Source of the DNA: a bacterium | GTDB taxonomy: Bacteria; SZUA-182; DTGQ01; JBLIRR01 | Direction of reading: 5' to 3' | NCBI GenBank assembly: GCA_049472395.1 | Contig: JBLIRR010000037.1 | Coordinates: forward strand, 20-64,019 | Length of the DNA: 64,000 nucleotides | Shown: positions 1 through 64,000 of the stretch, in pieces | Position numbering within the stretch: position 1 is the first letter of the stretch | How the letters are laid out: each line of letters opens with the position of its first letter | Made by a program: the position numbers and the translations under genes | Notes under the pieces: model-generated | Databases searched by the model: none | Told to the model about the DNA's origin: nothing | The model's input: the letters and a program-made list of their open reading frames with translations, nothing else

Positions 1-988
1 TAGGGCTTATGTCGACAATATCTTTATTGTCTTTCAGGTCTAGCAATCTAAGTTTGGTTAGATTTCCCAAACGGCTTAAATCACTAAGCCCATTGCCTCG
101 AAGAAATAATGATTCCAAATTAGGATCTTCGAATGCGGGGATCTCGCTTATGCCAGTATTCTCAAGATCTAACCACCTCAGACTATTCAGACTTTCTAAA
201 GCGGTGACATCAGCTAGGTTATTTTGAGATAGATCTAGTTCAATAAGATTTTCTAGATCCCTTAGAGGAGCTATATCTGTAATTGTATTGCCCCCAAGGA
301 ATAATGATTCCAAGGAATAAGAATAATCGAACGAGGGGATCTCGCTTATGCCGGTATTCTCAAGGTCTAGCCACTTTAGTTTTTTTAAACTGCCTAAGGT
401 GCTTATACACTCTATGATTTTATTTTGAGAAAGATCTAGCATAATAAGATTCTCAAGGTCCCTCAAATTATTCAAATTACTTATCTTGTTATTCTGAAGG
501 AAAAGAGATTCCAAATTTGAATCTTCGAATGAGGGGAGCTCGCTTATTTGGTTAGCTCCAAGGTCTAGCTGCCTTAAATCTCTTAAACTTTCTAAAGAGC
601 TTATCTCCTCTATATTATTCTCAGAAAGATCAAGCTCTTTTAGGTTTGTGAGCTCTGCCAAAGGACTTATATTATTAATGTTGTTTGCTCTAAGATTCAG
701 ACTTTCCAAATTAGTAAAATAATTGATACCATCAAGGTTCTCAATTTCTCGATTATGTGCATTAAGAGTGACAAGATCAAGAGCTTTTTCTATTGTTATG
801 GCTTCAGTATCATCTAACCTTAAAGCCTTACGGATTTCCGCATCAAGCCTGGGATCCTCAATAGTAATAATTAAAGCCGTTTGTGTATCACCATCCCTCT
901 TCCCCCCGCATCCAGAAAAGATAAATGAAATCCAAACTAGCAAAAATAGTAACTTACACGCATTAAATATAAGACTTCTCGTAGCCAT
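1..988 (-). CDS. Leucine-rich-repeat (LRR) lipoprotein, 5' part only; gene continues beyond window start
   Basis: The minus-strand translation from the ATG at 988 gives MATRSLIFNACKLLFLLVWISFIFSGCGG, a signal peptide with a lipobox Cys. It is followed by about 13 tandem 22-aa repeats of the form LxxLxxLxxLDLSxNxIxDIS, which is an LRR consensus. The plus-strand ORFs 9..227 and 723..1040 are antisense to it. Confidence 0.75.
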   Translation of the reverse strand, partial: MATRSLIFNACKLLFLLVWISFIFSGCGGKRDGDTQTALIITIEDPRLDAEIRKALRLDDTEAITIEKALDLVTLNAHNREIENLDGINYFTNLESLNLRANNINNISPLAELTNLKELDLSENNIEEISSLESLRDLRQLDLGANQISELPSFEDSNLESLFLQNNKISNLNNLRDLENLIMLDLSQNKIIECISTLGSLKKLKWLDLENTGISEIPSFDYSYSLESLFLGGNTITDIAPLRDLENLIELDLSQNNLADVTALESLNSLRWLDLENTGISEIPAFEDPNLESLFLRGNGLSDLSRLGNLTKLRLLDLKDNKDIVDISP

Positions 989-1298
989 AATAGACCCTTT
1001 ATTGTTTTTAAGAATGATTTTATTTATCACAAATTTATAAATTCTTCTTGAAATATTCTACACCAATTACTGGCAATCTGTCAAAAACAAGCGTTATGGC
1101 AATAATTCTCAATTGAAGAATTCGCTTTCTGAGCCATTGAAAAAATAATCATAACTTTGCAATAATTGTTGATATTTATTTCTTGTGTATCCTGTTATCC
1201 TGTCAAATATTTTTTTAAAAAAATAACCTAAATTTAAAAGAGAAAATGTCCGACATAATTAATATATATTCATTTAACCTTAACCGGAGATTTTAATT

Positions 1299-2231
1299 AT
1301 GAAAAAGATAAATAGTATTGCTTGCATTTTTGTAATGATGGGAATGTTACTTGGTGTGACAAGCGTGAGAGCGGAGGTAGGAATAAGTGGTTTTGCCGAC
1401 ATGACATTTGTATTGTCGGATGGTGCAGCTGAGAATGAGAGTCAGATTGAAAATAAATTTAGCACCATTGCTGAACTTAATGTCATTACAAAAATAGATA
1501 ATCAATTAAGCGCTCGTTTAGATTTGGATTTAAACACAGGTGGTCAAGGCGATTCCGGTCAGTTGGAGCAAGCCTATTTTATTTGGACGTCAAGTAAAGA
1601 TATCCAGTTTAAAGGTGGTGTATTTAACAACCATTTAGGCTGGGAAGCGGAAGATGCGCCGAGCATGTATCAAATTACCCATGGCCAATTATACGATATT
1701 TGGAATATTCAAACCAGCCTCAGGGGTAATAATGTCACAGGTATAGCTATATCAGGATATGTTGACAAGGCAAGGCTAATGGGGGCTTTTTTAAATGATT
1801 TGCAGGATACGAATGAGGAGAATTCAATTGAGTTTGTGGTAAATATATACCCGAATCAATTCCTAGACATTGAAGCGGGTGTAGTAACGCAGGAAACTGG
1901 TGCTGAGACAATCATTGATGGCAGCGTAACTTATAAAAAGGGACAGATCACGGCGGGTGTCGAATTAATGCAGTGCAGTAAGGTAATTGACTTCGCGCAA
2001 AGCGCAACGCTTAATTATGAATTCAACAAAGATATGAATGGGACTGTGCGCTTTGATTCAGTTAATTATGAAGATGAACAAATAGAGGAAACAACATCAT
2101 TGACGTTCGCAATAGGCTACAGGTTCCATAAGAATTTGTCCGTTAATGGTGAAATAAGAATAAATAATGATGATAACAACGCTGATAATGACGGAAATAT
2201 AATTCGTGCTGAAGTAGTCGCAACGTTTTAA
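1299..2231 (+). CDS. Outer-membrane beta-barrel (porin-like) protein
   Basis: N-terminal signal peptide (MKKINSIACIFVMMGMLLGVTSVRA). Alternating amphipathic beta-strand pattern, Asn/Asp/Gly-rich loops, and a C-terminal ...VVATF ending in Phe as in OMPs. GGAG 10 nt upstream of the ATG. Confidence 0.6.
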   Translation: MKKINSIACIFVMMGMLLGVTSVRAEVGISGFADMTFVLSDGAAENESQIENKFSTIAELNVITKIDNQLSARLDLDLNTGGQGDSGQLEQAYFIWTSSKDIQFKGGVFNNHLGWEAEDAPSMYQITHGQLYDIWNIQTSLRGNNVTGIAISGYVDKARLMGAFLNDLQDTNEENSIEFVVNIYPNQFLDIEAGVVTQETGAETIIDGSVTYKKGQITAGVELMQCSKVIDFAQSATLNYEFNKDMNGTVRFDSVNYEDEQIEETTSLTFAIGYRFHKNLSVNGEIRINNDDNNADNDGNIIRAEVVATF

Positions 2232-2251
2232 ATATGAATATTAATTTATTT

Positions 2252-2545
2252 TCAATCTTTATCTTCTGACGGACTAATTTCGGATATCACATCCCGTAAT
2301 TGAGCACGAATTCTTCCAGCGGATACCGCCATGACTATAGAGAGGATCGTGCCTATTTCATCCTTTGTAATGGTAATCTTTTTTTCCTTGGCAACGCCAA
2401 GGAAGTGGCGCATTCAAACCTTGCAACCAAAAGCCATTGCAGTAGCCATTTGAATCAAAAGTGTTGTCTTTTGATCGAAACATTTATTATGACCTATTGA
2501 TTTGGAAAATTCTGTAAAAAGTTTATCCTGTTCTTCTGGTAGCAT
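2252..2545 (-). CDS. Carboxymuconolactone-decarboxylase (CMD)/AhpD-family protein, candidate selenoprotein with in-frame UGA (Sec) at 2414..2416
   Basis: ORF with a strong RBS (AAAGGAG 7 nt upstream of the ATG at 2545). Translation is MLPEEQDKLFTEFSKSIGHNKCFDQKTTLLIQMATAMAFGCKV[TGA]MRHFLGVAKEKKITITKDEIGTILSIVMAVSAGRIRAQLRDVISEISPSEDKD. The TGA sits exactly where CMD/AhpD proteins carry the second Cys of the CxxC...H redox motif, which here reads CKVUxxH. It is missed by the ORF track because of the internal TGA. Confidence 0.55.
2386..2402 (-). promoter_or_regulatory. SECIS-like stem-loop 12 nt downstream of the in-frame UGA
   Basis: On the mRNA strand the sequence is UGA-AUGCGCCACUUC-CCUUGGC-GUU-GCCAAGG. 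This is a perfect 7-bp stem with a G/U-containing apical loop at the spacing expected for a bacterial SECIS. Confidence 0.4.
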
Positions 2546-2655
2546 ATATATCTCCTTTTATTCCCATTATTTCTCCTATTGGAGCATGAGCCGAACCAAT
2601 AGCTCCTGTTGCTCCATTAACCAAAACCATTGGGATATCCGAAAGGAATTTCTTT

Positions 2656-3924
2656 TCAGTTGTCATGAGATTCAAATGAATCAGCTTCGGTCAAGTAGGT
2701 AATTCTCTCCAGCAAGGGTGGATGTGAATAATTAAACCAGACATTCAAGCGATGGGGGGTGAGATTGGACAGATTATCCTTAGCCATTTTCTTAAGGGCC
2801 AGCGTCAAAGGCTCTGCATTCTTCATTAATGTGAAGGCATACATGTCAGCCTCCCATTCAAATTTGCGCGAAATTGCCATCATCAAAGGAGAGAGAAAAT
2901 AACCTATGGGTCCCCATAACACTCCCAATAAGAAAAGCCCCACATAAGGGGAAAGAGCTGAAAACCCGAAACTAAAATACATCAGATCCCATGCTATTAA
3001 TTTAGATGCCACATAAAAAAACAGCAAAGAGATAATACTAAAGAGAGCAAGATGCTTTTTGATATGATTTTTTTTAAGGTGCCCTATTTCATGAGCCAGA
3101 ACACCGAGGATTTCATCCTCGCTATGGGACTGGAGCAAAGAGTCGAATAACACAATCCTTTTTGCTTTACCAAGCCCTGATAAATACGCATTAGTATGCC
3201 GGCTCCTTTTTGAGGCATCCATCTGATAGATACCCCGAATCGTCAGTCCTTCCCTGTGAGCAAGTTGCTCTATCCTCCTCTTTAAGTCTGATTCCTCAAG
3301 GGGACTGAATTTATTAAATAGTGGCGCAATAATCGTTGGATACAGAACAGTCATAAGCAATTGAAACCCCAAAACAACCGCCCATGTCCAAATCCACCAA
3401 AATTTACCTGCATAGTGGAGCAACAGCAAGAGTGCAGAAAGGAGAAGACCTCCAAGAATAATTATCACAAGTATAGACTTTACCACATCAGATAACCATA
3501 TTTTAAAGGTTTTGGTATTAAAGCCATACCGCTCTTCAAGAACAAAGCTGTGATAAAGATCAAAGGGCATGTCTACAAGGGCCATCACAAATGATGGGCC
3601 GGAAAAGAAGAGAAGGCCGCCTGCTAAATAATTGAAATGACCCACTTTCTGAGCGAACCAGGGGAGTATCCCTGAAAGAATAATAAAAAGAAAAAAAATT
3701 TTCCCACTACTCGTCTGAAAGAACGAAAAATGGATCTTATCAAGAGTGTATTTTCTGATTTTTTGCAATTCATCCGCATCAATCATTCCCTTAAACGCAT
3801 CAGGGACCTCTTTCCCGAATTTTCTTAAATAGTTCGCATTCAGTTTATCTATTGTGACGTCAAATAAAAAGCTGGCAATATAAAGAGCGCAATAAGCGAG
3901 CAACAGTCCATTTAGAGTTATCAT
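2656..3924 (-). CDS. M48 family zinc metalloprotease (Ste24/HtpX-like, CAAX-protease-type topology)
   Basis: HEIGH (HExxH) motif in LAHEIGHLKKNH. Multi-TM N-terminal half and 422 aa length are typical of Ste24-like M48A peptidases. Confidence 0.8.
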   Translation of the reverse strand: MITLNGLLLAYCALYIASFLFDVTIDKLNANYLRKFGKEVPDAFKGMIDADELQKIRKYTLDKIHFSFFQTSSGKIFFLFIILSGILPWFAQKVGHFNYLAGGLLFFSGPSFVMALVDMPFDLYHSFVLEERYGFNTKTFKIWLSDVVKSILVIIILGGLLLSALLLLLHYAGKFWWIWTWAVVLGFQLLMTVLYPTIIAPLFNKFSPLEESDLKRRIEQLAHREGLTIRGIYQMDASKRSRHTNAYLSGLGKAKRIVLFDSLLQSHSEDEILGVLAHEIGHLKKNHIKKHLALFSIISLLFFYVASKLIAWDLMYFSFGFSALSPYVGLFLLGVLWGPIGYFLSPLMMAISRKFEWEADMYAFTLMKNAEPLTLALKKMAKDNLSNLTPHRLNVWFNYSHPPLLERITYLTEADSFESHDN

Positions 3925-4199
3925 GCAACAATCCCTTTAATAAATCAAAACTAAAATTAGATAATTCTTATTTAGGATATTATTCTACCATATATTTTAA
4001 TAGGCATACAATCATCCAGCAATCTAATTTTGACTTTTGTATTCCTCCCTTATGTTATATGCATAAAATGAGAACCTTTACACAATTGTAACTAAAAAAT
4101 TACAGTTGTGTAATTAGATTTAAAGTAAAAAGATACCGATAAATAGATAAGCTAGAAAAATAAATGGGCGTGCGTTTAATAAGTGTAGTGAGTGCATTA

Positions 4200-4215
4200 T
4201 GGCACTGAAAATGCT
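4200..4215 (+). promoter_or_regulatory. Possible sigma-54 (-24/-12) promoter upstream of the exbB cluster
   Basis: TGGCAC-tgaaaa-TGC has the GG and GC elements at the exact consensus spacing of TGGCAC-N5-TTGC, with one mismatch in the -12 box. It lies about 65 nt upstream of the exbB ATG. Confidence 0.3.
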
Positions 4216-4278
4216 GTAATTTGAAGAACTACTTTTCTGAAAAATTGTGTAAGGTACTATCAAATAAGGAGGGGGTAT

Positions 4279-4920
4279 ATGTTTTCTTTATTAAAAAATG
4301 GGGGGTTTTTCATGTATATCATTCTGGCGGTTTCCATTGTCGCGCTGACTTTATTTTGTGAACGTATTCTATTTCTTTATGTGCGCCTTAAACTCAATAC
4401 GGACAAAGCATTACAAAAAATCCTGTTTTTCCTTGAAAAGCTGAATTATCGGGCAGCAATAGAGGAATGTACAAAGATAGAAAAACATCCTCTCGGCAGA
4501 ATCTTAAAGGCAGGGCTTTTAAAATCGGATAAAAAGGACAAAGAGATTGAACGTGCAATGGAAGAGAAGATTTTGAGGGAAATTCCTTTAATAAAGACAA
4601 GAATCAATTATTTGGCTCTTTTTGCCAATATTTCAACACTTTTGGGGCTATTAGGAACGATTATGGGTCTGATTACCGCCTTTCAAGGGGTAAGCAGTGC
4701 CAGCGCCGCCATGAAGCAGGAAATATTGGCAAGCGGTATATCAGTAGCAATGCTTACTACTGCTTTTGGTTTAATTGTTGCCATACCCTGTCTCATAGGC
4801 TATTACATCCTCAATAATAGAGGGGATTATCTAATCGACCAATTTGAGGAGAAGGCCCTCAGTCTCTTTAATATGCTCTCATCCTTAAAGAGAGAAAAAG
4901 GAGCGTTATGTCAAGATTAG
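4279..4920 (+). CDS. exbB: MotA/TolQ/ExbB-family proton-channel protein
   Basis: Three TM helices. Conserved TolQ/ExbB C-terminal block ...LALFANISTLLGLLGTIMGLITAF...AMLTTAFGLIVAIPCLIGYY. Strong RBS AAGGAGGGGG. Confidence 0.85.
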   Translation: MFSLLKNGGFFMYIILAVSIVALTLFCERILFLYVRLKLNTDKALQKILFFLEKLNYRAAIEECTKIEKHPLGRILKAGLLKSDKKDKEIERAMEEKILREIPLIKTRINYLALFANISTLLGLLGTIMGLITAFQGVSSASAAMKQEILASGISVAMLTTAFGLIVAIPCLIGYYILNNRGDYLIDQFEEKALSLFNMLSSLKREKGALCQD

Positions 4921-5411
4921 GAAAGCAACGGTCAAAGGGTATCGAGGAAATTGATATTGATATGGTCCCTATCATGAACATGTTTCTGGTGCTTATTCCG
5001 TTCTTGCTCATGTCTGCTGCTTTCTTTCATCTGAGAGCTATTAATACATCAGTCCCTGTGCTTGCTGAAGGCAAGGAAGGAGCCATTGGAAAAGCAGAAG
5101 AAAAGGTCACTGTGATTGTCGAAATAAAGGAAGATGCCCTTCACTTATCAACCATATCAGACTCAGTAAATGATATTGCGTTAAGTAAATTGGAAACCAG
5201 AATAGTCAAAGAAAAAGAGGATGAATATCCCCTCGACAAAATGGTTTTATGCCTCAGGAAAATCAAGGAAAGTTATCCGGCAAGCGATACGCTTATTTTA
5301 ATCCCTGACGGAATAGTACTCTATGAAACCATTATTCAAACAATGGATGTGGCTCGACAAACTGAAGAGGGACCTCTTTTCCCTAATGTAGTAATTTCAG
5401 GAAAAGTATAA
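4908..5411 (+). CDS. exbD: ExbD/TolR-family biopolymer transport protein (first of two)
   Basis: N-terminal block IDIDMVPIMNMFLVLIPFLL is the ExbD/TolR signature (single TM, conserved Asp). Overlaps the exbB stop, indicating an operon. Confidence 0.8.
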   Translation: MSRLGKQRSKGIEEIDIDMVPIMNMFLVLIPFLLMSAAFFHLRAINTSVPVLAEGKEGAIGKAEEKVTVIVEIKEDALHLSTISDSVNDIALSKLETRIVKEKEDEYPLDKMVLCLRKIKESYPASDTLILIPDGIVLYETIIQTMDVARQTEEGPLFPNVVISGKV

Positions 5412-5425
5412 AAGGAGTAACGCAC

Positions 5426-5911
5426 ATGGCACTTGGCAAGTTAAGGAAACGAAGGCAATTCGTGGCGCCTAAGCTTCAGATTACCTCAATGATGGATATG
5501 TTTACTATCATATTGATATTCCTCCTGTTCTCTTTCTCAAATAGGCCAGAAAGCATTCAATTTAATAAAGATTTAAAATTGCCCGAATCAGAAGCGAAAA
5601 TGGATTACAAGGACAATATAAAACTCATCCTCTCACGCTCGACTCTTCAATTGGAAAATAAAGTTGTTGCTGAAATAAAAGAGGGCAAAATTATAGGACT
5701 TAATCCGAGAAAGCTCAAGCAATCCAATCTCTATAGAGAACTCAAAGCCTATAGAAAGCAGGCAGATGCGTCAAACACTGATAAGGAGAGCAAAGAGGCG
5801 ATTTTATTTCTCTGCGATAAACGCCTCCCTTTTAAAACAATAAATAATATAGTCAAAACAGCAGCTATGGCAGGATTCCCTAATTTTCAATTTGGAGTAT
5901 TGAAAAAATGA
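5426..5911 (+). CDS. exbD: ExbD/TolR-family protein (second paralog)
   Basis: QITSMMDMFTIILIFLLF is the ExbD/TolR TM signature. The arrangement of one ExbB with two ExbD mirrors AglR/AglQ/AglS-type motors. Confidence 0.75.
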   Translation: MALGKLRKRRQFVAPKLQITSMMDMFTIILIFLLFSFSNRPESIQFNKDLKLPESEAKMDYKDNIKLILSRSTLQLENKVVAEIKEGKIIGLNPRKLKQSNLYRELKAYRKQADASNTDKESKEAILFLCDKRLPFKTINNIVKTAAMAGFPNFQFGVLKK

Positions 5912-6219
5912 AGTATGTAATTATTACCCTAATATTTATGTGTGCTGTGCAGTTTCCCCTGACATACACTGGAATACACTATGGTTCTGCATATGCGAAG
6001 AGTCAAAAACAGCAGAACACAAGCGAGAAGAATTTGCTCAATCGGATTGATTTTGGCAATTCATACATTATCGGACAAACGATAAAATCAGGGGCAGTCT
6101 ATCTTCTGCAAAGGAAAAAAAGTGAGATTAAAAGCATGCTCAAGTATCGCGAAGATTATCGCGAGGAGATTCTGGAAGATTTCTCCATTATTGACATGAA
6201 AATAAAACAAAAAGATTAA
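5908..6219 (+). CDS. Small secreted or membrane-anchored hypothetical protein, translationally coupled to exbD2
   Basis: ATGA start/stop overlap with the preceding gene. N-terminal hydrophobic segment MKYVIITLIFMCAVQFPL. Confidence 0.4.
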   Translation: MKYVIITLIFMCAVQFPLTYTGIHYGSAYAKSQKQQNTSEKNLLNRIDFGNSYIIGQTIKSGAVYLLQRKKSEIKSMLKYREDYREEILEDFSIIDMKIKQKD

Positions 6220-6227
6220 ATAGCATA

Positions 6228-8564
6228 ATGAATCAGGAACCTCAAAAACAGGGTTATGGAAAGCATACAACGGCGGGTCCGGGTATGCCTTCCACGGAAA
6301 GCCGAAGTTATATTACACAAATCTATGTTTTTAAGGATGAAGATTACTTAGGATGGGATTGTTTTGATAAAGAAACAATTTCCATCGGCCAAAGTGGTAA
6401 TGCAGACCTTGTGCTCAGTGGTGAGAATATTGCCGATATCCAAGCTCTTCTCTATTTTAAGGAGGGTCAGATAATCGTATCTGATGAAAGCCGCGATGGG
6501 AAACTCCGCGTAAATGGAAGGTATATCAAGACATTTATGCTGGGTCCCTTGGATTTTATAACTATAGGTCCCTATACCCTAAAAATAAAGATAAAGGAAA
6601 AAGTAGCCTCTGAGGGAGAAGCTCTCCCGATCGAGCAGTATACTCAACATGAGAGAATCTCGTCAAGCAGGATGCCATACAAAGAAGCCTCAATGTTAGA
6701 AGCAGAGGGTCAAAGTATTACTGCACATCCCATTATGGAAGAGTCTCCCCCTTATGATCATGGACCACAACAACATGACACACCAACCACACCATCTGAA
6801 GCCTCCTTTCGAGAGCAACAGGTGCCTATTCCTGATAGTGTGAGCAACGAGTGTCACACGACACCTGCGTGTGAAATTAAGGAGCCAGTAATGGAAACAC
6901 CTGATATGCCTATCTCAGAGCATACGAGTCACACTCCTTGGCAACAGAAACAAGAAATAGTTCCTGAAATACAAAGCAGTGGGCCTATCATACATGAGCC
7001 TGATACACAATGGCCAACATTCTCGGTTATGGAAGAAGACGATGAGGACGAGGATGACGAGGATGATATCGAGGGAGTATTTTCCTTAAGAGGAAAATTC
7101 CTTGATCACAGGAAAAGCGAAGATGGCCCGGTGAAAGGCGAGATAATGCTCGAGGTTGCAAAATTCAGGGGAGACAGGGTCATTGATGTCACCTATTTAC
7201 ATAAAAAGCAGAAGTATTACTGCAGGGTTGAGAAAGGCCGGTTTTGCCTTGCAGAATACAAAAATAGCCACGAGTGCTATTTTTATTTTAATGATCAGTT
7301 TAAAGGGAGCGTTCATAGCAGTACCTCCCCTCAATTAGGCACTGACCAATTATTAAATATTACAAATCTATATAATAGAAGAAAAAATATATACCGGGAC
7401 CTGCTTCCAGATGATGGTGATGCATGCATAAGTGATGGATATTATGAATATTTTTTGCGAAGGGTCACTCAGGGCCAAAGCCCTTATATCCCGGATCCTC
7501 CTAAAATAAAAAATAAATTCCCTAAGATTTTACTTCAATCTGCTCTCTTTCATCTTGCTGTGGTTTTTATAGCCGGTTTTTTAGTCTCACTTCCCAAAAT
7601 GCCGGACCCCAGCCAACCTGAATCACGCTTTGTGAAAATAGATACACGAAAATTATCTGAGATTAAAAAACAACCACCACCCATCAAAAAGCCGAAAAAA
7701 AGGACTGAGGTAAAAACAGCATCAAAGAAGGTGAAGACAGCACCAAAGAAGGTGAAGACAGCCCGGAAGAAGATAAAGACACAACCAAAGCCTCAAAAAA
7801 GCGCTTCCCTTAAACTACGACCGAAAACAAATCAACCACGATCGAGAACAAGAAAGGGAAGGATCTCCCGATCACCCCGTGCCGGAGGAGGAAGCGGCAA
7901 AGGAGGGAATGTCCTCAATCGTAATGTGAATCAGGTAGGGCTTTTGGGGGCTATTGGTATGAGCGATGGAGTGGGCATAAAAGCAAAAGAAGCACTCGCT
8001 GCAGTGACGAATCTTGATGCGGTAAAATCCTCCCATGCGAGTGAGGGAACTCTCAAGGTTGGCGGTATTGTGGGCAAACTAGGAAACGGCCAGATTGAAA
8101 TACCGAAGGCTGGCCTTGTGTCAACAAAGGGTTCGTCACAGGCCCTCAGAAGTGCCGGTGTGAAAGGAAAAGGGAGTGTTGCGGCCCTCGCAAAAGGAAG
8201 GACAGGACAAAAACAAGTAAAGGGCATGGTGAGTGCAAAACTTAATAGATCAGTGAATATACAGGGCGGAGGGATGAGCCGTGAAGCGGTGAAAAGGATC
8301 ATTGATCAGCATCTTGACGAAATAAGTTATTGCTATGAAAGCGCGTTGATTGCCGATCCCTCTATTATGGGAAAAATAGTATATGAATGGAAAATCTTAC
8401 TCTCGGGAAAAGTGGGAGAGATACGAATCAAAACCTCCTCGATTAAATCAAGCGACATCCATTCATGTATCAAGCAAGCGATAAAAAGCTGGCAGTTTCC
8501 AAAACCTAGAGGCTCGGAAGTCATTGTTTCATATCCGTTTATTTTCGATATCGTAGGATTTTAA
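6228..8564 (+). CDS. FHA-domain / single-TM / Lys-Pro-rich / TonB-C-like (AgmX-PglI-type C-terminal domain) energy-transducer-like protein
   Basis: Residues 40-120 have the FHA fold pattern (...ISIGQSGNADLVLSG...VSDESRDGKLRVNGRYI...). These are followed by an acidic run DEDEDDEDD, one TM helix ILLQSALFHLAVVFIAGFLVSL, and a Pro/Lys-rich periplasmic spacer with KKVKTAPKKVKTARKKIKT repeats. The C-terminal about 90 aa (EAVKRIIDQHLDEISYCYE...GKVGEIRIKTSS...IKQAIKSWQFPKP...VSYPFIFD) has the layout of a TonB-C/AgmX-PglI-type domain. Confidence 0.7.
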   Translation: MNQEPQKQGYGKHTTAGPGMPSTESRSYITQIYVFKDEDYLGWDCFDKETISIGQSGNADLVLSGENIADIQALLYFKEGQIIVSDESRDGKLRVNGRYIKTFMLGPLDFITIGPYTLKIKIKEKVASEGEALPIEQYTQHERISSSRMPYKEASMLEAEGQSITAHPIMEESPPYDHGPQQHDTPTTPSEASFREQQVPIPDSVSNECHTTPACEIKEPVMETPDMPISEHTSHTPWQQKQEIVPEIQSSGPIIHEPDTQWPTFSVMEEDDEDEDDEDDIEGVFSLRGKFLDHRKSEDGPVKGEIMLEVAKFRGDRVIDVTYLHKKQKYYCRVEKGRFCLAEYKNSHECYFYFNDQFKGSVHSSTSPQLGTDQLLNITNLYNRRKNIYRDLLPDDGDACISDGYYEYFLRRVTQGQSPYIPDPPKIKNKFPKILLQSALFHLAVVFIAGFLVSLPKMPDPSQPESRFVKIDTRKLSEIKKQPPPIKKPKKRTEVKTASKKVKTAPKKVKTARKKIKTQPKPQKSASLKLRPKTNQPRSRTRKGRISRSPRAGGGSGKGGNVLNRNVNQVGLLGAIGMSDGVGIKAKEALAAVTNLDAVKSSHASEGTLKVGGIVGKLGNGQIEIPKAGLVSTKGSSQALRSAGVKGKGSVAALAKGRTGQKQVKGMVSAKLNRSVNIQGGGMSREAVKRIIDQHLDEISYCYESALIADPSIMGKIVYEWKILLSGKVGEIRIKTSSIKSSDIHSCIKQAIKSWQFPKPRGSEVIVSYPFIFDIVGF

Positions 8565-8577
8565 GGAGTATGTAGTT

Positions 8578-9294
8578 ATGAAAAAATGGTGCATGTTTTA
8601 TATTATTATCATATTGCTTTTCATTACTGCTGTCAGAGGTTATGCAGCCGAGGATGCGGATAAGGATGAGCGCGTCTATGCTATACAAAATAAAGTCTTT
8701 CATCGCTATCATGAATTCGGCATAACCGCGGGCTACATTCCTGATGATGACTTTTTTGAGCTTTTTCCACTGGGTATTAATTACATTTTTCATTTTAATG
8801 ACCATTTTGCATGGGAAGTCGCCCGGGGTTATCTGGTAATGAAAGAAGAGAAGGATATTAAAAAGGACCTTGAAAAAGAATTTGGAGTCACACCATCAGA
8901 ATTCAGCAAGCCGAAATATATTGTCCACAGCCATCTTGTGTGGAAGCCTATGTATGGGAAAGACTCCATACTGAATAAGGGCGTTGTCAATCATGAGAGT
9001 TATTTTTACTTTGGAGGAGGGATGATAAGCTACGAGAGGCTTACGCTGCCTGGTGTGGATAATGCGCTCTCCCTGAGCGCCGGTTTTGGTATACGATATT
9101 TTATAAATAAATATACATGTATAAATTTTGAAATCCGTGACCTGGTTAACTTTAAGGAAGATGATACGGAAAATAATCTCTGGTGTGCCCTCTGTTTGGG
9201 ATTCCGTTTTAATTTGAGAGCACGAAAACCGGAAGATAATCCCACAATAAAGATATTAAACCACTATTTAAGAGAAGATGAAAATGAGAATTAA
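8578..9294 (+). CDS. Outer-membrane beta-barrel-like protein
   Basis: Signal peptide MKKWCMFYIIIILLFITAVRGYA. Alternating aromatic/hydrophobic strands (...LSLSAGFGIRYFI...LCLGFRFNL). Confidence 0.5.
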   Translation: MKKWCMFYIIIILLFITAVRGYAAEDADKDERVYAIQNKVFHRYHEFGITAGYIPDDDFFELFPLGINYIFHFNDHFAWEVARGYLVMKEEKDIKKDLEKEFGVTPSEFSKPKYIVHSHLVWKPMYGKDSILNKGVVNHESYFYFGGGMISYERLTLPGVDNALSLSAGFGIRYFINKYTCINFEIRDLVNFKEDDTENNLWCALCLGFRFNLRARKPEDNPTIKILNHYLREDENEN

Positions 9295-10747
9295 ACACGC
9301 AACCTGTGCTCTTATTTTCATATGGCTCCTCTGTATTGCCACGAGGGGCGACGCCATAGGTCCTGATCCTAACTCAAATGATCCCCTTTCATTTACAACC
9401 GGCTATAAGCTCTTTGAGAAAAAGAAGTTTGAGAAGGCGTGCCCTCACTTTTTCCGCTATATGAGTGTCAATTCCCCTGATATTGTAGATTATGAATGGG
9501 CGGAGTTTTTTTTCGGGATTTGCTTGAAAAAATGCGGCTATTCACATGCTGCTGTGGATATTCTCGCGCATCTGGTAACCCGAAAGCCCAATACAAAAAT
9601 CGTCTCATACTGCCTTGAGCTTTTTGAAGAAATCACCCGCACCCAGCCCTTTGATAATGAGCTTATTATTCATAGTGTGCTCTGTGACCAGGAATATGGA
9701 TTTGTGAATGAAGAGATTGGAGACTTTATCAACTTTTACCAGGGGGTCTATGACTGGAAACATGGCTTTTTCGAATGGGGAAATGAGCATTTTAAGAATA
9801 TTACCCCGGAGGGCTATTACTTTTATAAATATCTCTATCATAAAGCTCTCTACCGGGTATATCAGGATCACATTGATGATGCGATTGCCCTTCTAACCAA
9901 GATTTTAGAGGGCCCTTCTGAGGAAAAAGCGTTAAAAGACGATGCACGAAAAACATTGGCGCGCCTCTTGTATGAAAAGAAAGAGTATGATAACTCTGCC
10001 CTGAACTACCAGAAAATTACCAAATCTATTCTAGACCAGGCACAAAATCTTCTCGAGCGGGCGTGGGTCCAGTACCGTTTGGGATACTCAGAGAAGGCTA
10101 TGGGCTTGCTCTATGCCTTTGAGGCGCCGAGTTTTCAAAATTATTTTACACCTGAATATTTTATCTTAAAATCGCTTATCTATAAAGATGTATGTCACTA
10201 CAAACGGGCTTTGGATGTGGTCAAGGAATTTAACAAATATTATGGCGACTCGCTTGAGTCTATCTATAACCGCGGAAAAGCCGTTGACAATCCGGCCCTT
10301 TTATTGGTCCTTCTCAGTAAAAATCAGATCAATAAGACATGGAAATTGCTCCGTCTCGTTGAAAAGGAAAAGGAGAAATGCGCAGAATTCAAGAAAAAGG
10401 AGAAAGCTCTTTACGATTATCTTCTGAAAATATATGATCTGCAGATTGAAGAGAGCGCCGATTCTCTGAAAGAGCAGATAGAAAAAGAATTTGAAAAGAT
10501 TGCCAATACACTTTTGCAGTATGAAGAAGAGGCGCACCTCATGGAATATGAGATTGGAATTGATATGTATCAAAGGGTCTATCAATATCATTACTCTGAG
10601 GATAACACAAAAAAGAAAAAAGCAGGAGAGAAAATCGCGGTGTATCCCTTCCAGGGAGAATTCTGGAACAATGAATTGGCAGACTATAAGGTTACACTCC
10701 CGAATAAATGTGAATGTATCGAAGAATGGGACATATTTTTTCAATGA
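9278..10747 (+). CDS. Secreted TPR-like helical-repeat protein (GltE/AglT-like size and position)
   Basis: Signal peptide. About 480 aa of helical repeats with TPR-like Y/A/L spacing. Charged coiled C-terminus. Confidence 0.6.
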   Translation: MKMRIKHATCALIFIWLLCIATRGDAIGPDPNSNDPLSFTTGYKLFEKKKFEKACPHFFRYMSVNSPDIVDYEWAEFFFGICLKKCGYSHAAVDILAHLVTRKPNTKIVSYCLELFEEITRTQPFDNELIIHSVLCDQEYGFVNEEIGDFINFYQGVYDWKHGFFEWGNEHFKNITPEGYYFYKYLYHKALYRVYQDHIDDAIALLTKILEGPSEEKALKDDARKTLARLLYEKKEYDNSALNYQKITKSILDQAQNLLERAWVQYRLGYSEKAMGLLYAFEAPSFQNYFTPEYFILKSLIYKDVCHYKRALDVVKEFNKYYGDSLESIYNRGKAVDNPALLLVLLSKNQINKTWKLLRLVEKEKEKCAEFKKKEKALYDYLLKIYDLQIEESADSLKEQIEKEFEKIANTLLQYEEEAHLMEYEIGIDMYQRVYQYHYSEDNTKKKKAGEKIAVYPFQGEFWNNELADYKVTLPNKCECIEEWDIFFQ

Positions 10748-10766
10748 TCTTAAGAAACAATGTGAT

Positions 10767-13700
10767 ATGAGAAATACTATGAGAGGAAAAAAATTCTTAC
10801 TTTTACTATGTGCGTTTCTTATTCTCTCTCTGCCGATATCTTCCTCTGGTGCAAAAAAGGGACAGAGTTTCAAGGTATATCAATATGAAAAAAAGGACAA
10901 GGAAGAGGAGCAGAAGAAATTTATTGCCAAGCTCACAGAGGATAAGCAGAAGATAGAGATGGCCATTAAGAACACCAAGGCCCTGATTGATAAATCACGT
11001 GACAGGCCCTATCTGCCGGAGATTTATATTCGTCTTGCAGAGCTGTATATTGAAAAATCGCGTATTGTGTATTTTCTGCGTAAAACCCAATCGCCCAGTA
11101 CAGTAAACGCATTGAACTTTCTCGAATCTAACTCCTTGAAAAACCAGGCAATAGAAATCTATCAGCGCATATTAAACGATTTCCCGAAATTTGAGGAACG
11201 GGATAAGATCCATTTCTATTTGGCGCATGAATATAGAGAGCTTGCTGAGATTGATAAAATGGTTGAGCAATACAGGATAATTATTAAACAATATACACAC
11301 AGCTCCTATGTACCGGAGTCGTTCTTACTTTTAGGAGATTATTTCTTTGATAAGCAGGACCTTGAGATGGCAACTAAACATTACGAGGCTGTGCTTAAAT
11401 ATCCTGAAAGCTCTGCAATTGCTATTGCCCGTTATAAACTGGCATGGTGTCATATAAATGAGGCAGACTTTAAGAAGGCCCTTACGCTTTTCGAAGAATC
11501 GGTTCTCAGCGCACAGCCGGGTAAAGAACTGGATGTTGACACATATAAGAGAGTTGATATCCGGCTTGAATCACTTATCGACATGGCATACTGTTACTGT
11601 GAGGTTTATAAGGATGCAAAACCTGAGCAGGCAATAGCCTATTTTCAAAAATTTGCATGGTCAAGGCCGGTATACACCACTGTGCTTGAAAAACTCGCCT
11701 ATCGCTATCTGCTCAAAAAAAAGTGGAAAAAGGCTGCGGCAATCTATCGCCAGTTATCGATACTGCAGCATGATGTAGAGAAATTGTTGGAATATGCCCG
11801 CAAAATCTTTGAATGCGTCCAGTCTTTAGAAAGCTTTGAGGATGCGGACCAGGACATGGCAATCATTATCAAGGCGCTTCGCAAACAGAAATATTCCATA
11901 CATATACCTGAAGAAGAGAAAAAGAAAAACCTCAAAGACTATGAAATGTATGCGCGGGATATCGTCACGCACCTTCATCATAAGGCACGACATGCAAAAT
12001 CAAAAGAAGTCTTTAAGCGGGCTGCGGACTCTTATAAATTATATCTGGATTTTTTTAAGACGAGCCCGGTATACAAGGATATGGAAGCAAACTATGCTGA
12101 AGCGCTTTTCTCCGCACAAGAATATATGGAGGCGGGTAAACAATATGAAAAACTGGCTCTGAGAGAAAACGCACACAGTAAAAAGAAAAGGGAAGATCTC
12201 TATAGCGCTGTCCTTTCCTATTATGCTGCGCTTAAAAACAAAGAAAACCTCAATTACTATCAGATTGCTTACACACGAGCAGGCCTTCGGACAACGGGGA
12301 AAACTTATGCTGTAGAGTTTCCCAAGTCAAAGCAGGTGCCCAATGTCCTTTTTAATGTGGCATGGATCGCCTATGATGCGGGCAAGTATGATGATGCAAT
12401 TGCTGAATTCTCCCAGTTTGTCGATCGCTATCCCAGGGGCAAAGAAGCAAAGGCTGCAATTCATCTCATCCTTGACGCATTTCATCTTAAAGAAGATTAT
12501 GAGGGCCTCGTCACTTACGGACAAAAAATCCTCAGGAATAATAAAATTACTGATAAAAAAATAAGGGCCGAAGTAGCAGAAATCGTGAAGTCAGCTGAAT
12601 CAAAAGTGATATGCAATCTCACCTTGAATGCGGTAAATGACTGGGAAAGGGGCAAAGACAATATTATGGATTTTGTCGAACAGCATGCATCCTCCTCTAT
12701 GGGAGAGCAGGCCCTTGTTGCGCTTATTCTCCCGAGCAAGGAGAAGGGGGATTTAGAGACCATGATTTCCGCAGGCACTACCTTAATCAAAAATTTCCCC
12801 TCCTCCCCGAAAATCGAAGACACATTGAATATCATTATCGACTCTTCCCTTAAAAGCTCTCAATTCAGGCTCCTCGCACAATATCTTGAAGTTTTCGGGC
12901 GTAAGCTGAGAAAACATAAGAACGCGGTAAGCTTTCTTTATCAGGCTGCCCAGATCAGGGAAAATCTTGGCCAGTATGATCTTTCAAATAAAGATTATAA
13001 GCTGATTCTCACACGCGTTAAAAAAGGAAGCCCTCTGCATGGTGAGATCATACTTGCCATGGCGCATAATGCAGAGCACATGTCGAATAATAATCTCGCA
13101 CGTGGCATTTTAATCAACAACAGAGGCTATCTTTCATCCACAGGGAAAATAAAGGCAGCTGCCAAAATTGCGGATTACTATTTTCAAGATAATCGATATA
13201 AACAGGCCGAACGATTCAGAAAAATAGCCAATGGAGGGTATACACCCTCTATGGCAAAAAAGGATAGTGAGATTAATTCTGCAATGGCTCAAATGGAGTA
13301 TAGTGCTCTTCAAAGATCAAATAGGAGATATATGAAGCTTCAATTAAAGGATCATATAGATAATCAAATCGTCACTGCCAAGGCGAAGCTTTTAGAGCAC
13401 CTGGAAAATGGATATCATACAGTGATTAAATACCAGGTGCCTGAATGGGCGCTTAATGCCTGCTACCGCCTCTATGAAGTAAACAAGGAATTTGCCCGTT
13501 TTCTGAAAGAGAGCCCACTTCCACAATTGCCCCCTGAGCAGGAAAAGCAGTATGTGGAGCTTATCAATCAAAAGGCTCAGGGCTATAACGATCAAGCAGA
13601 GCAATATTTAAAGACGAGCGTTGAGCAAGCGCGAAAATGGGAAGTATGCGATCCTAAGCTTTCGCAGTATGTCATAAATCCATCAGAAGGCTCCCGCGCA

Positions 13701-14189
13701 ACTCCTTTTTCAAGAAATAATGCATCAATTAAGATCGGAATCCAATTCCTCAAAGATGATGTGTTAAAAAGGATGCACTATAAGCTGCTGCAAGGCTCTG
13801 ATAATATGAATTTGTTAAGTGATCTTGCAAAGGCATATATAGAAAGAAGAGATTTCAGGCAGACCATCCTTATCGCTCAAAAAGCATTGGAAGAGATAAA
13901 AGCCAAAAAAGACCCTTTAAAGGCAACAGTCTATAATTCATTGGGAGTAGCGTATCTTTATAAGGCTGATGATACCATGGCCAAGGATGCCTTTAAAAAG
14001 GCCCTTGATATCGACTCAAAAAATATCGGGGCACGGATTAATCTTGCAAGTCTTTATCAACATTATGGTCATAGAGATAAAGCGAAAAGTCTTTATAAAA
14101 CCCTTCCAAACAGTGGAGTGGTGGAGGAATCAGAAGAGATGATTCATCCCCACGCACGGGAGTTATATTATGCCTATATCAATGATTAA
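10767..14189 (+). CDS. Large secreted TPR-repeat protein (about 1140 aa; GltD/AgmU-like)
   Basis: The ORF track's start at 10491 overlaps the upstream gene. The in-frame ATG at 10767 (or 10779) gives a signal peptide MRGKKFLLLLCAFLILSLPISSSGA. Numerous TPR units follow (e.g. ...AIARYKLAWCHINEADFKKALTLFEES..., ...ATVYNSLGVAYLYKADDTMAKDAFKKALDIDSKN...). Confidence 0.7.
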   Translation: MRNTMRGKKFLLLLCAFLILSLPISSSGAKKGQSFKVYQYEKKDKEEEQKKFIAKLTEDKQKIEMAIKNTKALIDKSRDRPYLPEIYIRLAELYIEKSRIVYFLRKTQSPSTVNALNFLESNSLKNQAIEIYQRILNDFPKFEERDKIHFYLAHEYRELAEIDKMVEQYRIIIKQYTHSSYVPESFLLLGDYFFDKQDLEMATKHYEAVLKYPESSAIAIARYKLAWCHINEADFKKALTLFEESVLSAQPGKELDVDTYKRVDIRLESLIDMAYCYCEVYKDAKPEQAIAYFQKFAWSRPVYTTVLEKLAYRYLLKKKWKKAAAIYRQLSILQHDVEKLLEYARKIFECVQSLESFEDADQDMAIIIKALRKQKYSIHIPEEEKKKNLKDYEMYARDIVTHLHHKARHAKSKEVFKRAADSYKLYLDFFKTSPVYKDMEANYAEALFSAQEYMEAGKQYEKLALRENAHSKKKREDLYSAVLSYYAALKNKENLNYYQIAYTRAGLRTTGKTYAVEFPKSKQVPNVLFNVAWIAYDAGKYDDAIAEFSQFVDRYPRGKEAKAAIHLILDAFHLKEDYEGLVTYGQKILRNNKITDKKIRAEVAEIVKSAESKVICNLTLNAVNDWERGKDNIMDFVEQHASSSMGEQALVALILPSKEKGDLETMISAGTTLIKNFPSSPKIEDTLNIIIDSSLKSSQFRLLAQYLEVFGRKLRKHKNAVSFLYQAAQIRENLGQYDLSNKDYKLILTRVKKGSPLHGEIILAMAHNAEHMSNNNLARGILINNRGYLSSTGKIKAAAKIADYYFQDNRYKQAERFRKIANGGYTPSMAKKDSEINSAMAQMEYSALQRSNRRYMKLQLKDHIDNQIVTAKAKLLEHLENGYHTVIKYQVPEWALNACYRLYEVNKEFARFLKESPLPQLPPEQEKQYVELINQKAQGYNDQAEQYLKTSVEQARKWEVCDPKLSQYVINPSEGSRATPFSRNNASIKIGIQFLKDDVLKRMHYKLLQGSDNMNLLSDLAKAYIERRDFRQTILIAQKALEEIKAKKDPLKATVYNSLGVAYLYKADDTMAKDAFKKALDIDSKNIGARINLASLYQHYGHRDKAKSLYKTLPNSGVVEESEEMIHPHARELYYAYIND

Positions 14190-15546
14190 AAAAAACAGCA
14201 GAATTTTTATCTGTCTCTTTGCCATGATCATTTCTCTGCACCTCCTTTGTGGCTGTGGGGGAGAAACTGGGGATACAGGTGACACAAGCACCCAGGGAGA
14301 CACGTCCTCTGAAGGCTGGCAACGCTGTATAGTAAAAGATATTGATGCAGGAGGTATGCTCGCCCCTCATATTCATGCGGCAGCAGATAGCAATGACCGC
14401 GTTCATGTTGTCTATTTTTGCGATACCGATGAAAGCGATGATGAGAGCAATCCCTATACAGTTCATTATCTTCTTTTCGATATAGCGGCCGCACGCTCCG
14501 GAGCAGAGGACGCGAACACAGTGCTTGCAGAGGAGACCATTATCGATATAGATAATTGCAGGGATCTTTCATTTGTCCTTGATAGCACCAATACTCCGCT
14601 TGTGGCCTATCGGGGAGGTGAGCTGCGAGAGTGCGGTTCACCGCAGCAATCAGATGCCATGTTCAGTCTCAAGGAAAATACGAGCTGGACAGAATATACC
14701 GGCGCAATAGGCGATGTTGAGAGAAATCCGGTATTTACCGATGGGCTTGCGGGCGCTGATACCTCGGTTGCCTTTGACTCTACCGGTGATATTCATCTGT
14801 GCTATCAATTCTTCTATGAAGGGTGTGATTCAATGAACTATAACTACCCAGACCTGTGTTATGTGAAAAAGGAGCGTTCATCCCTCACCACCAGTGCAAC
14901 CGAGGAGACAGTCGAGGGGAATGTGTATAATGAAGCAGGCACTGTTGCCCTAGAGCAAAATTCCATGGGTAAATATTGTGCGATCACAACAGATGCAGAG
15001 GATAGTCCTGTTATCTTTTATTATGCCGAGTTTACAGAGTCAAACAGGGGGCTCCGTGTTGCGCGGCGAGGAAACAACGGGCAGTGGGAGAGTGAATGGC
15101 TTGAAGATAACTGCGAAATAGGCGCCATAAGTGCGGCACATTCTGATGCGAGCGATGATTTCGCCGTTGCTTACTATGTAAAAGAATATACTGACGGCAG
15201 CGATTTTGTGCACTGTTTAAAGTATGCCCGGGGCAATTTCTCCTCCTGGCAGACAACCCTGGTTGATGAAAGCTCCTGGTGTGGCAACTATTGCAGCCTT
15301 GCCTTTGATTCATCAGGCAATCCCGCCATTGCGTATTATGAGTATAAGACGCACAGCGGCTATGATCGTCTGAACCTTAAACTTGCCCGCTATGACGGGA
15401 CTTCCTGGAGCAAAGAAACAGTTGCTGAAAGCGGTGACATCGGCCTTTACAATACGCTCTGGTTCGATACAAATGATAGAGCGCTGATCTGTACCTATTC
15501 GAATACAACCACGACGATATATATCTATTATGAATATTATGAATAA
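14170..15546 (+). CDS. Lipoprotein with repeated beta-blade-like modules
   Basis: Lipobox LLCGCGG after the signal peptide. Recurrent beta-strand motifs (VHVVYFCDTD, PVIFYYAEFTE, FAVAYYVKEYTDG, PAIAYYEYKTH). GGGAG RBS. Confidence 0.6.
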   Translation: MPISMIKKNSRIFICLFAMIISLHLLCGCGGETGDTGDTSTQGDTSSEGWQRCIVKDIDAGGMLAPHIHAAADSNDRVHVVYFCDTDESDDESNPYTVHYLLFDIAAARSGAEDANTVLAEETIIDIDNCRDLSFVLDSTNTPLVAYRGGELRECGSPQQSDAMFSLKENTSWTEYTGAIGDVERNPVFTDGLAGADTSVAFDSTGDIHLCYQFFYEGCDSMNYNYPDLCYVKKERSSLTTSATEETVEGNVYNEAGTVALEQNSMGKYCAITTDAEDSPVIFYYAEFTESNRGLRVARRGNNGQWESEWLEDNCEIGAISAAHSDASDDFAVAYYVKEYTDGSDFVHCLKYARGNFSSWQTTLVDESSWCGNYCSLAFDSSGNPAIAYYEYKTHSGYDRLNLKLARYDGTSWSKETVAESGDIGLYNTLWFDTNDRALICTYSNTTTTIYIYYEYYE

Positions 15547-15622
15547 TTTTTCTCGCAAAGAGTAATCTTTACATTACAATCATTGGATTGGAGGATGCGG
15601 TACCATGAGGGGTTCTCACAAT

Positions 15623-15662
15623 TCACTATTAAGCTCTTTCATTTTCATATGCGTGTCTATGA
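15623..15662. repeat. About 40-bp intergenic repeat, copy 1 (CACTATTAAGCTCTTTCATTTTCATATGCGTGTCTATGAA)
   Basis: Near-identical copy at 29468..29507 (CACTATTAAGCTCTCTCATTTTCATATGCGTATCTATGAA). Both copies lie in non-coding DNA. Confidence 0.6.
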
Positions 15663-16296
15663 ACGATAAGGATTTGGAAAAAGAACGTTCCATACTGCGC
15701 AAACTACAGTGGTATGATTAATAGGTATAGGATATAATCAAGGGGAGGATGTCCTGTCTTTCTTATTTAACTGATAGAAATTGCTTTTCTGAGCCTGAGA
15801 GGAATCCCATTGTTATCTTTTTGCACACTGGTTTGTAAGTGTATTTGTGGGTGCTCTCGGCTCCCATCGTTTAATTTCGCACTTATCGGCGCTCTTTTTG
15901 TTGAAAAGATGCGGGTGCGGCGCTGCAGTATTTCACAAAGGAAGATGACGGGATAAGGATTTTTGGCAGCACGTCATAGAATTTATAGGCCTTCGATTTT
16001 GGTTTTTTGGGTGGACTCAACTAATGAGAACAAAGCCCAACATCCCTGAGGTTTTCCTTATGCCTTCCCTTTATCTTTGTCCAACAGTACTTTTCAAGGA
16101 TATAAAATCTTCGTAAAACATAGCTGAAATCCATTTTTATATCTCACCAATGAATACCTGGCTCTCATATCAAAAACACTGGAATGAATCTTGTATCAAA
16201 TAATAAAAAATGGCAAGGATTGTATTCCAGAAGAGAAATGCCATTTAACTTTAAAATTAAAGTATCAAAGTATTAAAAGCAGGAATTTGCTTATTT

Positions 16297-19263
16297 ATGA
16301 ACCAGACAAATAAAAGGGCAAGACAAATGGGATGGAAGCTTATTAATAAAGGATCTAAGGAAGGCAATAGAATGGGATTCGGAGGAGGAGGAGTCTATAC
16401 CCCGCTCTTTTTATGGACAAAAAGGCTCTTAGGTGTATGCTTTTTCATTTTATCATTGCTTTTAAATCCAGTCCTAAGTGATTGTATGAAGACAAAGTTG
16501 CGGCATATAAACGAAAGAGTGAAATACTTACATCAGGATAATTATAATACTGATATTATTAAATCTAAGGCTGCCATGAATATTGATCCAAATGATTATC
16601 TCGCCCGACTTAAACTGGGAGAGATGTATTTTCAATGTGATCAACTGGATAATGCTGACAGGGAATTGCGGGAGGTCATTGAGAAAAATCCTGGAACCGC
16701 TTATGCGCATTTTTTGTTAGCATCTATTCATTTAGAAAGAAAGGAATATAAGGAGGCCCTGGCAGAGGCGAAACTTTCCCTTGAATTGGTTAAAGATGCC
16801 CACCAGGAGAGAACCGTAAAGCCTAAAAAGGCACAGGTGCAAAATCTTTTAGGTCTGATCCATATGGAGATGGAAGAACTCAATCTAGCGCGATTACATT
16901 TTGATAGTGCCATAGAGTTAGAACCAAACAATGTTCATTTTTTGATCAATCAGGGATTTCTGTTCATGGAAATGAGAAATTATAAGGATGCAAAAGGGAA
17001 ATTTGAAACGGCCCGAGATCAGGCACCGGAAGAGGCCAAGCCCTATTTGGCATTGGGGTGGTATTACTATTTTCTAAATGCATACGAGGAGGCAGAAATC
17101 CATTACCGCAAAGCGCTTGCGAAAGACCCGGATTCGCCTCAGGCTATGATCGCTTTGGGAGAAATCATGAATTGTCAGGGGCGGTTTGACAAAGCAATAG
17201 CGCAAGGAGAGATGATTATTAAAAGATTCCCTCATGATCCGTTTGGGTATCAAATAAGAGGAGGGGCATATTTAGCAGAAAATCACTATAACGAAGCAAT
17301 TTTAGACCTCTCGGAAGCTGTAAAGCTGGCTCCTGAAGCTGTGAATTCCCGTTATCTTTTAGCATTAGCTTACCACAAGATTGAGCAAAGGAATCGGAGC
17401 ATGAGATTGCTTGAGGAGGTTGTGACTCTTAATCCTGAACACAGCGCAGCGCATAAATTGCTGGCAGAATTGAATCTTGAGCTTAAGAAATACGAGACGG
17501 CTATAAAGAATGCACACAAGGCCCTTAATTTAACCCCTAATAGTCCTTATGCGCATAATATTTTGGGTCTTATTTATATGGGCAAAGGTGAGCCGGATAG
17601 AGGGATGGATGAGCTTCAAAAGGCGCTGGCGCTTGATCCTAATTTTGGCATGACCTATCAAAATCTGGCCTCTTTTCATACAATGACGGAGCGGAAGGAT
17701 TATGCCATCAAGGCATATCAATCTGTTATAGAGATAGATCCGAACAAGCTGGATTTTTATGTGCCATTAGTCTTAACCTATCTGGAGAAGAATGAATCTG
17801 AGAAAGCACGTCAGATTTGTGTGAAGGCTCTCGAATCCGGAGGCAGACAGGAGGTATTTTATAATCTCTTGGGATTGGTTTATATGAAACAGGGCACATT
17901 GGATAAAGCGAGGGAAAACCTGAAGAAGGCATTTTGCGTCAACTCTGCATTTCTCACTGCACAATTTAATCTTGCGAAACTGGACCTCATGGAGAATAAG
18001 CCTGAGGAGTCCATTAAGAGGTTGAAGAGCATTTTAGAACAGGATTCTGATAATATTAACGCGTATATCGGGTTATTAGCAATTTATTCGGAAATCGGTG
18101 CCCAAGAAGAAGAAATAAAGAACCTGCGGGCCATTCTTGAGATCGATCCGAAACACTCCTTTGCCTTTTCTCAATTGTCAAAGATTTATAGTAATAACAA
18201 AGATTTCTATTTGCTGATAAAATTGGCCAAAAGTTACATTTCCGTTGTGCCTGATTCAAGATTGGCACATACTATTTTAGGGAATGCTTATCTCGGAACC
18301 AAGAAATATGCACTTGCCATTTCTGAATTTGAAACATTGGTTAAGATAGATCCAGGGGATCTTTCTATACAAAGAGCTTTGATCTATACATACACTCTTA
18401 GCAAGGAATATGATAAGGCACACGCACTGGTGGATAATATTCTCTCTCAAGCCCCGGATAAAGCATCCGCGTTCCTAAACCACATGGCTGAGTATTTTTT
18501 AAATGATGGGTATGTCAATGAGGCTATCAATTATTATAACTGGGCTTTGAGGAAAACTCCGGGCAATGTAGAGACATATTTGGGGCTTTCATCAGCTTAC
18601 TGGATTTTAGGTCAGCCTGAAGAAGTGATTAATATATTAAAGAAAGGGATTGAAAGAATGCCTAAGTCTTTGGATTTGAGGATGTCCTTGGCCAGTATCT
18701 ATTTTGATTTAAATCAACCTGATTATGCCATAGTTCAATATCAATATGCGCTTGACAAAATAGACCCTGATAACAGTGTTGTTCATCTTTATCTGGCCAG
18801 CAGTTACATGCTAAAAAAGGATGATGAAAAGACAGAGTATTATTATAAAAGAGCTATTCAGCTCGATCCAAATAATTTTAGGGCATGTAATGACCTGGCC
18901 TGGTTTTATGCCGATAAAGGCAAAGATTTGGATAATTCGCTCATACTTGCGCAGAAAGCAGGCAGATTATCTCCCAATAATCCAGATATTATAGATACAA
19001 TTGGCTGGATATATTTTAAGATGGAAGAATATGATCAGGCTGTAAACAGATTTAAGCAAGCTAAAGCGCTAAAAGAAAATAGTCCTTCCATAAGATATCA
19101 TCTGGCATTGGTATTAAGTCAGATTGGGGAGAACGAAGAGGCCATGAATGAGTTAAATTGGGCGTTATCCATTAACCAGGATTTTTCTGAGAGGGAAGAT
19201 GCCCGGAATTTACTTAAAAAATTAAAAAAGCAAAACAAGAGCATTCAAAGTCTGAAATACTAA
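16297..19263 (+). CDS. Membrane-anchored giant TPR-repeat protein (988 aa)
   Basis: One N-terminal TM helix LLGVCFFILSLLLNPVL, then more than 20 canonical 34-aa TPR units (W/LG/Y/A/F/A/P pattern throughout). The start could also be a downstream ATG (MGWKL... or MGFGG...). Confidence 0.7.
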   Translation: MNQTNKRARQMGWKLINKGSKEGNRMGFGGGGVYTPLFLWTKRLLGVCFFILSLLLNPVLSDCMKTKLRHINERVKYLHQDNYNTDIIKSKAAMNIDPNDYLARLKLGEMYFQCDQLDNADRELREVIEKNPGTAYAHFLLASIHLERKEYKEALAEAKLSLELVKDAHQERTVKPKKAQVQNLLGLIHMEMEELNLARLHFDSAIELEPNNVHFLINQGFLFMEMRNYKDAKGKFETARDQAPEEAKPYLALGWYYYFLNAYEEAEIHYRKALAKDPDSPQAMIALGEIMNCQGRFDKAIAQGEMIIKRFPHDPFGYQIRGGAYLAENHYNEAILDLSEAVKLAPEAVNSRYLLALAYHKIEQRNRSMRLLEEVVTLNPEHSAAHKLLAELNLELKKYETAIKNAHKALNLTPNSPYAHNILGLIYMGKGEPDRGMDELQKALALDPNFGMTYQNLASFHTMTERKDYAIKAYQSVIEIDPNKLDFYVPLVLTYLEKNESEKARQICVKALESGGRQEVFYNLLGLVYMKQGTLDKARENLKKAFCVNSAFLTAQFNLAKLDLMENKPEESIKRLKSILEQDSDNINAYIGLLAIYSEIGAQEEEIKNLRAILEIDPKHSFAFSQLSKIYSNNKDFYLLIKLAKSYISVVPDSRLAHTILGNAYLGTKKYALAISEFETLVKIDPGDLSIQRALIYTYTLSKEYDKAHALVDNILSQAPDKASAFLNHMAEYFLNDGYVNEAINYYNWALRKTPGNVETYLGLSSAYWILGQPEEVINILKKGIERMPKSLDLRMSLASIYFDLNQPDYAIVQYQYALDKIDPDNSVVHLYLASSYMLKKDDEKTEYYYKRAIQLDPNNFRACNDLAWFYADKGKDLDNSLILAQKAGRLSPNNPDIIDTIGWIYFKMEEYDQAVNRFKQAKALKENSPSIRYHLALVLSQIGENEEAMNELNWALSINQDFSEREDARNLLKKLKKQNKSIQSLKY

Positions 19264-19292
19264 ATTTTCCATCATTCGGCCATAATTTTCAG

Positions 19293-19553
19293 TTGTTGAA
19301 ACTGCTGAAGATAATGCCTTATCAAAAGTACAAATTTTCTTCGATCGATTCATATCGAGCGATGATTTTACACCATATGAATAACAAGACGTTATCGAAA
19401 GTAAAAAGGTGTAATTTATCCTGTGAAGCCATCGGCGCGAGGACATGCGCTGTAGATGCCTATGATCAAGAGGTGATCGACCATCTCTTAGGTATCGACG
19501 GAAAGGATGAGTTCACCATTTATCTTGCCCCTGGGGGAAAGGTGGCGACATAG
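19293..19553 (+). pseudogene. Remnant resembling the C-terminus of a nitroreductase-family gene
   Basis: The 86-aa ORF ends ...LSCEAIGARTCAVDAYDQEVIDHLLGIDGKDEFTIYLAPGGKV, which resembles a nitroreductase C-terminus. There is no room for the N-terminal two-thirds of a full gene. Confidence 0.3.
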
Positions 19554-20992
19554 CCGAGTGATCGCAACCTCGCTTTGGTCTTCCTATCAATAATTATATA
19601 CGGGGAAGAGGAGGATGAGACGGCGGAATGACCGCCATAATGACGCACTGCGCACTCCAGTCTTCTCATCATCTCTTGTCTCATAGCCTGATATTCTTTT
19701 TGAAAAAAAAGATTATTTTCTTCATGAGTATCCTTCGCCAAATCGTATAATTCATGGTAGCCGTCACTGCTCCATATTAATTTCTTATTATCATGGATGA
19801 TACTTCTGAGTTGTCGTTTGAATTTCCGAATATTCTTGTTTTTTCTATCCTCTTCTTTAAAACATCGCAATGCTTGTTCGGGATAATAATACTCGCAGAA
19901 TACAATCTCTTCCTCCCCTCCCCTCTCTTTGAATAAATCATGTCCTTGAAAAAAATAATCATCGACACTCACATTCGCTCTCTTTAAGAGTGTAGGGAAT
20001 ATATCGGTTAATTGGACCGGAGCATATTCCTTTGAAGGACCATCAATGAGTTGCGGATCATGAATAATCAAGGGGATGCGTACTGCAGGTTCATAGAGGC
20101 AAAATACATGATCAACCAGATTATGATCCCCGATATTTTCTCCATGGTCTGAGGTTACTATAAACATAGTATTTTCCCACAGATTTCTCTTCTTGAGTTC
20201 TGTGATTATTTTCCCAATATAATAATCCACGTAAAGTATTTCTGCATCATAGAGTTTCTTCAGATGTGTGAGTTCTGCGTCTGAAAATTGTATCCTTCCG
20301 AGTAAATAATCTTGCCACCTGTTCGATTCACACGAAAGGATCGAATCTTGTAAAAACTGATTATAAAATTGTTGAGAGGAATCATAAGGAGCATGAGCTT
20401 CAATCAAATTAATAAAGATAAAGAAAGGTTTATTCTTATCCCTCTGTCTTAAGGACCGTTTCAGCAGACTAAATGCACTATTTTCTTCTGAAATCATGCA
20501 AGACAAAAGCAACCAAAAATCTTTTTTCCATGTCTCGTAATAGGTTGAAAATCCTTGATGGAAATTATACGGTTTTCCAAGCATTGGATTTTCTACAATG
20601 CCAATGGTCTCATAGCCTTCGCATGAGAGTACTTCTGCTAAGGTTGTTAATTGATCGCTCATTACCCAATATTCCTGTGATGTCTTATGGGAAATTGTAT
20701 AAAGACCCGTAAAAAGTGATGCATGTGCCGGCGAGGTCCAGCAGCTCGTTGAATAGGCATTGTAATATACTCGTGAGTTTCTTATGAGTTCATTTAAATG
20801 GGGCGTTGTTTCTCGCGAATATCCATAACATGATAAATGATCTTTGCGGACTGTATCCATAACAATCAGCATTATATTCGGTCCATCATTTTTTGCGATG
20901 AGACAATTTTTTTCCACAATTTTAAAAAGAATAATCACTGATATGCATGCTATGAGAGCGATTGTCCACAGTTTATTAGTAAATTTTTTCAT
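19520..20992 (-). CDS. Membrane-anchored alkaline-phosphatase-superfamily (sulfatase-like) enzyme
   Basis: N-terminal TM. Metal-site motifs IMLIVMDTVRKDH and VTSDHGENIGDH. The sulfatase signature position reads WTSPAH instead of C-x-P-x-R, so a Thr/Ser nucleophile is more likely than formylglycine (more LtaS/EptA-like than true sulfatase). Confidence 0.7.
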   Translation of the reverse strand: MKKFTNKLWTIALIACISVIILFKIVEKNCLIAKNDGPNIMLIVMDTVRKDHLSCYGYSRETTPHLNELIRNSRVYYNAYSTSCWTSPAHASLFTGLYTISHKTSQEYWVMSDQLTTLAEVLSCEGYETIGIVENPMLGKPYNFHQGFSTYYETWKKDFWLLLSCMISEENSAFSLLKRSLRQRDKNKPFFIFINLIEAHAPYDSSQQFYNQFLQDSILSCESNRWQDYLLGRIQFSDAELTHLKKLYDAEILYVDYYIGKIITELKKRNLWENTMFIVTSDHGENIGDHNLVDHVFCLYEPAVRIPLIIHDPQLIDGPSKEYAPVQLTDIFPTLLKRANVSVDDYFFQGHDLFKERGGEEEIVFCEYYYPEQALRCFKEEDRKNKNIRKFKRQLRSIIHDNKKLIWSSDGYHELYDLAKDTHEENNLFFQKEYQAMRQEMMRRLECAVRHYGGHSAVSSSSSPYIIIDRKTKARLRSLGYVATFPPGAR

Positions 20993-21174
20993 AGTACCCT
21001 ATAAATAACTTTTCTAGGGGTATTGACAATTCGATAAAATTGATTGTTTGATTTATTGAATAAATAATTGAGTAATTAAAGTAGGTATCTATAAAAATTA
21101 TAATACATTTGCTCTGAACCATGCAACCGGCAGAGTAAAAAATAATAATAAAAAATTTTTGAAAAGAATTCATA

Positions 21175-21235
21175 TGGTCTTTTTTTGCGATTCCGATAAA
21201 AGCGATGATGAGGGCAATCCGTTTGTGCCGTGTCA
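21175..21235 (+). pseudogene. Short gene fragment paralogous to lipoprotein gene 14170..15546
   Basis: TTTTTTGCGATTCCGATAAAAGCGATGATGAGGGCAATCCG at 21181..21221 matches TTTTTGCGATACCGATGAAAGCGATGATGAGAGCAATCCC at 14414..14453. The fragment encodes VFFCDSDKSDDEGNPF and the gene has VYFCDTDESDDESNPY. Confidence 0.5.
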
Positions 21236-21350
21236 AAATTCCGTCATAAAATAATATCAATGACTTATATAGCTGCCAATATAGACTGAGAAAATTCCGA
21301 TAGATATAATGGAAATTAAAAATATTATTTAAACCATTTTAAGGGGAGTT

Positions 21351-21590
21351 ATGGATATGAACCATTTTAAGCTAATATTAAGATTATTTTTTCCCCTTAT
21401 ATTCATTTGTTTAGTTTTCCCTATAAGGGCGTATGCGTATCTTGACCTTGGAAGTGCCAGCTATCTCTTGCAATTATTCCTGGCCAGTTTATTTGCGGGA
21501 TTGTTTCTCCTGAAAATGTACTGGAGAAAAATTGTGTCTTTTATTAGAAATCGACTTTATAACAAGAGAAATGGACAAATTGAAAAATAA
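21351..21590 (+). CDS. Small membrane protein
   Basis: RBS AGGGGAG. Two hydrophobic helices (LILRLFFPLIFICLVFPI and LLQLFLASLFAGLFLL). Confidence 0.4.
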   Translation: MDMNHFKLILRLFFPLIFICLVFPIRAYAYLDLGSASYLLQLFLASLFAGLFLLKMYWRKIVSFIRNRLYNKRNGQIEK

Positions 21591-22974
21591 TAACGGAAGG
21601 ATCTTCAGCTCCTTCCGGGATCCAAGTGGATACCTTTTTCATCGAAGTAATGCAATTTATCGTCAAGTAAACATTACTTATAAGGAAAATTATGATCATC
21701 TGATGAATTCAGGTCTTTATAAATCTTTAATAGAGAGTGAGTTGTTAATTTCTCATGAAGAAGTTGATATCGGATATGCTTTATCTAATAATGCCTACAA
21801 AATAATTAAACCGGAGCTAATAACTTTTATCTCATATCCTTATGAATGGTGTTTTGATCAGTTGAAGGATGCAGCATTAACTACACTTAAGATTCAAAAA
21901 AAATCATTAGATTTTGGAATGTCCTTAAAAGATTGCAGTGCCTACAATATACAATTTAAAAAAGGAAAATCTATATTTATAGATACACTTTCTTTTGAGA
22001 AATATCAGGAAGGGTGTCCCTGGAATGCTTATAGGCAGTTCTGTCAACATTTTCTCGCCCCTCTGGCTCTCATGAGTTATAAAGATATTCGACTAAATCA
22101 ATTATTACGAATTTATATAGATGGAATTCCTCTAAATTTGTCAAGTAAGCTTCTTCCATTTAGCTCTTACTTTGTTTTTTCACTATTTTCTCATATTCAC
22201 TTACACGCTCAATGTCAAAAATACTTTGCATATAAACCTATAAAAAAAAGAAGCCGCCGTAAAATAAGTCAGATAGCGTTATTAGGACTTGTTGAGAGCT
22301 TAGAATCTTGTGTAAAAAATTTAAAGTGGCGCCCTAAAAAGACAGAATGGTGCAACTATTATGATAATACTAATTATTCATGTGATTCCTTTAACCATAA
22401 AAAACAACTAGTAGCGGAGTTTTTTGATAAGATTAATCCAAAAATAGTGTGGGATCTTGGTGCAAACATCGGATCATTTAGTCGCATCGCAGCTAATAAA
22501 GGGACCCAAGTAATCTCTGTTGATAATGATCCCGTCTGCATTGAAAATAATTATCTTGAAAACAAAAAAAAAGGTGAGACTAATATTTTACCTTTGTTGC
22601 TGGATTTGACTAATCCAAGTTCTAGTATTGGCTGGGAAAATCAGGAAAGAATCTCTTTTATTGAGCGTGGTCCTGCTGACACAGTGCTTGCCTTGGCTTT
22701 AATTCATCATTTGGCTATTGTCAACAACCTCCCATTAAATATAATCGCAAAATTCTTTAATGGTATTTGTAATTCACTCATTATTGAATTCGTGCCAAAA
22801 TGCGACTCTCAGGTTCAGAGACTCTTATCAACGAGAGAAGATATTTTCCCCGGGTATACCCAAACTGCTTTTGAAAATGAATTTAGTAAATTCTTTATTA
22901 AAAAGGATTCTTCTAAAATCAGAGATACAAAAAGAATTCTATATCTTATGGTAAAGAAGAATAATAATCCATGA
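21571..22974 (+). CDS. Class I SAM-dependent methyltransferase with uncharacterised N-terminal domain
   Basis: Motif I VWDLGANIGSFS and post-I acidic VISVDND in the C-terminal half. Confidence 0.6.
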   Translation: MDKLKNNNGRIFSSFRDPSGYLFHRSNAIYRQVNITYKENYDHLMNSGLYKSLIESELLISHEEVDIGYALSNNAYKIIKPELITFISYPYEWCFDQLKDAALTTLKIQKKSLDFGMSLKDCSAYNIQFKKGKSIFIDTLSFEKYQEGCPWNAYRQFCQHFLAPLALMSYKDIRLNQLLRIYIDGIPLNLSSKLLPFSSYFVFSLFSHIHLHAQCQKYFAYKPIKKRSRRKISQIALLGLVESLESCVKNLKWRPKKTEWCNYYDNTNYSCDSFNHKKQLVAEFFDKINPKIVWDLGANIGSFSRIAANKGTQVISVDNDPVCIENNYLENKKKGETNILPLLLDLTNPSSSIGWENQERISFIERGPADTVLALALIHHLAIVNNLPLNIIAKFFNGICNSLIIEFVPKCDSQVQRLLSTREDIFPGYTQTAFENEFSKFFIKKDSSKIRDTKRILYLMVKKNNNP

Positions 22975-24806
22975 AGAAATCATTTATTATTCATCCTATA
23001 TTATTTGCCATCTTTCCTATTCTCTTTCTTTTTACTCACAATATACATCAAGTTAAATTAAATGAGATTTTCATCCCAATAGTAATCACCGTATGCTTTT
23101 CATTGGCTTTTTGGAGTTTATTAAAATTGTTTTTATTCAAGGATAAGCATTTGGCAGGTTTAGTAGTATCTCTCTTCCTTTTATTATTTTTTTCATATGG
23201 TCATTTTTCTAATGCAATTAATGGGTTCCCTCAGACTATAGGAGTGATTATCATTACCGACAAATGCTTTTTAATTGTATGCGTTTTAATTTTTCTCATA
23301 GGCGTTTATTTTTTTAAAAAGATCCCAAAAAAATTACCTAATATTACCAAAATTTTAAACATAATTTCTTTTACCCTAATATTTTTTTCTTTAATACAGA
23401 TTGGTGGTTATAAAATTAAATCTTGTACAATTTGGCAAAATAATAAACCTCTCCAAATGGATAAAGAACAATCTCAAGTACTTAAAAAAAATAATGGCCT
23501 ATATCCGAATATATTCTTTATTATCTTAGATGCATATGCTGGAGCAGAGATTCTTAATGAAATATATGAATATCAAAATAATGATCTTATTGATTATTTG
23601 GCTCAAAAAGGCTTTTATATTGCCAATAAATCTAGGTCAAATTATTATCAAACTAGTCTATCACTGGCCTCTAACTTGAATCTTGATTATCTCGATAACT
23701 TATTTGAACAAAACAAAATTAAATTTAAAAGTCTTAAGTTAATGACAAATATGATAAAAAATAATAAGGTATTTCATTTTTTAAGACAGTATGGATATAA
23801 GATTATAGCGTTTTCATCCGGATGTCCCGAAACAGAGATAGATAATGCTGATATTTATTTATCCCCACAATGGAATTTAAGTGAATTTCAAAATGAATTT
23901 ATAAATACTACTCCTATTCCAACAATGCTAAACATCCTAAAAATTGATTTGCAGACTAATTTACATAGAAAAAAAATACTATATATCTTTGATCATCTTA
24001 GTGATATATCTAATCAAGATTCTCCCTTTTTTGTTTTTGCCCATATTAAAGCACCTCATCCCCCTTTTGTATTCGATCGATGTGGAGAAAAAATTAACCT
24101 TGAGGAAAAATTCTCAGGTGACGATGGTAGCTGGCTTATACGAAAAGGAAGATTTACAAGAACCCAATATATAAAAAGTTATATAGATCAACTTATCTTT
24201 ATTAATAATAAAATTAAAATAACTATAGATGCGATATTATCTAATGCAAAAACACCCCCCATCATTATTCTCCAGGGGGACCATGGTCCTCGATCTATGT
24301 TTATCTGGGGAGATACAGACATGACCCATCATAAAGAATGTTTCTCCATTTTAAATGCCTATTATTTTCCCGATAAAAGCTATGCTTCTTTATATGATGA
24401 AATAACTTCCGTGAATACATTTAGAATAGTAATGAACCAATATTTTAGTGGCAATTATGAGATATTAGAAGATAAAAGTTATTTTTCAATCCCCAAGTCT
24501 TTTTTTAGATTTATCAATGTAGATGATAAAATCCAAAATCCTGACTATGCAAATGTACATATACTTAAGGGAACATCTCTACTCTGGGAGCAGGAGTTTC
24601 AAAAGGCTATTATTCATTTCTCCGCCGCTCTTCAACTTGAGCCCAATAATGCAATTGCTCATAATAATTTAGGATATGCATTGGCTAATCAAGGCGATCT
24701 TAAGCAAGCCTATACCCACTTTGCTGAAGCAGTGCGCCTTAAGCCAGATTTTGAGTTTGCACGTAAGAATTTAGAGCTTTTTTCACGAATGTTGGATAGA
24801 GAATAA
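22971..24806 (+). CDS. Polytopic membrane protein with alkaline-phosphatase-superfamily (LtaS/EptA/sulfatase-like) domain and C-terminal TPR
   Basis: Five to six N-terminal TM helices. Motifs IFFIILDAYAG and ILQGDHGP. C-terminal TPRs (AIAHNNLGYALANQGDLKQAYTHFAEAVRLKPDF). Confidence 0.6.
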   Translation: MKKSFIIHPILFAIFPILFLFTHNIHQVKLNEIFIPIVITVCFSLAFWSLLKLFLFKDKHLAGLVVSLFLLLFFSYGHFSNAINGFPQTIGVIIITDKCFLIVCVLIFLIGVYFFKKIPKKLPNITKILNIISFTLIFFSLIQIGGYKIKSCTIWQNNKPLQMDKEQSQVLKKNNGLYPNIFFIILDAYAGAEILNEIYEYQNNDLIDYLAQKGFYIANKSRSNYYQTSLSLASNLNLDYLDNLFEQNKIKFKSLKLMTNMIKNNKVFHFLRQYGYKIIAFSSGCPETEIDNADIYLSPQWNLSEFQNEFINTTPIPTMLNILKIDLQTNLHRKKILYIFDHLSDISNQDSPFFVFAHIKAPHPPFVFDRCGEKINLEEKFSGDDGSWLIRKGRFTRTQYIKSYIDQLIFINNKIKITIDAILSNAKTPPIIILQGDHGPRSMFIWGDTDMTHHKECFSILNAYYFPDKSYASLYDEITSVNTFRIVMNQYFSGNYEILEDKSYFSIPKSFFRFINVDDKIQNPDYANVHILKGTSLLWEQEFQKAIIHFSAALQLEPNNAIAHNNLGYALANQGDLKQAYTHFAEAVRLKPDFEFARKNLELFSRMLDRE

Positions 24807-25317
24807 GTGAAATAGGTCACGGCGTATAACAAAGCCCCCTTAATTTCGCTTTATCTAAATATCTGACCAAAAGGAATATATAATAGAAGACTTCGATTTA
24901 TAGGGATCTGAACAATTCCCGAAATGGACGCTTTTCGCCTCATGAACTACAATTACTGCATGTAGTGGGAACGAAGATCGATACAACCATTTTTGAAGAC
25001 AGGACTATTAAAAAGATCAAAAATATGTTTAAGAGTAAGGATTAAGGGACGATCCCTCGAAAAGAATTCATCAGAAGAATGGGTCTGCAGTCTGACAAAT
25101 TTATTTATATATCATCGCGATAGTGGGCAGACATCGGAGGAAATCGGGAATCGATATAAGTTATAGGTGAATCTGCTATATAATCCAGGCGTGTCGTCAT
25201 TCACCAACCAGTCGGGGAGTTGTTATAAAATCTTACAGAATAAAATTGATTAAATGATTGATAAAATTAATTTGTCAAGAGTGTAGACCTCACACACTCT
25301 TTCCCTGCTTTATATGA

Positions 25318-25653
25318 TTAGTCCAGCGCACGAAATTCTCCGGTTTCTTCGATAATAACCGGATAGCCTTCGACCCTTGACGGTATCTTATCTCGTACTT
25401 CCTTTGGTTTTGAGGATGTAAAAATCTTGATACAGGGTTTACCATCGAAAAGCCCGATTGCAGTGCCCTCGACCCCGGGAATGGCCATCCAGCCATCCGT
25501 GTGTTCTTCTTGCACCTGCTCGATAGTTCGCTCCGACATATGCCGTCCTTTCTCAATGCCGCTGGGACCGGTATAAGAACCGCAGCCGGTAAGAATACCG
25601 GCTGCGGTTATAGCACAAATGTTCAGCAGAACAATTAAGATCCACCTGACCAT
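25318..25653 (-). CDS. Small lipoprotein homologous to the N-terminal domain of the adjacent protease
   Basis: Lipobox LTGCGS. TIEQVQEEHTDGWMAIPGVEGTAIGLFDGKPCIKIFT aligns with RVIEVQERNTDRLMAMDGVEGTAIGVGQNGQLAIRVFT of ORF 25733..27340. Confidence 0.55.
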   Translation of the reverse strand: MVRWILIVLLNICAITAAGILTGCGSYTGPSGIEKGRHMSERTIEQVQEEHTDGWMAIPGVEGTAIGLFDGKPCIKIFTSSKPKEVRDKIPSRVEGYPVIIEETGEFRALD

Positions 25654-25732
25654 TGGCAGGTCTCTGTTCTTTCAACTCTTAATTAAGGAAAGCAACTGCT
25701 AGGCCTGCTTTCTGAAAATCATACTTGACTCA

Positions 25733-27340
25733 TTACTTATCATAACTGTTCGTTGGAGTAATCCCGTCCCATTCTAGTACTCCGGCTATCACATCGGTGA
25801 CTTTCGTCGTGTATGTGCCGGACGGTGCGTTCGCGGCTTTAAAGGTTACAGTGCCATCCGATCCTGTTGTACCGGTTCCGGAACCATATAACGACTTGTT
25901 ACGATAAAGCTCAATTGAAACGGATGCACCTTCCACTACGTTTCCAAGGTCATCCAAGAGAGCAACGGTTATCAAAAGATGTCTGCCTCTGCCTTCAGTG
26001 CTGTACTTAATAGAAACAACGCTTACGGCTGTTGGTTCTGCCGGCGGCGTTCCCACGGTGATACTGACGGAGTCGCTTCCGGTTTTGCCGCCTGAGTCGG
26101 TCACCGAGGCGGTGATCGTATGCATTCCCTCGCTCAATGTCCCAGAGACGCTGCCCCCTTGACCTATCTCCCCATCGATGCTGGATGTCCAGACCAGACT
26201 TGCTGAGAGGTCCCCATCCTCGTTGTCCATGGCCTCTCCTTCGAAGGTGATTACTTCCGAAGAGTCAAATGTAGTACCATCATTAGGGCTTATAATACTA
26301 ACTACCGGTGCCACATTCACAGTAGGCTCTTCACCGTCAACGGTCACATTGAACGCAGCGAGTACCAGGTCAATCCTATTGGCGACCGTGATCGTTGAGC
26401 TGCCGGCAAATAGCAATCCAACCGGGTTGAGATAGTCATCATCGGTAACAATCAGCGAACCAGAGTCGCCTCCCAAGCTAAAATCTCCTGGTTCGATTAT
26501 GATCTGATTCACAAATCTCGCCGTCTTGCCGACGCCGTAGCTGATGTTGACGGTGGCATTGACGCCCGTAACTTCCCCTTTGGTCAGTTTAGTTGTTCGC
26601 CCGAATTTCTGTACTTTCTGACCAATTGAGGCCCCGACGATGGTCGAGTTGGGTGTTCCATAACCACCTTCGGATGTGGGTGTGGTAGTGCCCACCTTTT
26701 CGGTATCCGTCAGAGCGATGGCCGCATCGATTACGTTTTTGGCCCTGCGGCTGAACACGATCGGCTCGAAATCGAAAAGCGTACCGATGACATCAGTCTC
26801 AACGTTACCACCATCAAACGGACCTGGTTGAATGACAGAGTCACCGATTGAAGCTTCATTCGAGTTCGCATACACATGATTGTTACTGAGGGCGTAAACT
26901 ATCTCACCATCGTCTCTACTACCATTATTATTATCATCATCATACACCCTGCACCCGATCGTTCCGGCAGTGATATCTGGGTGGCCGGTCGAAACCCCTA
27001 TCGGGACAGGTCGTTCATACCTTTCCGTAGTGAGAGCGTAAATTTTGCCCGTGATTACGACCTGGACAGGGACGCCGTCGAGCTGTTGAGGAATACCGCG
27101 AACTCCCGGACCGGCTGTAAAGACCCTGATAGCCAATTGGCCGTTCTGGCCAACCCCAATGGCAGTGCCCTCGACGCCATCCATTGCCATAAGCCGGTCG
27201 GTATTTCTTTCCTGGACTTCTATGACGCGGTCAAAGGCCCAATCCCTATTACCCTGGGCTGATAGGACGCCCGAAAGAACCATCAGTCCGAAAATGGTGA
27301 CAATTACTAATAGTACTTTACAAAAAATTTTTTTTGTCAT
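25733..27340 (-). CDS. Secreted S1-family (chymotrypsin/alpha-lytic-type) serine protease with N-terminal pro-like domain and C-terminal Ig-like and beta-sandwich domains
   Basis: Signal peptide. His in ...SNNHVYAN..., catalytic Ser in GGDSGSLIV. Ig-like domain (...VVSIISPNDGTTFDSSEVITFEGEAMDNEDGDL...HTITASVTDSGG) similar to the one in ORF 42059..44305. Confidence 0.7.
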   Translation of the reverse strand: MTKKIFCKVLLVIVTIFGLMVLSGVLSAQGNRDWAFDRVIEVQERNTDRLMAMDGVEGTAIGVGQNGQLAIRVFTAGPGVRGIPQQLDGVPVQVVITGKIYALTTERYERPVPIGVSTGHPDITAGTIGCRVYDDDNNNGSRDDGEIVYALSNNHVYANSNEASIGDSVIQPGPFDGGNVETDVIGTLFDFEPIVFSRRAKNVIDAAIALTDTEKVGTTTPTSEGGYGTPNSTIVGASIGQKVQKFGRTTKLTKGEVTGVNATVNISYGVGKTARFVNQIIIEPGDFSLGGDSGSLIVTDDDYLNPVGLLFAGSSTITVANRIDLVLAAFNVTVDGEEPTVNVAPVVSIISPNDGTTFDSSEVITFEGEAMDNEDGDLSASLVWTSSIDGEIGQGGSVSGTLSEGMHTITASVTDSGGKTGSDSVSITVGTPPAEPTAVSVVSIKYSTEGRGRHLLITVALLDDLGNVVEGASVSIELYRNKSLYGSGTGTTGSDGTVTFKAANAPSGTYTTKVTDVIAGVLEWDGITPTNSYDK

Positions 27341-27529
27341 ATAAAATTCTCCTCTATTTTATAAAAAATTTTTTTTCATTTCTCATAAGTGATAATAATT
27401 TTTTATTGCCCTACTAAGATTGCCTTTTTTATCACCTCCTTAAATAATTTTTCTAAGCATCATGCGACAGAACTTTGATATCAGCCACTTTGTCTTGTAG
27501 GTCTTCCCATCCGGAAATATTTTCAAGGT

Positions 27530-27860
27530 CTAAAGGTGTACCCTCGTTGCAAGTTGACGGGCAGTGTCCTGACTTATCCCAAAAATCCGGTCCCGCAATT
27601 TTAATGCCTCTATCACTAAAATATGGGGAACATTCCTCCAATCAACTGGATCAGGAGGTTCCTCCGCCACTCCAGATGTCACCGCAGTCTCATCCTCCGC
27701 AGCTCCCATCTCCGGTCTTTCGTTAAATAATAAACCGCTCAATGCCTTCCTTTCTTCATGAGACATCCTTGAAATGGAGGTCTCACCGCCTGTCCATTCG
27801 GCCCCCTTTGCTTTTATAGCCTTTCTGATCTCTGCCAGCTCCCCGGCTTGGTCAGCCCTT
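27530..27860 (-). CDS. Hypothetical protein (about 110 aa), possibly HTH-containing
   Basis: The long ORF extends upstream of the track ORF to an ATG at 27860 (MNKRADQAGELAEIRKAIKAKGAEW...). GC content is higher than the flanks. No RBS. Overlaps a competing ORF 27453..27641. Confidence 0.3.
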
Positions 27861-28727
27861 TTTTATTCATATGAAATATATTTTACATCTATTTTTTCAA
27901 ATTAACATTAGCCCATCATATTTTCTCTCTTTTATTGTTAACCAAATTATTCTTTAAGTATAAATAGTTCCAGATGATTTTTTATAATATTTTTTTATAA
28001 TGATATCTATCCCTTTTTCATTATTCTCATAAAAGAGTGGGGTGCCACCCATATACATAGTACCTTTAGAATCCCCGTATTATTAAGATCGTTCTTTTTA
28101 ATTCACCTATCTATACGTACTTTGAGACACGTACTTTGAGACTCTCATCTATTTATATGTTTATATCAGCTGTGAATCTATCCTTGTCAGTACTTCTTGA
28201 TAGAGATATATTCTGTTTCTCATAAATTCTTTCTGAATTGAATGCTTTATTAGAAGTAGGGGATATGGATTGACGAAAAGATAAAGAAAAGATTGCAATT
28301 ATAAAAAAAACTGTTATTAATATTATAGTGAATAAATCTGGAAAAAGATTTATTATATGAATAAACATGAAAAATAAAATCTTTAACTGATTAATATTTA
28401 ATATAAATCTGATGTGCTTTAATTATAAGCAATAATCATTAATTTGTCAATATAAATATTTATTTTTTTTAATACAGTTACTTATTGCCTTGAAGTGATT
28501 AGCTTTATGACAATTCAAAATCGGACATCACAAAGATGATTAGGATATTGGTCTTAATCATCAGGGACAGGTTAATATACATTCTTAGGTGTCATTGAAA
28601 TCTGAAATAAGGAGATCGATTATTTTGAACGGCAAAAAATACTAACAAATAGTATAAGCAATAAGTCTTAAGAGAGAGAAAACTTCTTTATTGAAAAGGC
28701 ACTTTTAAGGAATTATAATAAATTCTT

Positions 28728-29366
28728 ATGCAGCATACACATTTTTTAAAAAAGCGTGGTCATTTTCTTTTATTACTATTTTTTGTGATGCTTATCGTGT
28801 ATTCCCCATTTCATACACTCCAGGCTAAGGAAAAAGAAAATGAAAATATTCTTAGCAAGGAGAAAAAAATCTATTTCACCCTACGATTAGGGCAGGGGGG
28901 ATTTTCTGATGATCGGTCAGATCTTGGTGTATTAGGGGGTGGCCAAATTGCACTGGATATCAAATCACATAAATTTCCCATTGCCATTTCGATTTCTAGT
29001 GAATATTACACAAATAGCCCGAACCCAACCCATTCTTATGAAATAGCCGATTTAACGGCATATAATTTACTTTATATGACAAAACCATTTAAACACGAAA
29101 GGGTAAATGTTTTCCTGGGAGGAGGTTTTGGCTGGCTCCAAGTCCCTAAAGGCGAAGAAGAACCTGCGGCCAGGGTACAGGGCTTTCTCTATAACCTCGA
29201 GGCGGGAATAAATGTGCGATTATTCTGGAAGATTGGTTTCTATTGTATAGGCAAGTACCTCTATGCGCAGAAGGAAAGGAATAACATAAAAGTAATTGAT
29301 TTCAGCGAGCATATTTTTCTCCTAGGGCTTACTTTCAACTTTGGTTTATTTGATAAAGCCGGGTAA
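28728..29366 (+). CDS. Outer-membrane beta-barrel family protein
   Basis: Signal peptide. Beta-strand alternation. C-terminal ...LLGLTFNFGLF. Confidence 0.5.
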   Translation: MQHTHFLKKRGHFLLLLFFVMLIVYSPFHTLQAKEKENENILSKEKKIYFTLRLGQGGFSDDRSDLGVLGGGQIALDIKSHKFPIAISISSEYYTNSPNPTHSYEIADLTAYNLLYMTKPFKHERVNVFLGGGFGWLQVPKGEEEPAARVQGFLYNLEAGINVRLFWKIGFYCIGKYLYAQKERNNIKVIDFSEHIFLLGLTFNFGLFDKAG

Positions 29367-29467
29367 GATGAAACGGATCATAGCCAACTGATGACACTGT
29401 GAATGTCTTACCATCCAATCAATCTTCTTTTTTAGAATCATCCGGCAACTTGGCAGAAGGAGCTAAA

Positions 29468-29507
29468 TCCACTATTAAGCTCTCTCATTTTCATATGCGT
29501 ATCTATG
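29468..29507. repeat. About 40-bp intergenic repeat, copy 2
   Basis: Matches 15623..15662 with 3 mismatches. Confidence 0.6.
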
Positions 29508-29617
29508 AAAAAAAATTTATTTCTCTCGTCTTTTGATCGATTTAAATATCGTAGTATTTATTGAGGTACTTTAATAAAACTCGCTAACATTTTAAATGAC
29601 CGAAAAAGGAGAGACTT

Positions 29618-30415
29618 ATGTGTAGTATTAAAAAATCAATGAATGTATTATTTATTATGGTGACCGCGTTTTCTTTTATCATTTTATCAATTAATATGGC
29701 TCAGGCACAATTTGACATGTTCCGTGAATTGGTGCCATCGGCTAAAACCCAGGGCGCGAATATGTTTGAGGCTGATTGGATACCAGGAACGAGAATGCCT
29801 GCTGCTGTCCCTGCTCCTGAGCAGTTGGTGGAAACGAAGATGTCTGAAACAAAGATGCCTGAAGAGGATAGTCAACTCGTTGAGGATAACCTTGAAGATG
29901 AACTTACGGATTCCAATGAACTTATAGTCGCTGCACTTGGCCCGATGTATCAGCCGAATCTTATAAGCGGCGGCAATAGATGGACAATTACCTTTTTTGA
30001 CGATTCCTCCCCCGTCCATACGCAATGGGCAACTCAGGGTATCTGTTTCAAATATAAAGGAAGAGTAGGACGGCATGACAGATACGTATGGTGGTCTGAT
30101 ACCTATCCGGATTGGAATGGAAGAGCAACTCAAGAAGGCGATCAAATTGTTATGTATGGCGATTATGCAGGAGATGTGGGACATGACGGTATGATATGGG
30201 ATATTGTCACAAGCAGCAGAAGTAATGAAGGAGCGGGCCACTGGTGGGAATGGCGTGAAGATGGCAAATACGGAAGAGTCATCGGTTTTGGAAATGCGAA
30301 GCTTATACGGAGAGGAAAGTGCAACTGTGATGAGGTAAAAGCCATGGATATTGATCTTCCTCTCACTAAAGATGGTTATATTATGGAAACGCCGTCAGGT
30401 ATGCAGTTTGAGTAG
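29618..30415 (+). CDS. Secreted hypothetical protein (Trp/Gly-rich C-terminal domain)
   Basis: RBS AAAGGAGAG. Signal peptide MNVLFIMVTAFSFIILSINMAQA. Confidence 0.5.
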   Translation: MCSIKKSMNVLFIMVTAFSFIILSINMAQAQFDMFRELVPSAKTQGANMFEADWIPGTRMPAAVPAPEQLVETKMSETKMPEEDSQLVEDNLEDELTDSNELIVAALGPMYQPNLISGGNRWTITFFDDSSPVHTQWATQGICFKYKGRVGRHDRYVWWSDTYPDWNGRATQEGDQIVMYGDYAGDVGHDGMIWDIVTSSRSNEGAGHWWEWREDGKYGRVIGFGNAKLIRRGKCNCDEVKAMDIDLPLTKDGYIMETPSGMQFE

Positions 30416-30427
30416 ATCGATTTTCAT

Positions 30428-30472
30428 AATCCTCCCTAAGTCTTCTTGGGGAGGATTTTTTATTTTCTTTTA
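30428..30472. terminator. Bidirectional intrinsic terminator between convergent genes
   Basis: AATCCTCCC-taagtcttcttg-GGGAGGATT followed by TTTTTATTTT on the plus strand and by an A/T run on the minus strand. Confidence 0.55.
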
Positions 30473-33192
30473 AAAAATTTGATTATTTCATGAGCGAATA
30501 GGAAAATTGCCGACGAGGCAATAATAGTTGCCCAATCTGCCAGTGTTAAACCGGTAAATGCCAAAAATGTATTCAATCCGGGTGTATAAATGGCAACAAT
30601 ACAAAAACCAATGGAAAGCAGAATAGAATAGAGCATATTTCTATTACTGAAAAAGTTTCTATTGAACAGGGATTCTAGCTCATACCGCCTTGAGAGGATA
30701 TTAATAAATTGTGCACCTACAATGGTCATATAACAAAGGGTTGTTGCTCTGCTATAAAGAACATGGGTTTCTGTAAGGACTACTCCCATTCTGCGAATAA
30801 AAAATCCAAAATTCAAAAAGCCCAACAACCCCATAAGAATCCCTAGAAAGATAATTTCTGTAGCTGTCTTTGTGTTCACAATATGGGATTCCCTGCTTCT
30901 GGGAGGGGATGTCATTAAATCCTTCGATCCTGGATCAAAGGTAAGAGCGGTGAGGGGGAGGATTTCTGCCAACAAATCGATGGCTAATATCTGTATGGCA
31001 AGGATCGGAATCGGCCATTTAAAAAGCGCAACTCCTAAAAGTCCTAATAATACAACTGTTAACTCTGCGCCATTACTCGTTAATGAGGCAAGCACGGTTT
31101 TCTTAAGATTATTAAAAATAGTGCGTCCTTCTCGAATAGCATGCACAAGTGTCGGAAAACTGTCATCTAACAATACAAGTTCGGCAGCCTGTTTGGATAC
31201 ATCTGTTCCCATTTGTCCCATTGCGACTCCAATATGTGCACTCTTAAGAGCCGGTGCATCATTTACCCCATCTCCTGTGACAGCAACGATTTTATCTTGG
31301 CTTTTTAGGATCTTGACAATACGCAATTTATTTTCAGGGGAGACCCGGGAGAAAATCAACGCCCTCTGTGTATCCATAGTCTTCTTTAATATGTCATCGG
31401 ACATGTTTTCCAATTGATGACCGGTGATAACCGGTACATCTTCACCCCTCATCGATAAATCAATTTTCTTGCCCACAGCCTGGGCTGTAATCGCATGATC
31501 ACCTGTCATGATAAAAGTACTAATGTGGGCTTGGTGTGCTTTATCTATTGCCTCTTTCACTCCCTCTTTCGGAGGATCAATCATGGCCACAAGCCCCAAA
31601 AACGTCACATCCCTCTCAATTTCCTCGAGGATATAATCCGTCTCGTCCGGCCCAAGCTTTCGAAATGCAATAGCTAATACACGCAGCGCCTTGTGAGAAT
31701 AAGCTTCATTTAAAGCCTCCAAATTTTTAATATCTTCGTCGGTTATGGGAGAAGCCTGAGAATCTTTCCAGATATATTTACTCACAGAAAGGACCTTATC
31801 AAGAGCCCCTTTCATCGCTAAAACCTTTTCGTCACCAAACTTGCGAACCGAACTCATCCGTTTCCTCACAGAATCAAAACTAAATTCATGCAACTCAGGG
31901 TTTTCTTCATCTTCCTTTGGTGAGCGGGTGCCAAGCTTTGTAGAGAGGGTAATTAAGGCTGCCTCTGTAGGATCGCCAATGGAATACCAGCTGGAATGAT
32001 TCTCATCCGGCGCATGAATTTCCGCATTGGAGGCCATGGTCGCAGCATCCATCATAATTTCCAGTTTATCAATAAATTCTTGCGTAAGTGGCTTTCCCTC
32101 ATCATCCACAATTGTGCCTTTCGGTTCATAGCCTATTCCTTTTACCTCATATTCCTTTCCGCAAAACCACACCTTTGTCACTGTCATTTCGTTTTTGGTA
32201 AGCGTCCCTGTCTTATCCGTACAAATTACATTTGTTGATCCTAAGGTTTCAACAGAGGAAAGCTTCTTGACAACTGCGTTTTCCTTGGCAAGACGGTTGA
32301 CACCTTTGGATAATGCAACGCTTATCTGCATGGGCAATGCCTGGGGTACAATGGCCACAGCAATTCCGAGCGCATAAATGAGGGCGAAATGCAGACCCAA
32401 TCCCTGGGAGAGGCTCACAAAGAAGAGAAGGATGGAAATTATAATTGCAAACACTGTAATCCTGTTGGCAACCACTTGGAGTTCCTGTTGGAGAGGAGAT
32501 TGAGAGGTTTTCGCTTCTTGTGTGAGATCGGCAATTTTACCCATTTCCGTGTCCATTCCCGTTGCCACAATAACACCCTTTCCATTCCCCGATGCTACCA
32601 TTGTTCCCAGATATGCCATGTTTTCACGATCAGCCAATACACATTCCTCTTTTATTAAATTGCTGTGTTTATTCTGGGGCATGGATTCTCCGGTCAGTGA
32701 TACGTCATTTGTGCGCAAATTAAATGATTCGATTATTCTCACATCTGCCGGGACCTTATCTCCCTCATCCAGACTGATAATATCGCCTTTTACCAATTCA
32801 GCCTGTGGCAGTTCCTTTAATTCGCCATCACGATATACCTTTGATGGTGATTGCACTAATTTTTTCAGGGATTCCATAATCTGTTCAGCTTTATATTCCT
32901 GAAAAAAACCGATAACCGCATTAATGATAGTGATGATCAGCATGATAATTCCATCCCGATAGCTTCTGATTAAAAAAGAGATACCTGCAGCTACCAACAA
33001 GACCGCCATAAACACATCTTTAAATTGGAGCAAAAATTTGATGATTACCGGCGTTTTCTTGCCTGTTACGAGTTCATTTGTGCCATCCTGCTCCAGCCTC
33101 TTGTGAGCTTCTGCAGTTGACAGCCCGGTTTGGGAAGTATTTAAGTGTTTTAAAACCTCTATGGCTGGTTGTCGATACCATTCTTTCATCAT
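30460..33192 (-). CDS. P2-type cation-transporting ATPase (Ca2+/Mg2+ family)
   Basis: ICTDKTGTLT phosphorylation motif, TGDGVNDAPALK hinge, MTGDH, about 10 TM helices, 910 aa. Confidence 0.9.
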   Translation of the reverse strand: MMKEWYRQPAIEVLKHLNTSQTGLSTAEAHKRLEQDGTNELVTGKKTPVIIKFLLQFKDVFMAVLLVAAGISFLIRSYRDGIIMLIITIINAVIGFFQEYKAEQIMESLKKLVQSPSKVYRDGELKELPQAELVKGDIISLDEGDKVPADVRIIESFNLRTNDVSLTGESMPQNKHSNLIKEECVLADRENMAYLGTMVASGNGKGVIVATGMDTEMGKIADLTQEAKTSQSPLQQELQVVANRITVFAIIISILLFFVSLSQGLGLHFALIYALGIAVAIVPQALPMQISVALSKGVNRLAKENAVVKKLSSVETLGSTNVICTDKTGTLTKNEMTVTKVWFCGKEYEVKGIGYEPKGTIVDDEGKPLTQEFIDKLEIMMDAATMASNAEIHAPDENHSSWYSIGDPTEAALITLSTKLGTRSPKEDEENPELHEFSFDSVRKRMSSVRKFGDEKVLAMKGALDKVLSVSKYIWKDSQASPITDEDIKNLEALNEAYSHKALRVLAIAFRKLGPDETDYILEEIERDVTFLGLVAMIDPPKEGVKEAIDKAHQAHISTFIMTGDHAITAQAVGKKIDLSMRGEDVPVITGHQLENMSDDILKKTMDTQRALIFSRVSPENKLRIVKILKSQDKIVAVTGDGVNDAPALKSAHIGVAMGQMGTDVSKQAAELVLLDDSFPTLVHAIREGRTIFNNLKKTVLASLTSNGAELTVVLLGLLGVALFKWPIPILAIQILAIDLLAEILPLTALTFDPGSKDLMTSPPRSRESHIVNTKTATEIIFLGILMGLLGFLNFGFFIRRMGVVLTETHVLYSRATTLCYMTIVGAQFINILSRRYELESLFNRNFFSNRNMLYSILLSIGFCIVAIYTPGLNTFLAFTGLTLADWATIIASSAIFLFAHEIIKFFKRK

Positions 33193-33376
33193 GCAATTAT
33201 TCCTTTTTCGTGCGTAAAAGTCTATTGTAACATTATTTAAGATATATCAGGAAATTATATTTATAATGTGCGGAATTTGTCAAGCACGCTGCCATCACTA
33301 TACAGGGCAATCTCGCATGAAAGATTTTTTTCATACGATTGCCCTGATACTTGTGGTTTATACAAAGTCTGTTTCA

Positions 33377-36124
33377 CTACATTATTAGAAACTGTACCTG
33401 TACACTAAGTGTTGAGCTCGTAGACAATCCCCAGAATTTCAGATTTTTCAATTGATTAATTATACATAATCCTACTGCCTCGCCTATGTCATTTCTGGTG
33501 ATCTCAGAGAAAATAACATTCCCATTGACATCAATTCTAATATTTACATCAAGGTTTCCTTTCATGTATATTCCCTGCAGACAGGAAGAGAGTTTAGAGA
33601 TATTCATGGTAATAATATTCTTAACATTGTTTTCTAATTTTTCGTCGCCTACAATGGTTACTTTTTGAATTGACAGTCCTCCAGTTACCATTCCCTGACC
33701 AACTGTTGCCGGCAAAATAACATTAAATCCTAATGTCTGCATACTTGGAGCAATGATAGATGTTCCCCAATTCGGTAATGAGAGTGAGGATTGGAAAGGT
33801 TGGTTGAAAATTGCAGGAGTATTTACACTAAAAATTGTTAGAGGATTTGATAATGGAAATTGTGATGCTCCCCCACGCACAGGAAATGTAAAAGCTGTAT
33901 TATAGAGAGAAACAGGAGAGATCGGAATATAATTAAAGAGACTCTGCGTCTGTGAAAGTGGAACCAGCGAGGGAAATATGGTATTAGGTCCACTAATACC
34001 GCTAGTATTAAAAACAGAACCAGGAGAAGAGGAAATCGATGGCGCAGATTGAATATGTGTACTCGTATACCCCGGTACACTCATTCCAAACCCACTACTT
34101 GCAACAGCACTCATTCCTCCTCCTACTCCGCCAGTTAAAGCATAACCGCTTGGAGCTGAGGCAGGGAGACCAGAACCAATACTCCAGTTGTAAAATGAAG
34201 AGGATCTTGCTGCTGCCCCACTCATCGAACCTGTTCCCACAGCATAATCAGATACTCCCTCAGAAAGGGGCAGGGCTTGTTTTACAGTTGTCGATTCCCC
34301 TGTTTCATTCCGTACCAGAGTATCAACCGCCACAAATGAGGTATAATCCGTAAGTAAATTATATTGCAAGCCCAAATCCGTTATCACATTTACAATATCA
34401 GCATCAGTGGATAATTTATTGTAATCTCCGAGAATCATAATACGATGGCGGGCCCATAGATAACGTAATGCAGAATTTTTGTCCGAGGGCTGAACATCTC
34501 CAACAGTAAAAACCTTCGTATACTCTTCATCCCCTGAAAAGCCGGTTAATTCGATTTCTCCCTCAGGATTTCCACTCCATTTGCCAAAACAAATGACGGG
34601 TCTTTCCGCAAGCACATCAGGAATGCTCGGCGGTTCAATATCATACGCCCCAAATTCTCCAAAATCCACATTAATTTGGGTCAGTACAGGAGATTCTATA
34701 TAACGGCGGAACTTTTCTCCCTGAGCTGCTGCCTCAGCCTGTTTCGTGACAACAAACGGCTCGCCCATGCCGACATGAGCCATGCCTTCGATGATATGAC
34801 GATTGACGCTTGAGCCAATTCCAAAGGCAAATACGTTGGCATCTCCCAGGTTTTTACGTATCAAGTCAAAGACTTCAGGCTCAACAGTAACAAAGCCATC
34901 AGTAACAGGAACAATGATTCGGGACATTCCTTCACTTCGCGGTAAGGCCAGAGCACGGATAAGGGCGCGCAGTATCTCAGTGCCTCCTCCCCCTCTCTGC
35001 CTGTCAATAAGATCTATAGCAGTTTGGATATTTTCCTCTGTCGCAGGCAAAGATCCTTCCTCCGACATTATTGCTGCACTGTTTGCGAATAGGAGCACGT
35101 TGAATCTATCTTCAGGTCTGAGATTATTGATGAGATCTTTAAGTAATTTTTTTGATATTTCAAGGGGAAAGCCACTCATTGAGCCGGAAACGTCAACGAT
35201 AAAGATATATTCCCGGGGAGTAATATCCTTCTGCTCAACCTTTTCAGGGGGTTGTACCATCAAGAGAAAGAAATTTTCTTCCTCACCTTCATACAGGAGC
35301 ACACCGGACTCAATAGCCCCACCAGCCAATTGATATTTAAGGATAAAATCACGATTGCCTCCAAACTGCTCCGATTCCCCAAGCCTGATCACTGCGAAGG
35401 ATTTCCCTTCATACTGAATATTAGTTTCATGGGTATCGCACAACACCTGTTGAATAGGAAGCCCTGCTGAAATATCGACTTGAATATCAAAAGTATACGA
35501 TGGTGCTTCACCCTCATGCAAATAGGGATTTACCACCCATTCTTCAGATGATGTCGCTTCAGCAATAGGTGTATTTGAATATCGAGGGCTTACAACGGTG
35601 GGATAGACAAATTCATATATGGAGTCTGTGGGAACGAGTAATTCAGTGTACCTCAGCTCAACCTGGATTTCATCGCCGGGCATGATATTAGCCACATTCA
35701 TTTGAAACACATTCGGCCGCTGCTGTTCTAAAAGCGACGCGCTTTTGCCTTCTTCTTTCGCCTTTTCATAAGTTTCTCTTGCTTCCTCCTTTTTTTGAAT
35801 CTCCGCTACGATGGTTCGATCACCGATTGTCATTATCATTCCATACACAGCAGCTCGTGTAGAGGCAGGGAATACATAGATCGCTTCAAGAGTATGCTCT
35901 CCCTCATTTTTATAAATCTGGGATACCACCACATCAGCGATAACACCGGCAATATTCACACTGGCTGAGGTAGATTTCAAGGGGAGCTGATCAAGATCAG
36001 AATCCTCGCTTATGACAAGAAAATAAGGTGATAAGGTTTTATCGCTCTCATCTGAGAGTTCGTCCGAGAGCGCCGGGTTTGCAATAAATAAAATTAAGAA
36101 AATGCACATTACTACTCTTTTCAT
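33377..36124 (-). CDS. Secreted VIT + von Willebrand factor A domain protein with Ser/Gly/Pro-rich linker and C-terminal domain
   Basis: Signal peptide. MIDAS motif DVSGSMSG in IFIVDVSGSMSGFPL. The N-terminal approximately 250 aa has VIT-like architecture. Long low-complexity S/G/P/T region. Confidence 0.7.
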   Translation of the reverse strand: MKRVVMCIFLILFIANPALSDELSDESDKTLSPYFLVISEDSDLDQLPLKSTSASVNIAGVIADVVVSQIYKNEGEHTLEAIYVFPASTRAAVYGMIMTIGDRTIVAEIQKKEEARETYEKAKEEGKSASLLEQQRPNVFQMNVANIMPGDEIQVELRYTELLVPTDSIYEFVYPTVVSPRYSNTPIAEATSSEEWVVNPYLHEGEAPSYTFDIQVDISAGLPIQQVLCDTHETNIQYEGKSFAVIRLGESEQFGGNRDFILKYQLAGGAIESGVLLYEGEEENFFLLMVQPPEKVEQKDITPREYIFIVDVSGSMSGFPLEISKKLLKDLINNLRPEDRFNVLLFANSAAIMSEEGSLPATEENIQTAIDLIDRQRGGGGTEILRALIRALALPRSEGMSRIIVPVTDGFVTVEPEVFDLIRKNLGDANVFAFGIGSSVNRHIIEGMAHVGMGEPFVVTKQAEAAAQGEKFRRYIESPVLTQINVDFGEFGAYDIEPPSIPDVLAERPVICFGKWSGNPEGEIELTGFSGDEEYTKVFTVGDVQPSDKNSALRYLWARHRIMILGDYNKLSTDADIVNVITDLGLQYNLLTDYTSFVAVDTLVRNETGESTTVKQALPLSEGVSDYAVGTGSMSGAAARSSSFYNWSIGSGLPASAPSGYALTGGVGGGMSAVASSGFGMSVPGYTSTHIQSAPSISSSPGSVFNTSGISGPNTIFPSLVPLSQTQSLFNYIPISPVSLYNTAFTFPVRGGASQFPLSNPLTIFSVNTPAIFNQPFQSSLSLPNWGTSIIAPSMQTLGFNVILPATVGQGMVTGGLSIQKVTIVGDEKLENNVKNIITMNISKLSSCLQGIYMKGNLDVNIRIDVNGNVIFSEITRNDIGEAVGLCIINQLKNLKFWGLSTSSTLSVQVQFLIM

Positions 36125-36688
36125 GACTTTTCTCCTTAATTTGTCTTACTCTTTATGAGTATTACATTATTTAATGTCTCGCGGCTTTAGTATGTGCTTT
36201 TTAATTTTTTATACACCCCCTTTCTGATCATACATTAATGTATCTCCTCTTTTTTTAATGTGATAAAAAGAAACTTCTGATTATTATTTTTTTCATAACA
36301 TTATTATACACCATCATACTCATTTTTACTATATTAATATTCTTATTATGTATTGACAGGAATACGCTTTTTGAGCCACTAGGATATATTATTATAAATT
36401 AATATAAATCTACTATAATTTTAAATAAAAATCCGCAGAAGGGAGATATATACTAACTATAGGTATTATGAGTACCGCAGGGATCATATTTAAGGTAGGG
36501 GATTTTAGAGATTATCAAATTCAATCTGAGATACAATAAGATGTCGGATTGGATCTATATAAGATAAGCTCAGGAAAACATAAAGGAGAGAGGCATATCA
36601 CTAAAAGAGTTAGGAGTCTGCTTCGCAAGCTTCTCTATTTTGCTTCATTGAATATGGCCAAAAAGATAAATAGGAGAAACAAAAATGC

Positions 36689-36766
36689 AAGTAGGGCCAT
36701 TTCTGACCCTACTTTTAAATTTTAAAACTAAAATCAGGGAGGAAATGGCCCTACTCATCACTCCCT
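36689..36766. terminator. Long inverted repeat (14-bp arms AGTAGGGCCATTTC / GAAATGGCCCTACT) immediately 3' of gene 36789..38491
   Basis: Arms are separated by about 48 nt. It sits directly after the stop of the minus-strand gene and may be a terminator or other structured RNA. Confidence 0.3.
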
Positions 36767-36788
36767 AAATTGTCTATAACCAAATCAA

Positions 36789-38491
36789 TTACTTTTTCGG
36801 ACCAACATTAGTAAAAGTAAAATCATAGGTATAATCCACATAACTGGTAAATCCCTCTGGTGCATCGAAGGTAACAAGCATCACCGCGCTACTAGAGTTT
36901 TTAAGTATCTTGTTAAGTTCAAGTATCCCATCTTCGGTGACATCGTCGAGTCTCATGGTCAGTACCTTAAATTCGTTACCGGATTTTTTCTCCTTAATGC
37001 CGACAAATGACACGGTAAAGTCGTTGTTAATGGGCAGAATTTCAGTGATATCTTTGAACGCTTCTGTGTTGGAACAGTCGGAAATTAAAGTCCCGTCCAC
37101 GTAAACGTTGTCCACTATCCAGCCATCTTCAGTGTGAAATGCCCAGTCAGTAACGTAGCGGAAGGCAATGAGAATATCCTGACCGGCGTAAGCACTGAGG
37201 TCAAAGCTCATACTAATCCAACTTCCGCTATATCCCGTCAGGCCGGGCAGATTCTCTATAACCTTAGGATAGGAGCCATCTATGGGTTCATCTACAGTAT
37301 ACTCGTTAGCCAAACTAGTCCAGGTGTGCCCGCCGTCTGCAGATACTTGCACGAAACCAAAGTCCCATTCTTCTTCGATATCATAAAAGGTGTCGAAGCT
37401 CAGCGTGCCTCCGCCAGCGGCCTCAAAGATGGCCCAATTATCAATTTCATCGCCTGTGCCACTCATCAGGACATTGCCATCCGAACTCCAGGCCGTCGGT
37501 TGCATCGTATAGTCAACCCCGTTGAATGTAAGCTTAGCAAGGTCCTTAGGATCTCCATCGATCCAGATATAGTCCGTACCCCAGGGTGGGGCGCCTGATG
37601 TGCTAAAGGCCTCGGTATTAGGAGAATCAGGGCTTCCGATGTTAAGGTTAAAACTAATGTTTTCGAGTTGATAACGACCTCCTCCTGGTGTCATGGAATC
37701 GATTAACAATGCAACAGCCCAGTCATGATAAAGGTCACCAAAATCCTTTTTGATGTTGAAGTCCCCCAAAGTAGAATTGATAGACGAAATACCGTTATCT
37801 GGATTGCAAACCATTGCCTGGATGAAGGGACCGCCAAAGTTTTCAAAAAGGTAAAGCGTCCAAAGATAGGCATGTCCATAATCAGAAAGGATTTCTAAAT
37901 CTCCTTGATCTCCCCAGACTACGAGTGAATTCTCGGGTCGATTTGCTGCATCATTGACATGAGAATCTGGGTGACCATAGCCGTTCAGGAAGAAAGCAAA
38001 ATCTGAGCACCCCTCGTTAATCCATAGTTCTTCATCAGGATCAATATCATCAATGAATTGTTTTAATTCTTTTATTTTAATTTCCGCATCAGTTCTATCC
38101 AAAACTTCCATTTGCATATTCCTTATTAACCGGTTCTCTTCTTTGTATTTTGATGCATATTGCTCAAGTCTCTCAATGCGATTGTGTGCTTCAATTACTG
38201 CCCCATGAGATGTAGGCAAAGAGAATTGAAGGACTTTTTTGCTATAACGCTGCGCATATGGATAATTGCCAACCAATTCCTCATAAAACCAGGCAATTTT
38301 ATTATTGATAGCGGCCTTTTCTTCATCAGACAGATTATCGGCATGTAATGCTGATTCTAATAATACTTTCCCTTTATGCAGTTCGCCATCTGAAATATGT
38401 AATTGTGCTTTTTGAATAATGTCCATTGCTTCATTGCTGTAAGCAGAAGCAACGAAAATAAAAGAAAGCACAATTTAAACCAATATCTCAT
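36789..38491 (-). CDS. Secreted M6 (InhA)-like protein with degenerate zinc motif; N-terminal frameshift
   Basis: The true start is the ATG at 38491, with AAAGGAG 8 nt upstream and signal peptide MRYWFKLCFLLFSLLLL. That start is out of frame by one base with the rest of the ORF, which begins (GTG)LSFIFVASA|YSNEA. The shift lies in the T-rich run at 38455-38470. SDYGH sits where M6 peptidases have HEYGH. C-terminal W/D-rich beta-sandwich (…GWIVDNVYVDG). Confidence 0.55.
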
Positions 38492-38493
38492 TT

Positions 38494-38700
38494 GGTAGAC
38501 TCCTTTGAATTAGTTCCCTCTTCTTTCTTCTCATTATCCTCTGTACTTTTTAAATATTTTGAAAAGATAATGGTTATCGCGGCTCCAAATAGTGCAGATG
38601 AGACGAAAAGCATTGAAGAAATCGCAAAAACAATCGAACCGATTGAACTTGAGTTGGGATTATACCCCTTCTTGACTCTCAGAATTTTTCTTTTTTACTT
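38494..38700 (-). pseudogene. Paralog of small membrane protein 40964..41197 lacking a start codon; stop overlaps the start of the next gene (ATGA)
   Basis: Encodes ...ILRVKKGYNPNSSSIGSIVFAISSMLFVSSALFGAAITIIFSKY..., matching ...ILRIKKGYNPNSSSVGSQIPYLFAFFAGTGIITIIILPIF... of the other copy. A shared DNA block of about 55 bp sits at 38650-38700 and 41107-41165. Confidence 0.4.
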
Positions 38701-39708
38701 TCACACATACTATTTCCCTCAAAATAATTCCTATTAAAACCAAAAAATACATGCCGGCAACAGGTGAGATAAACGCAAGGTTATAAAAAAGAAGATATGC
38801 CACCGCTTTTGCGCGATAGAGGGGCACCGGGATCATGGATACAATGGGTATATACATCTGACCGACGCAGGACAGGTCTCCACAGGCAATAAAAAAGCCG
38901 AGAACAACCGCAACCGGAATGACCATCACAAAATGATTTATCAATGCGCTGAACCACCGCCGGATGTTGTCCCCAAATAACTATGCAAAGGGTAGGCGCG
39001 ACACACCCGATACGCTGTGTGAACTCTTAATACTGATGGCTGCCAGCACCACGACTCCAAGCACCATGCCCCATTTAATCATGGGTGCAATCCAGCTGAG
39101 TGCCGAGATAAAAAGGGACCCTGATAAAAGAAAAGGCCCATAAGGGTGCAGGTAAAAAGCATGGCCGTTACAAAGACAAGGCCAGAGATAAGAGACTTCC
39201 ATCTGTCGCTGCCCAAAAAAATCAGAAAGGCGATTAAAAAACTTAAGGTTGTGAACACGCAGGAATTTGCACTGTCAAGCAGACCAGCGGCAATTACTGC
39301 CCTGGATGACAATGCATCAAAGGTTGTTTCTTTGATCGTTTTTGTATCACATGAATCTTGAAAGGGAACAATGGAATTATGAATATATTCTTCCGGATTC
39401 TGACTGAAGTTTCTCAATTCCTCTTTCAGATTATTCCCGATATCCGTTTCCCCGCTAAGCACCTGATCGCCCACAAATATTGTAGGGATATCCGAATTTT
39501 GGTCGCCAAAATCCATACCAGCAGATAAAAAAAGATCATACACATCTTCATGTAATTCCAGATCATAAAAATACACGTTTAAGGATATGTGATAGTGCTT
39601 GGCTAATCGTGGGAAAATACTGCGTAATAATTTTTTACAATACGAACAATCGCCATATGAAAATAGGTGAATCGGTAAGAAGGGCTCATTTTCCCCTTCC
39701 TCTATCAC
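38660..39708 (-). pseudogene. Thioredoxin-like (CSYC) + CcdA/DsbD-family membrane thiol-disulfide transporter, split by at least two frameshifts
   Basis: Three consecutive overlapping ORFs (39079..39708, 38981..39202, 38660..38944) in different frames. Together they encode a CxxC domain followed by CcdA-like TM helices containing LLDSANSCVFTTLSFL and FIACGDLSC. Confidence 0.5.
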
Positions 39709-39789
39709 GATTTCCTGTCTGACTTTTTCAGCGACTTTGCTCAGCCTATGGCTGTCACTGGTAGTGTTATTTTTGGGACTTAAGGTGAA

Positions 39790-40424
39790 TTAATCTAAAA
39801 TCGTATCATTGACATCAATTGCGCTGATTGTGATTGCACCGGCATTGACATCAACCTTACAAAAGTGATATTTTCTGGCCTCTGCCTGGGATGAATAATC
39901 CTTTTTTTTATTCATCCATAATAATTCAGCACCTCCGCCGCCGGAGATGATATATCGGATACCATTACACTGCGAGCGCTCATATAGGTGCCAGGATGAA
40001 AATACAAGATCTGCATTGCCCGTTCTATTACCTGTTGATGATGTTTGTGGGTCCTGTTCTCCCCAGGCCGTGGATCTCCAAATACGATAAATGAAAATGA
40101 TTCCCCCTTATTATAGGCGGTTCTTATTTGATACGAGGAATCATTATGTGGGGTTTTAATGATCCCGCTACCGCACATAACTTGATAATTATATGTATGG
40201 CCTGATTGCAGTCCGCTGATTTTTACAAAATGTGATCTGGATTCTTTCTCCGATGTAAATGTGGTAATCTTATCATTGTCATATACTAAAACCTTGGCAT
40301 TCATACTCTGTTTTAAATGAAAAGCAACCGTCGCGGACACTCTATCAACTTCCAATACATAAGGGGCGATCAAAAACTGATTGTCGATCGAGTGGGCATC
40401 TACTCGATGCTGAAAATAAAACAC
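39790..40424 (-). pseudogene. Purple-acid-phosphatase-like metallophosphoesterase, internally deleted and frameshifted
   Basis: Frame A carries the N-terminal beta domain and motif I (FIVFGDPRPG). Frame B, overlapping from about 40075 down, carries ...ADLVFSSWHLYERS...YIISGGGGAELL...YHFCKVDVNAGAITISAIDVNDTILD. Motifs II-IV are absent and the catalytic GH is replaced by SW. Confidence 0.5.
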
Positions 40425-40458
40425 GAGGAATATTAAAAAAAAGCTTTAAAGAACCGCT

Positions 40459-40974
40459 TCATTTTTCATCCTCCGATAATAGGTTCAGTGTGGTTTGGAT
40501 TTGAGTGAGTGTGGAAAGATTATAGCCTTTTTTGGTGATGACAATCTCATTGTGTGGTCCAGTGATAAGTGTGGTTGGCATTTCTTTGACGTTAAATTTT
40601 TCCATAACTGTTCTTTTTCTATCGAGCAGAATTGGATAACTTACATAAATAGAAGTGCTTAATAACTCATGCAGCGTGTCGGTATTTTCCGGATCAATCA
40701 CAATGGATACCAGGGTTATATCTTTCTCTTTCAATTCAGCATTGATTTTTTCAAGTGCATTTAAATATTGTTTACAGACCTTACACCAGCTTACCCAAAA
40801 CACAATTACGACTCTTTTTCCTCTTTGTTGATTAAGGTAAAACCGCTGGTGATTAGTATCTTCCAGATAAAAATCAGGAGCATGTCCTTGTTCACTCTGA
40901 TGGTTTATGCCGTGGTCTCGGCTACAATTTAAAAATAACATGATACACACAATTATGAGTGCCCTATTTCTCAT
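40459..40974 (-). CDS. TlpA/ResA-like periplasmic thiol:disulfide oxidoreductase (thioredoxin fold, lipoprotein)
   Basis: WCKVCK (CxxC) in VIVFWVSWCKVCKQYL. Lipobox LFLNCS. Confidence 0.75.
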   Translation of the reverse strand: MRNRALIIVCIMLFLNCSRDHGINHQSEQGHAPDFYLEDTNHQRFYLNQQRGKRVVIVFWVSWCKVCKQYLNALEKINAELKEKDITLVSIVIDPENTDTLHELLSTSIYVSYPILLDRKRTVMEKFNVKEMPTTLITGPHNEIVITKKGYNLSTLTQIQTTLNLLSEDEK

Positions 40975-41197
40975 TCATTTTTTCTCTATTCATTTTATTC
41001 TTCTCAGTGTTTATTATTTTCTTAAACCGCGAGAATATAGGTAAGATTATGATCGTGATTATTCCGGTGCCGGCAAAAAAGGCGAAAAGGTAAGGGATTT
41101 GACTTCCGACTGAACTTGAATTGGGATTATATCCCTTTTTTATTCGTAAAATTCTCCCCTTTTTTTTGTATCTTTTAATAATAGCCATTAAATTCAC
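40964..41197 (-). CDS. Small membrane protein, translationally coupled to the tlpA-like gene
   Basis: One TM helix (IPYLFAFFAGTGIITIIILPIF), basic N-terminus, Lys/Glu-rich C-terminus. The 3' end overlaps the tlpA-like start by 11 nt. Paralogous to 38494..38700. Confidence 0.45.
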   Translation of the reverse strand: MNLMAIIKRYKKKGRILRIKKGYNPNSSSVGSQIPYLFAFFAGTGIITIIILPIFSRFKKIINTEKNKMNREKMNEK

Positions 41198-41202
41198 GTG
41201 AT

Positions 41203-42045
41203 TTATAAAATGTTCTGGGATAATCCTCTGTTTAATGCATTCTTCAACCGCTCACTGTTTACGGCTGAATATTCAGCATTCAAGATTACCGTAATTGTTT
41301 GATGCGCTCTGCGATCTGTTTTTTTTATTTTTGGTTCAATAATTCTATTAAAGAGTGCGGCTTCGGCCAGCTTCACATCACATTGTTCAAAATCAGTTGC
41401 GCGTAATTTTTCGATTGACTGCATTTCATACAGTACACAAAGTGCATACGTTCTATTAATAATATTTTCCAATCTGTTGGCAGCAGTAATATAATCTGCT
41501 TCATTATTCGATTTTAATTGAGTAAGTGCAAGGTCCGCTTCTCTTTCGAGTTGTTTTTTGCCATGAAAAAAATCCTTATCTCTTCGGGTAAAAGTAGGTC
41601 TTATTCCATTAAAGAGTGCTGATATTTGGTATGCACTACTTTTCCTTGCAGCTTTGTCGGCATTGGCCATTGAACCTATCAAATCTCTTATCTTCATTAC
41701 CGCAATGTGCTGGAGTCCTTTGGCCAGAGTTTGCTGATTTACTTTTGTACGTTCATTATGTGCACATTTTTCAATCGCATCCTGGATGGCTTTGTGATAA
41801 TCAGTATTATTTTTCTCATCTACTTCTTTTACCAATTTTGAGCATATATTATATTGCTCTCTAATTGCATTCCAATTAGGATTATCCTGTTTTCTCATAT
41901 GCTCAATAACGACCTCAGCTTTTGCAAACTCTTTTAGGTATGCAAGGCTCTCTGCTCCCTGGCCACTTTTATGGCATGATAAGATATTAAGTCCAATAAA
42001 TTCAATAAATATGATTAATAACAAAGATAATGCTTGTCTTTTCAT
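41203..42045 (-). CDS. Hypothetical periplasmic alpha-helical (lipo)protein
   Basis: Signal peptide with LSCH. Helical, Lys/Glu-rich. Confidence 0.45.
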   Translation of the reverse strand: MKRQALSLLLIIFIEFIGLNILSCHKSGQGAESLAYLKEFAKAEVVIEHMRKQDNPNWNAIREQYNICSKLVKEVDEKNNTDYHKAIQDAIEKCAHNERTKVNQQTLAKGLQHIAVMKIRDLIGSMANADKAARKSSAYQISALFNGIRPTFTRRDKDFFHGKKQLEREADLALTQLKSNNEADYITAANRLENIINRTYALCVLYEMQSIEKLRATDFEQCDVKLAEAALFNRIIEPKIKKTDRRAHQTITVILNAEYSAVNSERLKNALNRGLSQNIL

Positions 42046-42058
42046 TGTGCCCCCTTTG

Positions 42059-44305
42059 TTATAGTCTAAATATGATTAATAAATGCTCATTTGCATAATA
42101 AATAGTGACATACACTAATCCCACTGCAAATATTAAATTAATTATCATTCCAAATAAAGTTGTAATTATTATCTTATTTCCAGAATGATTATCTGAACCT
42201 CTCAAGATTTTATCGGATAACACATATGAAAAAGGGTACCCGAACGTAAACGCCGCAGCCACACCGGTTGTGATTTTAATAAGTTCAGTTACGGATGAAA
42301 ACTGTTCGGCGATCAACCAACTGGCACACGAAAAAATAATCAACAGAATCAGAAATGCGAGTAAGGTTTTAAGCATTTCATGTAACCGAATCCCCAGCGG
42401 AGGTAAAAAAATATTAAACAGTATCATCAAAACGGGCACTAACAGACAGATCACATTCAGGTTTTTACGTCTTAAATTCCTTTGTGCCCGGTTGATTTGC
42501 GCCTTTATTTCATCCGATGAAGCTGGCGAGGTTCGCAGAGCGTGATTAAATGCCTTGATCGCTTCTGTATAGTTTCTCGAATCATAATAGGTTTCACCGA
42601 TCTCCCACCAGACATCTTTTGCATATGGGTGATCTGGATACTTATTTAAAAGAGTCAAATACGTTTCTTCTGCTTTGTGAGCATCACCACTGCGGTACTG
42701 ATTTGCCAGCCAATAATAAATAACAGGTATAATTGCGGCATCCTTGTAGTGCTCTGTTATTCTTTTTGCTTTATCTAACACCTTTTTTTTATCTGCCGAA
42801 TTATTTTTAATGCGTAAAAATTCTACTTTTCTTATGTGTTCAAATTGACGTAAAGGTTCAAAATTGTAATCCGCATATTTGGCTATGTATTTCAGTCTTT
42901 GCTGTGCCAGGGGAGTCAACGTACTGTTGGGGTAATCGGATAATAGTTCACAGGTTCGCTCTTCTTTTAGAGGGGAAAATTTGAGGGTGATTTCATCACC
43001 TGTAGTGAGCAAAACCGCATATGTGGCTTCAATGTTTACATCAACCCGGATGGCGGCTGTTTTCTTATGAATTTTACTCTCTACCAGAGGCAGGTGCATG
43101 TAATTAATTGTATCAATCTCTTTTTTTGCTATCTCCGGCCCAGGTATAAAAACAAACGCGATTTTATTGGAAGGAAAATTTCTATTATGGTCAAGGATTC
43201 GTTTATGCAACGCAGAACGCCTCACTGCGTGTTCCGTAACTTTGTGGCTGTTTTCCCGGAGAATAATACCGATTGTATGGGCGACCGGCGAATCCAATAA
43301 TTGAATGAGTGCGGATTCTTCCTTAAGAAAAATCAAACTGAGGCCACCCCAATCAAATTTCCAGGAGCTCCCCGTTTCATTGAGTTGCTTCACATTTTGT
43401 ACCGCCTCTTCTCCCAGTCTGTCCTGTAATTGTTTTAGATAAAGACTGCGTGTACTTACATGGGAACCCTGGTTGTCATAATATCCACGATAAACACCCA
43501 GTTTTCCATCCTCACCTGGATATACAAGGGCCGAATCATTACCTGAAGGCAAGTCTTCGAGGCCACTGCCCTCCCCTTCCTCGACTATATCTGAAGGTGA
43601 GATTTCGCCCTCATCGATCTCCTCTTCCTCGACTGTCACGAAGAGTGTGGCGGATGTGCTATCACCATCATTGTCGATAGCGACTGCGAGGAGTTGGTAG
43701 GTGCCGGGCGCACAATTAAGCAACAACGGATCATCGAAGTTATCGTTTGCAGTGCCCCATTCATAGGGTGCTTCTCCCTCATCGCGAACGAGTGAATTGT
43801 TTATATACAGAGATACTTTACTGATGCTCCCGTCCGGGTCTGACGCCTCAACAACAACACCGAGGTTTGATGAAACGGTGCCGGCACTAGGCTGAATGAA
43901 TGAAACGGTTGGGCTCTGGTTACCGGCACCGACAGTAAAAGAAACCTCATACTCAAGGATGTATGAGTTATTAAAAAACAGACGAGCCTCATACTCGCCA
44001 GGGGTGGCCAAGCCGTCGAATCGCATTGTTCCATTCACGGCTCCATTTGAGTAGATGCATTGCAGATATGCATCGTGAGAAGTGCCTGCGACATAAATAC
44101 CAATCCAGTTCGTAGCATTTGCTGAAAGGTTGGAATAGTTCACAACGATAGTTTCATTCACGTCATACGTTATCTTGGACAAGTTGAGTGATGGGAGCAA
44201 AGAGTTAATCGCAGAACATGCAAAAGCGGTGATGAGTGATGATGCCACGATCATATGCTTAAGTTTCAGGTTCTTTATCATTGGCAGGTTAAAAAACCGT
44301 TTCAT
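42059..44305 (-). CDS. Membrane protein with N-terminal Ig-like domains, acidic linker, TPR region and C-terminal polytopic TM domain
   Basis: Signal/TM. Ig-like domain ...SPTVSFIQPSAGTVSSNLGVVVEASDPDGSISKVSLYINN.... Acidic run EEEEIDEGE. TPR (…AIKAFNHALRTSP...). Four to five C-terminal TM helices. Confidence 0.55.
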   Translation of the reverse strand: MKRFFNLPMIKNLKLKHMIVASSLITAFACSAINSLLPSLNLSKITYDVNETIVVNYSNLSANATNWIGIYVAGTSHDAYLQCIYSNGAVNGTMRFDGLATPGEYEARLFFNNSYILEYEVSFTVGAGNQSPTVSFIQPSAGTVSSNLGVVVEASDPDGSISKVSLYINNSLVRDEGEAPYEWGTANDNFDDPLLLNCAPGTYQLLAVAIDNDGDSTSATLFVTVEEEEIDEGEISPSDIVEEGEGSGLEDLPSGNDSALVYPGEDGKLGVYRGYYDNQGSHVSTRSLYLKQLQDRLGEEAVQNVKQLNETGSSWKFDWGGLSLIFLKEESALIQLLDSPVAHTIGIILRENSHKVTEHAVRRSALHKRILDHNRNFPSNKIAFVFIPGPEIAKKEIDTINYMHLPLVESKIHKKTAAIRVDVNIEATYAVLLTTGDEITLKFSPLKEERTCELLSDYPNSTLTPLAQQRLKYIAKYADYNFEPLRQFEHIRKVEFLRIKNNSADKKKVLDKAKRITEHYKDAAIIPVIYYWLANQYRSGDAHKAEETYLTLLNKYPDHPYAKDVWWEIGETYYDSRNYTEAIKAFNHALRTSPASSDEIKAQINRAQRNLRRKNLNVICLLVPVLMILFNIFLPPLGIRLHEMLKTLLAFLILLIIFSCASWLIAEQFSSVTELIKITTGVAAAFTFGYPFSYVLSDKILRGSDNHSGNKIIITTLFGMIINLIFAVGLVYVTIYYANEHLLIIFRL

Positions 44306-44730
44306 GGTTAATTCCTTACATTATAGTGTATTGTCAAGACATTGCTCATATCATCCCTCTCAGTCCAATTCCTGCTATTATCCAAACTCTTGGCTATTCT
44401 TTATAAGCAATCATTCTCTTGATATCTGATACACTATGTATAATGCGTGGACTTAATTTCTCTAAACCTTTGAAACGGTTTTGTACGTTGTTTTCAATTA
44501 AATTTCTCTATTGGCTATACATTAATTTTTAGCAAGACTAATGCCAGAGAAATATTTAGCGTGGGCCTTATAACTTATTGTTTTTACGATATGGCAAAAC
44601 AATTTTTGTTCTGAGGTGACAAATCTCGTCATTTTCCTCTTTTTTTCAAGAAAATGCCACAGAAAAGTTGGTTTCTTTTGTAAATTTTTATACTATAGCT
44701 CTATGAGCGATAGCAATTAATACTTGAGCT

Positions 44731-45258
44731 TTATTTGAGCCGCAACGGAATGCCAACCTCCATTTTATATACCTCATCAGCTTCTCTGGCTACGAGCTGA
44801 TTCATAAATCCACTTATATCCCTGAACTGCCGGGCAAGTTGATTATCCGGAACAATCCCTGATCCAGTGTCATTCGAGATAATGGCCACAATGGGATCAA
44901 TCTGCTTAATTGTGCGGAGCAATTCCTGGATGGTGTGCATGATTTTCTCTTCCGGCTTTTCCGATGCTTCGTGCATAAGAATGAGATTTGATAAATAGAG
45001 GGTTAAACAATCAATAATAACTATTTGGGTTGACTTATCAAGTTCGAGCAATCTGTTATCTATTTTTATTGGTTCTTCGACAGTCGTCCAATGAGAAGGT
45101 CTGTCCTCCTGATGTTTCCTTACACGATCTTGCATCTCGCTATCGAGGATTTGAGCTGTTGCTAAATACACTACTTTTTCATACTTCTCTGCTAATTTTA
45201 TACAATAGGAGGTCTTGCCACTTCGACATCCTCCCACTATAAAGATAAGTCTTGACAA
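44731..45258 (-). CDS. cobU: Adenosylcobinamide kinase / adenosylcobinamide-phosphate guanylyltransferase
   Basis: P-loop IFIVGGCRSGKTSY, about 175 aa. Confidence 0.85.
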   Translation of the reverse strand: MSRLIFIVGGCRSGKTSYCIKLAEKYEKVVYLATAQILDSEMQDRVRKHQEDRPSHWTTVEEPIKIDNRLLELDKSTQIVIIDCLTLYLSNLILMHEASEKPEEKIMHTIQELLRTIKQIDPIVAIISNDTGSGIVPDNQLARQFRDISGFMNQLVAREADEVYKMEVGIPLRLK

Positions 45259-45271
45259 GTTTTCTCCTCCC

Positions 45272-46027
45272 TTAGTTTTTAAATCTCTGCCCTGCTACTA
45301 TAAAAAGCAAGCTTATAACTTCCATTACTTCATTGCTGGCACCTAACGTATCACCGGTTATTCCACCTAATTTATATTTTAGATATTTAATCACACATAC
45401 ACACAGTGCTATGATGAGTAGGATTAATAGAGCACCCCAAATTCTAAACAGACCTATAGAAAGGACAATAGGGATTAAGCTGGCCTTCATTAAATGGTTC
45501 CGATTAACATAATCGGCAAAGATTTTTCCCAGTTTCCCCGTATCTCGTGCATAGGGGCTTAGAGCAGTGATAAATACCATTGCCCATCGTCCAAGTACTG
45601 GCATACAAAGTAGTGCTTTATTTTTTATAGCGGGTATCATACAAGACAAACAGGCCCACTTTAATCCCAGAAGGCATATTAGGCTTATCACACCCATGCT
45701 TCCTAAATGGCTGTCTTTCATTATTGTTAATATGTGTTCTTTGTCAGATCCTGCATAGAAAGCATCAAAACAATCGCCGAGACCATCTAAATGCAACGCT
45801 CCTGTGAGATAAATGAGAGAAATGATCAATATTATGTCCACAACAGCTCTAGGGAATAAGTATAAGAGGATAAAATTTTCAAGTACTAGCATAGCGCCGA
45901 TCAAAAGCCCTATGAGTGGGAAATGAATCATTGAATCAGCCAGATCTTCCTCTCGTAGCTGCGTCTTCCCGGATTCGATTTTAATTATAGTTAAAAATTG
46001 CAGTGCTATTATAATCTTATCTATCAT
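45272..46027 (-). CDS. cobS: Adenosylcobinamide-GDP ribazoletransferase (cobalamin synthase)
   Basis: About 250-aa polytopic membrane protein with the CobS pattern ...YLTGALHLDGLGDCFDA... Sits between cobQ and cobU. Confidence 0.8.
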   Translation of the reverse strand: MIDKIIIALQFLTIIKIESGKTQLREEDLADSMIHFPLIGLLIGAMLVLENFILLYLFPRAVVDIILIISLIYLTGALHLDGLGDCFDAFYAGSDKEHILTIMKDSHLGSMGVISLICLLGLKWACLSCMIPAIKNKALLCMPVLGRWAMVFITALSPYARDTGKLGKIFADYVNRNHLMKASLIPIVLSIGLFRIWGALLILLIIALCVCVIKYLKYKLGGITGDTLGASNEVMEVISLLFIVAGQRFKN

Positions 46028-46048
46028 GGTTGTTCATTTATTGTAAGC

Positions 46049-47578
46049 TTAGTTAAGGAGTTTGTAAATTGCATCCATGTCGAGATTTTCTCTAACATGA
46101 ATAGCAAGCTTATCATATTCCCTTTGATTTTCCATTAAATTGACCTGAGGATTGTGCGGCAAGTTTCTAAGACCTCTTTTCTTGCGAAGAAGGTTGATAA
46201 AGTCCCTTCTGAATAGATGATTAGCGAACAGATCATGGATATACGTCCCCCAAATTTGCCCATCTTCTGATAGTGCTCCATCCTCTAATTCCACAGACTT
46301 GTTTGAACGTTGTATTATTGTGCAAAATGCCTTAGTCTTATCTTCCCGATTTGTCTCACCCACATGAATTTCATAACCTTTAATTTCCCTGACATTATCC
46401 GAAGGAAAAGAACAAAGAGCAGTAATCTGGGATGTTATCTTTTGTTGAGCAAGTGTAGTATTTACATTGAGCAATCCGAGACCGGCGATAACTTTTTGCC
46501 TGCTTTCCATACTATATGGATCCTCAATTTTTTTCCCCAGCATCTGATATCCACCGCATACTCCTAAAACCATGCCCCCATCCTGTGCATACCGACATAT
46601 CGCTTCTGAATATCCTGCTTTTTTTAAATAATTAAGATCATCAATAGTATTTTTACTTCCAGGGATGATGATAGCATCGGCAAAACCAATGGACTCTCCT
46701 TGTCCAATATATCGTAAATGGACATCAGACTCATTTTCAAGTGGATCAAAATCAGTAAAGTTTGATATATGGGGAAGATACATGACAGCTATTATAATTT
46801 TAGTGATATTACAAACAGTGTTGTTCATTTTCTCTTGAGGCACGCTGTCTTCTTCCTTGATATATATGTCCTTGAAATAGGGGATAATGCCAAGCACTGG
46901 CAGGTTTGTCTTCTTTTCAATAAATTCTATGCCTGATGTTAAAAGATCTTTATCACCTCGAAATTTGTTTATAATGATACCCTTTACTGATTTTCGTTCC
47001 TTTTGTGTCAATAATGCCAATGTGCCTACAATCCAGGCAAATGCGCCTCCCTTATCAATATCGACCACTAATAATACGGGCGCTTCGGCAAGATGAGCGA
47101 TCTTCATATTAACAATATCATTTTTCCGTAAGTTGATTTCAGCAGGACTGCCAGCTCCCTCAATTACAATAAGATCGAATTGGGATGATAACCGGTTGTA
47201 ACTATCTTTTATTGCCTTGAAGGCATCTTTTTGATAATTATAGTATTGCTTAACTGACATATTTGTATGAAGTTTCCCCTGCACAATGACCTGGGCCCCA
47301 ATATCAGTATTAGGCTTTAAAAGTATAGGATTCATATCCACCGTAGGCTCAATATTAGCTGCTTCTGCCTGAGTAGCTTGTGCCCGTCCAATTTCGCCCC
47401 CGTCAATTGTAATATAAGAGTTCAAGGCCATATTCTGTGATTTAAAGGGAGCAACGTTATAACCATCTTGATAGAATATGCGGCATAGGGCGGCAACTAT
47501 CACACTCTTGCCCACATGAGAGCCGGTGCCCTGCACCATGAGAGCCTTAGCTTTTCTCTGAGACATGAGCTTCTCCAA
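46049..47578 (-). CDS. cobQ: Cobyric acid synthase
   Basis: N-terminal ATPase GTGSHVGKS and C-terminal glutamine amidotransferase domain with GVCGGYQMLG. 509 aa. Confidence 0.85.
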   Translation of the reverse strand: MEKLMSQRKAKALMVQGTGSHVGKSVIVAALCRIFYQDGYNVAPFKSQNMALNSYITIDGGEIGRAQATQAEAANIEPTVDMNPILLKPNTDIGAQVIVQGKLHTNMSVKQYYNYQKDAFKAIKDSYNRLSSQFDLIVIEGAGSPAEINLRKNDIVNMKIAHLAEAPVLLVVDIDKGGAFAWIVGTLALLTQKERKSVKGIIINKFRGDKDLLTSGIEFIEKKTNLPVLGIIPYFKDIYIKEEDSVPQEKMNNTVCNITKIIIAVMYLPHISNFTDFDPLENESDVHLRYIGQGESIGFADAIIIPGSKNTIDDLNYLKKAGYSEAICRYAQDGGMVLGVCGGYQMLGKKIEDPYSMESRQKVIAGLGLLNVNTTLAQQKITSQITALCSFPSDNVREIKGYEIHVGETNREDKTKAFCTIIQRSNKSVELEDGALSEDGQIWGTYIHDLFANHLFRRDFINLLRKKRGLRNLPHNPQVNLMENQREYDKLAIHVRENLDMDAIYKLLN

Positions 47579-48602
47579 AGGTAGCCATTTCTGTATATAG
47601 TTTTAGCGCAGCTTCGATAAGGTTTATCTCCAATGCCGCGCCAGTACCCTCTCCTAATCGAAGATCAAGGTCAAGAAAAGGCTTTTGGCCTATTTTGTCT
47701 AATAGTACCTGATGCCCGGCTTCCTGGGATCTATGGGATGCTATAATATAATCCTTGATTTTTGGTTCGATCTCTGTGGCGATCACTGCGCCAGCGGTCG
47801 CTATAAAGCCATCGGTAACAACAGGAACTCTTCTCTGGGCAGCGGCAATGACAACGCCAGCTAAGCCTCCGATCTCAAATCCCCCTACTTTTGCCAGAAC
47901 ATCAAGCGGATCGTTCGGGACGGGCTTATTGATTTCGATAGCCTTTTTAATCGTTTGTATCTTATTATCAAGCATCTGATCAGTGATCCCGGTCCCTTTC
48001 CCTGTAACTTTCTCAACTGGTTCTCCTGTTATTACAGCCGTTATGGCGCTGCTGGCTGTTGTATTGCCAATGCCCATATCTCCAATACCGGTGATATCAA
48101 TTCCATTATCATATTCATTGCTGAAGATCTCAATACCAGCTTCAATTGATTTTATAGCCTCATCACGAGTCATAGCAGAACCTTTAACCATATTTTGAGT
48201 TCCGTAACCTATTTTCTTGATAATGAGGCCTGCCCTTGGCTTTAGATCTGATGCTACTCCCAGATCTGCGATAACAACCCGCGCACCAATATGACGTGCA
48301 AGAACATTTATGCCTGCCCCGCCATGGAGAAAATTATACACCATCTGAGCTGTAACTTCAGATGGATAAGCACTTATTCCCTCCTGCGTAACTCCGTGAT
48401 CACCAGCAAACGTAAATAGTACTTTTTTCTTTAGACGAGGCCATTCTTGACCTGTAATTATCACCAGTCTTTTTGCTATCTCTTCAAGTCTGCCTAAACT
48501 TCCCTGCGGTTTTGTAAGACTATCCAATCTTCTTTGTGCTATCTGTTCTAGTTGTGTATCACAGGGAATGATCTTTGATATGAGCCTGCTAATATCCTTC
48601 AT
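47547..48602 (-). CDS. cobT: Nicotinate-nucleotide--dimethylbenzimidazole phosphoribosyltransferase
   Basis: ...GIGDMGIGNTT... motif and Gly-rich CobT fold, about 350 aa. Overlaps cobQ by 32 nt. Confidence 0.85.
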   Translation of the reverse strand: MKDISRLISKIIPCDTQLEQIAQRRLDSLTKPQGSLGRLEEIAKRLVIITGQEWPRLKKKVLFTFAGDHGVTQEGISAYPSEVTAQMVYNFLHGGAGINVLARHIGARVVIADLGVASDLKPRAGLIIKKIGYGTQNMVKGSAMTRDEAIKSIEAGIEIFSNEYDNGIDITGIGDMGIGNTTASSAITAVITGEPVEKVTGKGTGITDQMLDNKIQTIKKAIEINKPVPNDPLDVLAKVGGFEIGGLAGVVIAAAQRRVPVVTDGFIATAGAVIATEIEPKIKDYIIASHRSQEAGHQVLLDKIGQKPFLDLDLRLGEGTGAALEINLIEAALKLYTEMATFGEAHVSEKS

Positions 48603-48629
48603 CTTCTTTCCCCTTTTCTTGTACGAAGT

Positions 48630-50537
48630 TTAGAATGTCAACTTTATCCCGCCATAGAATGATCTTCCCGCAGTGCTATATCCTGGTATTTCCTCATAGT
48701 CTTCATTCAGAAGATTATTTATTTTCCCATGGATCTGAAATAGTGTATTTATATCATACATGGCAGCTAAGTCAAGCCTCCTATAAGCATCGATTTTCTC
48801 TTCATTAGCCACATCGTCCCATCGGTCTCCTACATAATTTAAAGTACAGTAGAGATTGAGTCTTTGCACTGCACTGTAGTCTATAGTGAGGCTCGTTTTA
48901 TTTTTGGGTCGACGGAGCAGCTCTTTTTCTTTTTCCTTATCTTCAGTTTTTGTAAAGGTATGGTTTGCCTTGAGGATTAAGTCTTTGAAAAGTTCAAATG
49001 CTGCTTCAATTTCCCATCCTTGAGTCAAAGCTCGTGAAACATTTTGAGGGGTCCACCTGAATGGATTTTCAGGTCTAGGATCAGGGGCCCATTCAATGAG
49101 GTGTTCAAATTGATTGTGAAAATAACAGAGGGATAGAGAGATACGCTCATTATTCAATTTTTGCTGAATGCCTATATCATAACTTTCAGATTCTTCAGCT
49201 TTTAATTCAGGATTGCCAGAATCGGGCCAATAGAGAGAATTTAATGTCGGGGCCTTAAAGGCTGTGCCCCAATTTACCTTTACTTTCGTCCCCATGTCTT
49301 TAAAAAGATAAGCGATGGATGCTTTATAAGTGGATTCAGATCCGAATGTACTATAGTCGTCTATCCTCCATCCAGCGGATATAAACAGGGATTCATCGAG
49401 AAGATTGAGTTGATTTTGTAGAAATAAAGCCTTATTCACAACGGATTCATCATATCCTGAGTCAATATATTCAGATGTCTCCATACTATATTCAAATCCT
49501 TCATATTCACCCATCTGCTCATTATATTCTGCCCCAAGAACCAGAGTATTTATCTTATTAAAAAGGGAGAGATTATGCTGCCATTGAATAGTGCGATTCT
49601 GGATTTCTATCTCGCTATTATTCCATATGTTTATATCATCCTTGTTATCGTATTTGTTATTGACTAATGAGAAGATGAGGTTATGGTCCCATTGGTCGAG
49701 GATGACGTGATGAAGATTGAGCGAGGAAATAAGGGAGTTGGTTTCCTGGATATAAGAAGGATTATCTTGGCCTATCTCATCAAAGTCCTTGTCGGCCTCA
49801 TTATATCTAAGAGATAGATCAATAGTGTAAGAGCTTGGGAAATCAATGCCAAATCTACTCGCTACAGATTTATTCTTATACCCATCGTCCTCATCCCCAT
49901 CTTTTGCTGCGGAGAATCCTTTAGAATCCTGGTTCGACAAAGAGAGGGAATAATTAATAATATCAGATCCACCGGAGAGAGCATAATTCACACTATACGT
50001 CTCAAAGGAGCCACCTACCAATGAAAGAACATGCTCTGGCTTCCCTCTTCCTTTTTTTGTGATAATATTAACAACGCCACACATTGCATCAGACCCATAA
50101 AGCGTGCTATATGCTCCTCGTACTATCTCAATTCTTTCGATGTTAGCAGTAGAAAGATCAGCAAAATCAAAGTTACCTGTGGTCGGGCTATTCACACGCA
50201 CCCCATCGATTAGGACAAGCGTATGTCTCGAATTACCACCTCTTGTCAAAATATCGGTTAATCCCCCCGGGCCACCGGACTGGATAACATCAATGCCCGC
50301 AACATTTCTTAATACCTCGCCCACTGTTATGGCTTTTTGATTTTCGATTTCTTGCTCGATAATTATCGTAGCAGAGGCAGAGGTCTGCTCCAGTGGTTCT
50401 TCTATCTTAGAGCCTGTAATAATTATTTCTCCAAGATCATAGGTCTTCCCGGCAAAAGCCTCTCTATGAATGAGAATAATTAATAACAGTGCTACAAAAA
50501 AGATCATTGCAAAACGTAAATAAAGTCTTTTAAACAT
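48630..50537 (-). CDS. btuB: TonB-dependent outer-membrane receptor, BtuB-type (cobalamin/corrinoid uptake)
   Basis: Signal peptide. TonB-box-like DLGEIIITGS. Plug domain, 22-strand barrel ending ...GGIKLTF. First gene of the cob operon behind a B12 riboswitch. Confidence 0.8.
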   Translation of the reverse strand: MFKRLYLRFAMIFFVALLLIILIHREAFAGKTYDLGEIIITGSKIEEPLEQTSASATIIIEQEIENQKAITVGEVLRNVAGIDVIQSGGPGGLTDILTRGGNSRHTLVLIDGVRVNSPTTGNFDFADLSTANIERIEIVRGAYSTLYGSDAMCGVVNIITKKGRGKPEHVLSLVGGSFETYSVNYALSGGSDIINYSLSLSNQDSKGFSAAKDGDEDDGYKNKSVASRFGIDFPSSYTIDLSLRYNEADKDFDEIGQDNPSYIQETNSLISSLNLHHVILDQWDHNLIFSLVNNKYDNKDDINIWNNSEIEIQNRTIQWQHNLSLFNKINTLVLGAEYNEQMGEYEGFEYSMETSEYIDSGYDESVVNKALFLQNQLNLLDESLFISAGWRIDDYSTFGSESTYKASIAYLFKDMGTKVKVNWGTAFKAPTLNSLYWPDSGNPELKAEESESYDIGIQQKLNNERISLSLCYFHNQFEHLIEWAPDPRPENPFRWTPQNVSRALTQGWEIEAAFELFKDLILKANHTFTKTEDKEKEKELLRRPKNKTSLTIDYSAVQRLNLYCTLNYVGDRWDDVANEEKIDAYRRLDLAAMYDINTLFQIHGKINNLLNEDYEEIPGYSTAGRSFYGGIKLTF

Positions 50538-50605
50538 TTTTTTCCTCCTGATTTAAGTATTGGTAACCATAGTTTTTAGATCCCATACATTTTTAGGCAA
50601 AAAAA

Positions 50606-50645
50606 AATCCCCATGCCGTTATGGCATGGGGATTACCCTTTTTTA
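50606..50645 (-). terminator. Riboswitch expression-platform intrinsic terminator
   Basis: The minus strand reads CCCCATGCC-ataac-GGCATGGGG followed by ATTTTTTTTT. It lies between the aptamer and the btuB start. Confidence 0.6.
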
Positions 50646-50724
50646 TCCACCAAAACCTTCTATAGATAATATTTATACCTCGTAAATAGTATCCATTATT
50701 ATCACAGCAGGTTTTCTGACTTTC

Positions 50725-50885
50725 GGATCATTCTACTTGCCTCGCCTTCCCATCTTAATGCTTTATACATTAAAGAAAGTGGCAATATGAGGTTTTCGTC
50801 CCCGATTACAGCGGCGGGTCCGTTCCCGATTTACACGAGATTCCCTATTAAGCTCACATTGAGCACAGTAATAATAATCGAGTTA
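50725..50885 (-). promoter_or_regulatory. Cobalamin (adenosylcobalamin/B12) riboswitch
   Basis: The minus strand contains AAUAGGGAAUCUCGUGUAAAUCGGGAACGGACCCGCCGCUGUAAUCGGGGACGAAAACC. This carries the conserved AAUAGGGAA, a GGACCCGCC-(B12 box GCCGCUG, one substitution from GCCACUG)-UAA block and a GGGGA-GAAA segment. Confidence 0.8.
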
Positions 50886-51069
50886 TAACAGAAGATTTTT
50901 GTGTTGTCAAGTAATAATCTTTATTCAGGCAGAGGATGTACTTTTTTGTATAAACATGAAGGTAAAATTTTTAATTTCCTGTAGTATAATATTTTATTGA
51001 GTTAAAAAGTAAATCCTTGTCAATCGGACTTGTATTGCTAAATGCTCCGATAATCATGGAGGCAGTGCG

Positions 51070-51651
51070 ATGATGCTTTATCTACTACGCCATGGTCAGG
51101 TGGAAGAACGCTATCAAGAGTGTTACAATGGCTGGCTCGATGTAGCCCTTAGCTCCGAAGGCCAAGAAGAGGCCAAGACGCTCGCCAGATGCCTTTCCCA
51201 TATCCAGTTTGATGCGGTCTACTGCTCTGATCTTTTCCGCTGCAAAAGAAGCATCGCCTATTTTGATTCAGAATACGTGATATACGATATTAATCTCAGG
51301 GAAAAGCACTGGGGGGAGTGTGAAGGGCTGGACTATGAGACTGTTTGCCAGAAACTGAGGATCAAATACGTGAGTTTTTACCAGTGGATCAGGGATATGG
51401 GGGGTGAAAGCCTTGAGGAGTTCAAGGCCCGAATCACATCGGTCTTTTTTGAAAGAATCATTCCTTCTGGCGGTGAGAAGGTCCTGGTGATGACTCATGC
51501 CGGCGTAATCCGTATGCTACTTTCTATCGTCACGGGTGAAAGTATTGAAGCATGTTTTAATCTTGCCGTTCCGACCGCGTGCTATACTATAATCGAAAAA
51601 AAGCCAGTCGGATGGATTGTCCATAAAGTAGGAGTACAATATAGCGTTTAG
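51070..51651 (+). CDS. cobC: Histidine-phosphatase-family protein, probable alpha-ribazole-5'-phosphate phosphatase
   Basis: LYLLRHGQ (RHG motif) at the N-terminus and a later catalytic His in MTHAG. Divergent from the cob operon. Confidence 0.6.
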   Translation: MMLYLLRHGQVEERYQECYNGWLDVALSSEGQEEAKTLARCLSHIQFDAVYCSDLFRCKRSIAYFDSEYVIYDINLREKHWGECEGLDYETVCQKLRIKYVSFYQWIRDMGGESLEEFKARITSVFFERIIPSGGEKVLVMTHAGVIRMLLSIVTGESIEACFNLAVPTACYTIIEKKPVGWIVHKVGVQYSV

Positions 51652-52231
51652 AGATAATTATAAGTAGTTAGGGGGGTGTCAGCGCGGATTGTTTTCCTAA
51701 GTCCTCTAAAAGCGGTCAATTTGGCTGATTTTAGACAAGGATATCCTGTTAACTGTTTAAACGGATCTTCGTTGATATTTTCCTCTCCGTTGAAGCCCTC
51801 TTGAATATAAGAGTAAGTAATAGAAGCTTCACTGTCTTCGAATCCCTGAATGTATATTTCCTCCGATATATTATTCAAATTGCGTCAACTGTCCCCTTAT
51901 TATGAAAGATCGTTACTTAAAAAGATAAAAAGCTAATAAGCGGGAAACTCAACTAATTCTTAAAATGCCGTAATCTCAAGGAAGGATTTGCACAAGTATT
52001 ATGTCCGGCCTGTGCTCATGAATGCCTATAGGCTTTTACTGACAGATAAAGAAATCATTTACAGATATAACATCCTCATGTTACTTAGGAGACTCTTTAG
52101 GCTTGATGTTGATGACAGATGCCTGATAAAAGCATGGATTTATATGGAAACCATTCATAATTTTGAGGAAACAGTAACCACTATATATATCATTTTTAAA
52201 TAAAATTATTATACCAATTGATGATCGAGGA

Positions 52232-53731
52232 ATGATGCTCATCAATTATGCCGGTGGATGGCGAAACACTTTTACTCATTATTCCTTTAAATATATCTTT
52301 GACACTCTGACATCCTCTGATTATGAGGAATTAACTCAATTAAAAGATGCTATTATTATAGTGAGTAATGCTGCCTCCGGATATGATATTAAACCCATAC
52401 CTATTGAAAATAATTATCCTGGAGGAGGTATTTATGCCAATATTATCAATACTATCCTTACTGGGAATTTTCTTACAGAAGTGACTCCTTCAATGAATAT
52501 AATCATTATTTTTGTTATTAGTATTATTATCTCTTTATGCGGACTGTTTACCAATTGGCCCCTTAAAATACTATCGTTTATTCTTCTACTAAGCGGATAT
52601 ACTGTAATCAGTTTTTATGTATTTAAATCTTTCGGTATAGTCCTGCAGGTTGTATCTCCCTCCATAGCGATACTTTTAAGCAGCATGTTTGTCTCCTTTT
52701 ATCAGATACAATCTCAAAGGGGAGTGATCCTCAGTTTAAGTAAAGAGAAAAAAGAACTCGAAGAGGAATTAGCTTGTATTGGTACTAAAATTATAGAAAA
52801 GAATAATAAGATTTCAAGCCTAATGACTAAATTAACAGATAAAAATAATCACAACACTATTCAGCAATTAAAAGATGAGTTGCGTACGGAAAAGGATGAA
52901 AAGGAAAATCTTGAGAAAGAAAAGATAATGCTCATTCGTAAGCTCTCTCCTCTTGAAATTGAGGATTTGCGGAAAGAGGCTGAAAGGTTTCATATTATTA
53001 CGAGAGACAGAGGTCTTTTAGAGGCATTTGATCTTGGCAGAAGGGTCGCGTCATCAGATCATGGCGTATTGTTATTAGGGGAATCAGGGACAGGAAAAGA
53101 GCTCTTTGTCAATGCAATTCACGCCATGAGCAGAAGAAACCGAAGGACATTGGTTAAGGTGAATGTTGCCTCAATCGTGCCAACCCTTGCCGAAAGCGAA
53201 CTTTTTGGACATGTAAAAGGTGCTTTTGCAGGGGCTGATAGAGATAGGCAAGGACTATTTGAAAAGGCAGATAAGGGAACAATTTTTCTCGATGAGATTG
53301 GTGATCTTTTCCCTGATATACAGGCTAAGCTTCTTAGAATATTACAAGATGGGGAGATACGACCGGTTGGAAGCTCAACCTCTGTCTATATAGATGTAAG
53401 GGTAATAGCAGCTACTGACAAAAATCTCGATATGGAGGTAAGGGCCGGAAGATTCAATAAGGCCCTTTTTGCACGATTAAACAGATATCCTATTATTCTT
53501 CCTCCTTTAAAGGAGAGAGCAGAGGATATACCCTACCTTGTTGATGCCTTTATCAGAAGACATAAAGAAGGTAGGGATATTTCAGGGATTTCAAAAGAGG
53601 CTATTGAAATCCTCTACAATCATTCTTGGCCTGAAAATGTTCGGCAGTTAGAGAATGTGATTATAAGGAGCCTTATAAATACGCAGAATATAATACTTCA
53701 AAGCGATGATATCCAATATGCAATAAAATAG
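52232..53731 (+). CDS. Sigma-54-dependent activator: short CHASE2-like/TM N-terminus + AAA+ domain, ending at an in-frame TAG
   Basis: Three to four TM helices, then the Walker A motif GESGTGKE. GAFAGA (a variant of GAFTGA), arginine-finger region and ESELFGH. There is no HTH before the stop. Confidence 0.65.
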   Translation: MMLINYAGGWRNTFTHYSFKYIFDTLTSSDYEELTQLKDAIIIVSNAASGYDIKPIPIENNYPGGGIYANIINTILTGNFLTEVTPSMNIIIIFVISIIISLCGLFTNWPLKILSFILLLSGYTVISFYVFKSFGIVLQVVSPSIAILLSSMFVSFYQIQSQRGVILSLSKEKKELEEELACIGTKIIEKNNKISSLMTKLTDKNNHNTIQQLKDELRTEKDEKENLEKEKIMLIRKLSPLEIEDLRKEAERFHIITRDRGLLEAFDLGRRVASSDHGVLLLGESGTGKELFVNAIHAMSRRNRRTLVKVNVASIVPTLAESELFGHVKGAFAGADRDRQGLFEKADKGTIFLDEIGDLFPDIQAKLLRILQDGEIRPVGSSTSVYIDVRVIAATDKNLDMEVRAGRFNKALFARLNRYPIILPPLKERAEDIPYLVDAFIRRHKEGRDISGISKEAIEILYNHSWPENVRQLENVIIRSLINTQNIILQSDDIQYAIK

Positions 53732-53845
53732 GAGTTATATACTGGATATGATAAACAGAATAAAAAAAATAATGATACCATAGATGAGGTTCGGGAACAA
53801 AAAGAGTGTATAGTCATAATAAAAAAACCTACCGAATATCACAAC

Positions 53846-54196
53846 TTGATTGGAGAATTGAGAAAGGTAAAATTCCGTATAAAAGAGGCTGCCAAAGTTT
53901 TGGATATGAGTAGAAACACTGTCACAGATCATTTAAAGGGTATATGCTTTAAATATCTTGTTGATCATAATAAGAAAATAAAAGATGCAGCCATTGCTAT
54001 TGCTGGTGATCCAAACATTTCACATACAGTAGAGAAAAAAATCAAAAAGCATTATGAAAATTTGCAATCCAACATTAAAGACTGTAATAATGCGGATAAA
54101 GCGAAACAGAAATGTAAAAGGATATATAAAAATATTCCTAATGAATATAATAATTATATTGAAATATTAGTGGATCACTTTTTTTCCCTCAAATGA
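53846..54196 (+). CDS. Fis-type HTH fragment, in frame with the preceding activator (probable 3' part of a split gene)
   Basis: KEAAKVLDMSRNTVTDHLKG matches the Fis-family HTH of NtrC-type activators. The whole 53732..53845 gap is open in the same frame as 52232..53731. Confidence 0.5.
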   Translation: MIGELRKVKFRIKEAAKVLDMSRNTVTDHLKGICFKYLVDHNKKIKDAAIAIAGDPNISHTVEKKIKKHYENLQSNIKDCNNADKAKQKCKRIYKNIPNEYNNYIEILVDHFFSLK

Positions 54197-54300
54197 AGTC
54201 CATTTTGTAGACAGATGACATGCTGAAATACTCAAAAACCATCCCAAATTCCCCTCCTTCTATTGGATTAGAAGTCTTTACAGGCCATGGGGCACTAATT

Positions 54301-55293
54301 TCATGGAAAACCTTTTGGTGGCGGTGGAGGTATCAAGATAGCTTTATATAGAGGTGCATCCGCCATTGCATCTTCTAATGTTGCATAATATGTTTGTTGA
54401 GGCTTGGAGTTACCATATAGAGATCTCTCTGTACTAGCAGAGTACCGAACAGTAATTTTGACCTTAAAGGTATCTCCGGAGGCATTATCGATTTTAATGG
54501 TGGTAGTGCCAACATCTTCAGCTTTAAAGTAGAACATGTGGTAACCATCTCCATAAAACCATTCATTTCTTTTCTTGACTACACCATCATCAAGTTCATC
54601 TGTGTCGAGCACCAAGTCATATCCACCATCACTAGATGGTTTCTCTGATGCCAGAAAAATTGCTATCATCTCACCTTTATCAACGTTGATCTCTGATCCA
54701 TCATCATTTTCATCTAGCTTTATGTCAGCAGTTGTATAGGCTAAAGGCAAATTAGGTATATCCCACCCACTAGAATATGAGTATACTGATAGAGGAGTAT
54801 CTGCCATTGCATCTTCTAATGTTGCATAATATGTGTTGTGGTATGATGGGGGATCAAGAGGATATAGAGAATAGGGTCTATATGTATTATAAGAGTTGAT
54901 AAAGGATGAAGGAAACCCATAAAATGCACTTCCCCGAGAAGGGTAAATGGGCGATGTTTCAATATTCAACCATGGACTCCGGTTACCCCCTATATTAACC
55001 CCACCTATATACAATCCACCCCCTATATTAACTTCACCTATATAAACGCTAGGTTCAGGCATAAATGTGGGAGCTGGTATGGGAGGTATAAGGCTTCCGT
55101 ATCCTCCATAAGATCCATATCCATATTGATATTGAGATGTAATTGGATAACTCCCAGAGTATGGATACGATTGAGATGTATATGAATACCCTGATGGGAA
55201 TCCACCATAATATGAATACCCTTTAGAGGTAAGGAATAGTAAAGAAAAAACAAAAAAACAAAGCAAGATAACTGTTTTGTAAAACTTTTTCAT
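54301..55293 (-). CDS. Secreted Tyr/Gly/Ser-rich protein with internally duplicated TYYATLEDAMAD motif
   Basis: Signal peptide. Low-complexity SYPYSGSYP.../GYGSYGGYG region. Two copies of QTYYATLEDAMAD(T/A)PL. Confidence 0.5.
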   Translation of the reverse strand: MKKFYKTVILLCFFVFSLLFLTSKGYSYYGGFPSGYSYTSQSYPYSGSYPITSQYQYGYGSYGGYGSLIPPIPAPTFMPEPSVYIGEVNIGGGLYIGGVNIGGNRSPWLNIETSPIYPSRGSAFYGFPSSFINSYNTYRPYSLYPLDPPSYHNTYYATLEDAMADTPLSVYSYSSGWDIPNLPLAYTTADIKLDENDDGSEINVDKGEMIAIFLASEKPSSDGGYDLVLDTDELDDGVVKKRNEWFYGDGYHMFYFKAEDVGTTTIKIDNASGDTFKVKITVRYSASTERSLYGNSKPQQTYYATLEDAMADAPLYKAILIPPPPPKGFP

Positions 55294-55506
55294 TGCCTAA
55301 CTCTCCTTATAACTTGTTGAAATTAACATGTTTATGTATAATGCAATACTAGTACCATAAATTCAGATATTCATAAATATCGTTTTTTTTCTAATAACAG
55401 ATATGCTTTATTTGTATTTTCTGTCTATATATTTTCATACTAATATTAATATACCGGCTGTTTATATAATTATCAACAAATTAATGCACTTTCTATCTCT
55501 TTTAGC

Positions 55507-55536
55507 GTTAATTCCCCGCAGGTTGCTGCGGGGTAG
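55507..55536 (+). repeat. Solitary CRISPR-repeat-like palindromic element, copy A (GTTAATTCCCCGCAGGTTGCTGCGGGGTAG)
   Basis: A diverged second copy is at 59291..59321 with compensatory stem changes. No spacer array and no cas genes in the window. Confidence 0.5.
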
Positions 55537-55868
55537 TTCATTATCTAATATGCATTAGGAAATATTAGTTGATTCTTCTAATAAAATCTTATATAAATCT
55601 TATAATTTTTTCTCCTCCCTAATCTATTGTTTTAAATTTATAGATAGAGGTCTTTAAATTATTCCCTTATTTTATCTTTAAACTTTTTTTTAGATAATAG
55701 TTTATTGAATTTTTAATGGCCACTCAGGGTTCAATGTTTGAATTATTTTATTATTATCTTCTCACATAAAATTACTTAATGCTCAACAGGTTTTTACTCC
55801 AAAAAATCCGCACTACGGATTAGAAGTCCGTAGGTCGTTTATAGTCTCTTTTCTATCATTTTTTTTCC

Positions 55869-56069
55869 TTAGAATGTATGTTCACCCGCCGGAATCGCTG
55901 CAATACAAACAATGATCTTTGCCCATTGATTGATCATATTACGATTAGGCATGTATTCAAAATCAGCCAGCGATTCCGGTCGGTGTGCAGCAGATTTGTT
56001 GTACGCTGTTATCATCAGAGAGATACCAATTATTGATAATAATACTGTTATTCCATTTCTGGTAAACAT
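55869..56069 (-). CDS. Small membrane protein (hypothetical)
   Basis: 66-aa ORF with two hydrophobic helices. Weak. Confidence 0.25.
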   Translation of the reverse strand: MFTRNGITVLLSIIGISLMITAYNKSAAHRPESLADFEYMPNRNMINQWAKIIVCIAAIPAGEHTF

Positions 56070-56136
56070 CTATACTAAATTTGTCAATGTTAACTAACTC
56101 AGCTATTATTGAATCTCATTTTTAAAATAAGATAAC

Positions 56137-56406
56137 TTATTTAAAAAGGTCAGAGTGTGAGCCAGTCCTTTCAAAGATGATTTCTTCTTTTGTTGTTTTA
56201 TAAATAAGTAACCAATCCGGCTCAATGTGATATTCCCTTCTGCCTTTATAATTTCCAATTAGTTGAGGTTCTCGAAATCTTCTTTCAAGTGGCTTCTCAT
56301 TAACAAGTTGTATAATTACCTGTCTTAATTTTTCGATCTCTTTCCCTCTTTTTTGGACCTTTTTTAGATCCTTATGAAATTGCTTTGTATATGCAGGCTT
56401 TAGCAT
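56137..56406 (-). CDS. yafQ: Type II toxin, RelE/ParE superfamily (YafQ-like mRNA interferase)
   Basis: ...YKGRREYHIEPDWLLIYKTTKEEIIFERTGSHSDLF aligns closely with E. coli YafQ (…WKGYRDAHVEPDWILIYKLTDKLLRFERTGTHAALF). It abuts the antitoxin stop. Confidence 0.8.
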   Translation of the reverse strand: MLKPAYTKQFHKDLKKVQKRGKEIEKLRQVIIQLVNEKPLERRFREPQLIGNYKGRREYHIEPDWLLIYKTTKEEIIFERTGSHSDLFK

Positions 56407-56667
56407 TTATATCTTTAACTTTTCGAACATTTCATTTATATTAGAACAATGAATAACGTTTTTATCAGCATCTGTATCTTCAAAAACTTCTTTTGTTGTT
56501 TCGTTAGGGATGACTACAGGGAATGGTAGGCCCCGTCTTAATTTTACTTGATGATAAAATATATTAATTGCTTCTGTTGTAGATATGCCCAATTCTCGAA
56601 AAAGGTTTTCCACTTCTTTCTTTAAGTCAGGCTCAATTCTTGCTCTAACTGTTGCTGTTTTATTCAT
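56407..56667 (-). CDS. dinJ: Type II antitoxin, DinJ/RelB family
   Basis: MNKTATVRARIEPDLKKEVENLFRELGIS... matches DinJ (…VRARIDEDLKNQAADVLAGMGLT…). RBS AAGGAGG. Confidence 0.8.
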   Translation of the reverse strand: MNKTATVRARIEPDLKKEVENLFRELGISTTEAINIFYHQVKLRRGLPFPVVIPNETTKEVFEDTDADKNVIHCSNINEMFEKLKI

Positions 56668-56974
56668 TTTTAAATCCTCCTTTTTTTAAAGTAGCCCATA
56701 TGGGCTACTTTGTCAAATCTTAATCTAAAATAAAGGGAGGATTATGCATTATCTATTTGTTTTTTTACTAAAAATTGAATAAAATCACATATAAAATTAA
56801 ATTAGAAACTCACTACATAATTTTACTCGCAACATAAGAGCGCCTTGAACTAATCCTTTATTTGTTCTGCAATTTTTTATAAATCAAATAGTTCATTAAA
56901 CATCTTAATTTTTACAAATATATATTTTAAAATTTTCTTCTTATAAACTATTCTTATTTATGTAACCTTTCTGC

Positions 56975-57640
56975 TTAGAAAATGCATTTTGATACAAAAA
57001 AACAAATTCCAATGGAGGCATAGTGAGACCTGACAGCTTCTTTAAGAGTAACTGGTGGATCGCTATAGCGAACACCTGCTGGGCATTGAACTTGGTCGAT
57101 TGCCTGCTTTGGAAACTTCGGCAAACCATTATCTTCAGCTAATTTAGTCAGCTTTAAAAGATCTTGGCTATGAGGAAAAGCCTTTCCTTTGTATTTCAAA
57201 TAAGATTTTAAAAGTTTTTCAGAAAACTGTAATGATGACCATTTTGAAAGACCATATTGCGGATTTTCATATTTATCTATGTCAGCATCACAGACAAAAT
57301 ATACAGAGCCAAAAATTTTAGGAAAGACAACTTTCCAAGGATCATTTTTTATTAAAATAACTCCACTTCCAATTCCTATCTCAGCTTTTAACCTATCACC
57401 ATATCTTTTCTCATACCAATTTTGAATATGGTTGGAAAGACTATTGCCCGAGAAATCATTTGGATTCGCATTTTCATATAATGGTACTAACGGAAGACTG
57501 ATTTTTAATCTTTTTCCTATTTCAATAGGCGCATGGATTGGTCGATTATAGATAGGAATAATCTTCTTTCTCAGATAATCGTCGATTTCCTCCATAAGAG
57601 ATTGAAACTCTAAAGCTGTTTTAGGAACCTCTGTAATCAT
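56975..57640 (-). CDS. Hypothetical protein (221 aa), no recognisable domain
   Basis: Long ORF with typical coding composition inside the AT-rich island. Confidence 0.45.
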   Translation of the reverse strand: MITEVPKTALEFQSLMEEIDDYLRKKIIPIYNRPIHAPIEIGKRLKISLPLVPLYENANPNDFSGNSLSNHIQNWYEKRYGDRLKAEIGIGSGVILIKNDPWKVVFPKIFGSVYFVCDADIDKYENPQYGLSKWSSLQFSEKLLKSYLKYKGKAFPHSQDLLKLTKLAEDNGLPKFPKQAIDQVQCPAGVRYSDPPVTLKEAVRSHYASIGICFFVSKCIF

Positions 57641-58192
57641 ATTTTTTTCATACAGAAAAGCTCACCGGCAGAAACCGATGATAAAACAAAGTGTTATCTT
57701 TAACAAATAATTATTTTTTTTTTTAAGATATCAAGAAAAATTCAAGAATACCTAAATAAGGATAAGGAAATACTTAAAGCATCGCAAAGATAAGTTTTTA
57801 GGTATTCTATGAAACATTTATAACGTTTGTTGGTTTTACCCTATATCAAGCCATTCACGTTCAGCAACAGATTGAAGATATTCTCTTTGTACCTCAAAGG
57901 AATATCCTTCTTTGGCTTGGTCTTCGAGGATATTATTCTCTCCTGTATTCTCTCTTCTTCTTTTTTATTGCACATCTCCTTATTTTTTGATATATTTTTC
58001 TATGCATATTTTTATGATAATTAACCTTTTTTTCTCTAGCTAAAATAGTAAAAGGAGGTGATATAAAAAAAATACAATAAATAGTAGTCAGGCAGGTAAG
58101 TTTTTCTTGATATTTAATTTAAGAATTTAGTATCCAAACTTATCTGAGTATTAAATCTTATTATTTTAAATACGGTTAAGGGAGATATTTTT

Positions 58193-58660
58193 ATGAATAA
58201 AAAAATTACATATTTTTATATAATAGCTATTTTTATAAGTTTAGCTTTAATTAGTACAAAAGCAATAGCTGCACCAACACCTCAAATGGTTAAAGAAGTT
58301 ATTGATTATTATTACAACGGTCAGAAAAGTGGACCAATATTGATGGAAGCAAAACTATGTAGGTCTATAGAAGATAATGAATGTATCGAAGAGATAAATA
58401 CTAAGGCTGTTCCTATAGGTGAAGCGACAAAAGTCTGGATGAAATTTTTAGTTCCAAGAGAGGCTTCTTATGATGATATTTTCGTAGAATATAAATATCA
58501 GGGAGTGCCCAGGCAACTATCTCCTTATAAAGTTGAGGGTTCTATTCGCTACAGAGTAATAAGTACTTTTAGACCTAATAAGGTTGGCGAGTGGACTATT
58601 ATTATTAAAAGAGGAAATAATGATTTAAAGGAATTTTCTATAAATGTAGTAGAAAAATAA
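58193..58660 (+). CDS. Secreted hypothetical protein
   Basis: RBS AAGGGAG. Signal peptide MNKKITYFYIIAIFISLALISTKAIA. Confidence 0.5.
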   Translation: MNKKITYFYIIAIFISLALISTKAIAAPTPQMVKEVIDYYYNGQKSGPILMEAKLCRSIEDNECIEEINTKAVPIGEATKVWMKFLVPREASYDDIFVEYKYQGVPRQLSPYKVEGSIRYRVISTFRPNKVGEWTIIIKRGNNDLKEFSINVVEK

Positions 58661-58668
58661 ATTTATAG

Positions 58669-58745
58669 ATACCCACGGGCCCACGCCCGTGGTACTTTAA
58701 AGGAATATTCTTACTCTCAGAGCATTCACCCCTGGGCTTACGCCC
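58669..58745. repeat. Pair of related GC-rich hairpins (CCACGGGC-ccac-GCCCGTGG and CCCTGGGC-ttac-GCCCAGGG)
   Basis: Two hairpins with 8-bp stems and 4-nt loops sit about 40 bp apart. They differ by compensatory base pairs. They lie between convergent genes in very AT-rich DNA. Confidence 0.45.
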
Positions 58746-58943
58746 AGGGTCCTCTGCTTATTTTGATAGTAAAATATAATAAAAATAACCCGTTACTATC
58801 AGGCTCTTTACACACTTTTAAAAATTTTGTTATAAGACATTGATTTTATTGACTATAAAATTGGACATTCAAAATAGTCCAGAATCCCTGCTAAATATAG
58901 AAAATGAATGTCCAATTATCGAAAGGCTGTAAAGAGCCTGTTA

Positions 58944-59276
58944 TTACTTAAAAATATCTATTAAAATCAATATCACTAGACAACCAAAAAAAATAGAAAT
59001 CGATAGATAGAATTTCTTAATAATCGGTCTAATCGCTTTCTTTTTTTCAATTATTTCTTCTGTGTCTAGATTATCTTCCCTCATAATATAACGACATATC
59101 TTGATATTATTATAGCCTGTTCCAAAACGAAATGATTCAACTTTCTCATTTGGTAACAGTCTGAGTAATCCCTTGGCTTTTATATTTCCTAGGAGCAACA
59201 TGATAATACCATAAATAAAAGCTATAACAGAAATAACCATAACAATAAATGTAATCATAATGTACTGTAGCTTCAC
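58944..59276 (-). CDS. Small 2-TM membrane protein, candidate immunity protein for the upstream RHS toxin
   Basis: Immediately 3' of the RHS gene on the same strand. Two TM helices (IMITFIVMVISVIAFIYGIIMLLL and LSISIFFGCLVILILI). Confidence 0.45.
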   Translation of the reverse strand: MKLQYIMITFIVMVISVIAFIYGIIMLLLGNIKAKGLLRLLPNEKVESFRFGTGYNNIKICRYIMREDNLDTEEIIEKKKAIRPIIKKFYLSISIFFGCLVILILIDIFK

Positions 59277-59290
59277 TACACTATTTATAT

Positions 59291-59321
59291 TAATCCCCTT
59301 AGGGTTTAATTCCCCGCCGCT
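59291..59321 (+). repeat. Solitary CRISPR-repeat-like palindromic element, copy B (GTTTAATTCCCCGCCGCTTGCGGCGGGGTAG)
   Basis: Same flanks (GTT(T)AATT...GGGGTAG) as copy A. The stem is CCCCGCCGC/GCGGCGGGG here and CCCCGCAG/CTGCGGGG in copy A. Confidence 0.5.
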
Positions 59322-59455
59322 TGCGGCGGGGTAGTTTATTTCTATTTATACAATAAATTAAATAATAAAATATTATAATAAATACAATAATACTTAAATA
59401 ATATTAATTAAAAATAGTAATAAATATTTATTTTTCATATAAAGGAAACTTTATT

Positions 59456-62400
59456 TTATATACAGCCTTCCGTATCTCCTTTAATTTCATTACTAATTTT
59501 ATTTATAATATTTTTAATGTACTCTTTAAGATCTTCGAGTGTAAATTCACCAGTTTTCCAGGCATAACCTTCGCCTACTCTTACGTGCCCCTCTGCTCCT
59601 CCTCCAGCTGATAGACTACCTTGAATTCCCCAAGTTAATTTATCTTTACCAATAGATGTTATGAGATCTGCACCCCCCTTTCCTAAAATACCACCTGACC
59701 CTCCATGAGTCATATATAACCCCTTTAGCACTTCCCAATCACTAGTAAACATAATCCCTAATTCTCCGCCAACACCTCCACTCATTCCCATATGAGATCC
59801 AGTTTCACCAGCTACATAATATCCATGTTCAAGTTTGGGCCCTTTATCCCACGTTATATTTCCCCATTTGCCGCTTGAAACACTAAAACCCTGTCCTGCA
59901 CCCGCAGAACCTTGACCACCACCAAAAATAAGAAGTAACCCCCACGGGTCAATCAAATTCACCGGATTATTTCCAACATATACATAAAGGTTCATATCAC
60001 CGCCCGCAAATCCAAGTGGGTCTTGGGTCAGAAATCGCCCTATCTCTGGATCATAATATCGTGCTCTATAGTAATATAAGCCACTCTCAGAGTCAAATTC
60101 TCGGCCTGTATACGTATAGGGATTATTTAAAATGCCAGCCTGATTCACAATATTCCCAAAGGAATCATAGGTATATTCCTGTTGAATATTCCCGAGAGAG
60201 TCTGCAATTTGCGTAATACTTCCTAACCCATCGGAAAGATAATAATACGTAGTGCCTCCTATACGCACCTGTAGTGGCTCATCGATACCAGGGCCATGGG
60301 TATAATAGTTACCCATAGTGAAGGTAGAATCCAGCGTGTACAAAACATCCTCACTATCATAAATATAAGAGGTTTTAACACCATTAACCTCTTTACAAAT
60401 TCTTCTGCCCAGACCATCATAATAATAGAAAATTGTGCTGCTTGGTGTCGTAATCCCTGTAAGTTGATTTTCGGTGTTATAGGTATATGTGGTAACCTCA
60501 TCGTTAGACTTATTTATCTTTTGCGTAAGACAGCCATTGATATAGTGATAAGTAAAAAGGCCGTCATCTAAGAGTCTATTACCTACATCATAACTCCACT
60601 CAGATGAGCTGGAAGAAGAGAGACGATTGCCAATAGGATCATAGGTAAATGTTTCCGTGGAAATCTGAGGATGAGTTGCTTGGAGTAATTGATAGAGTTG
60701 GTCATACGCATAGTCATGATCACCATGTAAGTCAGAGAGTTTAGTACGATTTTGTAAGGCGTCATATAAATAGCTAAAATTGGATATTGTCGTTATATCT
60801 AAGTTATGATTTAAAGCGGTTAGATTTCCATTGAGATTATAGCTATAAAGGGAGGTTAAGTCATTCGGTAATGTTTTTGCTGTACGTTGATTTTTTTCAT
60901 CATATGCAAATGAATAAACCTGATTCGTTGATGTTGTGAGTGTGGATAAACTATTTCTAGTATCATAGGAATAATTGATTGCGTCGCCTAAGGGATCTGT
61001 CATACTTATCCTGTTTCCATTTGCATCATACGTGTAAGAAATCGTTGTATCCGGTTGGTAAACGGTAGCGCCGGTATATGCAGTAATTAATCGATTATTA
61101 TTGTCATAATCAAAGGAGAGATGAGAATATGGATTTGTAATGGTGGTGATATTACCAATTAAGTCGTGATTATAGGTAGTTATTTCTCCATTAGAGAAAG
61201 TTTTTCTCATGAGACGATCAAGACTGTCATACTCGTAAATTATTTCATCTCCATTATAAAGCGTTTTTTTGATTAGGTTTCCAACATTATCATAAGAATA
61301 GAGCTCTTGTTCATTTGAGGGATTAGTTATAGAGAGATTTCGATCTATACTGTCATAGCTAAAATAAGTAGTATATCCTTTAGCATTGGTTAATGAGATG
61401 AGATTACCCTTCTCATCATATCCGACTGCGGTTTCTCCATTCTGGGGATCTATGATTTTAACCTGTTGGTTATTTAAATCATACTCATAATACATGATAT
61501 TTCCTAAGGAATCGGTCATGGAAGAAAGATTGCCCATGGCATCATATGTATAGGTAGTCTGGTTGCCAAGCGGATCTGTTTTTGTAATAAGTCGATTTAG
61601 AGTATCATAAGTATAATAGGTGATTGCGTCTTTTTCGTCGGTTTTGGCTAAAATATTGCCATTGTGATCATACGTATAATTACTTTCATGCCCCAAAGGA
61701 TCAATCGTTTTAATGAGCCGGTTTTTATCGTCATAATGATACTCAGTGCTATTTCCATTCGCATCGGTCATTGATCTACGATTTCCTACAGCGTCATATG
61801 TATACCTGATATGCCCTCCCACCGGATCAGTGATATCCCTTAGATTATTCATAGTATCATAGTCATATAATGTAGTATTTCCCAATGCATCGGTAAACGA
61901 AATCATATTTCCCGCAGCATCGTACGTATAGGTACTTATATTACCCAAAGCGCCTGTATGTTTAATCATATTCCCATAGGAGTCATATTCATACGTTGTG
62001 GTCGCGCCATTTGCATTGGTGATAGTATGGATGAGCCCATCACTATAATAGGTCATGGTTGTTGTATTACCCAAGGGATCTGTAATTGAAATAAGATTTC
62101 CATTTGCATCATAGCCAAACGTCCTGACCCTGCCTAATGTATCAGTTATAGTCTTTACTTTGTTGTATGTGCTCTCATACGTATAGGTGTTGGTATTGCC
62201 CAGTGCATCCGTTAATGAGATAAGATTACCCATGTCATCATATTCTTTTTGTATTGTAGCGCCATTTGGATTATGAATAGTGGCAATGTTACCTGATTCA
62301 ATATCACGTTCATAGGTAGTTATGTTGCCCAACGCATCGATTTTGGAGGTTAAACGACCATATTTATCCGTTTTCATTACGGTAACATTGCCTTCAGGAT

Positions 62401-64000
62401 CTGTATGGATATCATCTTGAGGAGGCAGCCCGGGGCTTGGATTATCATAGGTTCCTTCGCCTTCAATAAGGTCGTTGATAAGCCCATATCTATTGGAAGG
62501 AGAATAGTTATTGGTGCTTTCATCCGGACCCTCAACTCTCTCTATCATTCCATGAGTATCGTAATAATAATGCGTAGATCGAGAAAGGGGATCAGTTTTG
62601 GATGTCAACAAATGCAATGCATCATAGGTAAAACTCGTCGTTGATCCATCCGGCGCAATGATACTCGTTAAATTATTATCACTATCATGAATAAACTGGG
62701 TGGTTCGTCCCGCAGGGTCGGTTATAGAGGAAAGAGTATTATCGTCAAAGGTAAATGTTGTACTAAGGTCAACAGGATCTGTGATTCTTGTAAGCCTATC
62801 GCTTGCATCATAGAAATAATTTGTGATTTGTCCATTAGTATCTTCCTTGGACGTCTCTAATCCTTGAGCATTAAAACGATACGTAGTGCCATCCTTCATG
62901 ATACGCGTGTATGAACCATCTTCATTACGAGAAAGGGTGGAATAATCTCCTTCCGGTGATATAAGGCCTGTATTTGTATTTGCATTTGTGCTCTGCTTTA
63001 CTACTCGTATACGCTTATTGTCCTTATCAGCAATATAAATATTTCCGGCTTCATCCACCGCCACTCTCACGGGACTAGCTAATTCGGCAAGTATGGCAGG
63101 ACCGCCATCGCCGGAATATCCATAATTCCCATTTCCCGCTATCGTTGAGATTATACCGCTCGGATCTATCCGCCGGATACAGTTATTTTCTCGATCCGCA
63201 ATATAAATATTCCCCACATTATCTACTGCTATTCCATAAGGCTTGCGAAACGAAGCTTCTACTGCAGGGCCGCCATCGCCGGAATATCCATACTTATCAG
63301 GATTGCCGGCTATCGTTGTTATGATACCAGATGGATCTATACGCCGGATACAATTATTACAGGTATCAGCAATATAAATATTTCCGGCATTATCCACTGC
63401 TACATCTTTGGGAGCAGCTAACTCTGCATATACAGCAGAGCCATCATCACCTGAATAGCCCGGACCATTGCCAGCAATGGTTGATATAATACCACTTGGA
63501 TCTATACGCCGGATACAGTGATTAAGGGTATCAGCAATATAAATATTTCCGGCATTATCTACTGCTATTCCATAGGGGCGGTCTAACAAAGCTTGTGTTG
63601 CAAGGCCACCATCACCTGAATAGCCTGAATGGCCCCATAAATCAAAAATACCCGCTATGATGGTGATAGTGCCGCCTGGACTTATACGCCGGATACACTC
63701 ATTGAGGGTATCAGCAATATAAATATTTCCGGCATTATCTACTGCAACGTCCGATGGTTGCCATAAATCAACTTCGAGTCCAACGGCCTCTTCCCCAAAA
63801 CAGGGTCTCACAAAAGAACCCGCTATTGTGGTGATACCACCGCTTGATTCTATTCGCCGGATACGATCATCACGGCCACCATCAGCAATATAAATATTCC
63901 CATGCGCATCTGCGGCAACTCCAGTGATAGTATTTAATGCAACTTCCGAAGCAACGCCATCATCTCGCCCTTCTCCTCCACCAGCCAGGGTTTCTATCAT
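59456..64000 (-). CDS. Giant RHS/YD-repeat polymorphic toxin with N-terminal NHL-repeat beta-propeller and Gly-rich C-terminal tip (3' end of gene; N-terminus beyond window)
   Basis: Six NHL repeats (GNIYIAD...NxCIRRIDPSGIISTIAGNG). Dozens of YD repeats (YxYDxxGNL). The RHS core terminus YYYRARYYDPEIGRFLTQDPLGFAGGDMNLYVYVGNNPVNLIDPWGL is followed by about 175 aa of Gly-rich sequence. Confidence 0.85.
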   Translation of the reverse strand: MIETLAGGGEGRDDGVASEVALNTITGVAADAHGNIYIADGGRDDRIRRIESSGGITTIAGSFVRPCFGEEAVGLEVDLWQPSDVAVDNAGNIYIADTLNECIRRISPGGTITIIAGIFDLWGHSGYSGDGGLATQALLDRPYGIAVDNAGNIYIADTLNHCIRRIDPSGIISTIAGNGPGYSGDDGSAVYAELAAPKDVAVDNAGNIYIADTCNNCIRRIDPSGIITTIAGNPDKYGYSGDGGPAVEASFRKPYGIAVDNVGNIYIADRENNCIRRIDPSGIISTIAGNGNYGYSGDGGPAILAELASPVRVAVDEAGNIYIADKDNKRIRVVKQSTNANTNTGLISPEGDYSTLSRNEDGSYTRIMKDGTTYRFNAQGLETSKEDTNGQITNYFYDASDRLTRITDPVDLSTTFTFDDNTLSSITDPAGRTTQFIHDSDNNLTSIIAPDGSTTSFTYDALHLLTSKTDPLSRSTHYYYDTHGMIERVEGPDESTNNYSPSNRYGLINDLIEGEGTYDNPSPGLPPQDDIHTDPEGNVTVMKTDKYGRLTSKIDALGNITTYERDIESGNIATIHNPNGATIQKEYDDMGNLISLTDALGNTNTYTYESTYNKVKTITDTLGRVRTFGYDANGNLISITDPLGNTTTMTYYSDGLIHTITNANGATTTYEYDSYGNMIKHTGALGNISTYTYDAAGNMISFTDALGNTTLYDYDTMNNLRDITDPVGGHIRYTYDAVGNRRSMTDANGNSTEYHYDDKNRLIKTIDPLGHESNYTYDHNGNILAKTDEKDAITYYTYDTLNRLITKTDPLGNQTTYTYDAMGNLSSMTDSLGNIMYYEYDLNNQQVKIIDPQNGETAVGYDEKGNLISLTNAKGYTTYFSYDSIDRNLSITNPSNEQELYSYDNVGNLIKKTLYNGDEIIYEYDSLDRLMRKTFSNGEITTYNHDLIGNITTITNPYSHLSFDYDNNNRLITAYTGATVYQPDTTISYTYDANGNRISMTDPLGDAINYSYDTRNSLSTLTTSTNQVYSFAYDEKNQRTAKTLPNDLTSLYSYNLNGNLTALNHNLDITTISNFSYLYDALQNRTKLSDLHGDHDYAYDQLYQLLQATHPQISTETFTYDPIGNRLSSSSSSEWSYDVGNRLLDDGLFTYHYINGCLTQKINKSNDEVTTYTYNTENQLTGITTPSSTIFYYYDGLGRRICKEVNGVKTSYIYDSEDVLYTLDSTFTMGNYYTHGPGIDEPLQVRIGGTTYYYLSDGLGSITQIADSLGNIQQEYTYDSFGNIVNQAGILNNPYTYTGREFDSESGLYYYRARYYDPEIGRFLTQDPLGFAGGDMNLYVYVGNNPVNLIDPWGLLLIFGGGQGSAGAGQGFSVSSGKWGNITWDKGPKLEHGYYVAGETGSHMGMSGGVGGELGIMFTSDWEVLKGLYMTHGGSGGILGKGGADLITSIGKDKLTWGIQGSLSAGGGAEGHVRVGEGYAWKTGEFTLEDLKEYIKNIINKISNEIKGDTEGCI

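Follow-up and report, generated by a model that had tools for sequence, protein, structure and literature searches.

A predicted CMD/AhpD-fold selenoprotein gene that public annotation divides at its in-frame UGA

Can a short minus-strand stretch of bacterial DNA, for which the public record holds a 53-residue hypothetical protein, encode one complete protein with selenocysteine (Sec) at an internal UGA codon? The question is raised by positions 2252..2545 of a 64-kb stretch (hereafter the window, that is, the whole DNA that was analysed). A preliminary description, made from the letters alone, had proposed a 97-residue protein that is complete only upon readthrough of a TGA, with an excellent ribosome-binding site in front of it. 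Read on the minus strand from 2545 to 2252, the frame gives MLPEEQDKLFTEFSKSIGHNKCFDQKTTLLIQMATAMAFGCKV*MRHFLGVAKEKKITITKDEIGTILSIVMAVSAGRIRAQLRDVISEISPSEDKD, its sole internal stop being the TGA at 2414..2416. Translation starts at the ATG at 2543..2545, with the N-terminal MLPE.. that is common to most homologues, and ends at a terminal TGA stop at 2252..2254. The Shine-Dalgarno sequence AAGGAG (2552..2557, minus strand), directly visible in the letters, lies 6 nt 5' of the ATG, and both proposals agree with the DNA: 43 + 1 + 53 residues lie in one frame. The complete predicted selenoprotein gene has 97 codons (43 + Sec + 53) and the motif C41-K-V-U44. Translation and homologue alignment make the in-frame TGA the predicted Sec codon, U44. 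Cys41, which opens the CxxU motif, is encoded by the TGC codon at 2423..2425 and is invariant in alignment A2, while the CAC codon at 2405..2407 encodes His47, three residues past Sec and, by alignment, a candidate active-site His.

The gene had been described as invisible to standard ORF calling, and public callers indeed give half-length pieces only. A mechanical ORF listing of the locus yields a 43-aa and a 53-aa piece; a second pipeline gives the same two pieces, and in the NCBI record of the contig (64,115 bp) the C-terminal 53-aa piece alone is annotated, as a hypothetical protein. An assembler error does not account for the TGA, since the region 2200..2700, the TGA included, is 100% identical in a separate assembly of run DRR851354, a run that may be the source data of the metagenome-assembled genome (MAG) itself.

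We then asked to which family the undivided product belongs. With U read as C, it scores a modest 27.6 bits against the Pfam model PF02627 (CMD), for which the gathering score is 23. A search of the PDB with the family profile returned 3bey as best match (E 3.9e-9), and the CxxC of this solved CMD protein, like that of 1vke, aligns with the CxxU of the window protein. For structure prediction with AlphaFold, a natural Cys-form homologue that is 47% identical (P0003) stood in for the window protein. In the resulting model (pLDDT 84), five helices are predicted, with the CxxC at the N-terminus of helix 3, and the best PDB matches are small CMD-family proteins, namely TM1620 (1vke/1p8c, TM 0.70), 3bey, 3d7i and RclX (7y4r). 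The Pfam threshold that is passed and the confident five-helix bundle of the homologue thus support a CMD/AhpD fold of the window protein, as had been claimed from the letters. TM1620, O27018 (3bey), 3d7i and RclX would resemble it in their all-helical fold (TM 0.59-0.70), in length and in the position of the CxxC motif, but they carry Cys where the window protein has Sec, and most of them have no assigned function. The preliminary description had further placed the TGA at the second Cys of a CxxC..H motif. The position of the codon was correct, as it aligns with the Cys of 3bey and 1vke; the His, however, follows the Sec at +3 (CxxUxxH) rather than at +4 as in 3bey and 1vke.

Two outcomes had been named in advance as refuting ones: homologues that end at the TGA, and an alignment in which the TGA misses the conserved Cys. 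A protein search retrieved full-length homologues of about 50% identity, most with 'W' and two with 'C' (P0003 and P0015) at the TGA column. In the DNA of these homologues, the codon behind the database 'W' is TGA, to which metagenome gene callers had applied code 4. When genomes were scanned, one for each species, 80 loci were obtained, and 82 motif-bearing loci, that of the window included, were compared. The codon at the Sec column is TGA in 79 of the 82 and TGC in three (L025, L061 and L072, all Geobacter or Geobacteraceae). The phyla in which loci were found comprise Desulfobacterota, Acidobacteriota, Gemmatimonadota, Chloroflexota, Bacteroidota, Nitrospinota, Zixibacteria, WOR-3, Fidelibacterota and others. 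In a sister MAG (GCA_049472375.1), the gene (locus L003) encodes a protein of 78% identity and is split by the same TGA. Together with the window protein, it forms a divergent clade with CKVU/CQLU versus the CYPU of most relatives and with a 2-residue insertion.

The division at the Sec codon is common in protein databases. When 1.84 billion representatives were profiled, we obtained 492 matches and examined the best 150 at the Sec column: 70 consist of the N-terminal half only and 43 of the C-terminal half only, that is, 113 are half-proteins broken at the Sec codon. The 37 that span both halves, again among the best 150 of 492, have C (31), W (3), S (2) or G (1) at this column. Homologues hence continue past the codon, and a Cys occupies its column in P0003, P0015, the three TGC loci, 3bey and 1vke. 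By alignment, the in-frame UGA forms a predicted Sec/Cys pair with these homologues.

These comparisons also bear on whether the two annotated pieces might be two independent small genes of 43 and 53 aa, or the TGA a sense codon (code 4 or 25). An ATG directly follows the TGA, which makes the 53-aa ORF formally callable, and some database entries give Trp at the TGA. Yet the two pieces add up to a single CMD domain, unbroken in the Cys-form homologues, the Met after the TGA is an internal residue of the family (CxxCM), and the second ATG is without a ribosome-binding site. As for the genetic code, the stops of the 35 other long ORFs of the window are TAA (22), TGA (8) and TAG (5); since TGA serves as a normal stop in eight of them, the code is standard, and the homologues, too, come from many standard-code phyla. 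We regard two genes or a sense codon as scarcely credible.

In a further approach, we analysed the hairpin downstream of the UGA, which had been claimed as perfect, 7 bp long and compatible with a bacterial SECIS element. The hairpin is real, and its stem is longer than stated: in the window, UUCCUUGGC-GUU-GCCAAGGAA (2384..2404, minus strand) forms a perfect 9-bp stem, of which 7 bp (2386..2402) are the core that is conserved in relatives. The apical G-U-U loop (2393..2395) starts 18 nt after the UGA, while the 9-bp stem begins after 9 nt and the 7-bp core after 11 nt. A wider segment of 61 nt folds with -16 kcal/mol (z -2.3), and 4 of 200 shuffled sequences fold as well. Perfect hairpins of 7 bp or more whose loop begins with G and lies 16-37 nt away follow about 1% of the 2601 TGA triplets of the window, although the hairpin at 2384..2404 is, on the minus strand of the 64 kb, the only perfect one of 9 bp with such a loop at this distance past a TGA. 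By itself, the hairpin carries little weight. A search of Rfam returned no SECIS-type match for it, only a chance match to SAM/SAH (E 8.4). The case for a selenoprotein is therefore built on comparison with relatives rather than on the fold of a single sequence.

Across the TGA loci, the stem reads CYUURGC / GCYARRG, and a G-U-N loop stands at a fixed offset, 18 nt past the UGA. Covariation was counted on alignment A3, which comprises 53 TGA sequences, a subset picked in list order; the structure was derived from these same sequences, and the stem lies inside coding sequence. With these caveats, 86% of the A3 cells are paired, versus 24-54% when the partners are slid by 1-3 columns. At stem pair 22/36, 36 sequences have C-G and 16 have U-A; at pair 25/33, 47 have G-C and six have A-U. 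The covariation score was 0.242 versus 0.165 for shuffles, and none of 500 shuffles reached the observed value. Two compensatory changes illustrate the constraint. In one, Leu CUU becomes Phe UUU together with a change of Lys AAG to AAA; in the other, Gly GGC becomes Ser AGC together with a change of Ala GCC to GCU. Both combine a non-synonymous substitution on the 5' side with a synonymous one on the 3' side of the stem, so that constraint on the protein alone is insufficient to explain them.

A SECIS that accompanies the TGA codon and is missing beside TGC is the classical mark of a selenoprotein family. In the published bSECIS model (PMC13188914), the loop has 3-9 nt with a G in loop position 1 or 2, the stem 4-16 bp, the distance from UGA to loop is 16-37 nt and the MFE is -7.5 kcal/mol or lower. 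All values of the window hairpin lie within these bounds: a GUU loop, a 9-bp stem, 18 nt and, for the segment from the UGA, an MFE of -13.3 to -13.5 kcal/mol. We then applied our own operational version of the test to the loci, with the spacing fixed at 18 nt and a stem count anchored at the triloop. It was passed by 71 of 77 distinct TGA sequences and by none of the three TGC loci, which have ..YLGQVEKE.. instead of ..YLGVAKE.. and no hairpin. Four of the six failures have lost the loop-closing pair and were scored as zero stem by the triloop-anchored count. The hairpin of the sister locus L003 has a compensated stem pair yet also an internal C·A mismatch, and at -7.2 kcal/mol it just misses the -7.5 limit. 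That is, compatibility with a bacterial SECIS was borne out by the published bounds, by covariation in the TGA relatives and by the absence of the hairpin from the TGC forms.

A CMD gene killed by a nonsense mutation of its Cys codon, followed by a fortuitous hairpin, would look similar at first sight. From TGC or TGT to TGA is one base change, NCBI annotates the 53-aa fragment only, and the hairpin frequency of about 1% among TGA triplets given above leaves room for chance. Such a pseudogene is, however, hard to reconcile with a TGA that recurs in 79 of 82 loci from many phyla and with a hairpin that is conserved through compensatory changes in TGA sequences and fails the bSECIS test in all three TGC loci. 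In addition, we estimated selection against L003 with our own Nei-Gojobori-type script. At a dS of about 0.8, codons 1-43 gave an ω of 0.078 and codons 45-88 one of 0.128. Purifying selection acts on both halves of the gene, the part 3' of the TGA included. We consider a pseudogene very improbable.

Decoding of UGA as Sec depends on dedicated machinery, and we searched the window for it. No selA, selB or selD was found among the 36 window ORFs scanned with Pfam, and no convincing second TGA-recoded gene was detected in the window; we counted both results against the selenoprotein reading. The 64-kb window holds no tRNA genes, and no tRNA-Sec was found beside the gene in 13 related loci. Four pairs of ORFs in intergenic gaps that could be joined through a TGA were rejected, their translations being of low complexity or not protein-like, and a motif scan of the window (C..U, U..C and similar) gave, besides the CMD gene, only an unconvincing 28-aa extension at 21511. 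As to the remaining content of the window, a cobalamin riboswitch located elsewhere is the only match at the Rfam gathering threshold. A tentative placement comes from CobT, which the window also encodes: at 63-66% identity, its closest named relatives belong to Candidatus Omnitrophota MAGs.

The lack of Sec machinery and of another selenoprotein gene within the 64 kb, together with the divergence of the window clade from the main family, would suit a relic, in a genome that lost this machinery or never had it and in which the UGA terminates translation or allows low-level near-cognate readthrough (Trp or Cys) free of Sec. But TGA, perfect 9-bp SECIS and downstream frame are all intact, and both halves are strongly purified relative to the sister MAG, which itself keeps the TGA and a compensated stem. 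Loss of the machinery should bring conversion to Cys or decay. We therefore judge a relic improbable, though less so than a pseudogene.

With high confidence, then, we interpret positions 2252..2545 of the minus strand as a single functional gene that encodes a 97-residue selenoprotein of CMD/AhpD fold and that annotation has missed. Its active-site residue encoded by the in-frame UGA is very probably selenocysteine. In the bacterial Sec pathway, the SelB·GTP·Sec-tRNA(Sec) complex binds the SECIS, and Sec is inserted at the UGA. By analogy, with the ribosome at UGA44, the downstream hairpin (7-9 bp stem, apical G-U-N loop) would be bound by SelB·GTP·Sec-tRNA(Sec), and SelB would deliver Sec at codon 44 in competition with release factor 2. 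In AhpD of M. tuberculosis, the second Cys of the CxxC motif, Cys133, is the nucleophile. Sec44 takes the place of this second Cys, which we take to be equivalent to Cys133. Fold and motif accordingly suggest Sec44, within C41-K-V-U44-M-R-H47 at a helix N-terminus, as the putative attacking residue. Cys41, judged by fold, motif and the AhpD precedent, would be the resolving residue and form a selenenylsulfide with Sec44, and His47 may assist. On these grounds the product would be a small thiol/selenol-disulfide oxidoreductase.

How does this protein relate to known selenoproteins? That AhpD-like proteins form an established selenoprotein family had been stated beforehand and is confirmed by the literature. 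Zhang, Fomenko & Gladyshev 2005 (PMC1088965) described an 'AhpD-like protein' and a 'CMD domain-containing protein' from the Sargasso Sea, both with CxxU; Zhang & Gladyshev 2008 (PMC2398784) added 'AhpD-like 1' (COG2128) and 'AhpD-like 2' (pfam02627) with CxxU from the GOS data; a 2026 review (PMC13188914) lists a 'CMD-like protein, PF02627, CxxU', and CMD/AhpD CxxU selenoproteins appear also in a 2022 review and in the BSepDB database. The published CMD-like CxxU family shares with the window protein the CMD domain, Sec as second residue of CxxU, Cys homologues and an in-frame SECIS directly downstream. We likened the two by description (representative MBW1767730.1), and the window protein differs from most relatives in its CKVU instead of CYPU and in the 2-residue insertion. 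The type, a CxxU selenoprotein of CMD/AhpD fold whose SECIS lies in frame, has thus been known since 2005, and the window protein is a new, divergent member.

Among NCBIfam models, the best matches were to the AhpD domains of the MduS, ArsM/AhpD and GSU3128 models, all far under the respective cut-offs. The ArsM/AhpD (NF041537) and MduS (NF045649) fusion selenoproteins are attributed to Haft & Tolstoy 2025 in PMC13188914, the source through which we cite them. Their C-terminal AhpD domain with CxxU aligns alone (profile positions about 238-337), and unfused relatives directly downstream of arsM in 12 loci mirror the ArsM/AhpD fusion; the window gene, however, has neither a methyltransferase domain nor an ars neighbour. 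Membership in either fusion family was rejected at 32-57 bits, the window protein itself scoring 32-37, versus cut-offs of 510 and 380. The GSU3128 family (NF041047), which corresponds to the 'distant AhpD homolog' in Kryukov & Gladyshev 2004, resembles the window protein as a small stand-alone AhpD-related CxxU/CxxC protein. Here, too, membership was rejected: the window protein scored 28.1 bits and five homologues and the sister-MAG protein 27-40, against a cut-off of 110. AhpD-like 1 (COG2128 / TIGR01926) was discarded since TIGR01926 is absent from the NCBIfam matches at E up to 1. Neither the window protein nor the five main-clade homologues nor the sister-MAG protein attains the cut-off of any NCBIfam model, which plausibly explains why the gene has been missed.

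AhpD of M. tuberculosis, which shares the CxxC..His redox motif on a CMD fold, is a protein of about 177 residues in which the fold is duplicated, with AhpC and lipoamide as its partners. At the window locus, by contrast, the sole redoxin of the window (40459..40974) lies 38 kb from the selenoprotein gene.

The gene neighbourhood gave a different lead. In the window, an M48-family (Ste24/HtpX-like) membrane peptidase gene (2656..3924, minus strand; Pfam Peptidase_M48_N and Peptidase_M48) lies on the same strand, 110 nt upstream of the selenoprotein gene. The spacer between the two contains no promoter-like or terminator-like site, and an inverted repeat in the spacer 5' of the gene does not fold significantly (z -1.8). 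The selenoprotein gene may be co-transcribed with the peptidase gene. This neighbourhood is not kept in the sister locus L003, where the neighbours are different.

Among the neighbours at the 82 loci, an arsenite methyltransferase gene (arsM; NF008823, 333 bits versus a cut-off of 263) is the most frequent, present at 14 loci and in 12 of these directly upstream on the same strand. ArsR/SmtB regulators were found at seven of the 82 loci, the ACR3 arsenite efflux transporter (462 bits versus 283) at six, and thioredoxin-type ArsC-like neighbours, assigned by similarity only (130.5 bits versus a cut-off of 174.3), at five. At least one arsenic-resistance neighbour accompanies the gene at 21 of the 82 loci; neither the window gene nor L003 has one. 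Because of the arsM neighbourhoods and the published ArsM/AhpD fusion selenoprotein, analogy suggests that members of the family often take part in the methylation or detoxification of arsenic. It is plausible that the family acts there as a reductant or carrier, and the context of the window gene itself lends this no support. Going further, one might speculate that the stand-alone CxxU CMD family of ~95 residues is the unfused ArsM/AhpD domain, a dedicated selenol partner of arsenite methyltransferase (as reductant of its catalytic disulfide or as As(III) carrier), and that the divergent CKVU clade of the window, which follows an M48 protease gene and is free of ars genes, has been recruited to another client. 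We put this forward as a doubtful but conceivable scenario.

The main value of the finding is a correction of annotation: a 97-residue selenoprotein is currently recorded as a 53-aa hypothetical protein. Most of the family is mis-annotated alike, as half-proteins; among the full-length entries, some show a Trp that is an error of code-4 translation. Since the stand-alone family is without an NCBIfam model, its members will keep being missed, and a curated model would mend many genomes together. The adjacency to arsM provides a testable lead on the role of these uncharacterised small CxxU proteins. Finally, the gene makes it likely that the MAG, which may be related to Omnitrophota, uses selenocysteine.

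In 12 of the 82 loci of the stand-alone CxxU CMD family (the window's gene counted), arsM, encoding arsenite methyltransferase, lies immediately upstream of the CMD gene. arsM neighbours occur at L006, L009, L031, L033-L036, L041, L042, L051, L056, L060, L071 and L076 (for example L071:5077-5959). One or more genes of the ars type (arsM, arsR, acr3 or an arsC-like gene) flank the family in 21 of the 82 loci. This order of arsM followed by CMD resembles the published ArsM/AhpD fusion selenoprotein. In the window, the selenoprotein gene has neither an adjacent arsM nor any other ars-type neighbour.

At two of the loci the upstream arsM-like ORF is broken into two adjoining pieces (L009:4180-5895 and L051:4505-5911). 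Since ArsM itself is a known UxxG selenoprotein, these breaks may each mark a second in-frame TGA. Five loci (L006, L009, L031, L036 and L074) contain a shorter second CMD-like ORF of about 85 amino acids, located 1.7-1.9 kb downstream (for example L031:3204-3462), which bears an NCIPCFEH motif and is rich in Cys at the C-terminus. This ORF matched only the AhpD domains of the fusion selenoproteins MduS and ArsM/AhpD, with scores below their cut-offs.

Counted from Sec, the candidate active-site His of the CxxU CMD family aligns at +3, and position +4 is aromatic (U-M-E-H-Y); in the window's gene the His codon is 2405..2407 on the minus strand. In the solved CMD proteins (3bey and 1vke) the order is reversed (C-I-R-Y-H or C-T-R-R-H). 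The 110-nt spacer before the selenoprotein gene (2546..2655, minus strand) contains an inverted repeat, CTATTGG...CCAATAG, with a nested GGAGC...GCTCC, and pairing is possible up to the region of the ribosome-binding site. The fold of this spacer was not significant (z -1.8), and an Rfam search of it returned no matches.

Elsewhere in the window, the sole thiol peroxidase/redoxin candidate is an AhpC/TSA-redoxin family protein (40459..40974, minus strand) with an ordinary W-C-K-V-C active site, encoded 38 kb from the selenoprotein gene; the likeness of its CKVC to the selenoprotein's CKVU is probably a coincidence. A cobalamin riboswitch (50689..50885, minus strand, 108 bits) upstream of a TonB-dependent receptor gene (48630..50537), which is followed by cobT, cobQ, cobS and cobU (44731..48602), constitutes a B12 salvage and uptake operon. 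The nearest named relatives of its CobT (47547..48602, minus strand) are from Candidatus Omnitrophota MAGs (63-66% identity). One ORF (59456..64000, minus strand) is very large, exceeding 1513 amino acids and continuing beyond the window end; its product looks like a polymorphic-toxin-type protein because it combines NHL/teneurin-type beta-propeller repeats with many RHS repeats.

In public metagenome gene calls, the Sec TGA of the CxxU CMD family is rendered as Trp (database homologues P0002 and P0004-P0014; the codons behind the false residue include L001:215-217 and L002:318-320), apparently as a result of code 4 having been chosen for short contigs. The same calls also run past the true TGA stop, which gives L002 a spurious tail (..WIIWTRPF). 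Full-length entries of this family with the false Trp appear normal despite the wrong residue.

Follow-up and report, generated by a model that had tools for sequence, protein, structure and literature searches.

An Agl/Glt/Nfs-like gene cluster with an ExbB-ExbD motor and a GltG-like transducer in an uncultured bacterium

Gene content of the cluster

The window analyzed here, a 64,000-nucleotide stretch from an uncultured and probably sulfate-reducer-like bacterium, harbors an operon-like block of nine genes on the forward strand (positions 4279–15546). Successive genes are spaced by −13, +14, −4, +8, +13, −17, approximately +19 to +31, and −20 nt, and the nine genes are translationally coupled. 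The initial annotation had described ten mostly overlapping or coupled genes. All ten open reading frames (ORFs) are present on this strand at their annotated coordinates, however the tight spacing extends only to the first nine, as a 750-nt gap containing no ORF longer than 48 aa separates the ninth from the tenth.

The block begins with an AglR-like proton channel of the ExbB/TolQ family (4279–4920, 213 aa, three transmembrane [TM] segments) that matches the Pfam MotA_ExbB family (PF01618, E = 3.9e-30) and shares 58–78% identity with its counterparts across Desulfobacterota-type related loci. Its top NCBIfam match is TolQ, at 81 bits and under the cutoff of 221. Two AglQ/S-like ExbD/TolR paralogs follow, paralog 1 (4908–5411, 167 aa) and paralog 2 (5426–5911, 161 aa), both of which match PF02472 in Pfam (E = 5e-12 and 2e-10, respectively), bearing out the motor of one ExbB and two ExbD proteins recognized initially. 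The TM residue Asp24 of paralog 2 is kept in 58 of 58 homologs, whereas paralog 1 carries Asn24 at this site in 54 of 58, a difference that marks the two as distinct paralogs; the ExbD1 homolog of a Bdellovibrionota locus (L082) retains the Asp. The NCBIfam TolR equivalog model gives 17 bits against a cutoff of 162, and neither of the Tol-Pal partners TolB and Pal was matched in the Pfam and NCBIfam scans.

The fourth gene (5908–6219) encodes a GltF/CglF-like small envelope protein of 103 aa with an N-terminal hydrophobic segment. It matches the NCBIfam CglF model (NF033764) with E = 3.9e-6 and 26.8 bits, under the cutoff of 90, and along a 45-aa stretch it shares 58% identity with the product of the same-position gene in the Myxococcaceae-type locus L085, which has its own CglF match at 8e-10. 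The initial annotation itemized nine proteins, and this ORF is the unlisted tenth.

The GltG-like transducer (6228–8564, 778 aa) consists, from N to C terminus, of a cytoplasmic FHA domain, an acidic linker, a second beta domain, a single TM helix (residues 431–452), a periplasmic linker that is first basic and Lys/Pro-rich and then Gly-rich, and a C-terminal domain. In the structure model the FHA domain spans residues 28–124, the second beta domain (300–414) abuts the TM helix, the K/P/G-rich periplasmic linker is disordered, and the C-terminal alpha/beta domain (685–773) has a TonB-CTD fold. The C terminus scores 106 bits against AgmX/PglI (NF033768, cutoff 40) and 16.4 bits against TonB_C, under the Pfam threshold of 24.6; the protein scores 105 bits (E = 2.8e-30) against the NCBIfam GltG model, for which the cutoff is 650. 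The GltG architecture proposed at the outset, FHA plus TonB-C/AgmX-PglI, is thus matched and modelled domain by domain, and the same layout is known from Myxococcus xanthus GltG (PMC11761067).

A GltA/GltB-type outer-membrane beta-barrel with a signal peptide (8578–9294, 238 aa) comes next. It exceeds the cutoff of the NCBIfam model OMP_myx_plus (TIGR04565, 80 bits vs 60), confirming its earlier recognition as a barrel, and the two L085 barrels share 33% and 28% identity with it. The gltF-like gene and this barrel gene adjoin gltG and gltC, and their positions are conserved in Myxococcota loci.

The seventh gene (9278–10747) encodes a periplasmic TPR protein of 489 aa with a signal peptide. 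It had been put forward as a GltE-sized member of the cluster, an assignment that we reject, as the protein is GltC-like instead. Residues 215–411 align with model positions 319–503 of GltC (NF033756, E = 9.3e-25, 87 bits, under the cutoff of 450), and GltE gave nothing at E ≤ 10 in either this protein or the 458-aa product of the ninth gene, leaving the cluster without a GltE homolog. The match to the same-position protein of L085 has E = 2e-60.

The long TPR ORF was listed with a TTG start at 10491, which lies too far upstream. Its signal peptide starts at either 10767 or 10779, and the protein is therefore 1136–1140 aa long, in agreement with the earlier description of a secreted, GltD-sized TPR protein of about 1140 aa. 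Taken from the latter start (10779–14189, 1136 aa), it is predicted to be an all-alpha periplasmic solenoid (AlphaFold2 pLDDT 86.6), and YbgF/CpoB-like repeats are detected by NCBIfam. No GltD model of NCBIfam matches it. More than 460 homolog clusters of 1130–1160 aa are 49–62% identical to it, and it aligns over its full length with the large TPR proteins of Myxococcota and Bdellovibrionota Glt-like loci (27–33% identity, E = 1e-114 to 1e-165). Judged by its homologs in metagenome-assembled genomes (MAGs) and by synteny, the protein is GltD-like. In a tree of these D genes, a gammaproteobacterial GltD-like protein (Microbulbifer, P0244) forms the most distant branch.

The block ends with a lipoprotein of 458 aa containing 16 Cys (14170–15546). 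The beta-rich character ascribed to it is substantiated by seven propeller-blade repeats of the form xSxAxDSxGxPxIAY behind an LLCGC lipobox, and the protein, a predicted seven-bladed beta-propeller, matches BNR_4 in Pfam (PF15892, 33.5 bits vs 27.3).

The 988-aa protein beyond the gap is a TPR protein, as previously described, however its inclusion in the unit is rejected: the 750-nt gap precedes its gene, which has a counterpart in 0 of 80 related loci. It scores 448 bits against PrsT (TIGR02917, cutoff 312, model positions 7–895), a model match to be read with the promiscuity of long TPR arrays in mind. Its GltE score of 136 bits (cutoff 225) lies well under its own PrsT and MamA scores. 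No PEP-CTERM-tailed ORFs are found within the window.

Conservation in related loci

The set of related loci numbers 80, and the close loci were counted out of 48 (those with enough upstream DNA) or 44. All carriers found are MAGs, mostly of Desulfobacterota. The order ExbB-ExbD-ExbD-F-G-OMP-C ahead of the D gene is kept in 47 of 48 close loci, an arrangement that points to a motor serving the Glt-like genes specifically. The propeller lipoprotein occupies the same position in nearly all Desulfobacterota-type loci, and one Myxococcales MAG (L068) has a weak homolog of it after the D gene. Outside the Desulfobacterota, the nearest relatives of every window protein are found in three Myxococcota loci (L068, L083, and L085) with the common order F-G-OMP(-OMP)-C-D, which are much nearer than the Bdellovibrio-like type with the order A-B-C-D-F-G-motor.

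The block is followed in 42 of 44 close loci by adhesin-like genes with TSP3 and VWA+TSP3 domains, for which NCBIfam ranks MtsC, MtsD, and CglD first, each with a sub-cutoff score. Such genes are absent from the whole 64-kb window; among the close loci where downstream DNA exists, only L045 and L056 share this lack. In the window's genome these genes have been lost or relocated.

Proposed working of the machine and its alternatives

It is likely, on our analysis, that the 4279–15546 block encodes a proton motive force (PMF)-driven trans-envelope transducer of the Agl/Glt/Nfs family. Its working can be drawn up in analogy to the M. xanthus model. The two ExbD paralogs, of which only the second carries the protonatable TM Asp, would sit as a heterodimer inside an ExbB-like pentamer, and the assembly would turn proton flow into movement. 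The GltG-like protein could dock on this channel through its TM helix and juxtamembrane beta domain, with its long basic, disordered linker spanning the periplasm and its TonB-fold end gripping the 1136-aa GltD-like scaffold. The GltF-like peptide and GltC-like TPR protein may in turn join the scaffold to the GltA/B-type barrel and propeller lipoprotein, and the machine would finally exert mechanical work on a cargo held at the outer membrane. The documented part of this reading comprises the set of genes, their domain architectures and homologies, and the conserved synteny; all contacts between the proteins, the dependence on PMF, and the nature of the cargo are inferred. In sister genomes the cargo is most probably the downstream-encoded thrombospondin-repeat/VWA adhesin-like proteins. 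This suggests a PMF-dependent movement or exposure of surface adhesins that would serve adhesion, cell-cell cohesion, or possibly gliding. Matches to models derived from Glt proteins of myxobacteria speak for assignment to the Agl/Glt/Nfs family, the AgmX/PglI tail and the barrel scoring over cutoff. Against it stand the GltG (105/650 bits), GltC (87/450), and CglF (27/90) scores, none of which reaches its cutoff, and the lack of GltE, GltH, GltI, GltJ, GltK, and CglB among the ten cluster ORFs; against the proposed cargo stands the absence of the adhesin-like genes from the window. The Agl/Glt-type machine envisaged in the initial annotation is upheld for the motor, the GltG plan, and the GltD-like protein, but not for GltE or the 988-aa member.

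An Nfs-type glycan-handling machine, whose motor would act on a secreted surface polysaccharide instead of protein adhesins, moving or anchoring it together with the PrsT-like TPR protein and sulfatase-family envelope genes, is the least unlikely of the alternatives. A precedent exists in the movement of Exo polymer around M. xanthus spores by Agl-Nfs, and the cargo of the family is versatile (PMC3858216). In the window the adhesin genes are replaced by the PrsT-scoring protein and two sulfatase-family genes, and in the Myxococcota loci L068 and L085 the region downstream of D also contains a PrsT-like gene with multiple TPRs. However, the similarity of the 988-aa protein is generic, its gene lies past the non-coding gap and is without a counterpart in the 80 related loci, and PEP-CTERM-tailed ORFs are missing from the window. 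A true gliding motor, driving surface movement as in Myxococcus and Bdellovibrio, is a slightly weaker candidate and likewise improbable. Luciano et al. regard AglRQS together with GltD, E, F, G, C, A, and B as the mark of a potential glider (PMC3169522), and the cluster contains this set minus GltE and a second barrel. Also missing from the cluster are GltH, GltI, GltJ, GltK, and CglB (ten cluster ORFs scanned against the Glt/Cgl models of NCBIfam), a Pfam scan of 30 window ORFs turned up neither AglZ nor MglA, and surface adhesin-like genes are lacking from the window. An insertion in MXAN_1327, part of the most similar M. xanthus cluster, leaves gliding and twitching normal, so that cluster is dispensable for gliding and a motility role is not implied. 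Several carriers bear the labels Desulfatitalea, Desulfosarcina, and Desulforapulum, genera that to our knowledge are not known to glide.

Conventional ExbB-ExbD-TonB nutrient uptake, or a divergent Tol-Pal system for envelope maintenance, is far less probable again. TolQ is the top NCBIfam match of the ExbB-like protein, the 778-aa protein ends in a TonB-CTD fold with a sub-threshold TonB_C match, the 1136-aa protein has YbgF/CpoB-like repeats, and the beta-propeller recalls TolB of Tol-Pal. However, the equivalog scores are all well under cutoff (TolQ 81 vs 221, TolR 17 vs 162), TolA, TolB, Pal, and an OmpA-like peptidoglycan-binding domain are absent, 47 of 48 loci have the motor joined to Glt-like genes, and TonB and TolA feature neither an FHA domain on the cytoplasmic side nor a TPR partner of 1136 aa. 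A single TonB-dependent receptor does exist in the window (48630–50537), but it lies 29 kb away on the opposite strand and adjoins cobalamin genes; the cluster itself is without one, as the initial annotation had noted. Equally remote is a decaying remnant that lost its function along with the adhesin genes. The rarity of close loci without downstream TSP3/VWA genes would be in keeping with decay, but the nine ORFs are intact and of family-typical length, with signal peptides, lipobox, and the ExbD2 Asp kept, and the missing genes may sit elsewhere in the genome.

Comparison with known systems

The cluster shares its motor family with ExbB-ExbD-TonB and TolQ-TolR-TolA, and its transducer likewise crosses the membrane once, has a long periplasmic linker, and ends in a domain of TonB-CTD fold. 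Unlike these systems the cluster has a cytoplasmic FHA domain, two different ExbD paralogs, and TPR, barrel, and lipoprotein partners, and is without receptor, TolB, or Pal.

A closer likeness exists to the seven-gene core complex of Luciano et al. (2011), in which the motor and GltG, GltC, and GltD are likewise encoded at one locus. That core contains gltE and lacks gltF and gltA/B, whereas the reverse is true here; in the 2011 study gltF and gltA/B were restricted to Myxococcales and Bdellovibrio (PMC3169522). The parallel to a conserved Glt/Nfs core drawn in the initial annotation holds for the motor, GltG, GltD, and GltC but not for GltE, and the additional gltF-like and gltA/B-type genes had gone unmentioned. 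Carriers of the core complex are gamma- and beta-proteobacteria, Geobacter, and Fibrobacter, which are not known gliders (PMC3169522). The occurrence of such a cluster outside myxobacteria is therefore true of this window but not new, core clusters in these groups having been published by Luciano et al. in 2011 (PMC3169522) and Wartel et al. in 2013 (PMC3858216). The expanded core of Bdellovibrio (e.g., Bd0828-0838) also combines the motor with A, B, C, D, and G in one locus, but in the order A-B-C-D-G-motor and with identities far lower than those of the Myxococcota; the D proteins of two Bdellovibrionota MAG loci (L079 and L082) are 27–29% identical to that of the window over the full length.

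The Agl-Glt machinery of M. xanthus (AglRQS, GltA-K, CglB) resembles the cluster in its 1:2 channel-to-plug motor, the GltG domain plan, the GltF-, GltC-, and GltD-like proteins, and the GltA/B-type barrel. For this machinery the AglR-GltG interaction has been demonstrated experimentally (PMC3169522), as has the PMF dependence of both Agl-Glt and Agl-Nfs (PMC3169522, PMC3858216). The cluster differs in its sub-cutoff GltG, GltC, and CglF equivalog scores, in having one barrel rather than three, in the extra propeller lipoprotein, and in the Asn at the proton site of ExbD paralog 1. The content and order of the F-G-OMP-C-D portion are most like those of a second M. xanthus locus, MXAN_1331-MXAN_1327, which encodes an F-like protein of 162 aa, an FHA-containing GltG-like protein of 749 aa, a single GltB-like barrel of 246 aa (the GltB homolog MXAN_1329, at the same position as the window's barrel), a GltC-like protein of 538 aa, and a GltD-like TPR protein of 1089 aa, without GltE (PMC3169522, Table S3). 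Judging from order and sizes, the window genes are presumably orthologous to MXAN_1327-1331, with the difference that the motor genes, located elsewhere in Myxococcota, stand here at the head of the operon.

Gene content and order of the cluster

The cluster consists of nine ORFs on the forward strand (4279-15546) that overlap or lie no more than about 31 nt apart, with successive inter-gene distances of -13, +14, -4, +8, +13, -17, about +19 to +31, and -20 nt. A tenth co-directional ORF (16297-19263) starts 750 nt beyond this block, and the co-directional, tightly packed arrangement described in the initial annotation is confirmed. The G+C content of the block is about 0.37-0.45. The longest ORF within the 750-nt gap (15547-16296) is at most 48 aa.

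Gene identities are based on Pfam and NCBIfam profile scans. The first gene (4279-4920) encodes a MotA/TolQ/ExbB channel protein (E=3.9e-30) with three hydrophobic segments, and is followed by two ExbD/TolR paralogs (4908-5411 and 5426-5911). A 103-aa protein (5908-6219) matches the model for CglF, which is equivalent to GltF (E=3.9e-6). The adjacent 778-aa transducer (6228-8564) matches GltG (E=2.8e-30) and carries an AgmX/PglI C-terminal domain scoring 106 bits against a cutoff of 40, while the barrel protein (8578-9294) scores 80 bits against a cutoff of 60 for TIGR04565, 'OMP_myx_plus'. The next gene (9278-10747) encodes a TPR protein of about 490 aa previously taken to be GltE; it is GltC-like (E=9.3e-25), and no GltE match is found in the NCBIfam scan even at E<=10. 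Together with conserved synteny, the AgmX/PglI and OMP_myx_plus scores above cutoff and the GltG, GltC and CglF matches indicate that the central proposal, an Agl/Glt-type envelope machine, was right.

The large TPR protein (10779-14189) has generic TPR and YbgF-like matches only. The start at which its ORF was listed (10491, TTG) is too early; translation from 10767 or 10779 yields a protein of 1136-1140 aa with a signal peptide. This later start is preferred because of the signal peptide and because homologs are 1130-1160 aa long; the database entry for this gene is 1172 aa (start about 10671), which makes for a 77-nt overlap with the gene before it. The last gene of the block (14170-15546) encodes a lipoprotein with an LLCGC lipobox, 16 cysteines, a BNR_4 match and seven xSxAxDSxGxPxIAY repeats, and is predicted from these repeats to be a seven-bladed propeller. 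A weak repeat-level homolog of this lipoprotein (452 aa) is found directly after the GltD-like gene in a Myxococcales MAG (L068), a slot that corresponds to the gltE/nfsE position in Nfs/Glt clusters. The 988-aa product of the tenth ORF contains a long TPR array and scores 448 bits for PrsT, against a cutoff of 312. A PDB sequence search returned no match, and an exact-sequence look-up of the 778-aa transducer matched no contig.

A palindrome with 14-bp arms (TTACACAATTGTAA ... TTACAGTTGTGTAA) lies 5' of the first gene at window positions 4078-4113. A candidate sigma-54 promoter, TGGCAC-N5-ATGC at 4200-4215 (64 nt 5' of the first gene), was dropped: such motifs are no more frequent in the window than in shuffled sequence, and a comparable motif precedes the cluster in only 3 of 51 related loci. 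The scan for sigma-70 promoters and terminators was uninformative in this AT-rich DNA.

The large TPR protein, the transducer and the ExbD pair

The 1136-aa protein is modelled with confidence as a solenoid made up of helices only (pLDDT 86.6); a PDB Foldseek search with this model was uninformative, as it returned only generic TPR scaffolds such as IFT-A, Ski3 and Ctr9. More than 460 protein clusters of near-equal length share 49-62% identity with it, and a scan of species-representative genomes yielded 80 loci, all in MAGs. Loci at 41-64% identity are found in the Desulfobacterales, Desulfobulbia, Desulfomonilia, Desulfatiglandales and Desulfuromonadales, and in MAGs labelled Nitrospirota/Thermodesulfovibrionia or 'Bacteriovoracaceae'. 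Full-length homologs at 27-33% identity (E=1e-114 to 1e-165) occur in Myxococcota and Bdellovibrionota MAGs, where they correspond to the large TPR gene within Glt-like clusters. We therefore designate the protein GltD-like, a putative assignment made through this chain of homology and through synteny; a search started from a Myxococcales MAG homolog retrieved only paralog-type loci and entries called 'tetratricopeptide repeat protein', with no named GltD among them. In a neighbour-joining tree of the D proteins, the window sequence falls inside a Desulfobacterota-type clade, which joins the Myxococcota group and then the Bdellovibrionota; the protein of the gammaproteobacterium Microbulbifer and the type represented by locus L086 are distant. 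The nearest GltD-like gene (L066, 9956-13416, 64% identity) is broken up into several ORFs, probably as a result of frameshifts in the assembly, and the assignment of one carrier contig to Alteraurantiacibacter, an alphaproteobacterium, appears to be a mistake in binning or labelling.

In the AlphaFold model of the 778-aa transducer, built with 21 homologs, disordered stretches set apart three domains that are modelled with confidence: an FHA sandwich at residues 28-124, another beta domain at 300-414, directly before the TM helix (431-452), and an alpha/beta domain at 685-773. The cytoplasmic linker is acidic (net charge -29, residues 126-290), and the periplasmic linker is Lys/Pro-rich and then Gly-rich (net charge +30, residues 471-560). 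This is the same architecture as that of Myxococcus xanthus GltG, in which an FHA domain at the N terminus and another FHA-like domain next to the TM helix are followed by a disordered stretch in the periplasm and an end that resembles the TonB CTD (PMC11761067).

The ExbD paralogs are set apart by the residue at the canonical TM proton-binding position. ExbD2 has Asp24, conserved in all 58 homologs, whereas position 24 of ExbD1 is Asn, as in 54 of 58 homologs (a Bdellovibrionota locus has Asp). The pairing of Asn24 with Asp24 implies an obligately asymmetric stator, which, judged from sequence, would have one protonatable site.

Conserved neighbourhood and possible function

ORFs were called in all fetched loci and compared with the window proteins. 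The order ExbB-ExbD-ExbD-F-G-OMP-C precedes the GltD-like gene in 47 of the 48 close loci with enough upstream DNA, and the propeller lipoprotein follows it in nearly all. Three further genes are found downstream in 42 of the 44 close loci with enough downstream DNA, encoding a thrombospondin type-3 repeat (TSP3) protein, a VWA plus TSP3 protein, and a lipoprotein of about 761 aa without a family match. The closest NCBIfam labels for the first two are MtsC and MtsD/CglD, which are merely nearest labels since the scores fall far below cutoff. Motor, F, G, one barrel, C, D, propeller lipoprotein and these three genes form a 12-gene module carried by Desulfobacterota, Nitrospirota-labelled and related MAGs. 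The 750-nt gap in the window is the exact site of the three genes in the 42 related loci. tblastn of the three genes against the 64-kb window gave no match at E<=1, and no pseudogene remnant of them was detected in the gap. Sequence comparison thus indicates that the window cluster is a truncated version of the module. The 988-aa TPR protein, counted initially as a cluster member, lies beyond the gap and has no counterpart in any of the 80 loci; with the core retained and this gene absent, the functional unit here is 4279-15546. A loose functional link may exist all the same, as some Myxococcota Glt-like loci have, downstream of D, a TPR gene that is likewise PrsT-like but shorter.

A canonical TonB or Tol-Pal system is unlikely, given scores far under the equivalog cutoffs, the lack of TolA, TolB or Pal, the motor's linkage to Glt-like genes in all but one of the 48 loci, and the location of the window's sole receptor 29 kb away among cobalamin genes. 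Loss of the three downstream genes could suggest a decaying cluster, a reading argued against by nine intact ORFs of family-typical length. True gliding is a possibility that lacks support: several components essential in M. xanthus are not encoded in the cluster, and the adhesin-like genes are absent from the window. Possibly the machine has an Nfs-like glycan role involving the PrsT-like TPR protein and sulfatase-family genes, a proposal without conservation support.

For the Agl/Glt-type machine, the observed parts list, folds and conservation can be arranged after the M. xanthus structural model, with all contacts, PMF use and cargo presumed by analogy. An ExbB-like pentamer would surround an ExbD1-ExbD2 heterodimer, and the TM helix and juxtamembrane domain of the GltG-like protein would bind this channel. 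Its periplasmic linker and TonB-fold domain would bind the GltD-like scaffold, the GltF- and GltC-like proteins could provide the connection to the outer-membrane barrel, and the output end may be the propeller lipoprotein, joined in sister genomes by the TSP3/VWA proteins.

A broader proposal, which we regard as improbable as it stands, is that the 12-gene module is an undescribed, widespread anaerobe 'adhesin conveyor' close in form to the ancestor of the myxobacterial gliding machine, carrying the supposedly Myxococcales/Bdellovibrio-specific gltF and gltA/B and powering surface movement or PMF-gated cell-cell cohesion. In that case the window copy would represent a naturally occurring variant without adhesins, which may have been coupled anew to a different cargo. 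In the large and tightly conserved related group (>460 GltD-like clusters, 80 loci), gltF and gltA/B-type genes occur beyond the Myxococcales and Bdellovibrionales, the motor can be hard-wired in the transducer's operon, and adhesin-like surface proteins are the usual genetic partners. These three features yield a concrete, testable cargo hypothesis, which addresses a question standing since 2011, the role of Glt-like core machines in non-gliding bacteria. The locus is of limited practical value because all carriers found are MAGs and the window copy is without adhesin genes.

Elsewhere in the window, a TonB-dependent receptor (Plug plus barrel) adjoins genes for a CobT-like phosphoribosyltransferase and a CobQ-like amidotransferase (45272-50537, -), in what appears to be a block for cobalamin uptake or salvage that has no relation to the cluster. 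The region 19520-24806 has a low G+C content (0.30-0.33) and contains a sulfatase-family gene, a 480-aa gene without family match and a gene for a membrane protein with sulfatase and TPR parts. This stretch may be an island for envelope modification that was acquired. Other large surface-type proteins are encoded at 33377-38471 (-) and 59456-64000 (-): a 915-aa VIT-VWA protein, a MAM-domain protein of the InhA-like kind, and the product of an NHL/RHS-repeat ORF of at least 1514 aa that runs to the window edge. No PEP-CTERM-tailed ORF is found in the window, although the 988-aa protein exceeds the PrsT (XrtA/PEP-CTERM) cutoff.

Relation to known Glt-type systems

In three Myxococcota loci (L068, L085 and L083, the last from an Archangium-labelled MAG) the genes run F-G-OMP(-OMP)-C-D; TSP3-type genes are close by, whereas motor genes are absent over a distance of 10 kb. 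Their proteins are paralogs of the motility genes, since they, like those of the window, fall short of the equivalog cutoffs for GltG and GltC. The window proteins are much nearer to this type, as represented by L085, than to the A-B-C-D-F-G-motor type of L086: F is 58% versus 24% identical, C matches at E=2e-60 versus E=3e-10, and the barrel at E=3e-33 versus E=4e-9. A cluster with exactly this content and order exists in M. xanthus, comprising MXAN_1331 (GltF-like), 1330 (FHA, GltG-like), 1329 (GltB-like), 1328 (GltC-like) and 1327 (GltD-like), with no GltE; insertion in MXAN_1327 affects neither gliding nor twitching (PMC3169522). MXAN_1331-1327 is the closest described counterpart of the window cluster and a putative ortholog of it.

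Occurrence outside the myxobacteria, stressed in the initial annotation, is not new. A seven-gene core (aglRQS, gltD, E, G and C) was reported in 2011 from gamma- and betaproteobacteria, Geobacter and Fibrobacter, with gltF, gltA and gltB found only in Myxococcales and Bdellovibrio (PMC3169522). A 2013 study showed that the transport of spore-coat polymer by Nfs is likewise powered by the Agl motor, and described the family as a versatile class of machines for surface transport that takes many configurations among the deltaproteobacteria (PMC3858216). Taken with these 2011 and 2013 accounts, the window locus is a further case of an already known kind. What it adds is the probable lineage, judged from relatives, as the 2011 list includes no Desulfobacterales-type organism, the presence of gltF-like and gltA/B-type genes together with the absence of gltE, a motor encoded within the operon, and conserved propeller and adhesin-like partners.

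Follow-up and report, generated by a model that had tools for sequence, protein, structure and literature searches.

At positions 6228-8564, the 64-kb window (the whole stretch of 64,000 nucleotides analyzed here) very probably encodes a TonB/TolA-like periplasmic force transducer of the GltG/PglI family, belonging to an envelope-spanning machine of the Agl-Glt type, similar to the so-called 'core complex', whose operon extends from about 4279 to 15546 (Table 1). As judged from sequence, the protein is a distant member of the GltG/PglI family and not an orthologue of the Myxococcus xanthus motility protein.

Identity of the protein and its family

The open reading frame starts with an ATG at 6228 and its stop codon ends at 8564, on the forward strand, for a product of 778 aa. 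At NCBI, this very protein is named 'AgmX/PglI C-terminal domain-containing protein'. The broad GltG/PglI architecture was recovered (N-terminal FHA, beta-sandwich ahead of the transmembrane (TM) helix, one TM helix, disordered linker, TonB-C-like tail), as was the linkage to an aglRQS-type motor and glt-type genes. The GltG equivalog model NF033760 scored 105.4 bits against a cut-off of 650, in a colinear alignment spanning residues 471-774 only (model positions 373-646), and outscored the GltJ model on this protein (105 vs 46 bits). The GltG-like family comprised about 500 cluster representatives at E-values up to 1e-30. A tail-domain profile search for M. xanthus GltG itself yielded short metagenomic fragments for the most part and nothing from Myxococcus, and the 'TonB family' intermediates from this search were used in the broadened tail alignment presented below.

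The initial annotation had described an unusual TonB-like protein made of an FHA domain, a poly-acidic stretch, a single TM helix, a Pro/Lys-rich repeat segment and a TonB-C-like domain. All of these features are real and stand in the order given, but the pre-TM beta-sandwich and a Gly-rich periplasmic segment were missed. The architecture cannot be called unusual either, having been published for GltG/PglI (PMC3169522, PMC11761067), in agreement with the NCBI name and with the AgmX-PglI domain that the annotation itself had listed among its checks. With a family that was already described, and a gene placed in a complete, conserved operon for such a machine, the odd-looking architecture is genuine but already known.

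Table 1. Operon genes and domains of the GltG-like protein (positions in the window).
Feature	Position	Strand	Evidence
TolQ/ExbB/MotA-family proton-channel subunit (AglR-like stator)	4279..4920	+	Pfam MotA_ExbB 104.7 bits
ExbD/TolR-family subunit 1 (AglQ/AglS-like)	4908..5411	+	Pfam ExbD 46.3 bits
ExbD/TolR-family subunit 2 (AglQ/AglS-like)	5426..5911	+	Pfam ExbD 41.3 bits
Small exported GltF/CglF-like protein (103 aa)	5908..6219	+	hydrophobic N-terminus
GltG/PglI-family TonB/TolA-like bitopic transducer (778 aa)	6228..8564	+	
N-terminal cytoplasmic FHA-fold domain, residues 28-126, degenerate pThr-binding motifs	6309..6605	+	
Acidic run DDEDEDDEDD, residues 271-280, from 9-nt tandem repeat	7038..7066	+	TRF period 9, 3.2 copies
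Second cytoplasmic beta-sandwich directly before TM helix, residues 286-430 (folded at about 300-415)	7083..7517	+	
Single TM helix, residues 433-457, S438-x3-H442 motif	7524..7598	+	only Kyte-Doolittle window >1.6
Lys/Arg/Pro-rich periplasmic spacer, residues 486-560	7683..7907	+	contains 21-nt x4 tandem repeat
Conserved Gly-rich periplasmic segment, residues 550-683	7875..8276	+	
AgmX/PglI-type TonB_C-like C-terminal domain, residues 684-778	8277..8561	+	
Outer-membrane beta-barrel protein (GltA/B/H-like)	8578..9294	+	TIGR04565 OMP_myx_plus 80.2 bits vs 60
GltC-like exported TPR protein	9278..10747	+	NF033756 gliding_GltC 87.4 bits, E 9e-25
Large exported TPR protein, about 1140 aa	10767..14189	+	TPR and YbgF-like matches
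Lipoprotein-like protein (458 aa), BNR_4-type match	14170..15546	+	Pfam BNR_4 33.5 bits

A nine-gene operon conserved in anaerobic lineages

The GltG-like gene was the fifth of nine genes ordered as TolQ-like, two ExbD-like, GltF-like, GltG-like, outer-membrane beta-barrel, GltC-like, large TPR and lipoprotein, an order kept in about 45-55 loci, mostly from metagenome-assembled genomes (MAGs) of Desulfobacterota and Nitrospirota. Named cultured carriers included at least Desulfosudis oleivorans and Desulfocicer vacuolatum. The motor genes (one MotA/ExbB-type and two ExbD-type) open the operon just upstream, and their reading frames overlap or are closely spaced. The first of them, syntenic in 49 loci, scored 81 bits on TIGR02796 (tolQ), below the cut-off, and overlapped the next gene by 13 nt. 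Both ExbD-like subunits harbored an Asp in a TM segment ('DIDMVPIMNMF', N-terminal, in subunit 1; 'TSMMDMFTIIL' in subunit 2), and were syntenic in 51 and 53 loci, respectively. The GltF-like gene (55 loci) shared 4 nt with the gene before it and ended 8 nt short of the GltG-like gene; its product matched NF033764 (gliding_CglF) with 26.8 bits (E 3.9e-6), below the cut-off of 90.

Downstream, the beta-barrel and GltC-like genes were each syntenic in 55 loci, the GltC-like product scoring below the equivalog cut-off of NF033756 (450). Together, the GltF/CglF-like, OMP_myx_plus and GltC-like matches favor the Glt assignment of the operon. The large TPR protein (53 loci), whose likely start at 10767 or 10779 is followed by a signal peptide, resembles GltD/AgmU in its size, position and TPR content. 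The lipoprotein-like protein, whose N-terminus ends with 'LLCGC' (45 loci), was encoded by the last conserved operon gene in the window; as it is not a TPR protein, it is not GltE-like, and NCBIfam and Pfam profile searches displayed no GltE-like TPR lipoprotein in the operon. In most relatives, the operon was extended by two thrombospondin-type-3 (TSP3)-repeat proteins and a third conserved gene. Of the related loci, about 39 had TSP3-repeat genes after the operon. The window had none, and its operon copy may not be complete or may rely on other partners. The adjacent PrsT-like PEP-CTERM TPR gene (16297-19263) was discarded as an operon partner, not being syntenic in related loci.

The operon could also be read as a Myxococcus-like adventurous gliding motor acting on surfaces, with the GltG-like protein as a bona fide component. 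This would fit with the Agl-Glt homology, including the 'Group A'-type GltF-like and outer-membrane barrel parts, with the expanded core complexes of Bdellovibrio, which glides (PMC3169522), and with TSP3-repeat proteins of related loci, which could be surface adhesins. However, core complexes are found in many bacteria without documented gliding and are insufficient for motility (PMC3169522), while the paralogous Nfs system serves spore-coat assembly and not motility (PMC3858216). Equivalents of GltI, GltJ, GltK, CglB, MglA and AglZ were not seen in the operon, and the window lacked even the TSP3 genes, so that a gliding motor appears unlikely here.

The N-terminal FHA fold and the phosphothreonine question

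The N-terminal domain is predicted to adopt an FHA fold, as the initial annotation had claimed. The AlphaFold2 (AF2) model of residues 27-125 (pLDDT about 90) superposed with the FHA domains of OdhI and GarA at TM 0.82-0.85 (Foldseek, E 6e-7), the best 50 Foldseek matches in the PDB were all FHA domains, and PscD was present among the fold matches. Searched against the PDB, the family profile matched the solved FHA domains of GarA and OdhI at E 1e-7. With Pfam FHA (PF00498), the sequence taken alone marginally missed the gathering threshold (residues 51-114, 20.0 vs 20.7 bits, E 9e-4), which was exceeded by orthologues (30.7, 29.1 and 24.6 bits). The best Pfam match of the domain, Yop-YscD_cpl, was also sub-threshold (residues 48-120, 27.9 vs 33.2 bits). 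Across the window, the FHA family profile matched this protein only.

To bind phosphothreonine (pThr), FHA domains need three motifs, GR, SxxH and NG (PMC3162421). The corresponding positions read G54-Q55, A69-D-I-Q72 and D90-G91, which leaves GR without its Arg, SxxH without its Ser and His, and NG without its Asn. Conservation across 37 family members was partial for each of these residues, with 23 members keeping the His, 11 the Ser, 6 the Arg and 5 the Asn. A regular-expression scan retrieved no Hanks-kinase, PP2C or canonical FHA motif among the ORFs of the 64-kb window, and no gene other than those of the operon was conserved in the flanks (within about 8-10 kb) of about 60 related loci.

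These observations bear on the phospho-threonine-dependent regulation proposed in the initial annotation, which had recommended looking for Ser/Thr kinases. An energy transducer under Ser/Thr phosphorylation control, the FHA domain of which would bind pThr carried by a partner or by a kinase substrate, would be in line with the genuine fold and with the orthologues that exceed the Pfam threshold; since GR or SxxH is kept in some family members, phospho-binding is conceivable in relatives. For the protein studied here, the degenerate motifs, together with the lack of kinase or PP2C motifs nearby and of conserved flanking genes, leave such control unsupported, and the GltG literature proposes TPR (GltI) binding rather than phospho-regulation (PMC11761067). 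Control by pThr is thus very improbable, and phospho-independent docking is more likely. Protein recruitment, which the annotation had offered as its other option, is still plausible and agrees with the proposal made for GltG.

Phospho-independent docking through an FHA fold is found in the type III secretion system (T3SS). MxiG, a single-pass T3SS protein, displays an FHA fold without pThr binding (PMC3162421). More broadly, the MxiG, YscD/PscD and PrgH family resembles the GltG-like protein: in both, an envelope-spanning machine includes an inner-membrane protein with one TM pass and a cytoplasmic N-terminus of FHA fold, the pThr motifs of which are degenerate. Docking is phospho-independent in that family (PMC3162421) and probably also here, and the Yop-YscD_cpl and PscD matches point to the same resemblance. 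The periplasmic parts are unrelated, and the GltG-like gene has no secretion-system context.

Acidic run and second cytoplasmic domain

The acidic run between the two cytoplasmic domains was conserved in the family, the longest D/E run having a median of 9 residues. The beta-sandwich that follows it, kept in 55 loci, was modelled with about 10 strands (pLDDT about 90). Foldseek matches to SMAD/FHA-type domains were weak (7dvq_X, E 0.029; IRF9 IAD, E 0.05; kanadaptin FHA, E 0.39). No sequence similarity with the N-terminal FHA domain was obtained (hhalign probability 0.2%), and the profile of the domain retrieved chance antibody matches only from PDB sequences. With no profile similarity to FHA, what speaks for an FHA-like domain is the set of weak fold matches together with published work: a 2025 structural model of M. 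xanthus GltG displays a second FHA-like ('central') domain before the TM helix, at the position corresponding to that of the beta-sandwich (PMC11761067).

TM helix, periplasmic linker and tail

The TM helix, the only hydrophobic segment of the protein, harbored the Ser-x3-His motif of the TonB/TolA type, with later Leu and Ser positions off the exact register. S438 and H442 were invariant in the alignment, and S-x3-H was found in 56 of 57 homologues; in TonB and TolA, SHLS is the motor-binding motif (PMC12204202). The spacer beyond the helix was predicted to be disordered (AF2, pLDDT <50) and strongly basic (27% K, 12% R, net charge +28). At residues 500-518 it contained KKVKTAPKKVKTARKKIKT, translated from a 21-nt tandem repeat in 4.0 copies (7708-7790, TRF score 96) with KKVKTAP and variants as the repeat unit. 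A basic, proline-containing linker was a family trait (median K+R 0.26, P 0.135), variable in length and composition, and the linker studied here was unusually basic (K+R 0.40). The following Gly-rich segment was invariant in many alignment columns (G560 to G682) and was unstructured when modelled alone. It aligned colinearly with the GltG model NF033760 (within positions 373-646), and the equivalent segment of GltG (residues 428-543) was modelled as wrapping GltD (PMC11761067).

The C-terminal tail matched the AgmX/PglI C-terminal model NF033768 at 106.2 bits against a cut-off of 40 (E 7e-31), over residues 684-773 (model positions 2-91 of 92). The TonB-C-like domain announced by the initial annotation was therefore recovered with this profile and not with the classical TonB_C models, which remained sub-threshold (TIGR01352, 14.6 vs 27.1; PF03544, 17.0 vs 24.6). 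The domain was highly conserved in the family (77% mean column identity), with C702 and C747 invariant. In the broadened tail alignment, 30 of the 36 sequences matched PF03544 (best E 7e-10), and the resulting profile retrieved 13 solved TonB C-terminal domains from the PDB (E 5e-5 to 0.1). TonB C-terminal domains were also the top Foldseek matches of the tail (probability 1.0, E from 2e-3). By profile and by fold, the tail is homologous to TonB C-terminal domains.

Another reading would make the protein the TolA-like member of a divergent Tol-Pal-type system, acting in outer-membrane integrity or division constriction. The first operon gene scored best on TolQ models, TPR proteins of the operon gave sub-threshold YbgF/CpoB matches (54.9 bits), TolA domain III appeared among the lower fold matches of the tail, and the 2025 model paper likened GltG to TolA (PMC11761067). 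But no operon gene displayed a TolB or Pal/OmpA-type match, leaving the operon without tolB/pal linkage, and two different ExbD/TolR paralogues were present, as in AglQ/AglS. The tail scored strongly on the AgmX/PglI model and matched TonB C-terminal domains better than TolA, and TolA is devoid of large cytoplasmic domains. A TolA identity was rejected on the missing TolB/Pal and the AgmX/PglI-type tail, and is very improbable. A classical TonB paralogue energising TonB-dependent receptors was rejected as well and is most improbable: despite the TonB C-terminal fold, the SHLS-type motif and a BtuB-like TonB-dependent receptor (48630-50537) behind a cobalamin riboswitch, the TonB_C models stayed below threshold, the operon encodes no receptor and this one, alone of its kind in the window, is 40 kb distant on the opposite strand, and synteny in about 55 loci is strictly with Glt-type genes and not with receptors, which, together with the large cytoplasmic domains, agrees with the initial statement that the protein is not a classical TonB.

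Proposed mode of action

For the GltG-like transducer, the scheme below takes the protein contacts and the energy coupling from work on M. xanthus, and combines them with the domain identities, conserved motifs and gene order found here. Proton flow through the TolQ/ExbD-like motor would be converted into movement of the transducer. The motor would consist of a TolQ-like pentamer housing the two ExbD-like subunits encoded just upstream of the GltG-like gene, and the S-x3-H face of the TM helix would dock on the outside of this pentamer; in two-hybrid assays, both GltG and its sporulation paralogue NfsG bind AglR (PMC3169522; PMC3858216). The pre-TM beta-sandwich would be seated at the cytoplasmic face of the motor, and the N-terminal FHA fold may serve as a phospho-independent docking module for a putative cytoplasmic partner.

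On the other side of the membrane, the disordered basic Lys/Pro-rich spacer would span the periplasm and the peptidoglycan. The Gly-rich segment and the TonB-C-like tail would then grip the large periplasmic TPR protein, through a beta-strand probably donated by the small GltF-like protein, a candidate donor by analogy with GltG (PMC11761067). This grip would couple the motor to the GltC-like protein and to the outer-membrane barrel.

Comparison with known systems

The closest counterparts are M. xanthus GltG (PglI, MXAN_4867) and NfsG, which are bitopic inner-membrane proteins as well. The architecture reported for GltG/PglI comprises an FHA domain, a TM helix, a Pro-rich linker and a TonB-like C-terminus (Luciano 2011, PMC3169522), refined in the recent model into N-terminal FHA, central FHA-like domain, TM helix, disordered linker of about 124 residues, GltD-wrapping segment and TonB C-terminal domain (PMC11761067). 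GltG and NfsG share with the protein studied here the two cytoplasmic domains (N-terminal FHA and second pre-TM beta-sandwich), the long disordered basic, proline-containing periplasmic linker, the conserved segment before the tail and the AgmX/PglI TonB-C-like tail, as well as a gene position adjoining TolQ/ExbD-type motor genes and GltF-, GltC- and outer-membrane-barrel-like genes. The FHA domain of M. xanthus GltG is better recognized by Pfam (5e-13, PMC3169522, vs 9e-4 here). In contrast to M. xanthus, where the parts are split into the G1, G2 and M1 clusters, a single operon was found, without GltE, GltI, GltJ or GltK equivalents and with a BNR-like lipoprotein instead; most relatives of this operon carry TSP3-repeat proteins, and its hosts are MAGs of anaerobic Desulfobacterota and Nitrospirota.

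The operon also resembles the Agl-Glt 'core complex' (aglRQS with gltC, D, E and G) described in non-gliding Gammaproteobacteria, Geobacter and Fibrobacter (Luciano 2011, PMC3169522), in which a Tol/Exb-type motor is encoded in one operon with a GltG-like transducer and exported TPR proteins. Unlike the core complex, it includes GltF-like and outer-membrane-barrel genes, assigned to 'Group A' and restricted to Myxococcales and Bdellovibrionales according to the 2011 study (PMC3169522). The string 'Desulf' is absent from the main text of that study (PMC3169522), and a non-exhaustive literature search retrieved no paper linking Glt-like systems to sulfate reducers, cable bacteria or Desulfonema.

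Like TonB and TolA, the GltG-like protein has an S-x3-H (SHLS-type) TM helix, a linker that crosses the periplasm and a C-terminal domain folded as in TonB/TolA, and its gene lies next to ExbB/ExbD-type genes. It differs from them by two folded domains within some 430 residues of cytoplasmic sequence, and by a tail below the TonB_C thresholds with two invariant Cys. The TonB linker is made of Glu-Pro/Lys-Pro repeats, whereas the linker studied here is Lys-rich. Unlike Ton and Tol-Pal systems, the operon encodes neither a TonB-dependent receptor nor TolB or Pal.

Implications

The protein can be confidently annotated as a GltG/PglI-family TonB-like transducer instead of an odd TonB, and little else changes for the protein itself. 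The loss of pThr-binding residues in the FHA domain of this GltG-like branch argues for a docking-module role of the GltG FHA domain in general. The machine could serve gliding, or move proteins or polymers at the cell surface. It is possible, although less probable than not, that the operon with its TSP3 extension represents a proton-driven apparatus for surface transport or gliding that is widespread among strictly anaerobic Desulfobacterota and Nitrospirota. It would then be a self-contained, single-operon version of the Myxococcus focal-adhesion machine, in which the surface cargo would be TSP3-repeat proteins rather than CglB and the cytoplasmic anchor would be a phospho-blind FHA domain.

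The GltF-like and outer-membrane-barrel parts extend beyond Myxococcales and Bdellovibrionales, a wider distribution than reported in 2011. Anaerobic sulfate reducers and Nitrospirota commonly carry a compact and strictly conserved single-operon form of the Agl-Glt machinery, which would offer a simpler setting in which to study the role of the ancestral 'core complex'.

Identity and gene context of the GltG-like protein

The GltG-like protein (778 aa, read on the forward strand from the ATG at 6228 to the stop codon at 8564) shares its architecture with Myxococcus xanthus GltG (PglI, MXAN_4867) and is a further member of an already described family. In Luciano et al. (2011), GltG is bitopic, combines an FHA domain in the cytoplasm with a proline-rich, TonB-like periplasmic part, binds AglR in two-hybrid assays and belongs to the 'core complex' (aglRQS plus gltC, D, E and G), which non-gliding bacteria encode in one operon (PMC3169522). 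A structural model from 2025 starts with the N-terminal FHA domain and continues later with a disordered linker of ~124 residues, a segment wrapping GltD and a TonB-CTD accepting a beta-strand of GltF (PMC11761067). All these parts had counterparts in the GltG-like protein, in equal order. The NCBIfam GltG model was colinear with residues 471-774 and scored above the GltJ model. By the NCBI criterion (105 bits against 650) the protein is no GltG equivalog. The identical protein is named 'AgmX/PglI C-terminal domain-containing protein' at NCBI.

The initial annotation had placed the reading frame exactly, and the five features it named (FHA domain, acidic run, TM helix, Lys-rich spacer and TonB-C-like tail) were all recovered. 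The acidic run (residues 271-280), encoded by a 9-nt tandem repeat, was kept throughout the family, and a single hydrophobic TM segment covered residues 433-457. The spacer (residues 486-560) carried a net charge of +28 and contained the motif KKVKTAPKKVKTARKKIKT (residues 500-518), encoded by four copies of a 21-nt tandem repeat. Linkers of the family were generally basic and proline-containing, while that of the window was unusually Lys-rich (K+R fraction of 0.40; family median 0.26).

The gene belongs to a tightly packed Agl-Glt-type operon, in which neighbouring genes are separated by 8 to 14 nt or overlap by 4 to 20 nt. The mechanical ORF of the large exported TPR protein opened at a TTG (10491) within the preceding GltC-like gene; a start at ATG 10767 or 10779, followed by the signal peptide MRGKKFLLLLCAFLILSLPISSSG, is plausible. 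The operon might encode a true gliding motor, but several parts specific to Myxococcus were absent, and core complexes by themselves confer no motility.

Coordinates of the operon, of other features of the window and of downstream genes in related loci
Feature	Position	Strand	Remark
MotA/TolQ/ExbB-type channel	4279-4920		
ExbD/TolR-type protein, first	4908-5411		Asp in TM segment
ExbD/TolR-type protein, second	5426-5911		Asp in TM segment
Small exported GltF/CglF-like protein	5908-6219		E 4e-6
GltG-like protein	6228-8564	+	NF033768, 106 bits
Tandem repeat of the spacer	7708-7790		21 nt x4
C-terminal tail with C702 and C747	8277-8561		
'OMP_myx_plus' outer-membrane barrel	8578-9294		80 bits, cut-off 60
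GltC-like TPR protein	9278-10747		87 bits
Exported TPR protein	likely 10767-14189		~1140 aa
Lipoprotein	14170-15546		BNR_4-type match
Non-coding DNA	15547-16296		750 nt
PrsT-type and sulfatase genes	16297-24806		
VIT + VWA protein	33377-36124	-	915 aa
B12 operon	44731-50885	-	
TonB-dependent receptor	48630-50537		
Cobalamin riboswitch RF00174	50689-50885	-	108 bits
Sigma-54-dependent activator	52232-53731	+	
RHS-repeat protein	59456-64000	-	>1514 aa
Downstream gene, related locus L017	19751-20563		
Downstream gene, related locus L013	20036-21688		
Downstream gene, related locus L035	20588-21508		

C-terminal tail

The tail matched the NCBIfam 'AgmX/PglI C-terminal domain' model NF033768 (residues 684-773, 106 bits against a cut-off of 40), while the classical TonB models stayed below threshold (TIGR01352 with 14.6 against 27.1 bits, PF03544 with 17.0 against 24.6 bits). 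TonB matches of a profile built from close orthologues were weak yet consistently TonB (E 0.05-1). The alignment was broadened to 36 sequences with distant relatives recruited by this profile, many of them named 'TonB family protein' by their sources and carrying PF03544. TonB_C was matched by 30 of the 36 sequences, and 13 solved TonB C-terminal domains in the PDB were hit by the broadened profile (E from 5e-5). Best fold matches of the model of residues 286-778 were also TonB C-terminal domains (H. pylori, P. aeruginosa, FusB and E. coli; probability 1.0, E from 2e-3), with TolA domain III ranking below them. Broadened profile and top fold matches thus identify the tail as a divergent TonB-C homologue.

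This homology does not make the GltG-like protein a classical TonB, a reading rejected on the missed TonB_C thresholds, the lack of a receptor context and the synteny with glt-type genes. A role as the TolA of a Tol-Pal system was likewise rejected, as the operon held two distinct ExbD paralogues and neither TolB nor Pal, and as the tail is closer to AgmX/PglI and TonB than to TolA.

Mean column identity of the tail within its own family reached 77%. C702 and C747 were invariant in close orthologues and in distant 'TonB family' relatives, and both Cys motifs were retrieved by regular expression in 43 of the 57 locus-derived sequences; this conservation suggests a periplasmic disulfide. Classical TonB C-terminal domains are not known to have a disulfide of this kind.

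Among the ORFs of the window, the C-terminal ~70 residues of a VIT + VWA protein weakly matched the broadened tail profile (16.4 bits, E 7e-5), in agreement with a faint match of the GltG-like tail to the NCBIfam 'after-VIT domain' NF033769 (E 0.011). By these profile matches, the window may contain another protein ending in a TonB-C-like tail.

N-terminal FHA domain

Taken alone, the N-terminal domain scored just under the Pfam FHA threshold (20.0 against 20.7 bits), and its best Pfam match, the type III secretion model Yop-YscD_cpl, was also under threshold (27.9 against 33.2 bits). The FHA assignment nevertheless stood with orthologues, family profile and predicted fold: three orthologues passed the Pfam FHA threshold, and a 17-member family profile matched the solved FHA domains of GarA, OdhI and Rv1747 (E 1e-7). 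The AlphaFold2 model of residues 27-125 (pLDDT ~90) superposed on the FHA domains of OdhI and GarA with TM 0.82-0.85, and all 50 PDB fold matches among those listed were FHA.

Phosphothreonine binding by FHA domains requires the GR, SxxH and NG motifs (PMC3162421). The corresponding positions in the GltG-like protein were G54-Q55, A69-D-I-Q72 and D90-G91, and the critical residues were seldom or partly kept among 37 aligned family members (Arg in 6, Ser in 11, His in 23, Asn in 5). Regular expressions retrieved neither kinase nor phosphatase motifs within the 64-kb window, nor was such a gene conserved beside the operon in related loci. MxiG, a single-pass type III secretion protein, offers a precedent for an FHA fold without phosphothreonine binding (PMC3162421), and the published proposal for GltG is binding of the TPR protein GltI (PMC11761067). 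Phosphothreonine-dependent regulation, as first suggested, was therefore not supported, and protein recruitment, the alternative offered with it, is the better reading. No GltI-like gene was found in the operon of the window.

Additional conserved modules

Two conserved modules were missing from the initial annotation. A second cytoplasmic beta-sandwich of about ten strands (residues ~300-415, pLDDT ~90) lies directly N-terminal to the TM helix; it was not detectably similar in sequence to the N-terminal FHA domain or to any PDB entry, and its fold weakly matched SMAD/FHA-type domains (E 0.03-0.4). A Gly-rich periplasmic segment (residues ~550-683) displayed numerous invariant positions and was disordered when modelled alone.

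In many orthologues (P0002, P0004, P0005, P0008, P0012, P0015, P0017, P0018 and P0022 in the family alignment A1, columns ~440-560), the cytoplasmic linker joining FHA domain and acidic run included an additional conserved module (~70 aa), present twice in P0004. Its consensus ('...RYKLVFEG...VK..L..LL......LFSG..VVIKK..D...A......FE.AGA.C.IE') matched no Pfam family, and the protein of the window is without it.

Distribution of related loci

Scanning one genome per species yielded 60 related loci, nearly all from MAGs of Desulfobacterota (Desulfobacterales, Desulfatiglandales, Desulfomonilia, Desulfobulbia) and Nitrospirota (Thermodesulfovibrionia), with others labelled Bacteriovoracaceae. 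Desulfosudis oleivorans and Desulfocicer vacuolatum were named species among the carriers. An exhaustive HMMER search returned 500 representatives of 50%-identity clusters (E up to 1e-30), many full length; the family is common.

The nine-gene order was the same in essentially all related loci with enough flank, with no further conserved gene upstream. Downstream, about 39 loci encoded two thrombospondin-type-3-repeat proteins, one of ~270 aa with TSP_3 repeats and the other of ~550 aa with bacterial TSP3 repeats, accompanied by one more conserved gene. None of the three was detected in the 64-kb window by tblastn, where non-coding DNA and then an unrelated PrsT-like TPR gene follow the operon.

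Other features of the window

After the PrsT-type TPR protein (PEP-CTERM system, 988 aa, 448 bits, above cut-off) come an oppositely oriented sulfatase gene and a sulfatase-TPR fusion, and in other loci none of these genes was syntenic with the Glt-like operon. The cobalamin riboswitch lies upstream of the TonB-dependent receptor, after which come cobalamin salvage and biosynthesis genes (CobT-like DBI_PRT, CobQ, CobS, CobU); together they form an ordinary operon for uptake and remodelling of B12. The sigma-54-dependent activator had a partial N-terminal CHASE2 domain, and its ORF may be truncated or mis-started. The very large RHS-repeat protein carried teneurin-type NHL beta-propeller repeats, and as its ORF begins at position 64000, where the window ends, the gene may continue outside.

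Putative mechanism and significance

Ser438 and His442 in the TM helix were both invariant in the family, the S-x3-H motif being found in 56 of 57 homologues, and motor genes adjoin the GltG-like gene. TonB and TolA bind their motors by means of an SHLS motif (PMC12204202), and this pair is its core. By analogy with M. xanthus, the TM helix and the beta-sandwich before it would dock on the TolQ-like/ExbD-like motor, with the basic linker crossing the periplasm. The Gly-rich segment and tail, assisted by the GltF-like protein, would grip the large TPR protein, so that movement driven by pmf could be passed on to the GltC-like protein and the outer-membrane barrel.

Together with Glt, the Agl motor works in gliding, and together with Nfs it transports spore-coat polymer; no function has been assigned to the core complex of non-gliders (PMC3858216). 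The operon is of modest interest for its strict single-operon layout in anaerobes, its degenerate FHA domain and the TSP3-repeat genes of its relatives, and it places GltF-like and outer-membrane barrel genes beyond the taxa reported in 2011 (PMC3169522).

Follow-up and report, generated by a model that had tools for sequence, protein, structure and literature searches.

Two copies of a 47-nt unit, here called A and B, lie in the same orientation (+ strand) in the window (the whole stretch of bacterial DNA analysed, 64,000 nt), and they are very probably non-autonomous miniatures derived from an insertion sequence of the IS200 group (IS200/IS605 family). Each would have arisen by deletion of everything between the left-end (LE) and right-end (RE) hairpins of a full-length element, so that one hybrid hairpin would remain between the LE flank and the RE tail. 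Sequence comparison indicates homology of the window copies to both ends of the insertion sequence (IS), and the family to which they belong is widespread and intergenic, has a covarying stem and is constrained to fold on one strand. Two independent insertions into AT-rich accessory DNA are the most likely origin of the pair, and the copies do not define the island that they bracket.

Two copies of a 47-nt hairpin unit

Both palindromes quoted in the first-pass annotation were found letter for letter in the window. That of copy A lies where it had been placed (55507-55536), whereas that of copy B, given as starting at 59291, is really at 59304-59334, and the end coordinate proposed for the whole feature (59321) falls inside the copy B hairpin. 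The flanks are shared, as had been claimed, but the shared sequence exceeds the extent then described, the full units being 47 nt long:

55491-55495, + strand: TTCTA, 5' neighbour of copy A, a degenerate version of TTTAA at the target/left cleavage-site position
55496-55542, + strand: copy A, full 47-nt mini-element, consisting of TCTCTTTTAGCGTTAATT (left-end flank), the hybrid hairpin and TAGTTCATT (right-end tail)
55514-55533, + strand: copy A hairpin, 8-bp stem with a GTTG loop
59289-59293, + strand: ATTAA, 5' neighbour of copy B, at the target/left cleavage-site position
59294-59340, + strand: copy B, full 47-nt mini-element, consisting of TCCCCTTAGGGTTTAATT (left-end flank), the hybrid hairpin and TAGTTTATT (right-end tail)
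59312-59331, + strand: copy B hairpin, 8-bp stem with a CTTG loop

The stem-loops read CCCCGCAG-GTTG-CTGCGGGG in copy A and CCCCGCCG-CTTG-CGGCGGGG in copy B, each with a 4-nt loop on a perfect 8-bp stem. The loops differ by one base (G to C) and the stems by one compensatory pair (A-T to C-G), in agreement with the earlier observation that the stem sequence changes while both palindromes stay perfect. Folded as single-stranded DNA, the copy A hairpin reaches -11.1 kcal/mol (z = -5.6), and copy B gives z = -5.2. A search for the pattern TTCCCCGC-N8-GCGGGGTAG that tolerated up to two mismatches returned two matches in the window, both with zero mismatches, against 0.01 expected, and none of 100 shuffled sequences reached two. 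Copies A and B score 62 bits (E = 8e-9) and 72 bits (E = 1e-10), respectively, against the family model R1, and a covariance-model scan of the 64-kb window with filters off detected no third copy. The termini of the window copies (TCTC.. and ..CATT) form no inverted repeats. Copy A is flanked by TTCTA on the left and ATCTA.. on the right, a partial TCTA resemblance that we take as chance, and copy B by ATTAA and TCTAT..; the ATTAA at 59289-59293 is predicted to pair with the TTAAT directly 5' of the copy B hairpin.

A unit that probably joins both ends of an IS200-type element

Plasmids of cultured bacteria contain diverged copies, through which the family was identified. A gene for a 147-150-aa Y1 transposase lies between the two halves of the motif in Ca. 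Megaera, Pseudanabaena, Acaryochloris and a multi-copy metagenomic IS; the Ca. Megaera gene is an annotated IS200/IS605 tnpA, and the halves on either side of it are separated by 537 bp. The full-length element measures about 570 bp and consists of LE, tnpA (encoding a Y1 (HUH) transposase) and RE, in that order, without terminal inverted repeats or target duplication. With a caret for the element boundary, its LE reads TTTAA^TCTCT..GGGT(T/A)TAATT-CCCCGCYGCTTGCRGCG and its RE CCCCGCTGCTTGCRGCGGGG-(T/A)..TTYATT^, the two hairpin sequences (about 17 nt) being nearly identical. Deletion of the interval between the hairpins yields exactly the 47 nt present at both window sites.

TnpA homologues that are 70-79% identical adjoin hairpin matches in Kovacikia, Pseudanabaena, Chroococcidiopsis, Edwardsiella, Pantoea and Acaryochloris. 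The ends of six elements were read, and in all of them the hairpin begins 3-11 nt past the tnpA stop codon; matching left ends are present in four, with the right-end hairpin only in Pantoea and Edwardsiella. These TnpAs match Pfam Y1_Tnp at E = 1e-36 to 1e-39 and score 123-138 bits against the NCBIfam transpos_IS200 equivalog (NF033573, cut-off 55), and NCBI names one close homologue (P0068) "IS200/IS605-like element ISMac7 family". Another TnpA (P0087) occurs, identical, in at least eight different flanks, and the exact ends of its IS are TTTAA^TCTCTTGGG ... GGGGAGGCTTCATT^, without duplication. TTTAA precedes all eight independent full-length insertions, the right-hand sequence being unrelated, and it precedes 69 of 84 short mini-copies; in the window, TTCTA precedes copy A and ATTAA precedes copy B.

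The window copies match LE at 31-35 of 40 positions and RE at 23-26 of 30-33. The left-end part of copy A agrees with the Ca. Megaera left end at 31/40 positions and its right-end part with the Acaryochloris right end at 25/30, the GGGGTAGTTCATT tail being identical, while copy B agrees with a full-length Pseudanabaena IS at 35/40 on the left and 26/30 on the right. Forms intermediate between full-length and mini-elements include LE alone in Piscirickettsia, RE plus a remnant of the TnpA C-terminus in Citrobacter and the two-hairpin elements described below. No tnpA was detected in the 64-kb window by tblastn, and none lies within 5-6 kb of 157 mini-copies, save for one unrelated Y1 gene 3 kb away; the cognate TnpA is assumed to be elsewhere in the host genome.

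A widespread intergenic family constrained on one strand

The mini-element family comprises 188 loci (107 from genomes and 81 from metagenomes), with one exact match per locus. The motif occupies more than 150 unrelated intergenic sites adjoining ordinary genes in many phyla, and the 47-nt unit, of which about 40 nt are nearly invariant, was found in at least ten of them. The suggestion that the palindromes belong to a structured repeat family was borne out, but the family is not new in kind: its members are the two ends of an IS200/IS605-family element joined together. No neighbour gene is conserved across the family loci, where the adjoining proteins contain 148 Pfam families across 124 proteins, and all four gene-orientation classes were seen; neither the orientation nor the position of the element with respect to genes shows a preference. 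Some copies lie between housekeeping genes, for instance transketolase subunits or lepA and lepB: one locus (L082) has the element between lepA and lepB (filled site), and in another (L022) the two genes overlap (empty site), a comparison between proteins 50-72% identical, so that exact insertion boundaries are not given. The LE-flank subtype differs from one metagenome-assembled genome (MAG) to another, and one composite variant occurs twice, at separate loci of one MAG. The unit matches no Rfam family, its sequence string is absent from the open-access papers searched, and the plasmid-database matches examined carry no annotation there.

Selection on secondary structure, proposed from the two window copies, is upheld by the family, in which the 8-bp stem covaries across 81 copies; none of 500 shuffles reached the observed covariation score. 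The most variable pair is AU in 33 copies, UG in 20, CG in 5, GC in 4 and UA in 3. In the variable stem pairs G·T/T·G wobbles outnumber A·C/C·A mismatches (42 versus 8), which indicates that only one strand, the top strand, needs to fold. By analogy with IS608 and ISDra2, the hairpin would have been kept because TnpA binds the single-stranded top strand, and the element would transpose by peel-and-paste at the lagging-strand template. Such lagging-strand, top-strand transposition would likewise account for the tendency of neighbouring copies to lie on the same strand, as they do in six of eight nearby pairs, a proportion that is not significant.

The AT-rich segment between the copies

The segment between the copies is indeed AT-richer than its surroundings, with 30.1% GC versus 39.1% for the rest of the window, and lies at the bottom of all 3.75-kb stretches of the window (lowest observed 30.0%). 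It contains the following:

55543-59288, no strand: AT-rich segment between the copies, part of neither element
within the segment: 66-aa ORF
56137-56406, - strand: yafQ (YafQ, PF15738, E = 1e-31)
56407-56667, - strand: relB/dinJ (RelB, PF04221, E = 2e-9)
56688-56711: 24-nt palindrome
56975-57640, - strand: 221-aa ORF, HEPN-related
58193-58660, + strand: 155-aa ORF with a signal-peptide-like N-terminus
58944-59276, - strand: 110-aa membrane ORF

The RelB and YafQ domains agree with the dinJ-yafQ pair described previously. The 221-aa protein, thought at first to be of no known family, has relatives: about half of it matches proteins of about 300 aa, several of which carry a HEPN domain.

The two copies could be the ends of a composite transposon, with 55496-59340 as a 3.85-kb IS200-type unit whose left end, a target followed by a hairpin, would come from copy A and whose right end, a hairpin followed by a tail, would come from copy B on the same strand; the small genes would be cargo and TnpA would act in trans. 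The shared orientation fits this layout, the outer ends together make up the complete LE...RE architecture that a single mini-element lacks, the drop in GC coincides with the bracket to about 200 nt, and a toxin-antitoxin pair and a HEPN-like fragment are typical accessory DNA. We nevertheless regard a composite transposon as improbable, since copy pairs elsewhere bracket ordinary genes (a transketolase subunit at L096), same-strand pairs are expected anyway from lagging-strand bias, the homologues of the HEPN-like gene have no nearby mini-IS, neither a second copy of the segment nor an empty site was found, and the neighbouring intergenic DNA is AT-rich regardless. The notion that the palindromes are boundaries of an integrated element likewise finds no positive support, the motif also standing between housekeeping genes and cargo-gene homologues occurring without it; nothing shows that A and B moved the bracketed 3.75-kb segment. 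Independent landing in AT-rich DNA is in keeping with the density of the TTTAA target, which is twice as high in the segment.

Host signals, REP sequences, CRISPR repeats and attachment sites

If the host retained the unit mainly for a role in transcription or as RNA, for instance as a terminator, a small RNA or a stabiliser of mRNA 3' ends, its likeness to IS ends would be ancestral or incidental. The loop is CUUG with a closing G-C pair in 66 of 81 copies, wobbles are tolerated on one strand only, copies in sense orientation occur within operons such as lepA-lepB, and a terminator-like scan flags copy B, although not copy A. Strand specificity is equally predicted for single-stranded DNA bound by TnpA, however, and the variety of orientations and positions relative to genes, the lack of a U-tract after the hairpin in the consensus and the lack of an Rfam match all speak against a host signal, as does the fact that LE and RE of a transposase-encoding element account for the flanks base for base. 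We judge a host signal to be quite improbable.

Maintenance as REP-like sequences by a domesticated RAYT (REP-associated tyrosine transposase) appears very improbable. REP sequences are also short, extragenic, GC-rich hairpins tied to a Y1 HUH enzyme, present several per genome and in genome-specific subtypes, and JGI labels several of the TnpA homologues "REP element-mobilizing transposase RayT". On the other hand, the TnpAs that pass the IS200 equivalog fail the RAYT model (NF047646; 27-35 bits, under the cut-off of 80), tnpA is multi-copy, LE and RE are direct around the enzyme gene rather than inverted, GTAG or GTGG is missing 5' of the hairpin, and the 64 kb analysed hold only two copies.

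Orphan CRISPR repeats were among the readings offered by the first-pass annotation. A type I-E CRISPR repeat has a hairpin plus ATAAACCG. The minus strand of the unit reads CCCCGC..GCGGGG-AATTAAACC, a stem-loop like that of the I-E repeat, with AT-rich flanks of similar length, and it gives a weak match to Rfam CRISPR-DR10. That match reaches only 13-14 bits, where the cut-off is 39, and mismatches are tolerated on the I-E-like strand, with A·C mismatches in the hairpin of many copies, so that the structural constraint lies on the opposite strand. Copies A and B stand 3.8 kb apart with no short spacers between them, no array of the repeat and no cas gene was found in the window or near any copy, and among 2.9 million viral contigs there were three matches, one of them confirmed as a family member. 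Orphan or degenerate I-E-like repeats, or RNA mimics of them, are effectively refuted by the family as a whole, which is never arrayed in 188 loci and never has cas genes beside it, and we attach almost no probability to them. Integrase-mediated insertion of a genomic island between attL and attR is just as remote, even though direct repeats bracket AT-rich accessory genes: neither the segment nor its surroundings contain an integrase or recombinase (52-64 kb examined), and no integrase adjoins the motif at any family locus; the same sequence recurs in many phyla, at more than 150 unrelated loci; crossover at a double-stranded site has no need of a covarying stem; and the attC R''/R' core sites (RYYYAAC / GTTRRRY) are absent from copies A and B on inspection.

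Mobility and annotation of the 47-nt units

Fused IS200 ends explain the compensatory stem changes without recourse to CRISPR. Canonical IS200/IS605 transposition requires one hairpin at each end, and the mini-elements have only one. They may be moved by a TnpA encoded elsewhere in the genome, or they may, like solo LTRs, be relics of full-length insertions. The hybrid hairpin is preceded by the left cleavage site (TTTAA) at a distance of about 18 nt and followed after 9 nt by the right one (..TTCATT), but we think it unlikely that these sites and the hairpin form a complete minimal TnpA substrate that makes the 47-nt units transposition-competent. If they were competent, they would be among the smallest such elements that we know of, and two of them on one strand, as A and B are, could carry the intervening 3.85 kb along as cargo. 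Whether TnpA can move a single-hairpin element is a testable question raised by the family. Its practical value lies in annotation, as readers and automated tools may mistake the unit for a type I-E CRISPR repeat or a terminator, and as it marks past IS200 activity where no transposase is seen nearby.

Relation to IS200/IS605 elements and their derivatives

The IS200/IS605 family is defined by subterminal hairpins, the absence of terminal inverted repeats and target duplication, and a specific tetra- or pentanucleotide on the 5' side (PMC7290912, PMC5027513). The window copies share with IS200-group elements (tnpA only) the sequence of both ends, the hairpin, the lack of terminal inverted repeats and target duplication, and the strand asymmetry, and differ from them in being 47 nt long, without tnpA and with one hairpin instead of two. 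Gene-less derivatives of IS200/IS605 ends are of a known kind, although the present form, which is very small, occurs widely and mostly lacks annotation: ends-only palindrome-associated transposable elements (PATEs) were described in Haloquadratum walsbyi (PMC3119063) and in Halanaerobium hydrogeniformans, where a PATE-like element of 271 nt has separate LE and RE (PMC7290912). PATEs and the window copies are both non-coding, contain IS end sequences only and are presumed to be mobilised in trans. The window copies are several times shorter than the H. hydrogeniformans element and carry a single LE/RE hybrid hairpin, whereas PATEs in the strict sense keep both end palindromes. True two-hairpin PATEs of the same IS clade, tnpA-less forms of 100-125 nt, were found in Acaryochloris, on an E. 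coli plasmid and in a Bacteroidota MAG.

Two hairpin units flank the AT-rich segment

The two palindromes that a first-pass annotation placed on either side of an AT-rich segment (55543-59288) are both present in the window as quoted. The first lies where it had been reported, at 55507-55536, whereas the second, assigned a start at 59291, spans 59304-59334, 13 nt further to the right, and the end coordinate of 59321 falls inside its hairpin. In both, an 8-bp stem without mismatches encloses a loop of 4 nt, and the stems do differ while staying palindromic, through one compensatory pair (A-T in the first, C-G in the second); one loop base is also unlike. The exact units to which they belong, here called copies A and B, are longer than the palindromes:

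55496-55542, copy A, 47 nt, with TTCTA at the usual TTTAA position
59294-59340, copy B, 47 nt, with ATTAA at the usual TTTAA position

A search of the window for TTCCCCGC-N8-GCGGGGTAG allowing up to two mismatches returned 2 sites, both without mismatches, against 0.01 expected, and a search for CCCCGC-N0-14-GCGGGG returned the same two. The covariance model of the family, applied to the whole 64 kb with filters off, recovered copies A and B only (62 and 72 bits, respectively; next best, 16 bits), and folding as single-stranded DNA gave z = -5.6 and -5.2 for the two copies against shuffled controls. Short tnpA-less, one-hairpin units of this type (minis) are preceded by TTTAA in 69 of 84 cases; in the predicted fold of copy B, the ATTAA at the target position pairs with TTAAT adjoining the hairpin. 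The predicted uninterrupted sequences (slash, insertion point) are ...CACTTTCTA/ATCTAATATG... at copy A and ...TATATTAA/TCTATTTATA... at copy B, and the joint predicted if the whole 3.85 kb were absent is ...TTCTA/TCTATTT...

The hairpin belongs to a dispersed family

An exact scan of one genome per species with TTAATTCCCC-N8-16-GGGGTAGTT produced 107 loci, about 85 of them sharing the consensus GGGT-TTAATT-CCCCGCNG-CTTG-CNGCGGGG-TAGTTCATT, and a stricter pattern added 81 metagenome loci, dispersed copies that bear out the earlier suggestion of a structured repeat family. By label, the host MAGs belong to Desulfobacterota, Bacteroidota, Gammaproteobacteria, Clostridia, Binatia, Planctomycetota, Omnitrophota, Cloacimonadota, Spirochaetota and Ignavibacteria, together with gut Bacillota and Muribaculaceae. 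Just 3 matches were found among 2.9 million viral contigs, and none in a phage database. All true matches of the strict-pattern genome scan (loci L002-L108) lie in MAGs and 0 in cultured isolates, whose copies are missed because their flanks are slightly altered, as in Xenorhabdus (GGGTTATATT.. and ..GGGGTTGTTCATT).

The stem covaries across an alignment of 81 sequences, in agreement with the structural selection proposed from the two copies: the four variable stem pairs stay paired in 95.8% of cells, the observed covariation was reached by 0 of 500 shuffles, and the most variable pair occurs as AU (33), UG (20), CG (5), GC (4) and UA (3). Within the stem, G·T or T·G pairs outnumber A·C or C·A mismatches by 42 to 8, so that the hairpin need form on one strand only, the top strand as written. 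Of the 81 copies, 66 have CTTG as the loop. Conservation extends beyond the palindrome, from TTTAA/TC (slash, cut position) through a variable stretch to GGGTTTAATT and finishing at GTAGTTCATT; the stretch up to GGGTTTAATT measures 3 to ~90 nt, its subtype being specific to each genome. At two different loci of one Bacteroidota MAG, the unit takes a composite form in which part of it is duplicated internally, which indicates that it has been copied as a block.

Several other readings were considered. A role as terminator or 3' end is unlikely, as all four orientation classes of flanking genes are present (23/14/10/9) and divergent pairs are not depleted. The first-pass reading as att-like boundaries of an integrated element fails for want of a recombinase in or beside the segment and because copy pairs at other loci bracket housekeeping genes, the further copies lying at unrelated loci. 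The reading as CRISPR repeats is contradicted by the number of exact matches, one at every locus, which means that the motif is never arrayed; second copies at a few loci, detected with the covariance model, lie 0.4-4.6 kb away, and the pairs, window included, are on the same strand in 6 cases and on opposite strands in 2. Likenesses to attC, hammerhead, pistol, Cas12/Cas13 repeats and the tRNA T-arm were dismissed, the defining motifs being absent or the arrays or partner genes missing.

Clustering of neighbour genes around 76, and then 157, copies revealed no conserved neighbour, the lone apparent cluster being an artefact of ORFs running through the element, and a Pfam census of flanking proteins (n = 124) returned 148 families, all of ordinary metabolism/transport and housekeeping. 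Rfam searches gave nothing meaningful, either at gathering thresholds (window and 16 related loci) or, for the elements themselves, at E up to 10. The motif strings retrieved irrelevant primers from the searchable full-text literature, apart from an Arthrospira type III-D repeat primer that has AATTCCCCGC in common with the motif.

Full-length relatives are IS200-type elements

A relaxed blastn search extended the family, in the form of diverged copies, to plasmids from cultured bacteria: Xenorhabdus, Piscirickettsia, Citrobacter, Edwardsiella, Pantoea, Acaryochloris, Pseudanabaena, Kovacikia, Chroococcidiopsis, Ca. Megaera and, in one plasmid, E. coli. The two halves of the query match Ca. 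Megaera polyxenophila 537 bp apart, to the left and right of a gene annotated as an IS200/IS605 family transposase (tnpA), and the element reads:

(TTTAA)ATCTCTTTTGGGTATATTCCCCGCCGCTTGCGGCG-TAAGATGTGGGG-ATG ... stop-AATTCTAAAATACCCCGCTGCTTGCGGCGGGGATTTCTTTTATT

Homologues of this TnpA with 70-79% identity were located by tblastn in the same plasmids as the hairpin matches. Where the ends were read (six elements), the hairpin follows the stop codon at a distance of 3-11 nt; upstream of tnpA, a left end (LE) of matching sequence is present in Megaera (two plasmids), Pseudanabaena and Acaryochloris, and the Acaryochloris right end (RE) terminates in GCAGCGGGGTAGTTCATT, the tail of the window copies. 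These TnpAs belong to Y1_Tnp (E = 1e-36 to 1e-39) and pass the NCBIfam IS200 equivalog (123-138 bits; cut-off 55), failing the model for REP-associated tyrosine transposases (27-35 bits vs 80). Over 7,900 proteins fall into their clade at E <= 1e-30, including one that NCBI names as ISMac7 family. One identical TnpA occurs in at least 8 different flanks, which define the exact ends as TTTAA/TCTCTTGGGTTAAATTCCCCGCTGCTTGCAGCG ... ATACCCCGCTGCTTGCAGCGGGGAGGCTTCATT/ (slash, element boundary), with no target duplication. The full-length elements thus show the defining properties of IS200/IS605 elements, which lack terminal inverted repeats, carry subterminal hairpins bound by a Y1 HUH TnpA, and insert without duplication 3' of a fixed tetra- or pentanucleotide (PMC7290912; PMC5027513).

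Copies A and B combine both ends of such an element

In the full-length element, the hairpins at LE and RE have ~17 nt in common (CCCCGCYGCTTGCRGCG). The window copies consist of an LE-type 5' flank (TC..GGGT.TAATT), one hairpin and an RE-type 3' tail (GGGG-TAGTTYATT); the left part of copy B is identical to the Pseudanabaena LE at 35 of 40 positions, and the right part of copy A to the Acaryochloris RE at 25 of 30. Judged by their sequence, copies A and B are miniatures derived from an IS200-group insertion sequence by fusion of its ends, and would have arisen by deletion of everything between the LE and RE hairpins, leaving the LE flank, a single hairpin and the RE tail. Two-hairpin intermediates devoid of tnpA, with 21-55 nt between the hairpins, exist in a Bacteroidota MAG, the E. 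coli ET745 plasmid and Acaryochloris pREB3; Piscirickettsia has an LE alone, Citrobacter an RE with a leftover of the TnpA C-terminus, and a Xenorhabdus bovienii megaplasmid a one-hairpin mini (54 bits against the model). No clean empty site was found for the E. coli and Xenorhabdus plasmid copies, whose flanks are mosaic.

The 64-kb window encodes no tnpA. A BLAST probe consisting of an IS200 TnpA sequence reached a Y1 gene 3 kb from one copy (loci L072/L186), which was rejected as the transposase of the family since the motif does not flank it. This gene (L072 600-1760, equivalent to L186) encodes a 229-aa Y1 transposase that is unrelated and has a Cys-rich extension at its N-terminus, and is inserted into a gene; its flanks are unusual, with ~40-nt direct repeats next to a HigB/HigA pair, and it is a different IS200/IS605-type element.

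Our computations show that the copies are homologous to both IS ends, that structure is constrained on one strand, and that the family is dispersed, intergenic and multi-copy, with genome-specific subtypes; recognition of the hairpin by TnpA is extrapolated from work on IS608/ISDra2 (PMC5027513). By analogy, the hairpin may be kept because TnpA recognises its top-strand single-stranded form at the lagging-strand template, which would explain both the wobble asymmetry and why neighbouring copies tend to lie on the same strand.

The canonical reaction uses one hairpin per end; the minis have one in total. They may be movable, a possibility to which the ATTAA-TTAAT pairing in copy B is relevant, or else solo relics of full-length insertions. 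Their value is modest, as an apparently unannotated addition to the known IS200/IS605 derivatives that mainly concerns annotation and raises the question of whether one hairpin suffices for transposition.

In a gammaproteobacterial MAG (L082 1040-1300), a mini lies in sense orientation inside the lepA-lepB operon, its TTAATC terminus supplying the lepA stop codon; lepA and lepB of a related MAG (L022 ~5550-5770) overlap (ATGA).

The AT-rich segment and its genes

The segment described in the first-pass annotation is real, its GC content of 30.1% (39.1% elsewhere) being close to the minimum of 30.0% among all 3.75-kb windows; as had been noted, it encodes a RelB/DinJ-YafQ pair and no recombinase. 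Nothing ties its origin to copies A and B. The density of TTTAA/TTAAA is twofold higher inside (12.8 per kb vs 6.0 elsewhere), which makes two independent insertions plausible. The LE of copy A and the RE of copy B do make up a complete LE...RE pair, which could in principle move the 3.85 kb as cargo, a reading that we consider improbable. Apart from a 1.3-kb contig with an identical 155-aa gene, no related locus emerged from look-ups of the window's own proteins or from a metagenome scan with a 330-aa neighbour.

One ORF of the segment had been listed as a protein of no known family, which does not hold:

56975-57640, minus strand, 221-aa ORF, related to ~300-aa proteins (Pfam HEPN in several) at 44-69% identity across ~55% of its length

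These alignments suggest a HEPN-type gene that has been truncated or rearranged. No mini was found at the loci encoding its HEPN-type homologues. The loci of the closest full-length homologues (L216 1-8871; L217 1-6577) consist of small co-directional genes (VapB, PIN, HEPN, cupins, CopG) separated by 70-130 nt, a layout resembling an integron cassette array.

A perfect 24-nt palindrome, AAAGTAGCCCATATGGGCTACTTT (56688-56711), situated 21 nt before the start codon of relB/dinJ, is a likely operator of the toxin-antitoxin operon. Copy B lies within a 180-nt gap between the stop codon of an RHS gene and a 110-aa membrane ORF (59335-59455; 58944-59276), the latter being the proposed RHS immunity gene. 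Since an immunity gene is normally found right next to its toxin gene, either the mini inserted between the two or the ORF has another role.

Other features of the window

A second low-GC patch (~20000-22500; 30-32% GC) matches the segment in AT-richness and contains no mini. A cobalamin riboswitch (50689-50885, minus strand; 108 bits vs a gathering score of 31.5) lies upstream of a minus-strand gene block ending at ~50.5 kb. At 52232-54196 (plus strand), a sigma-54 activator ORF (499 aa) has the last third only of a CHASE2 domain, and its Fis-type HTH is encoded separately, by a 116-aa ORF that follows after 115 nt; probably this is a disrupted or rearranged gene.
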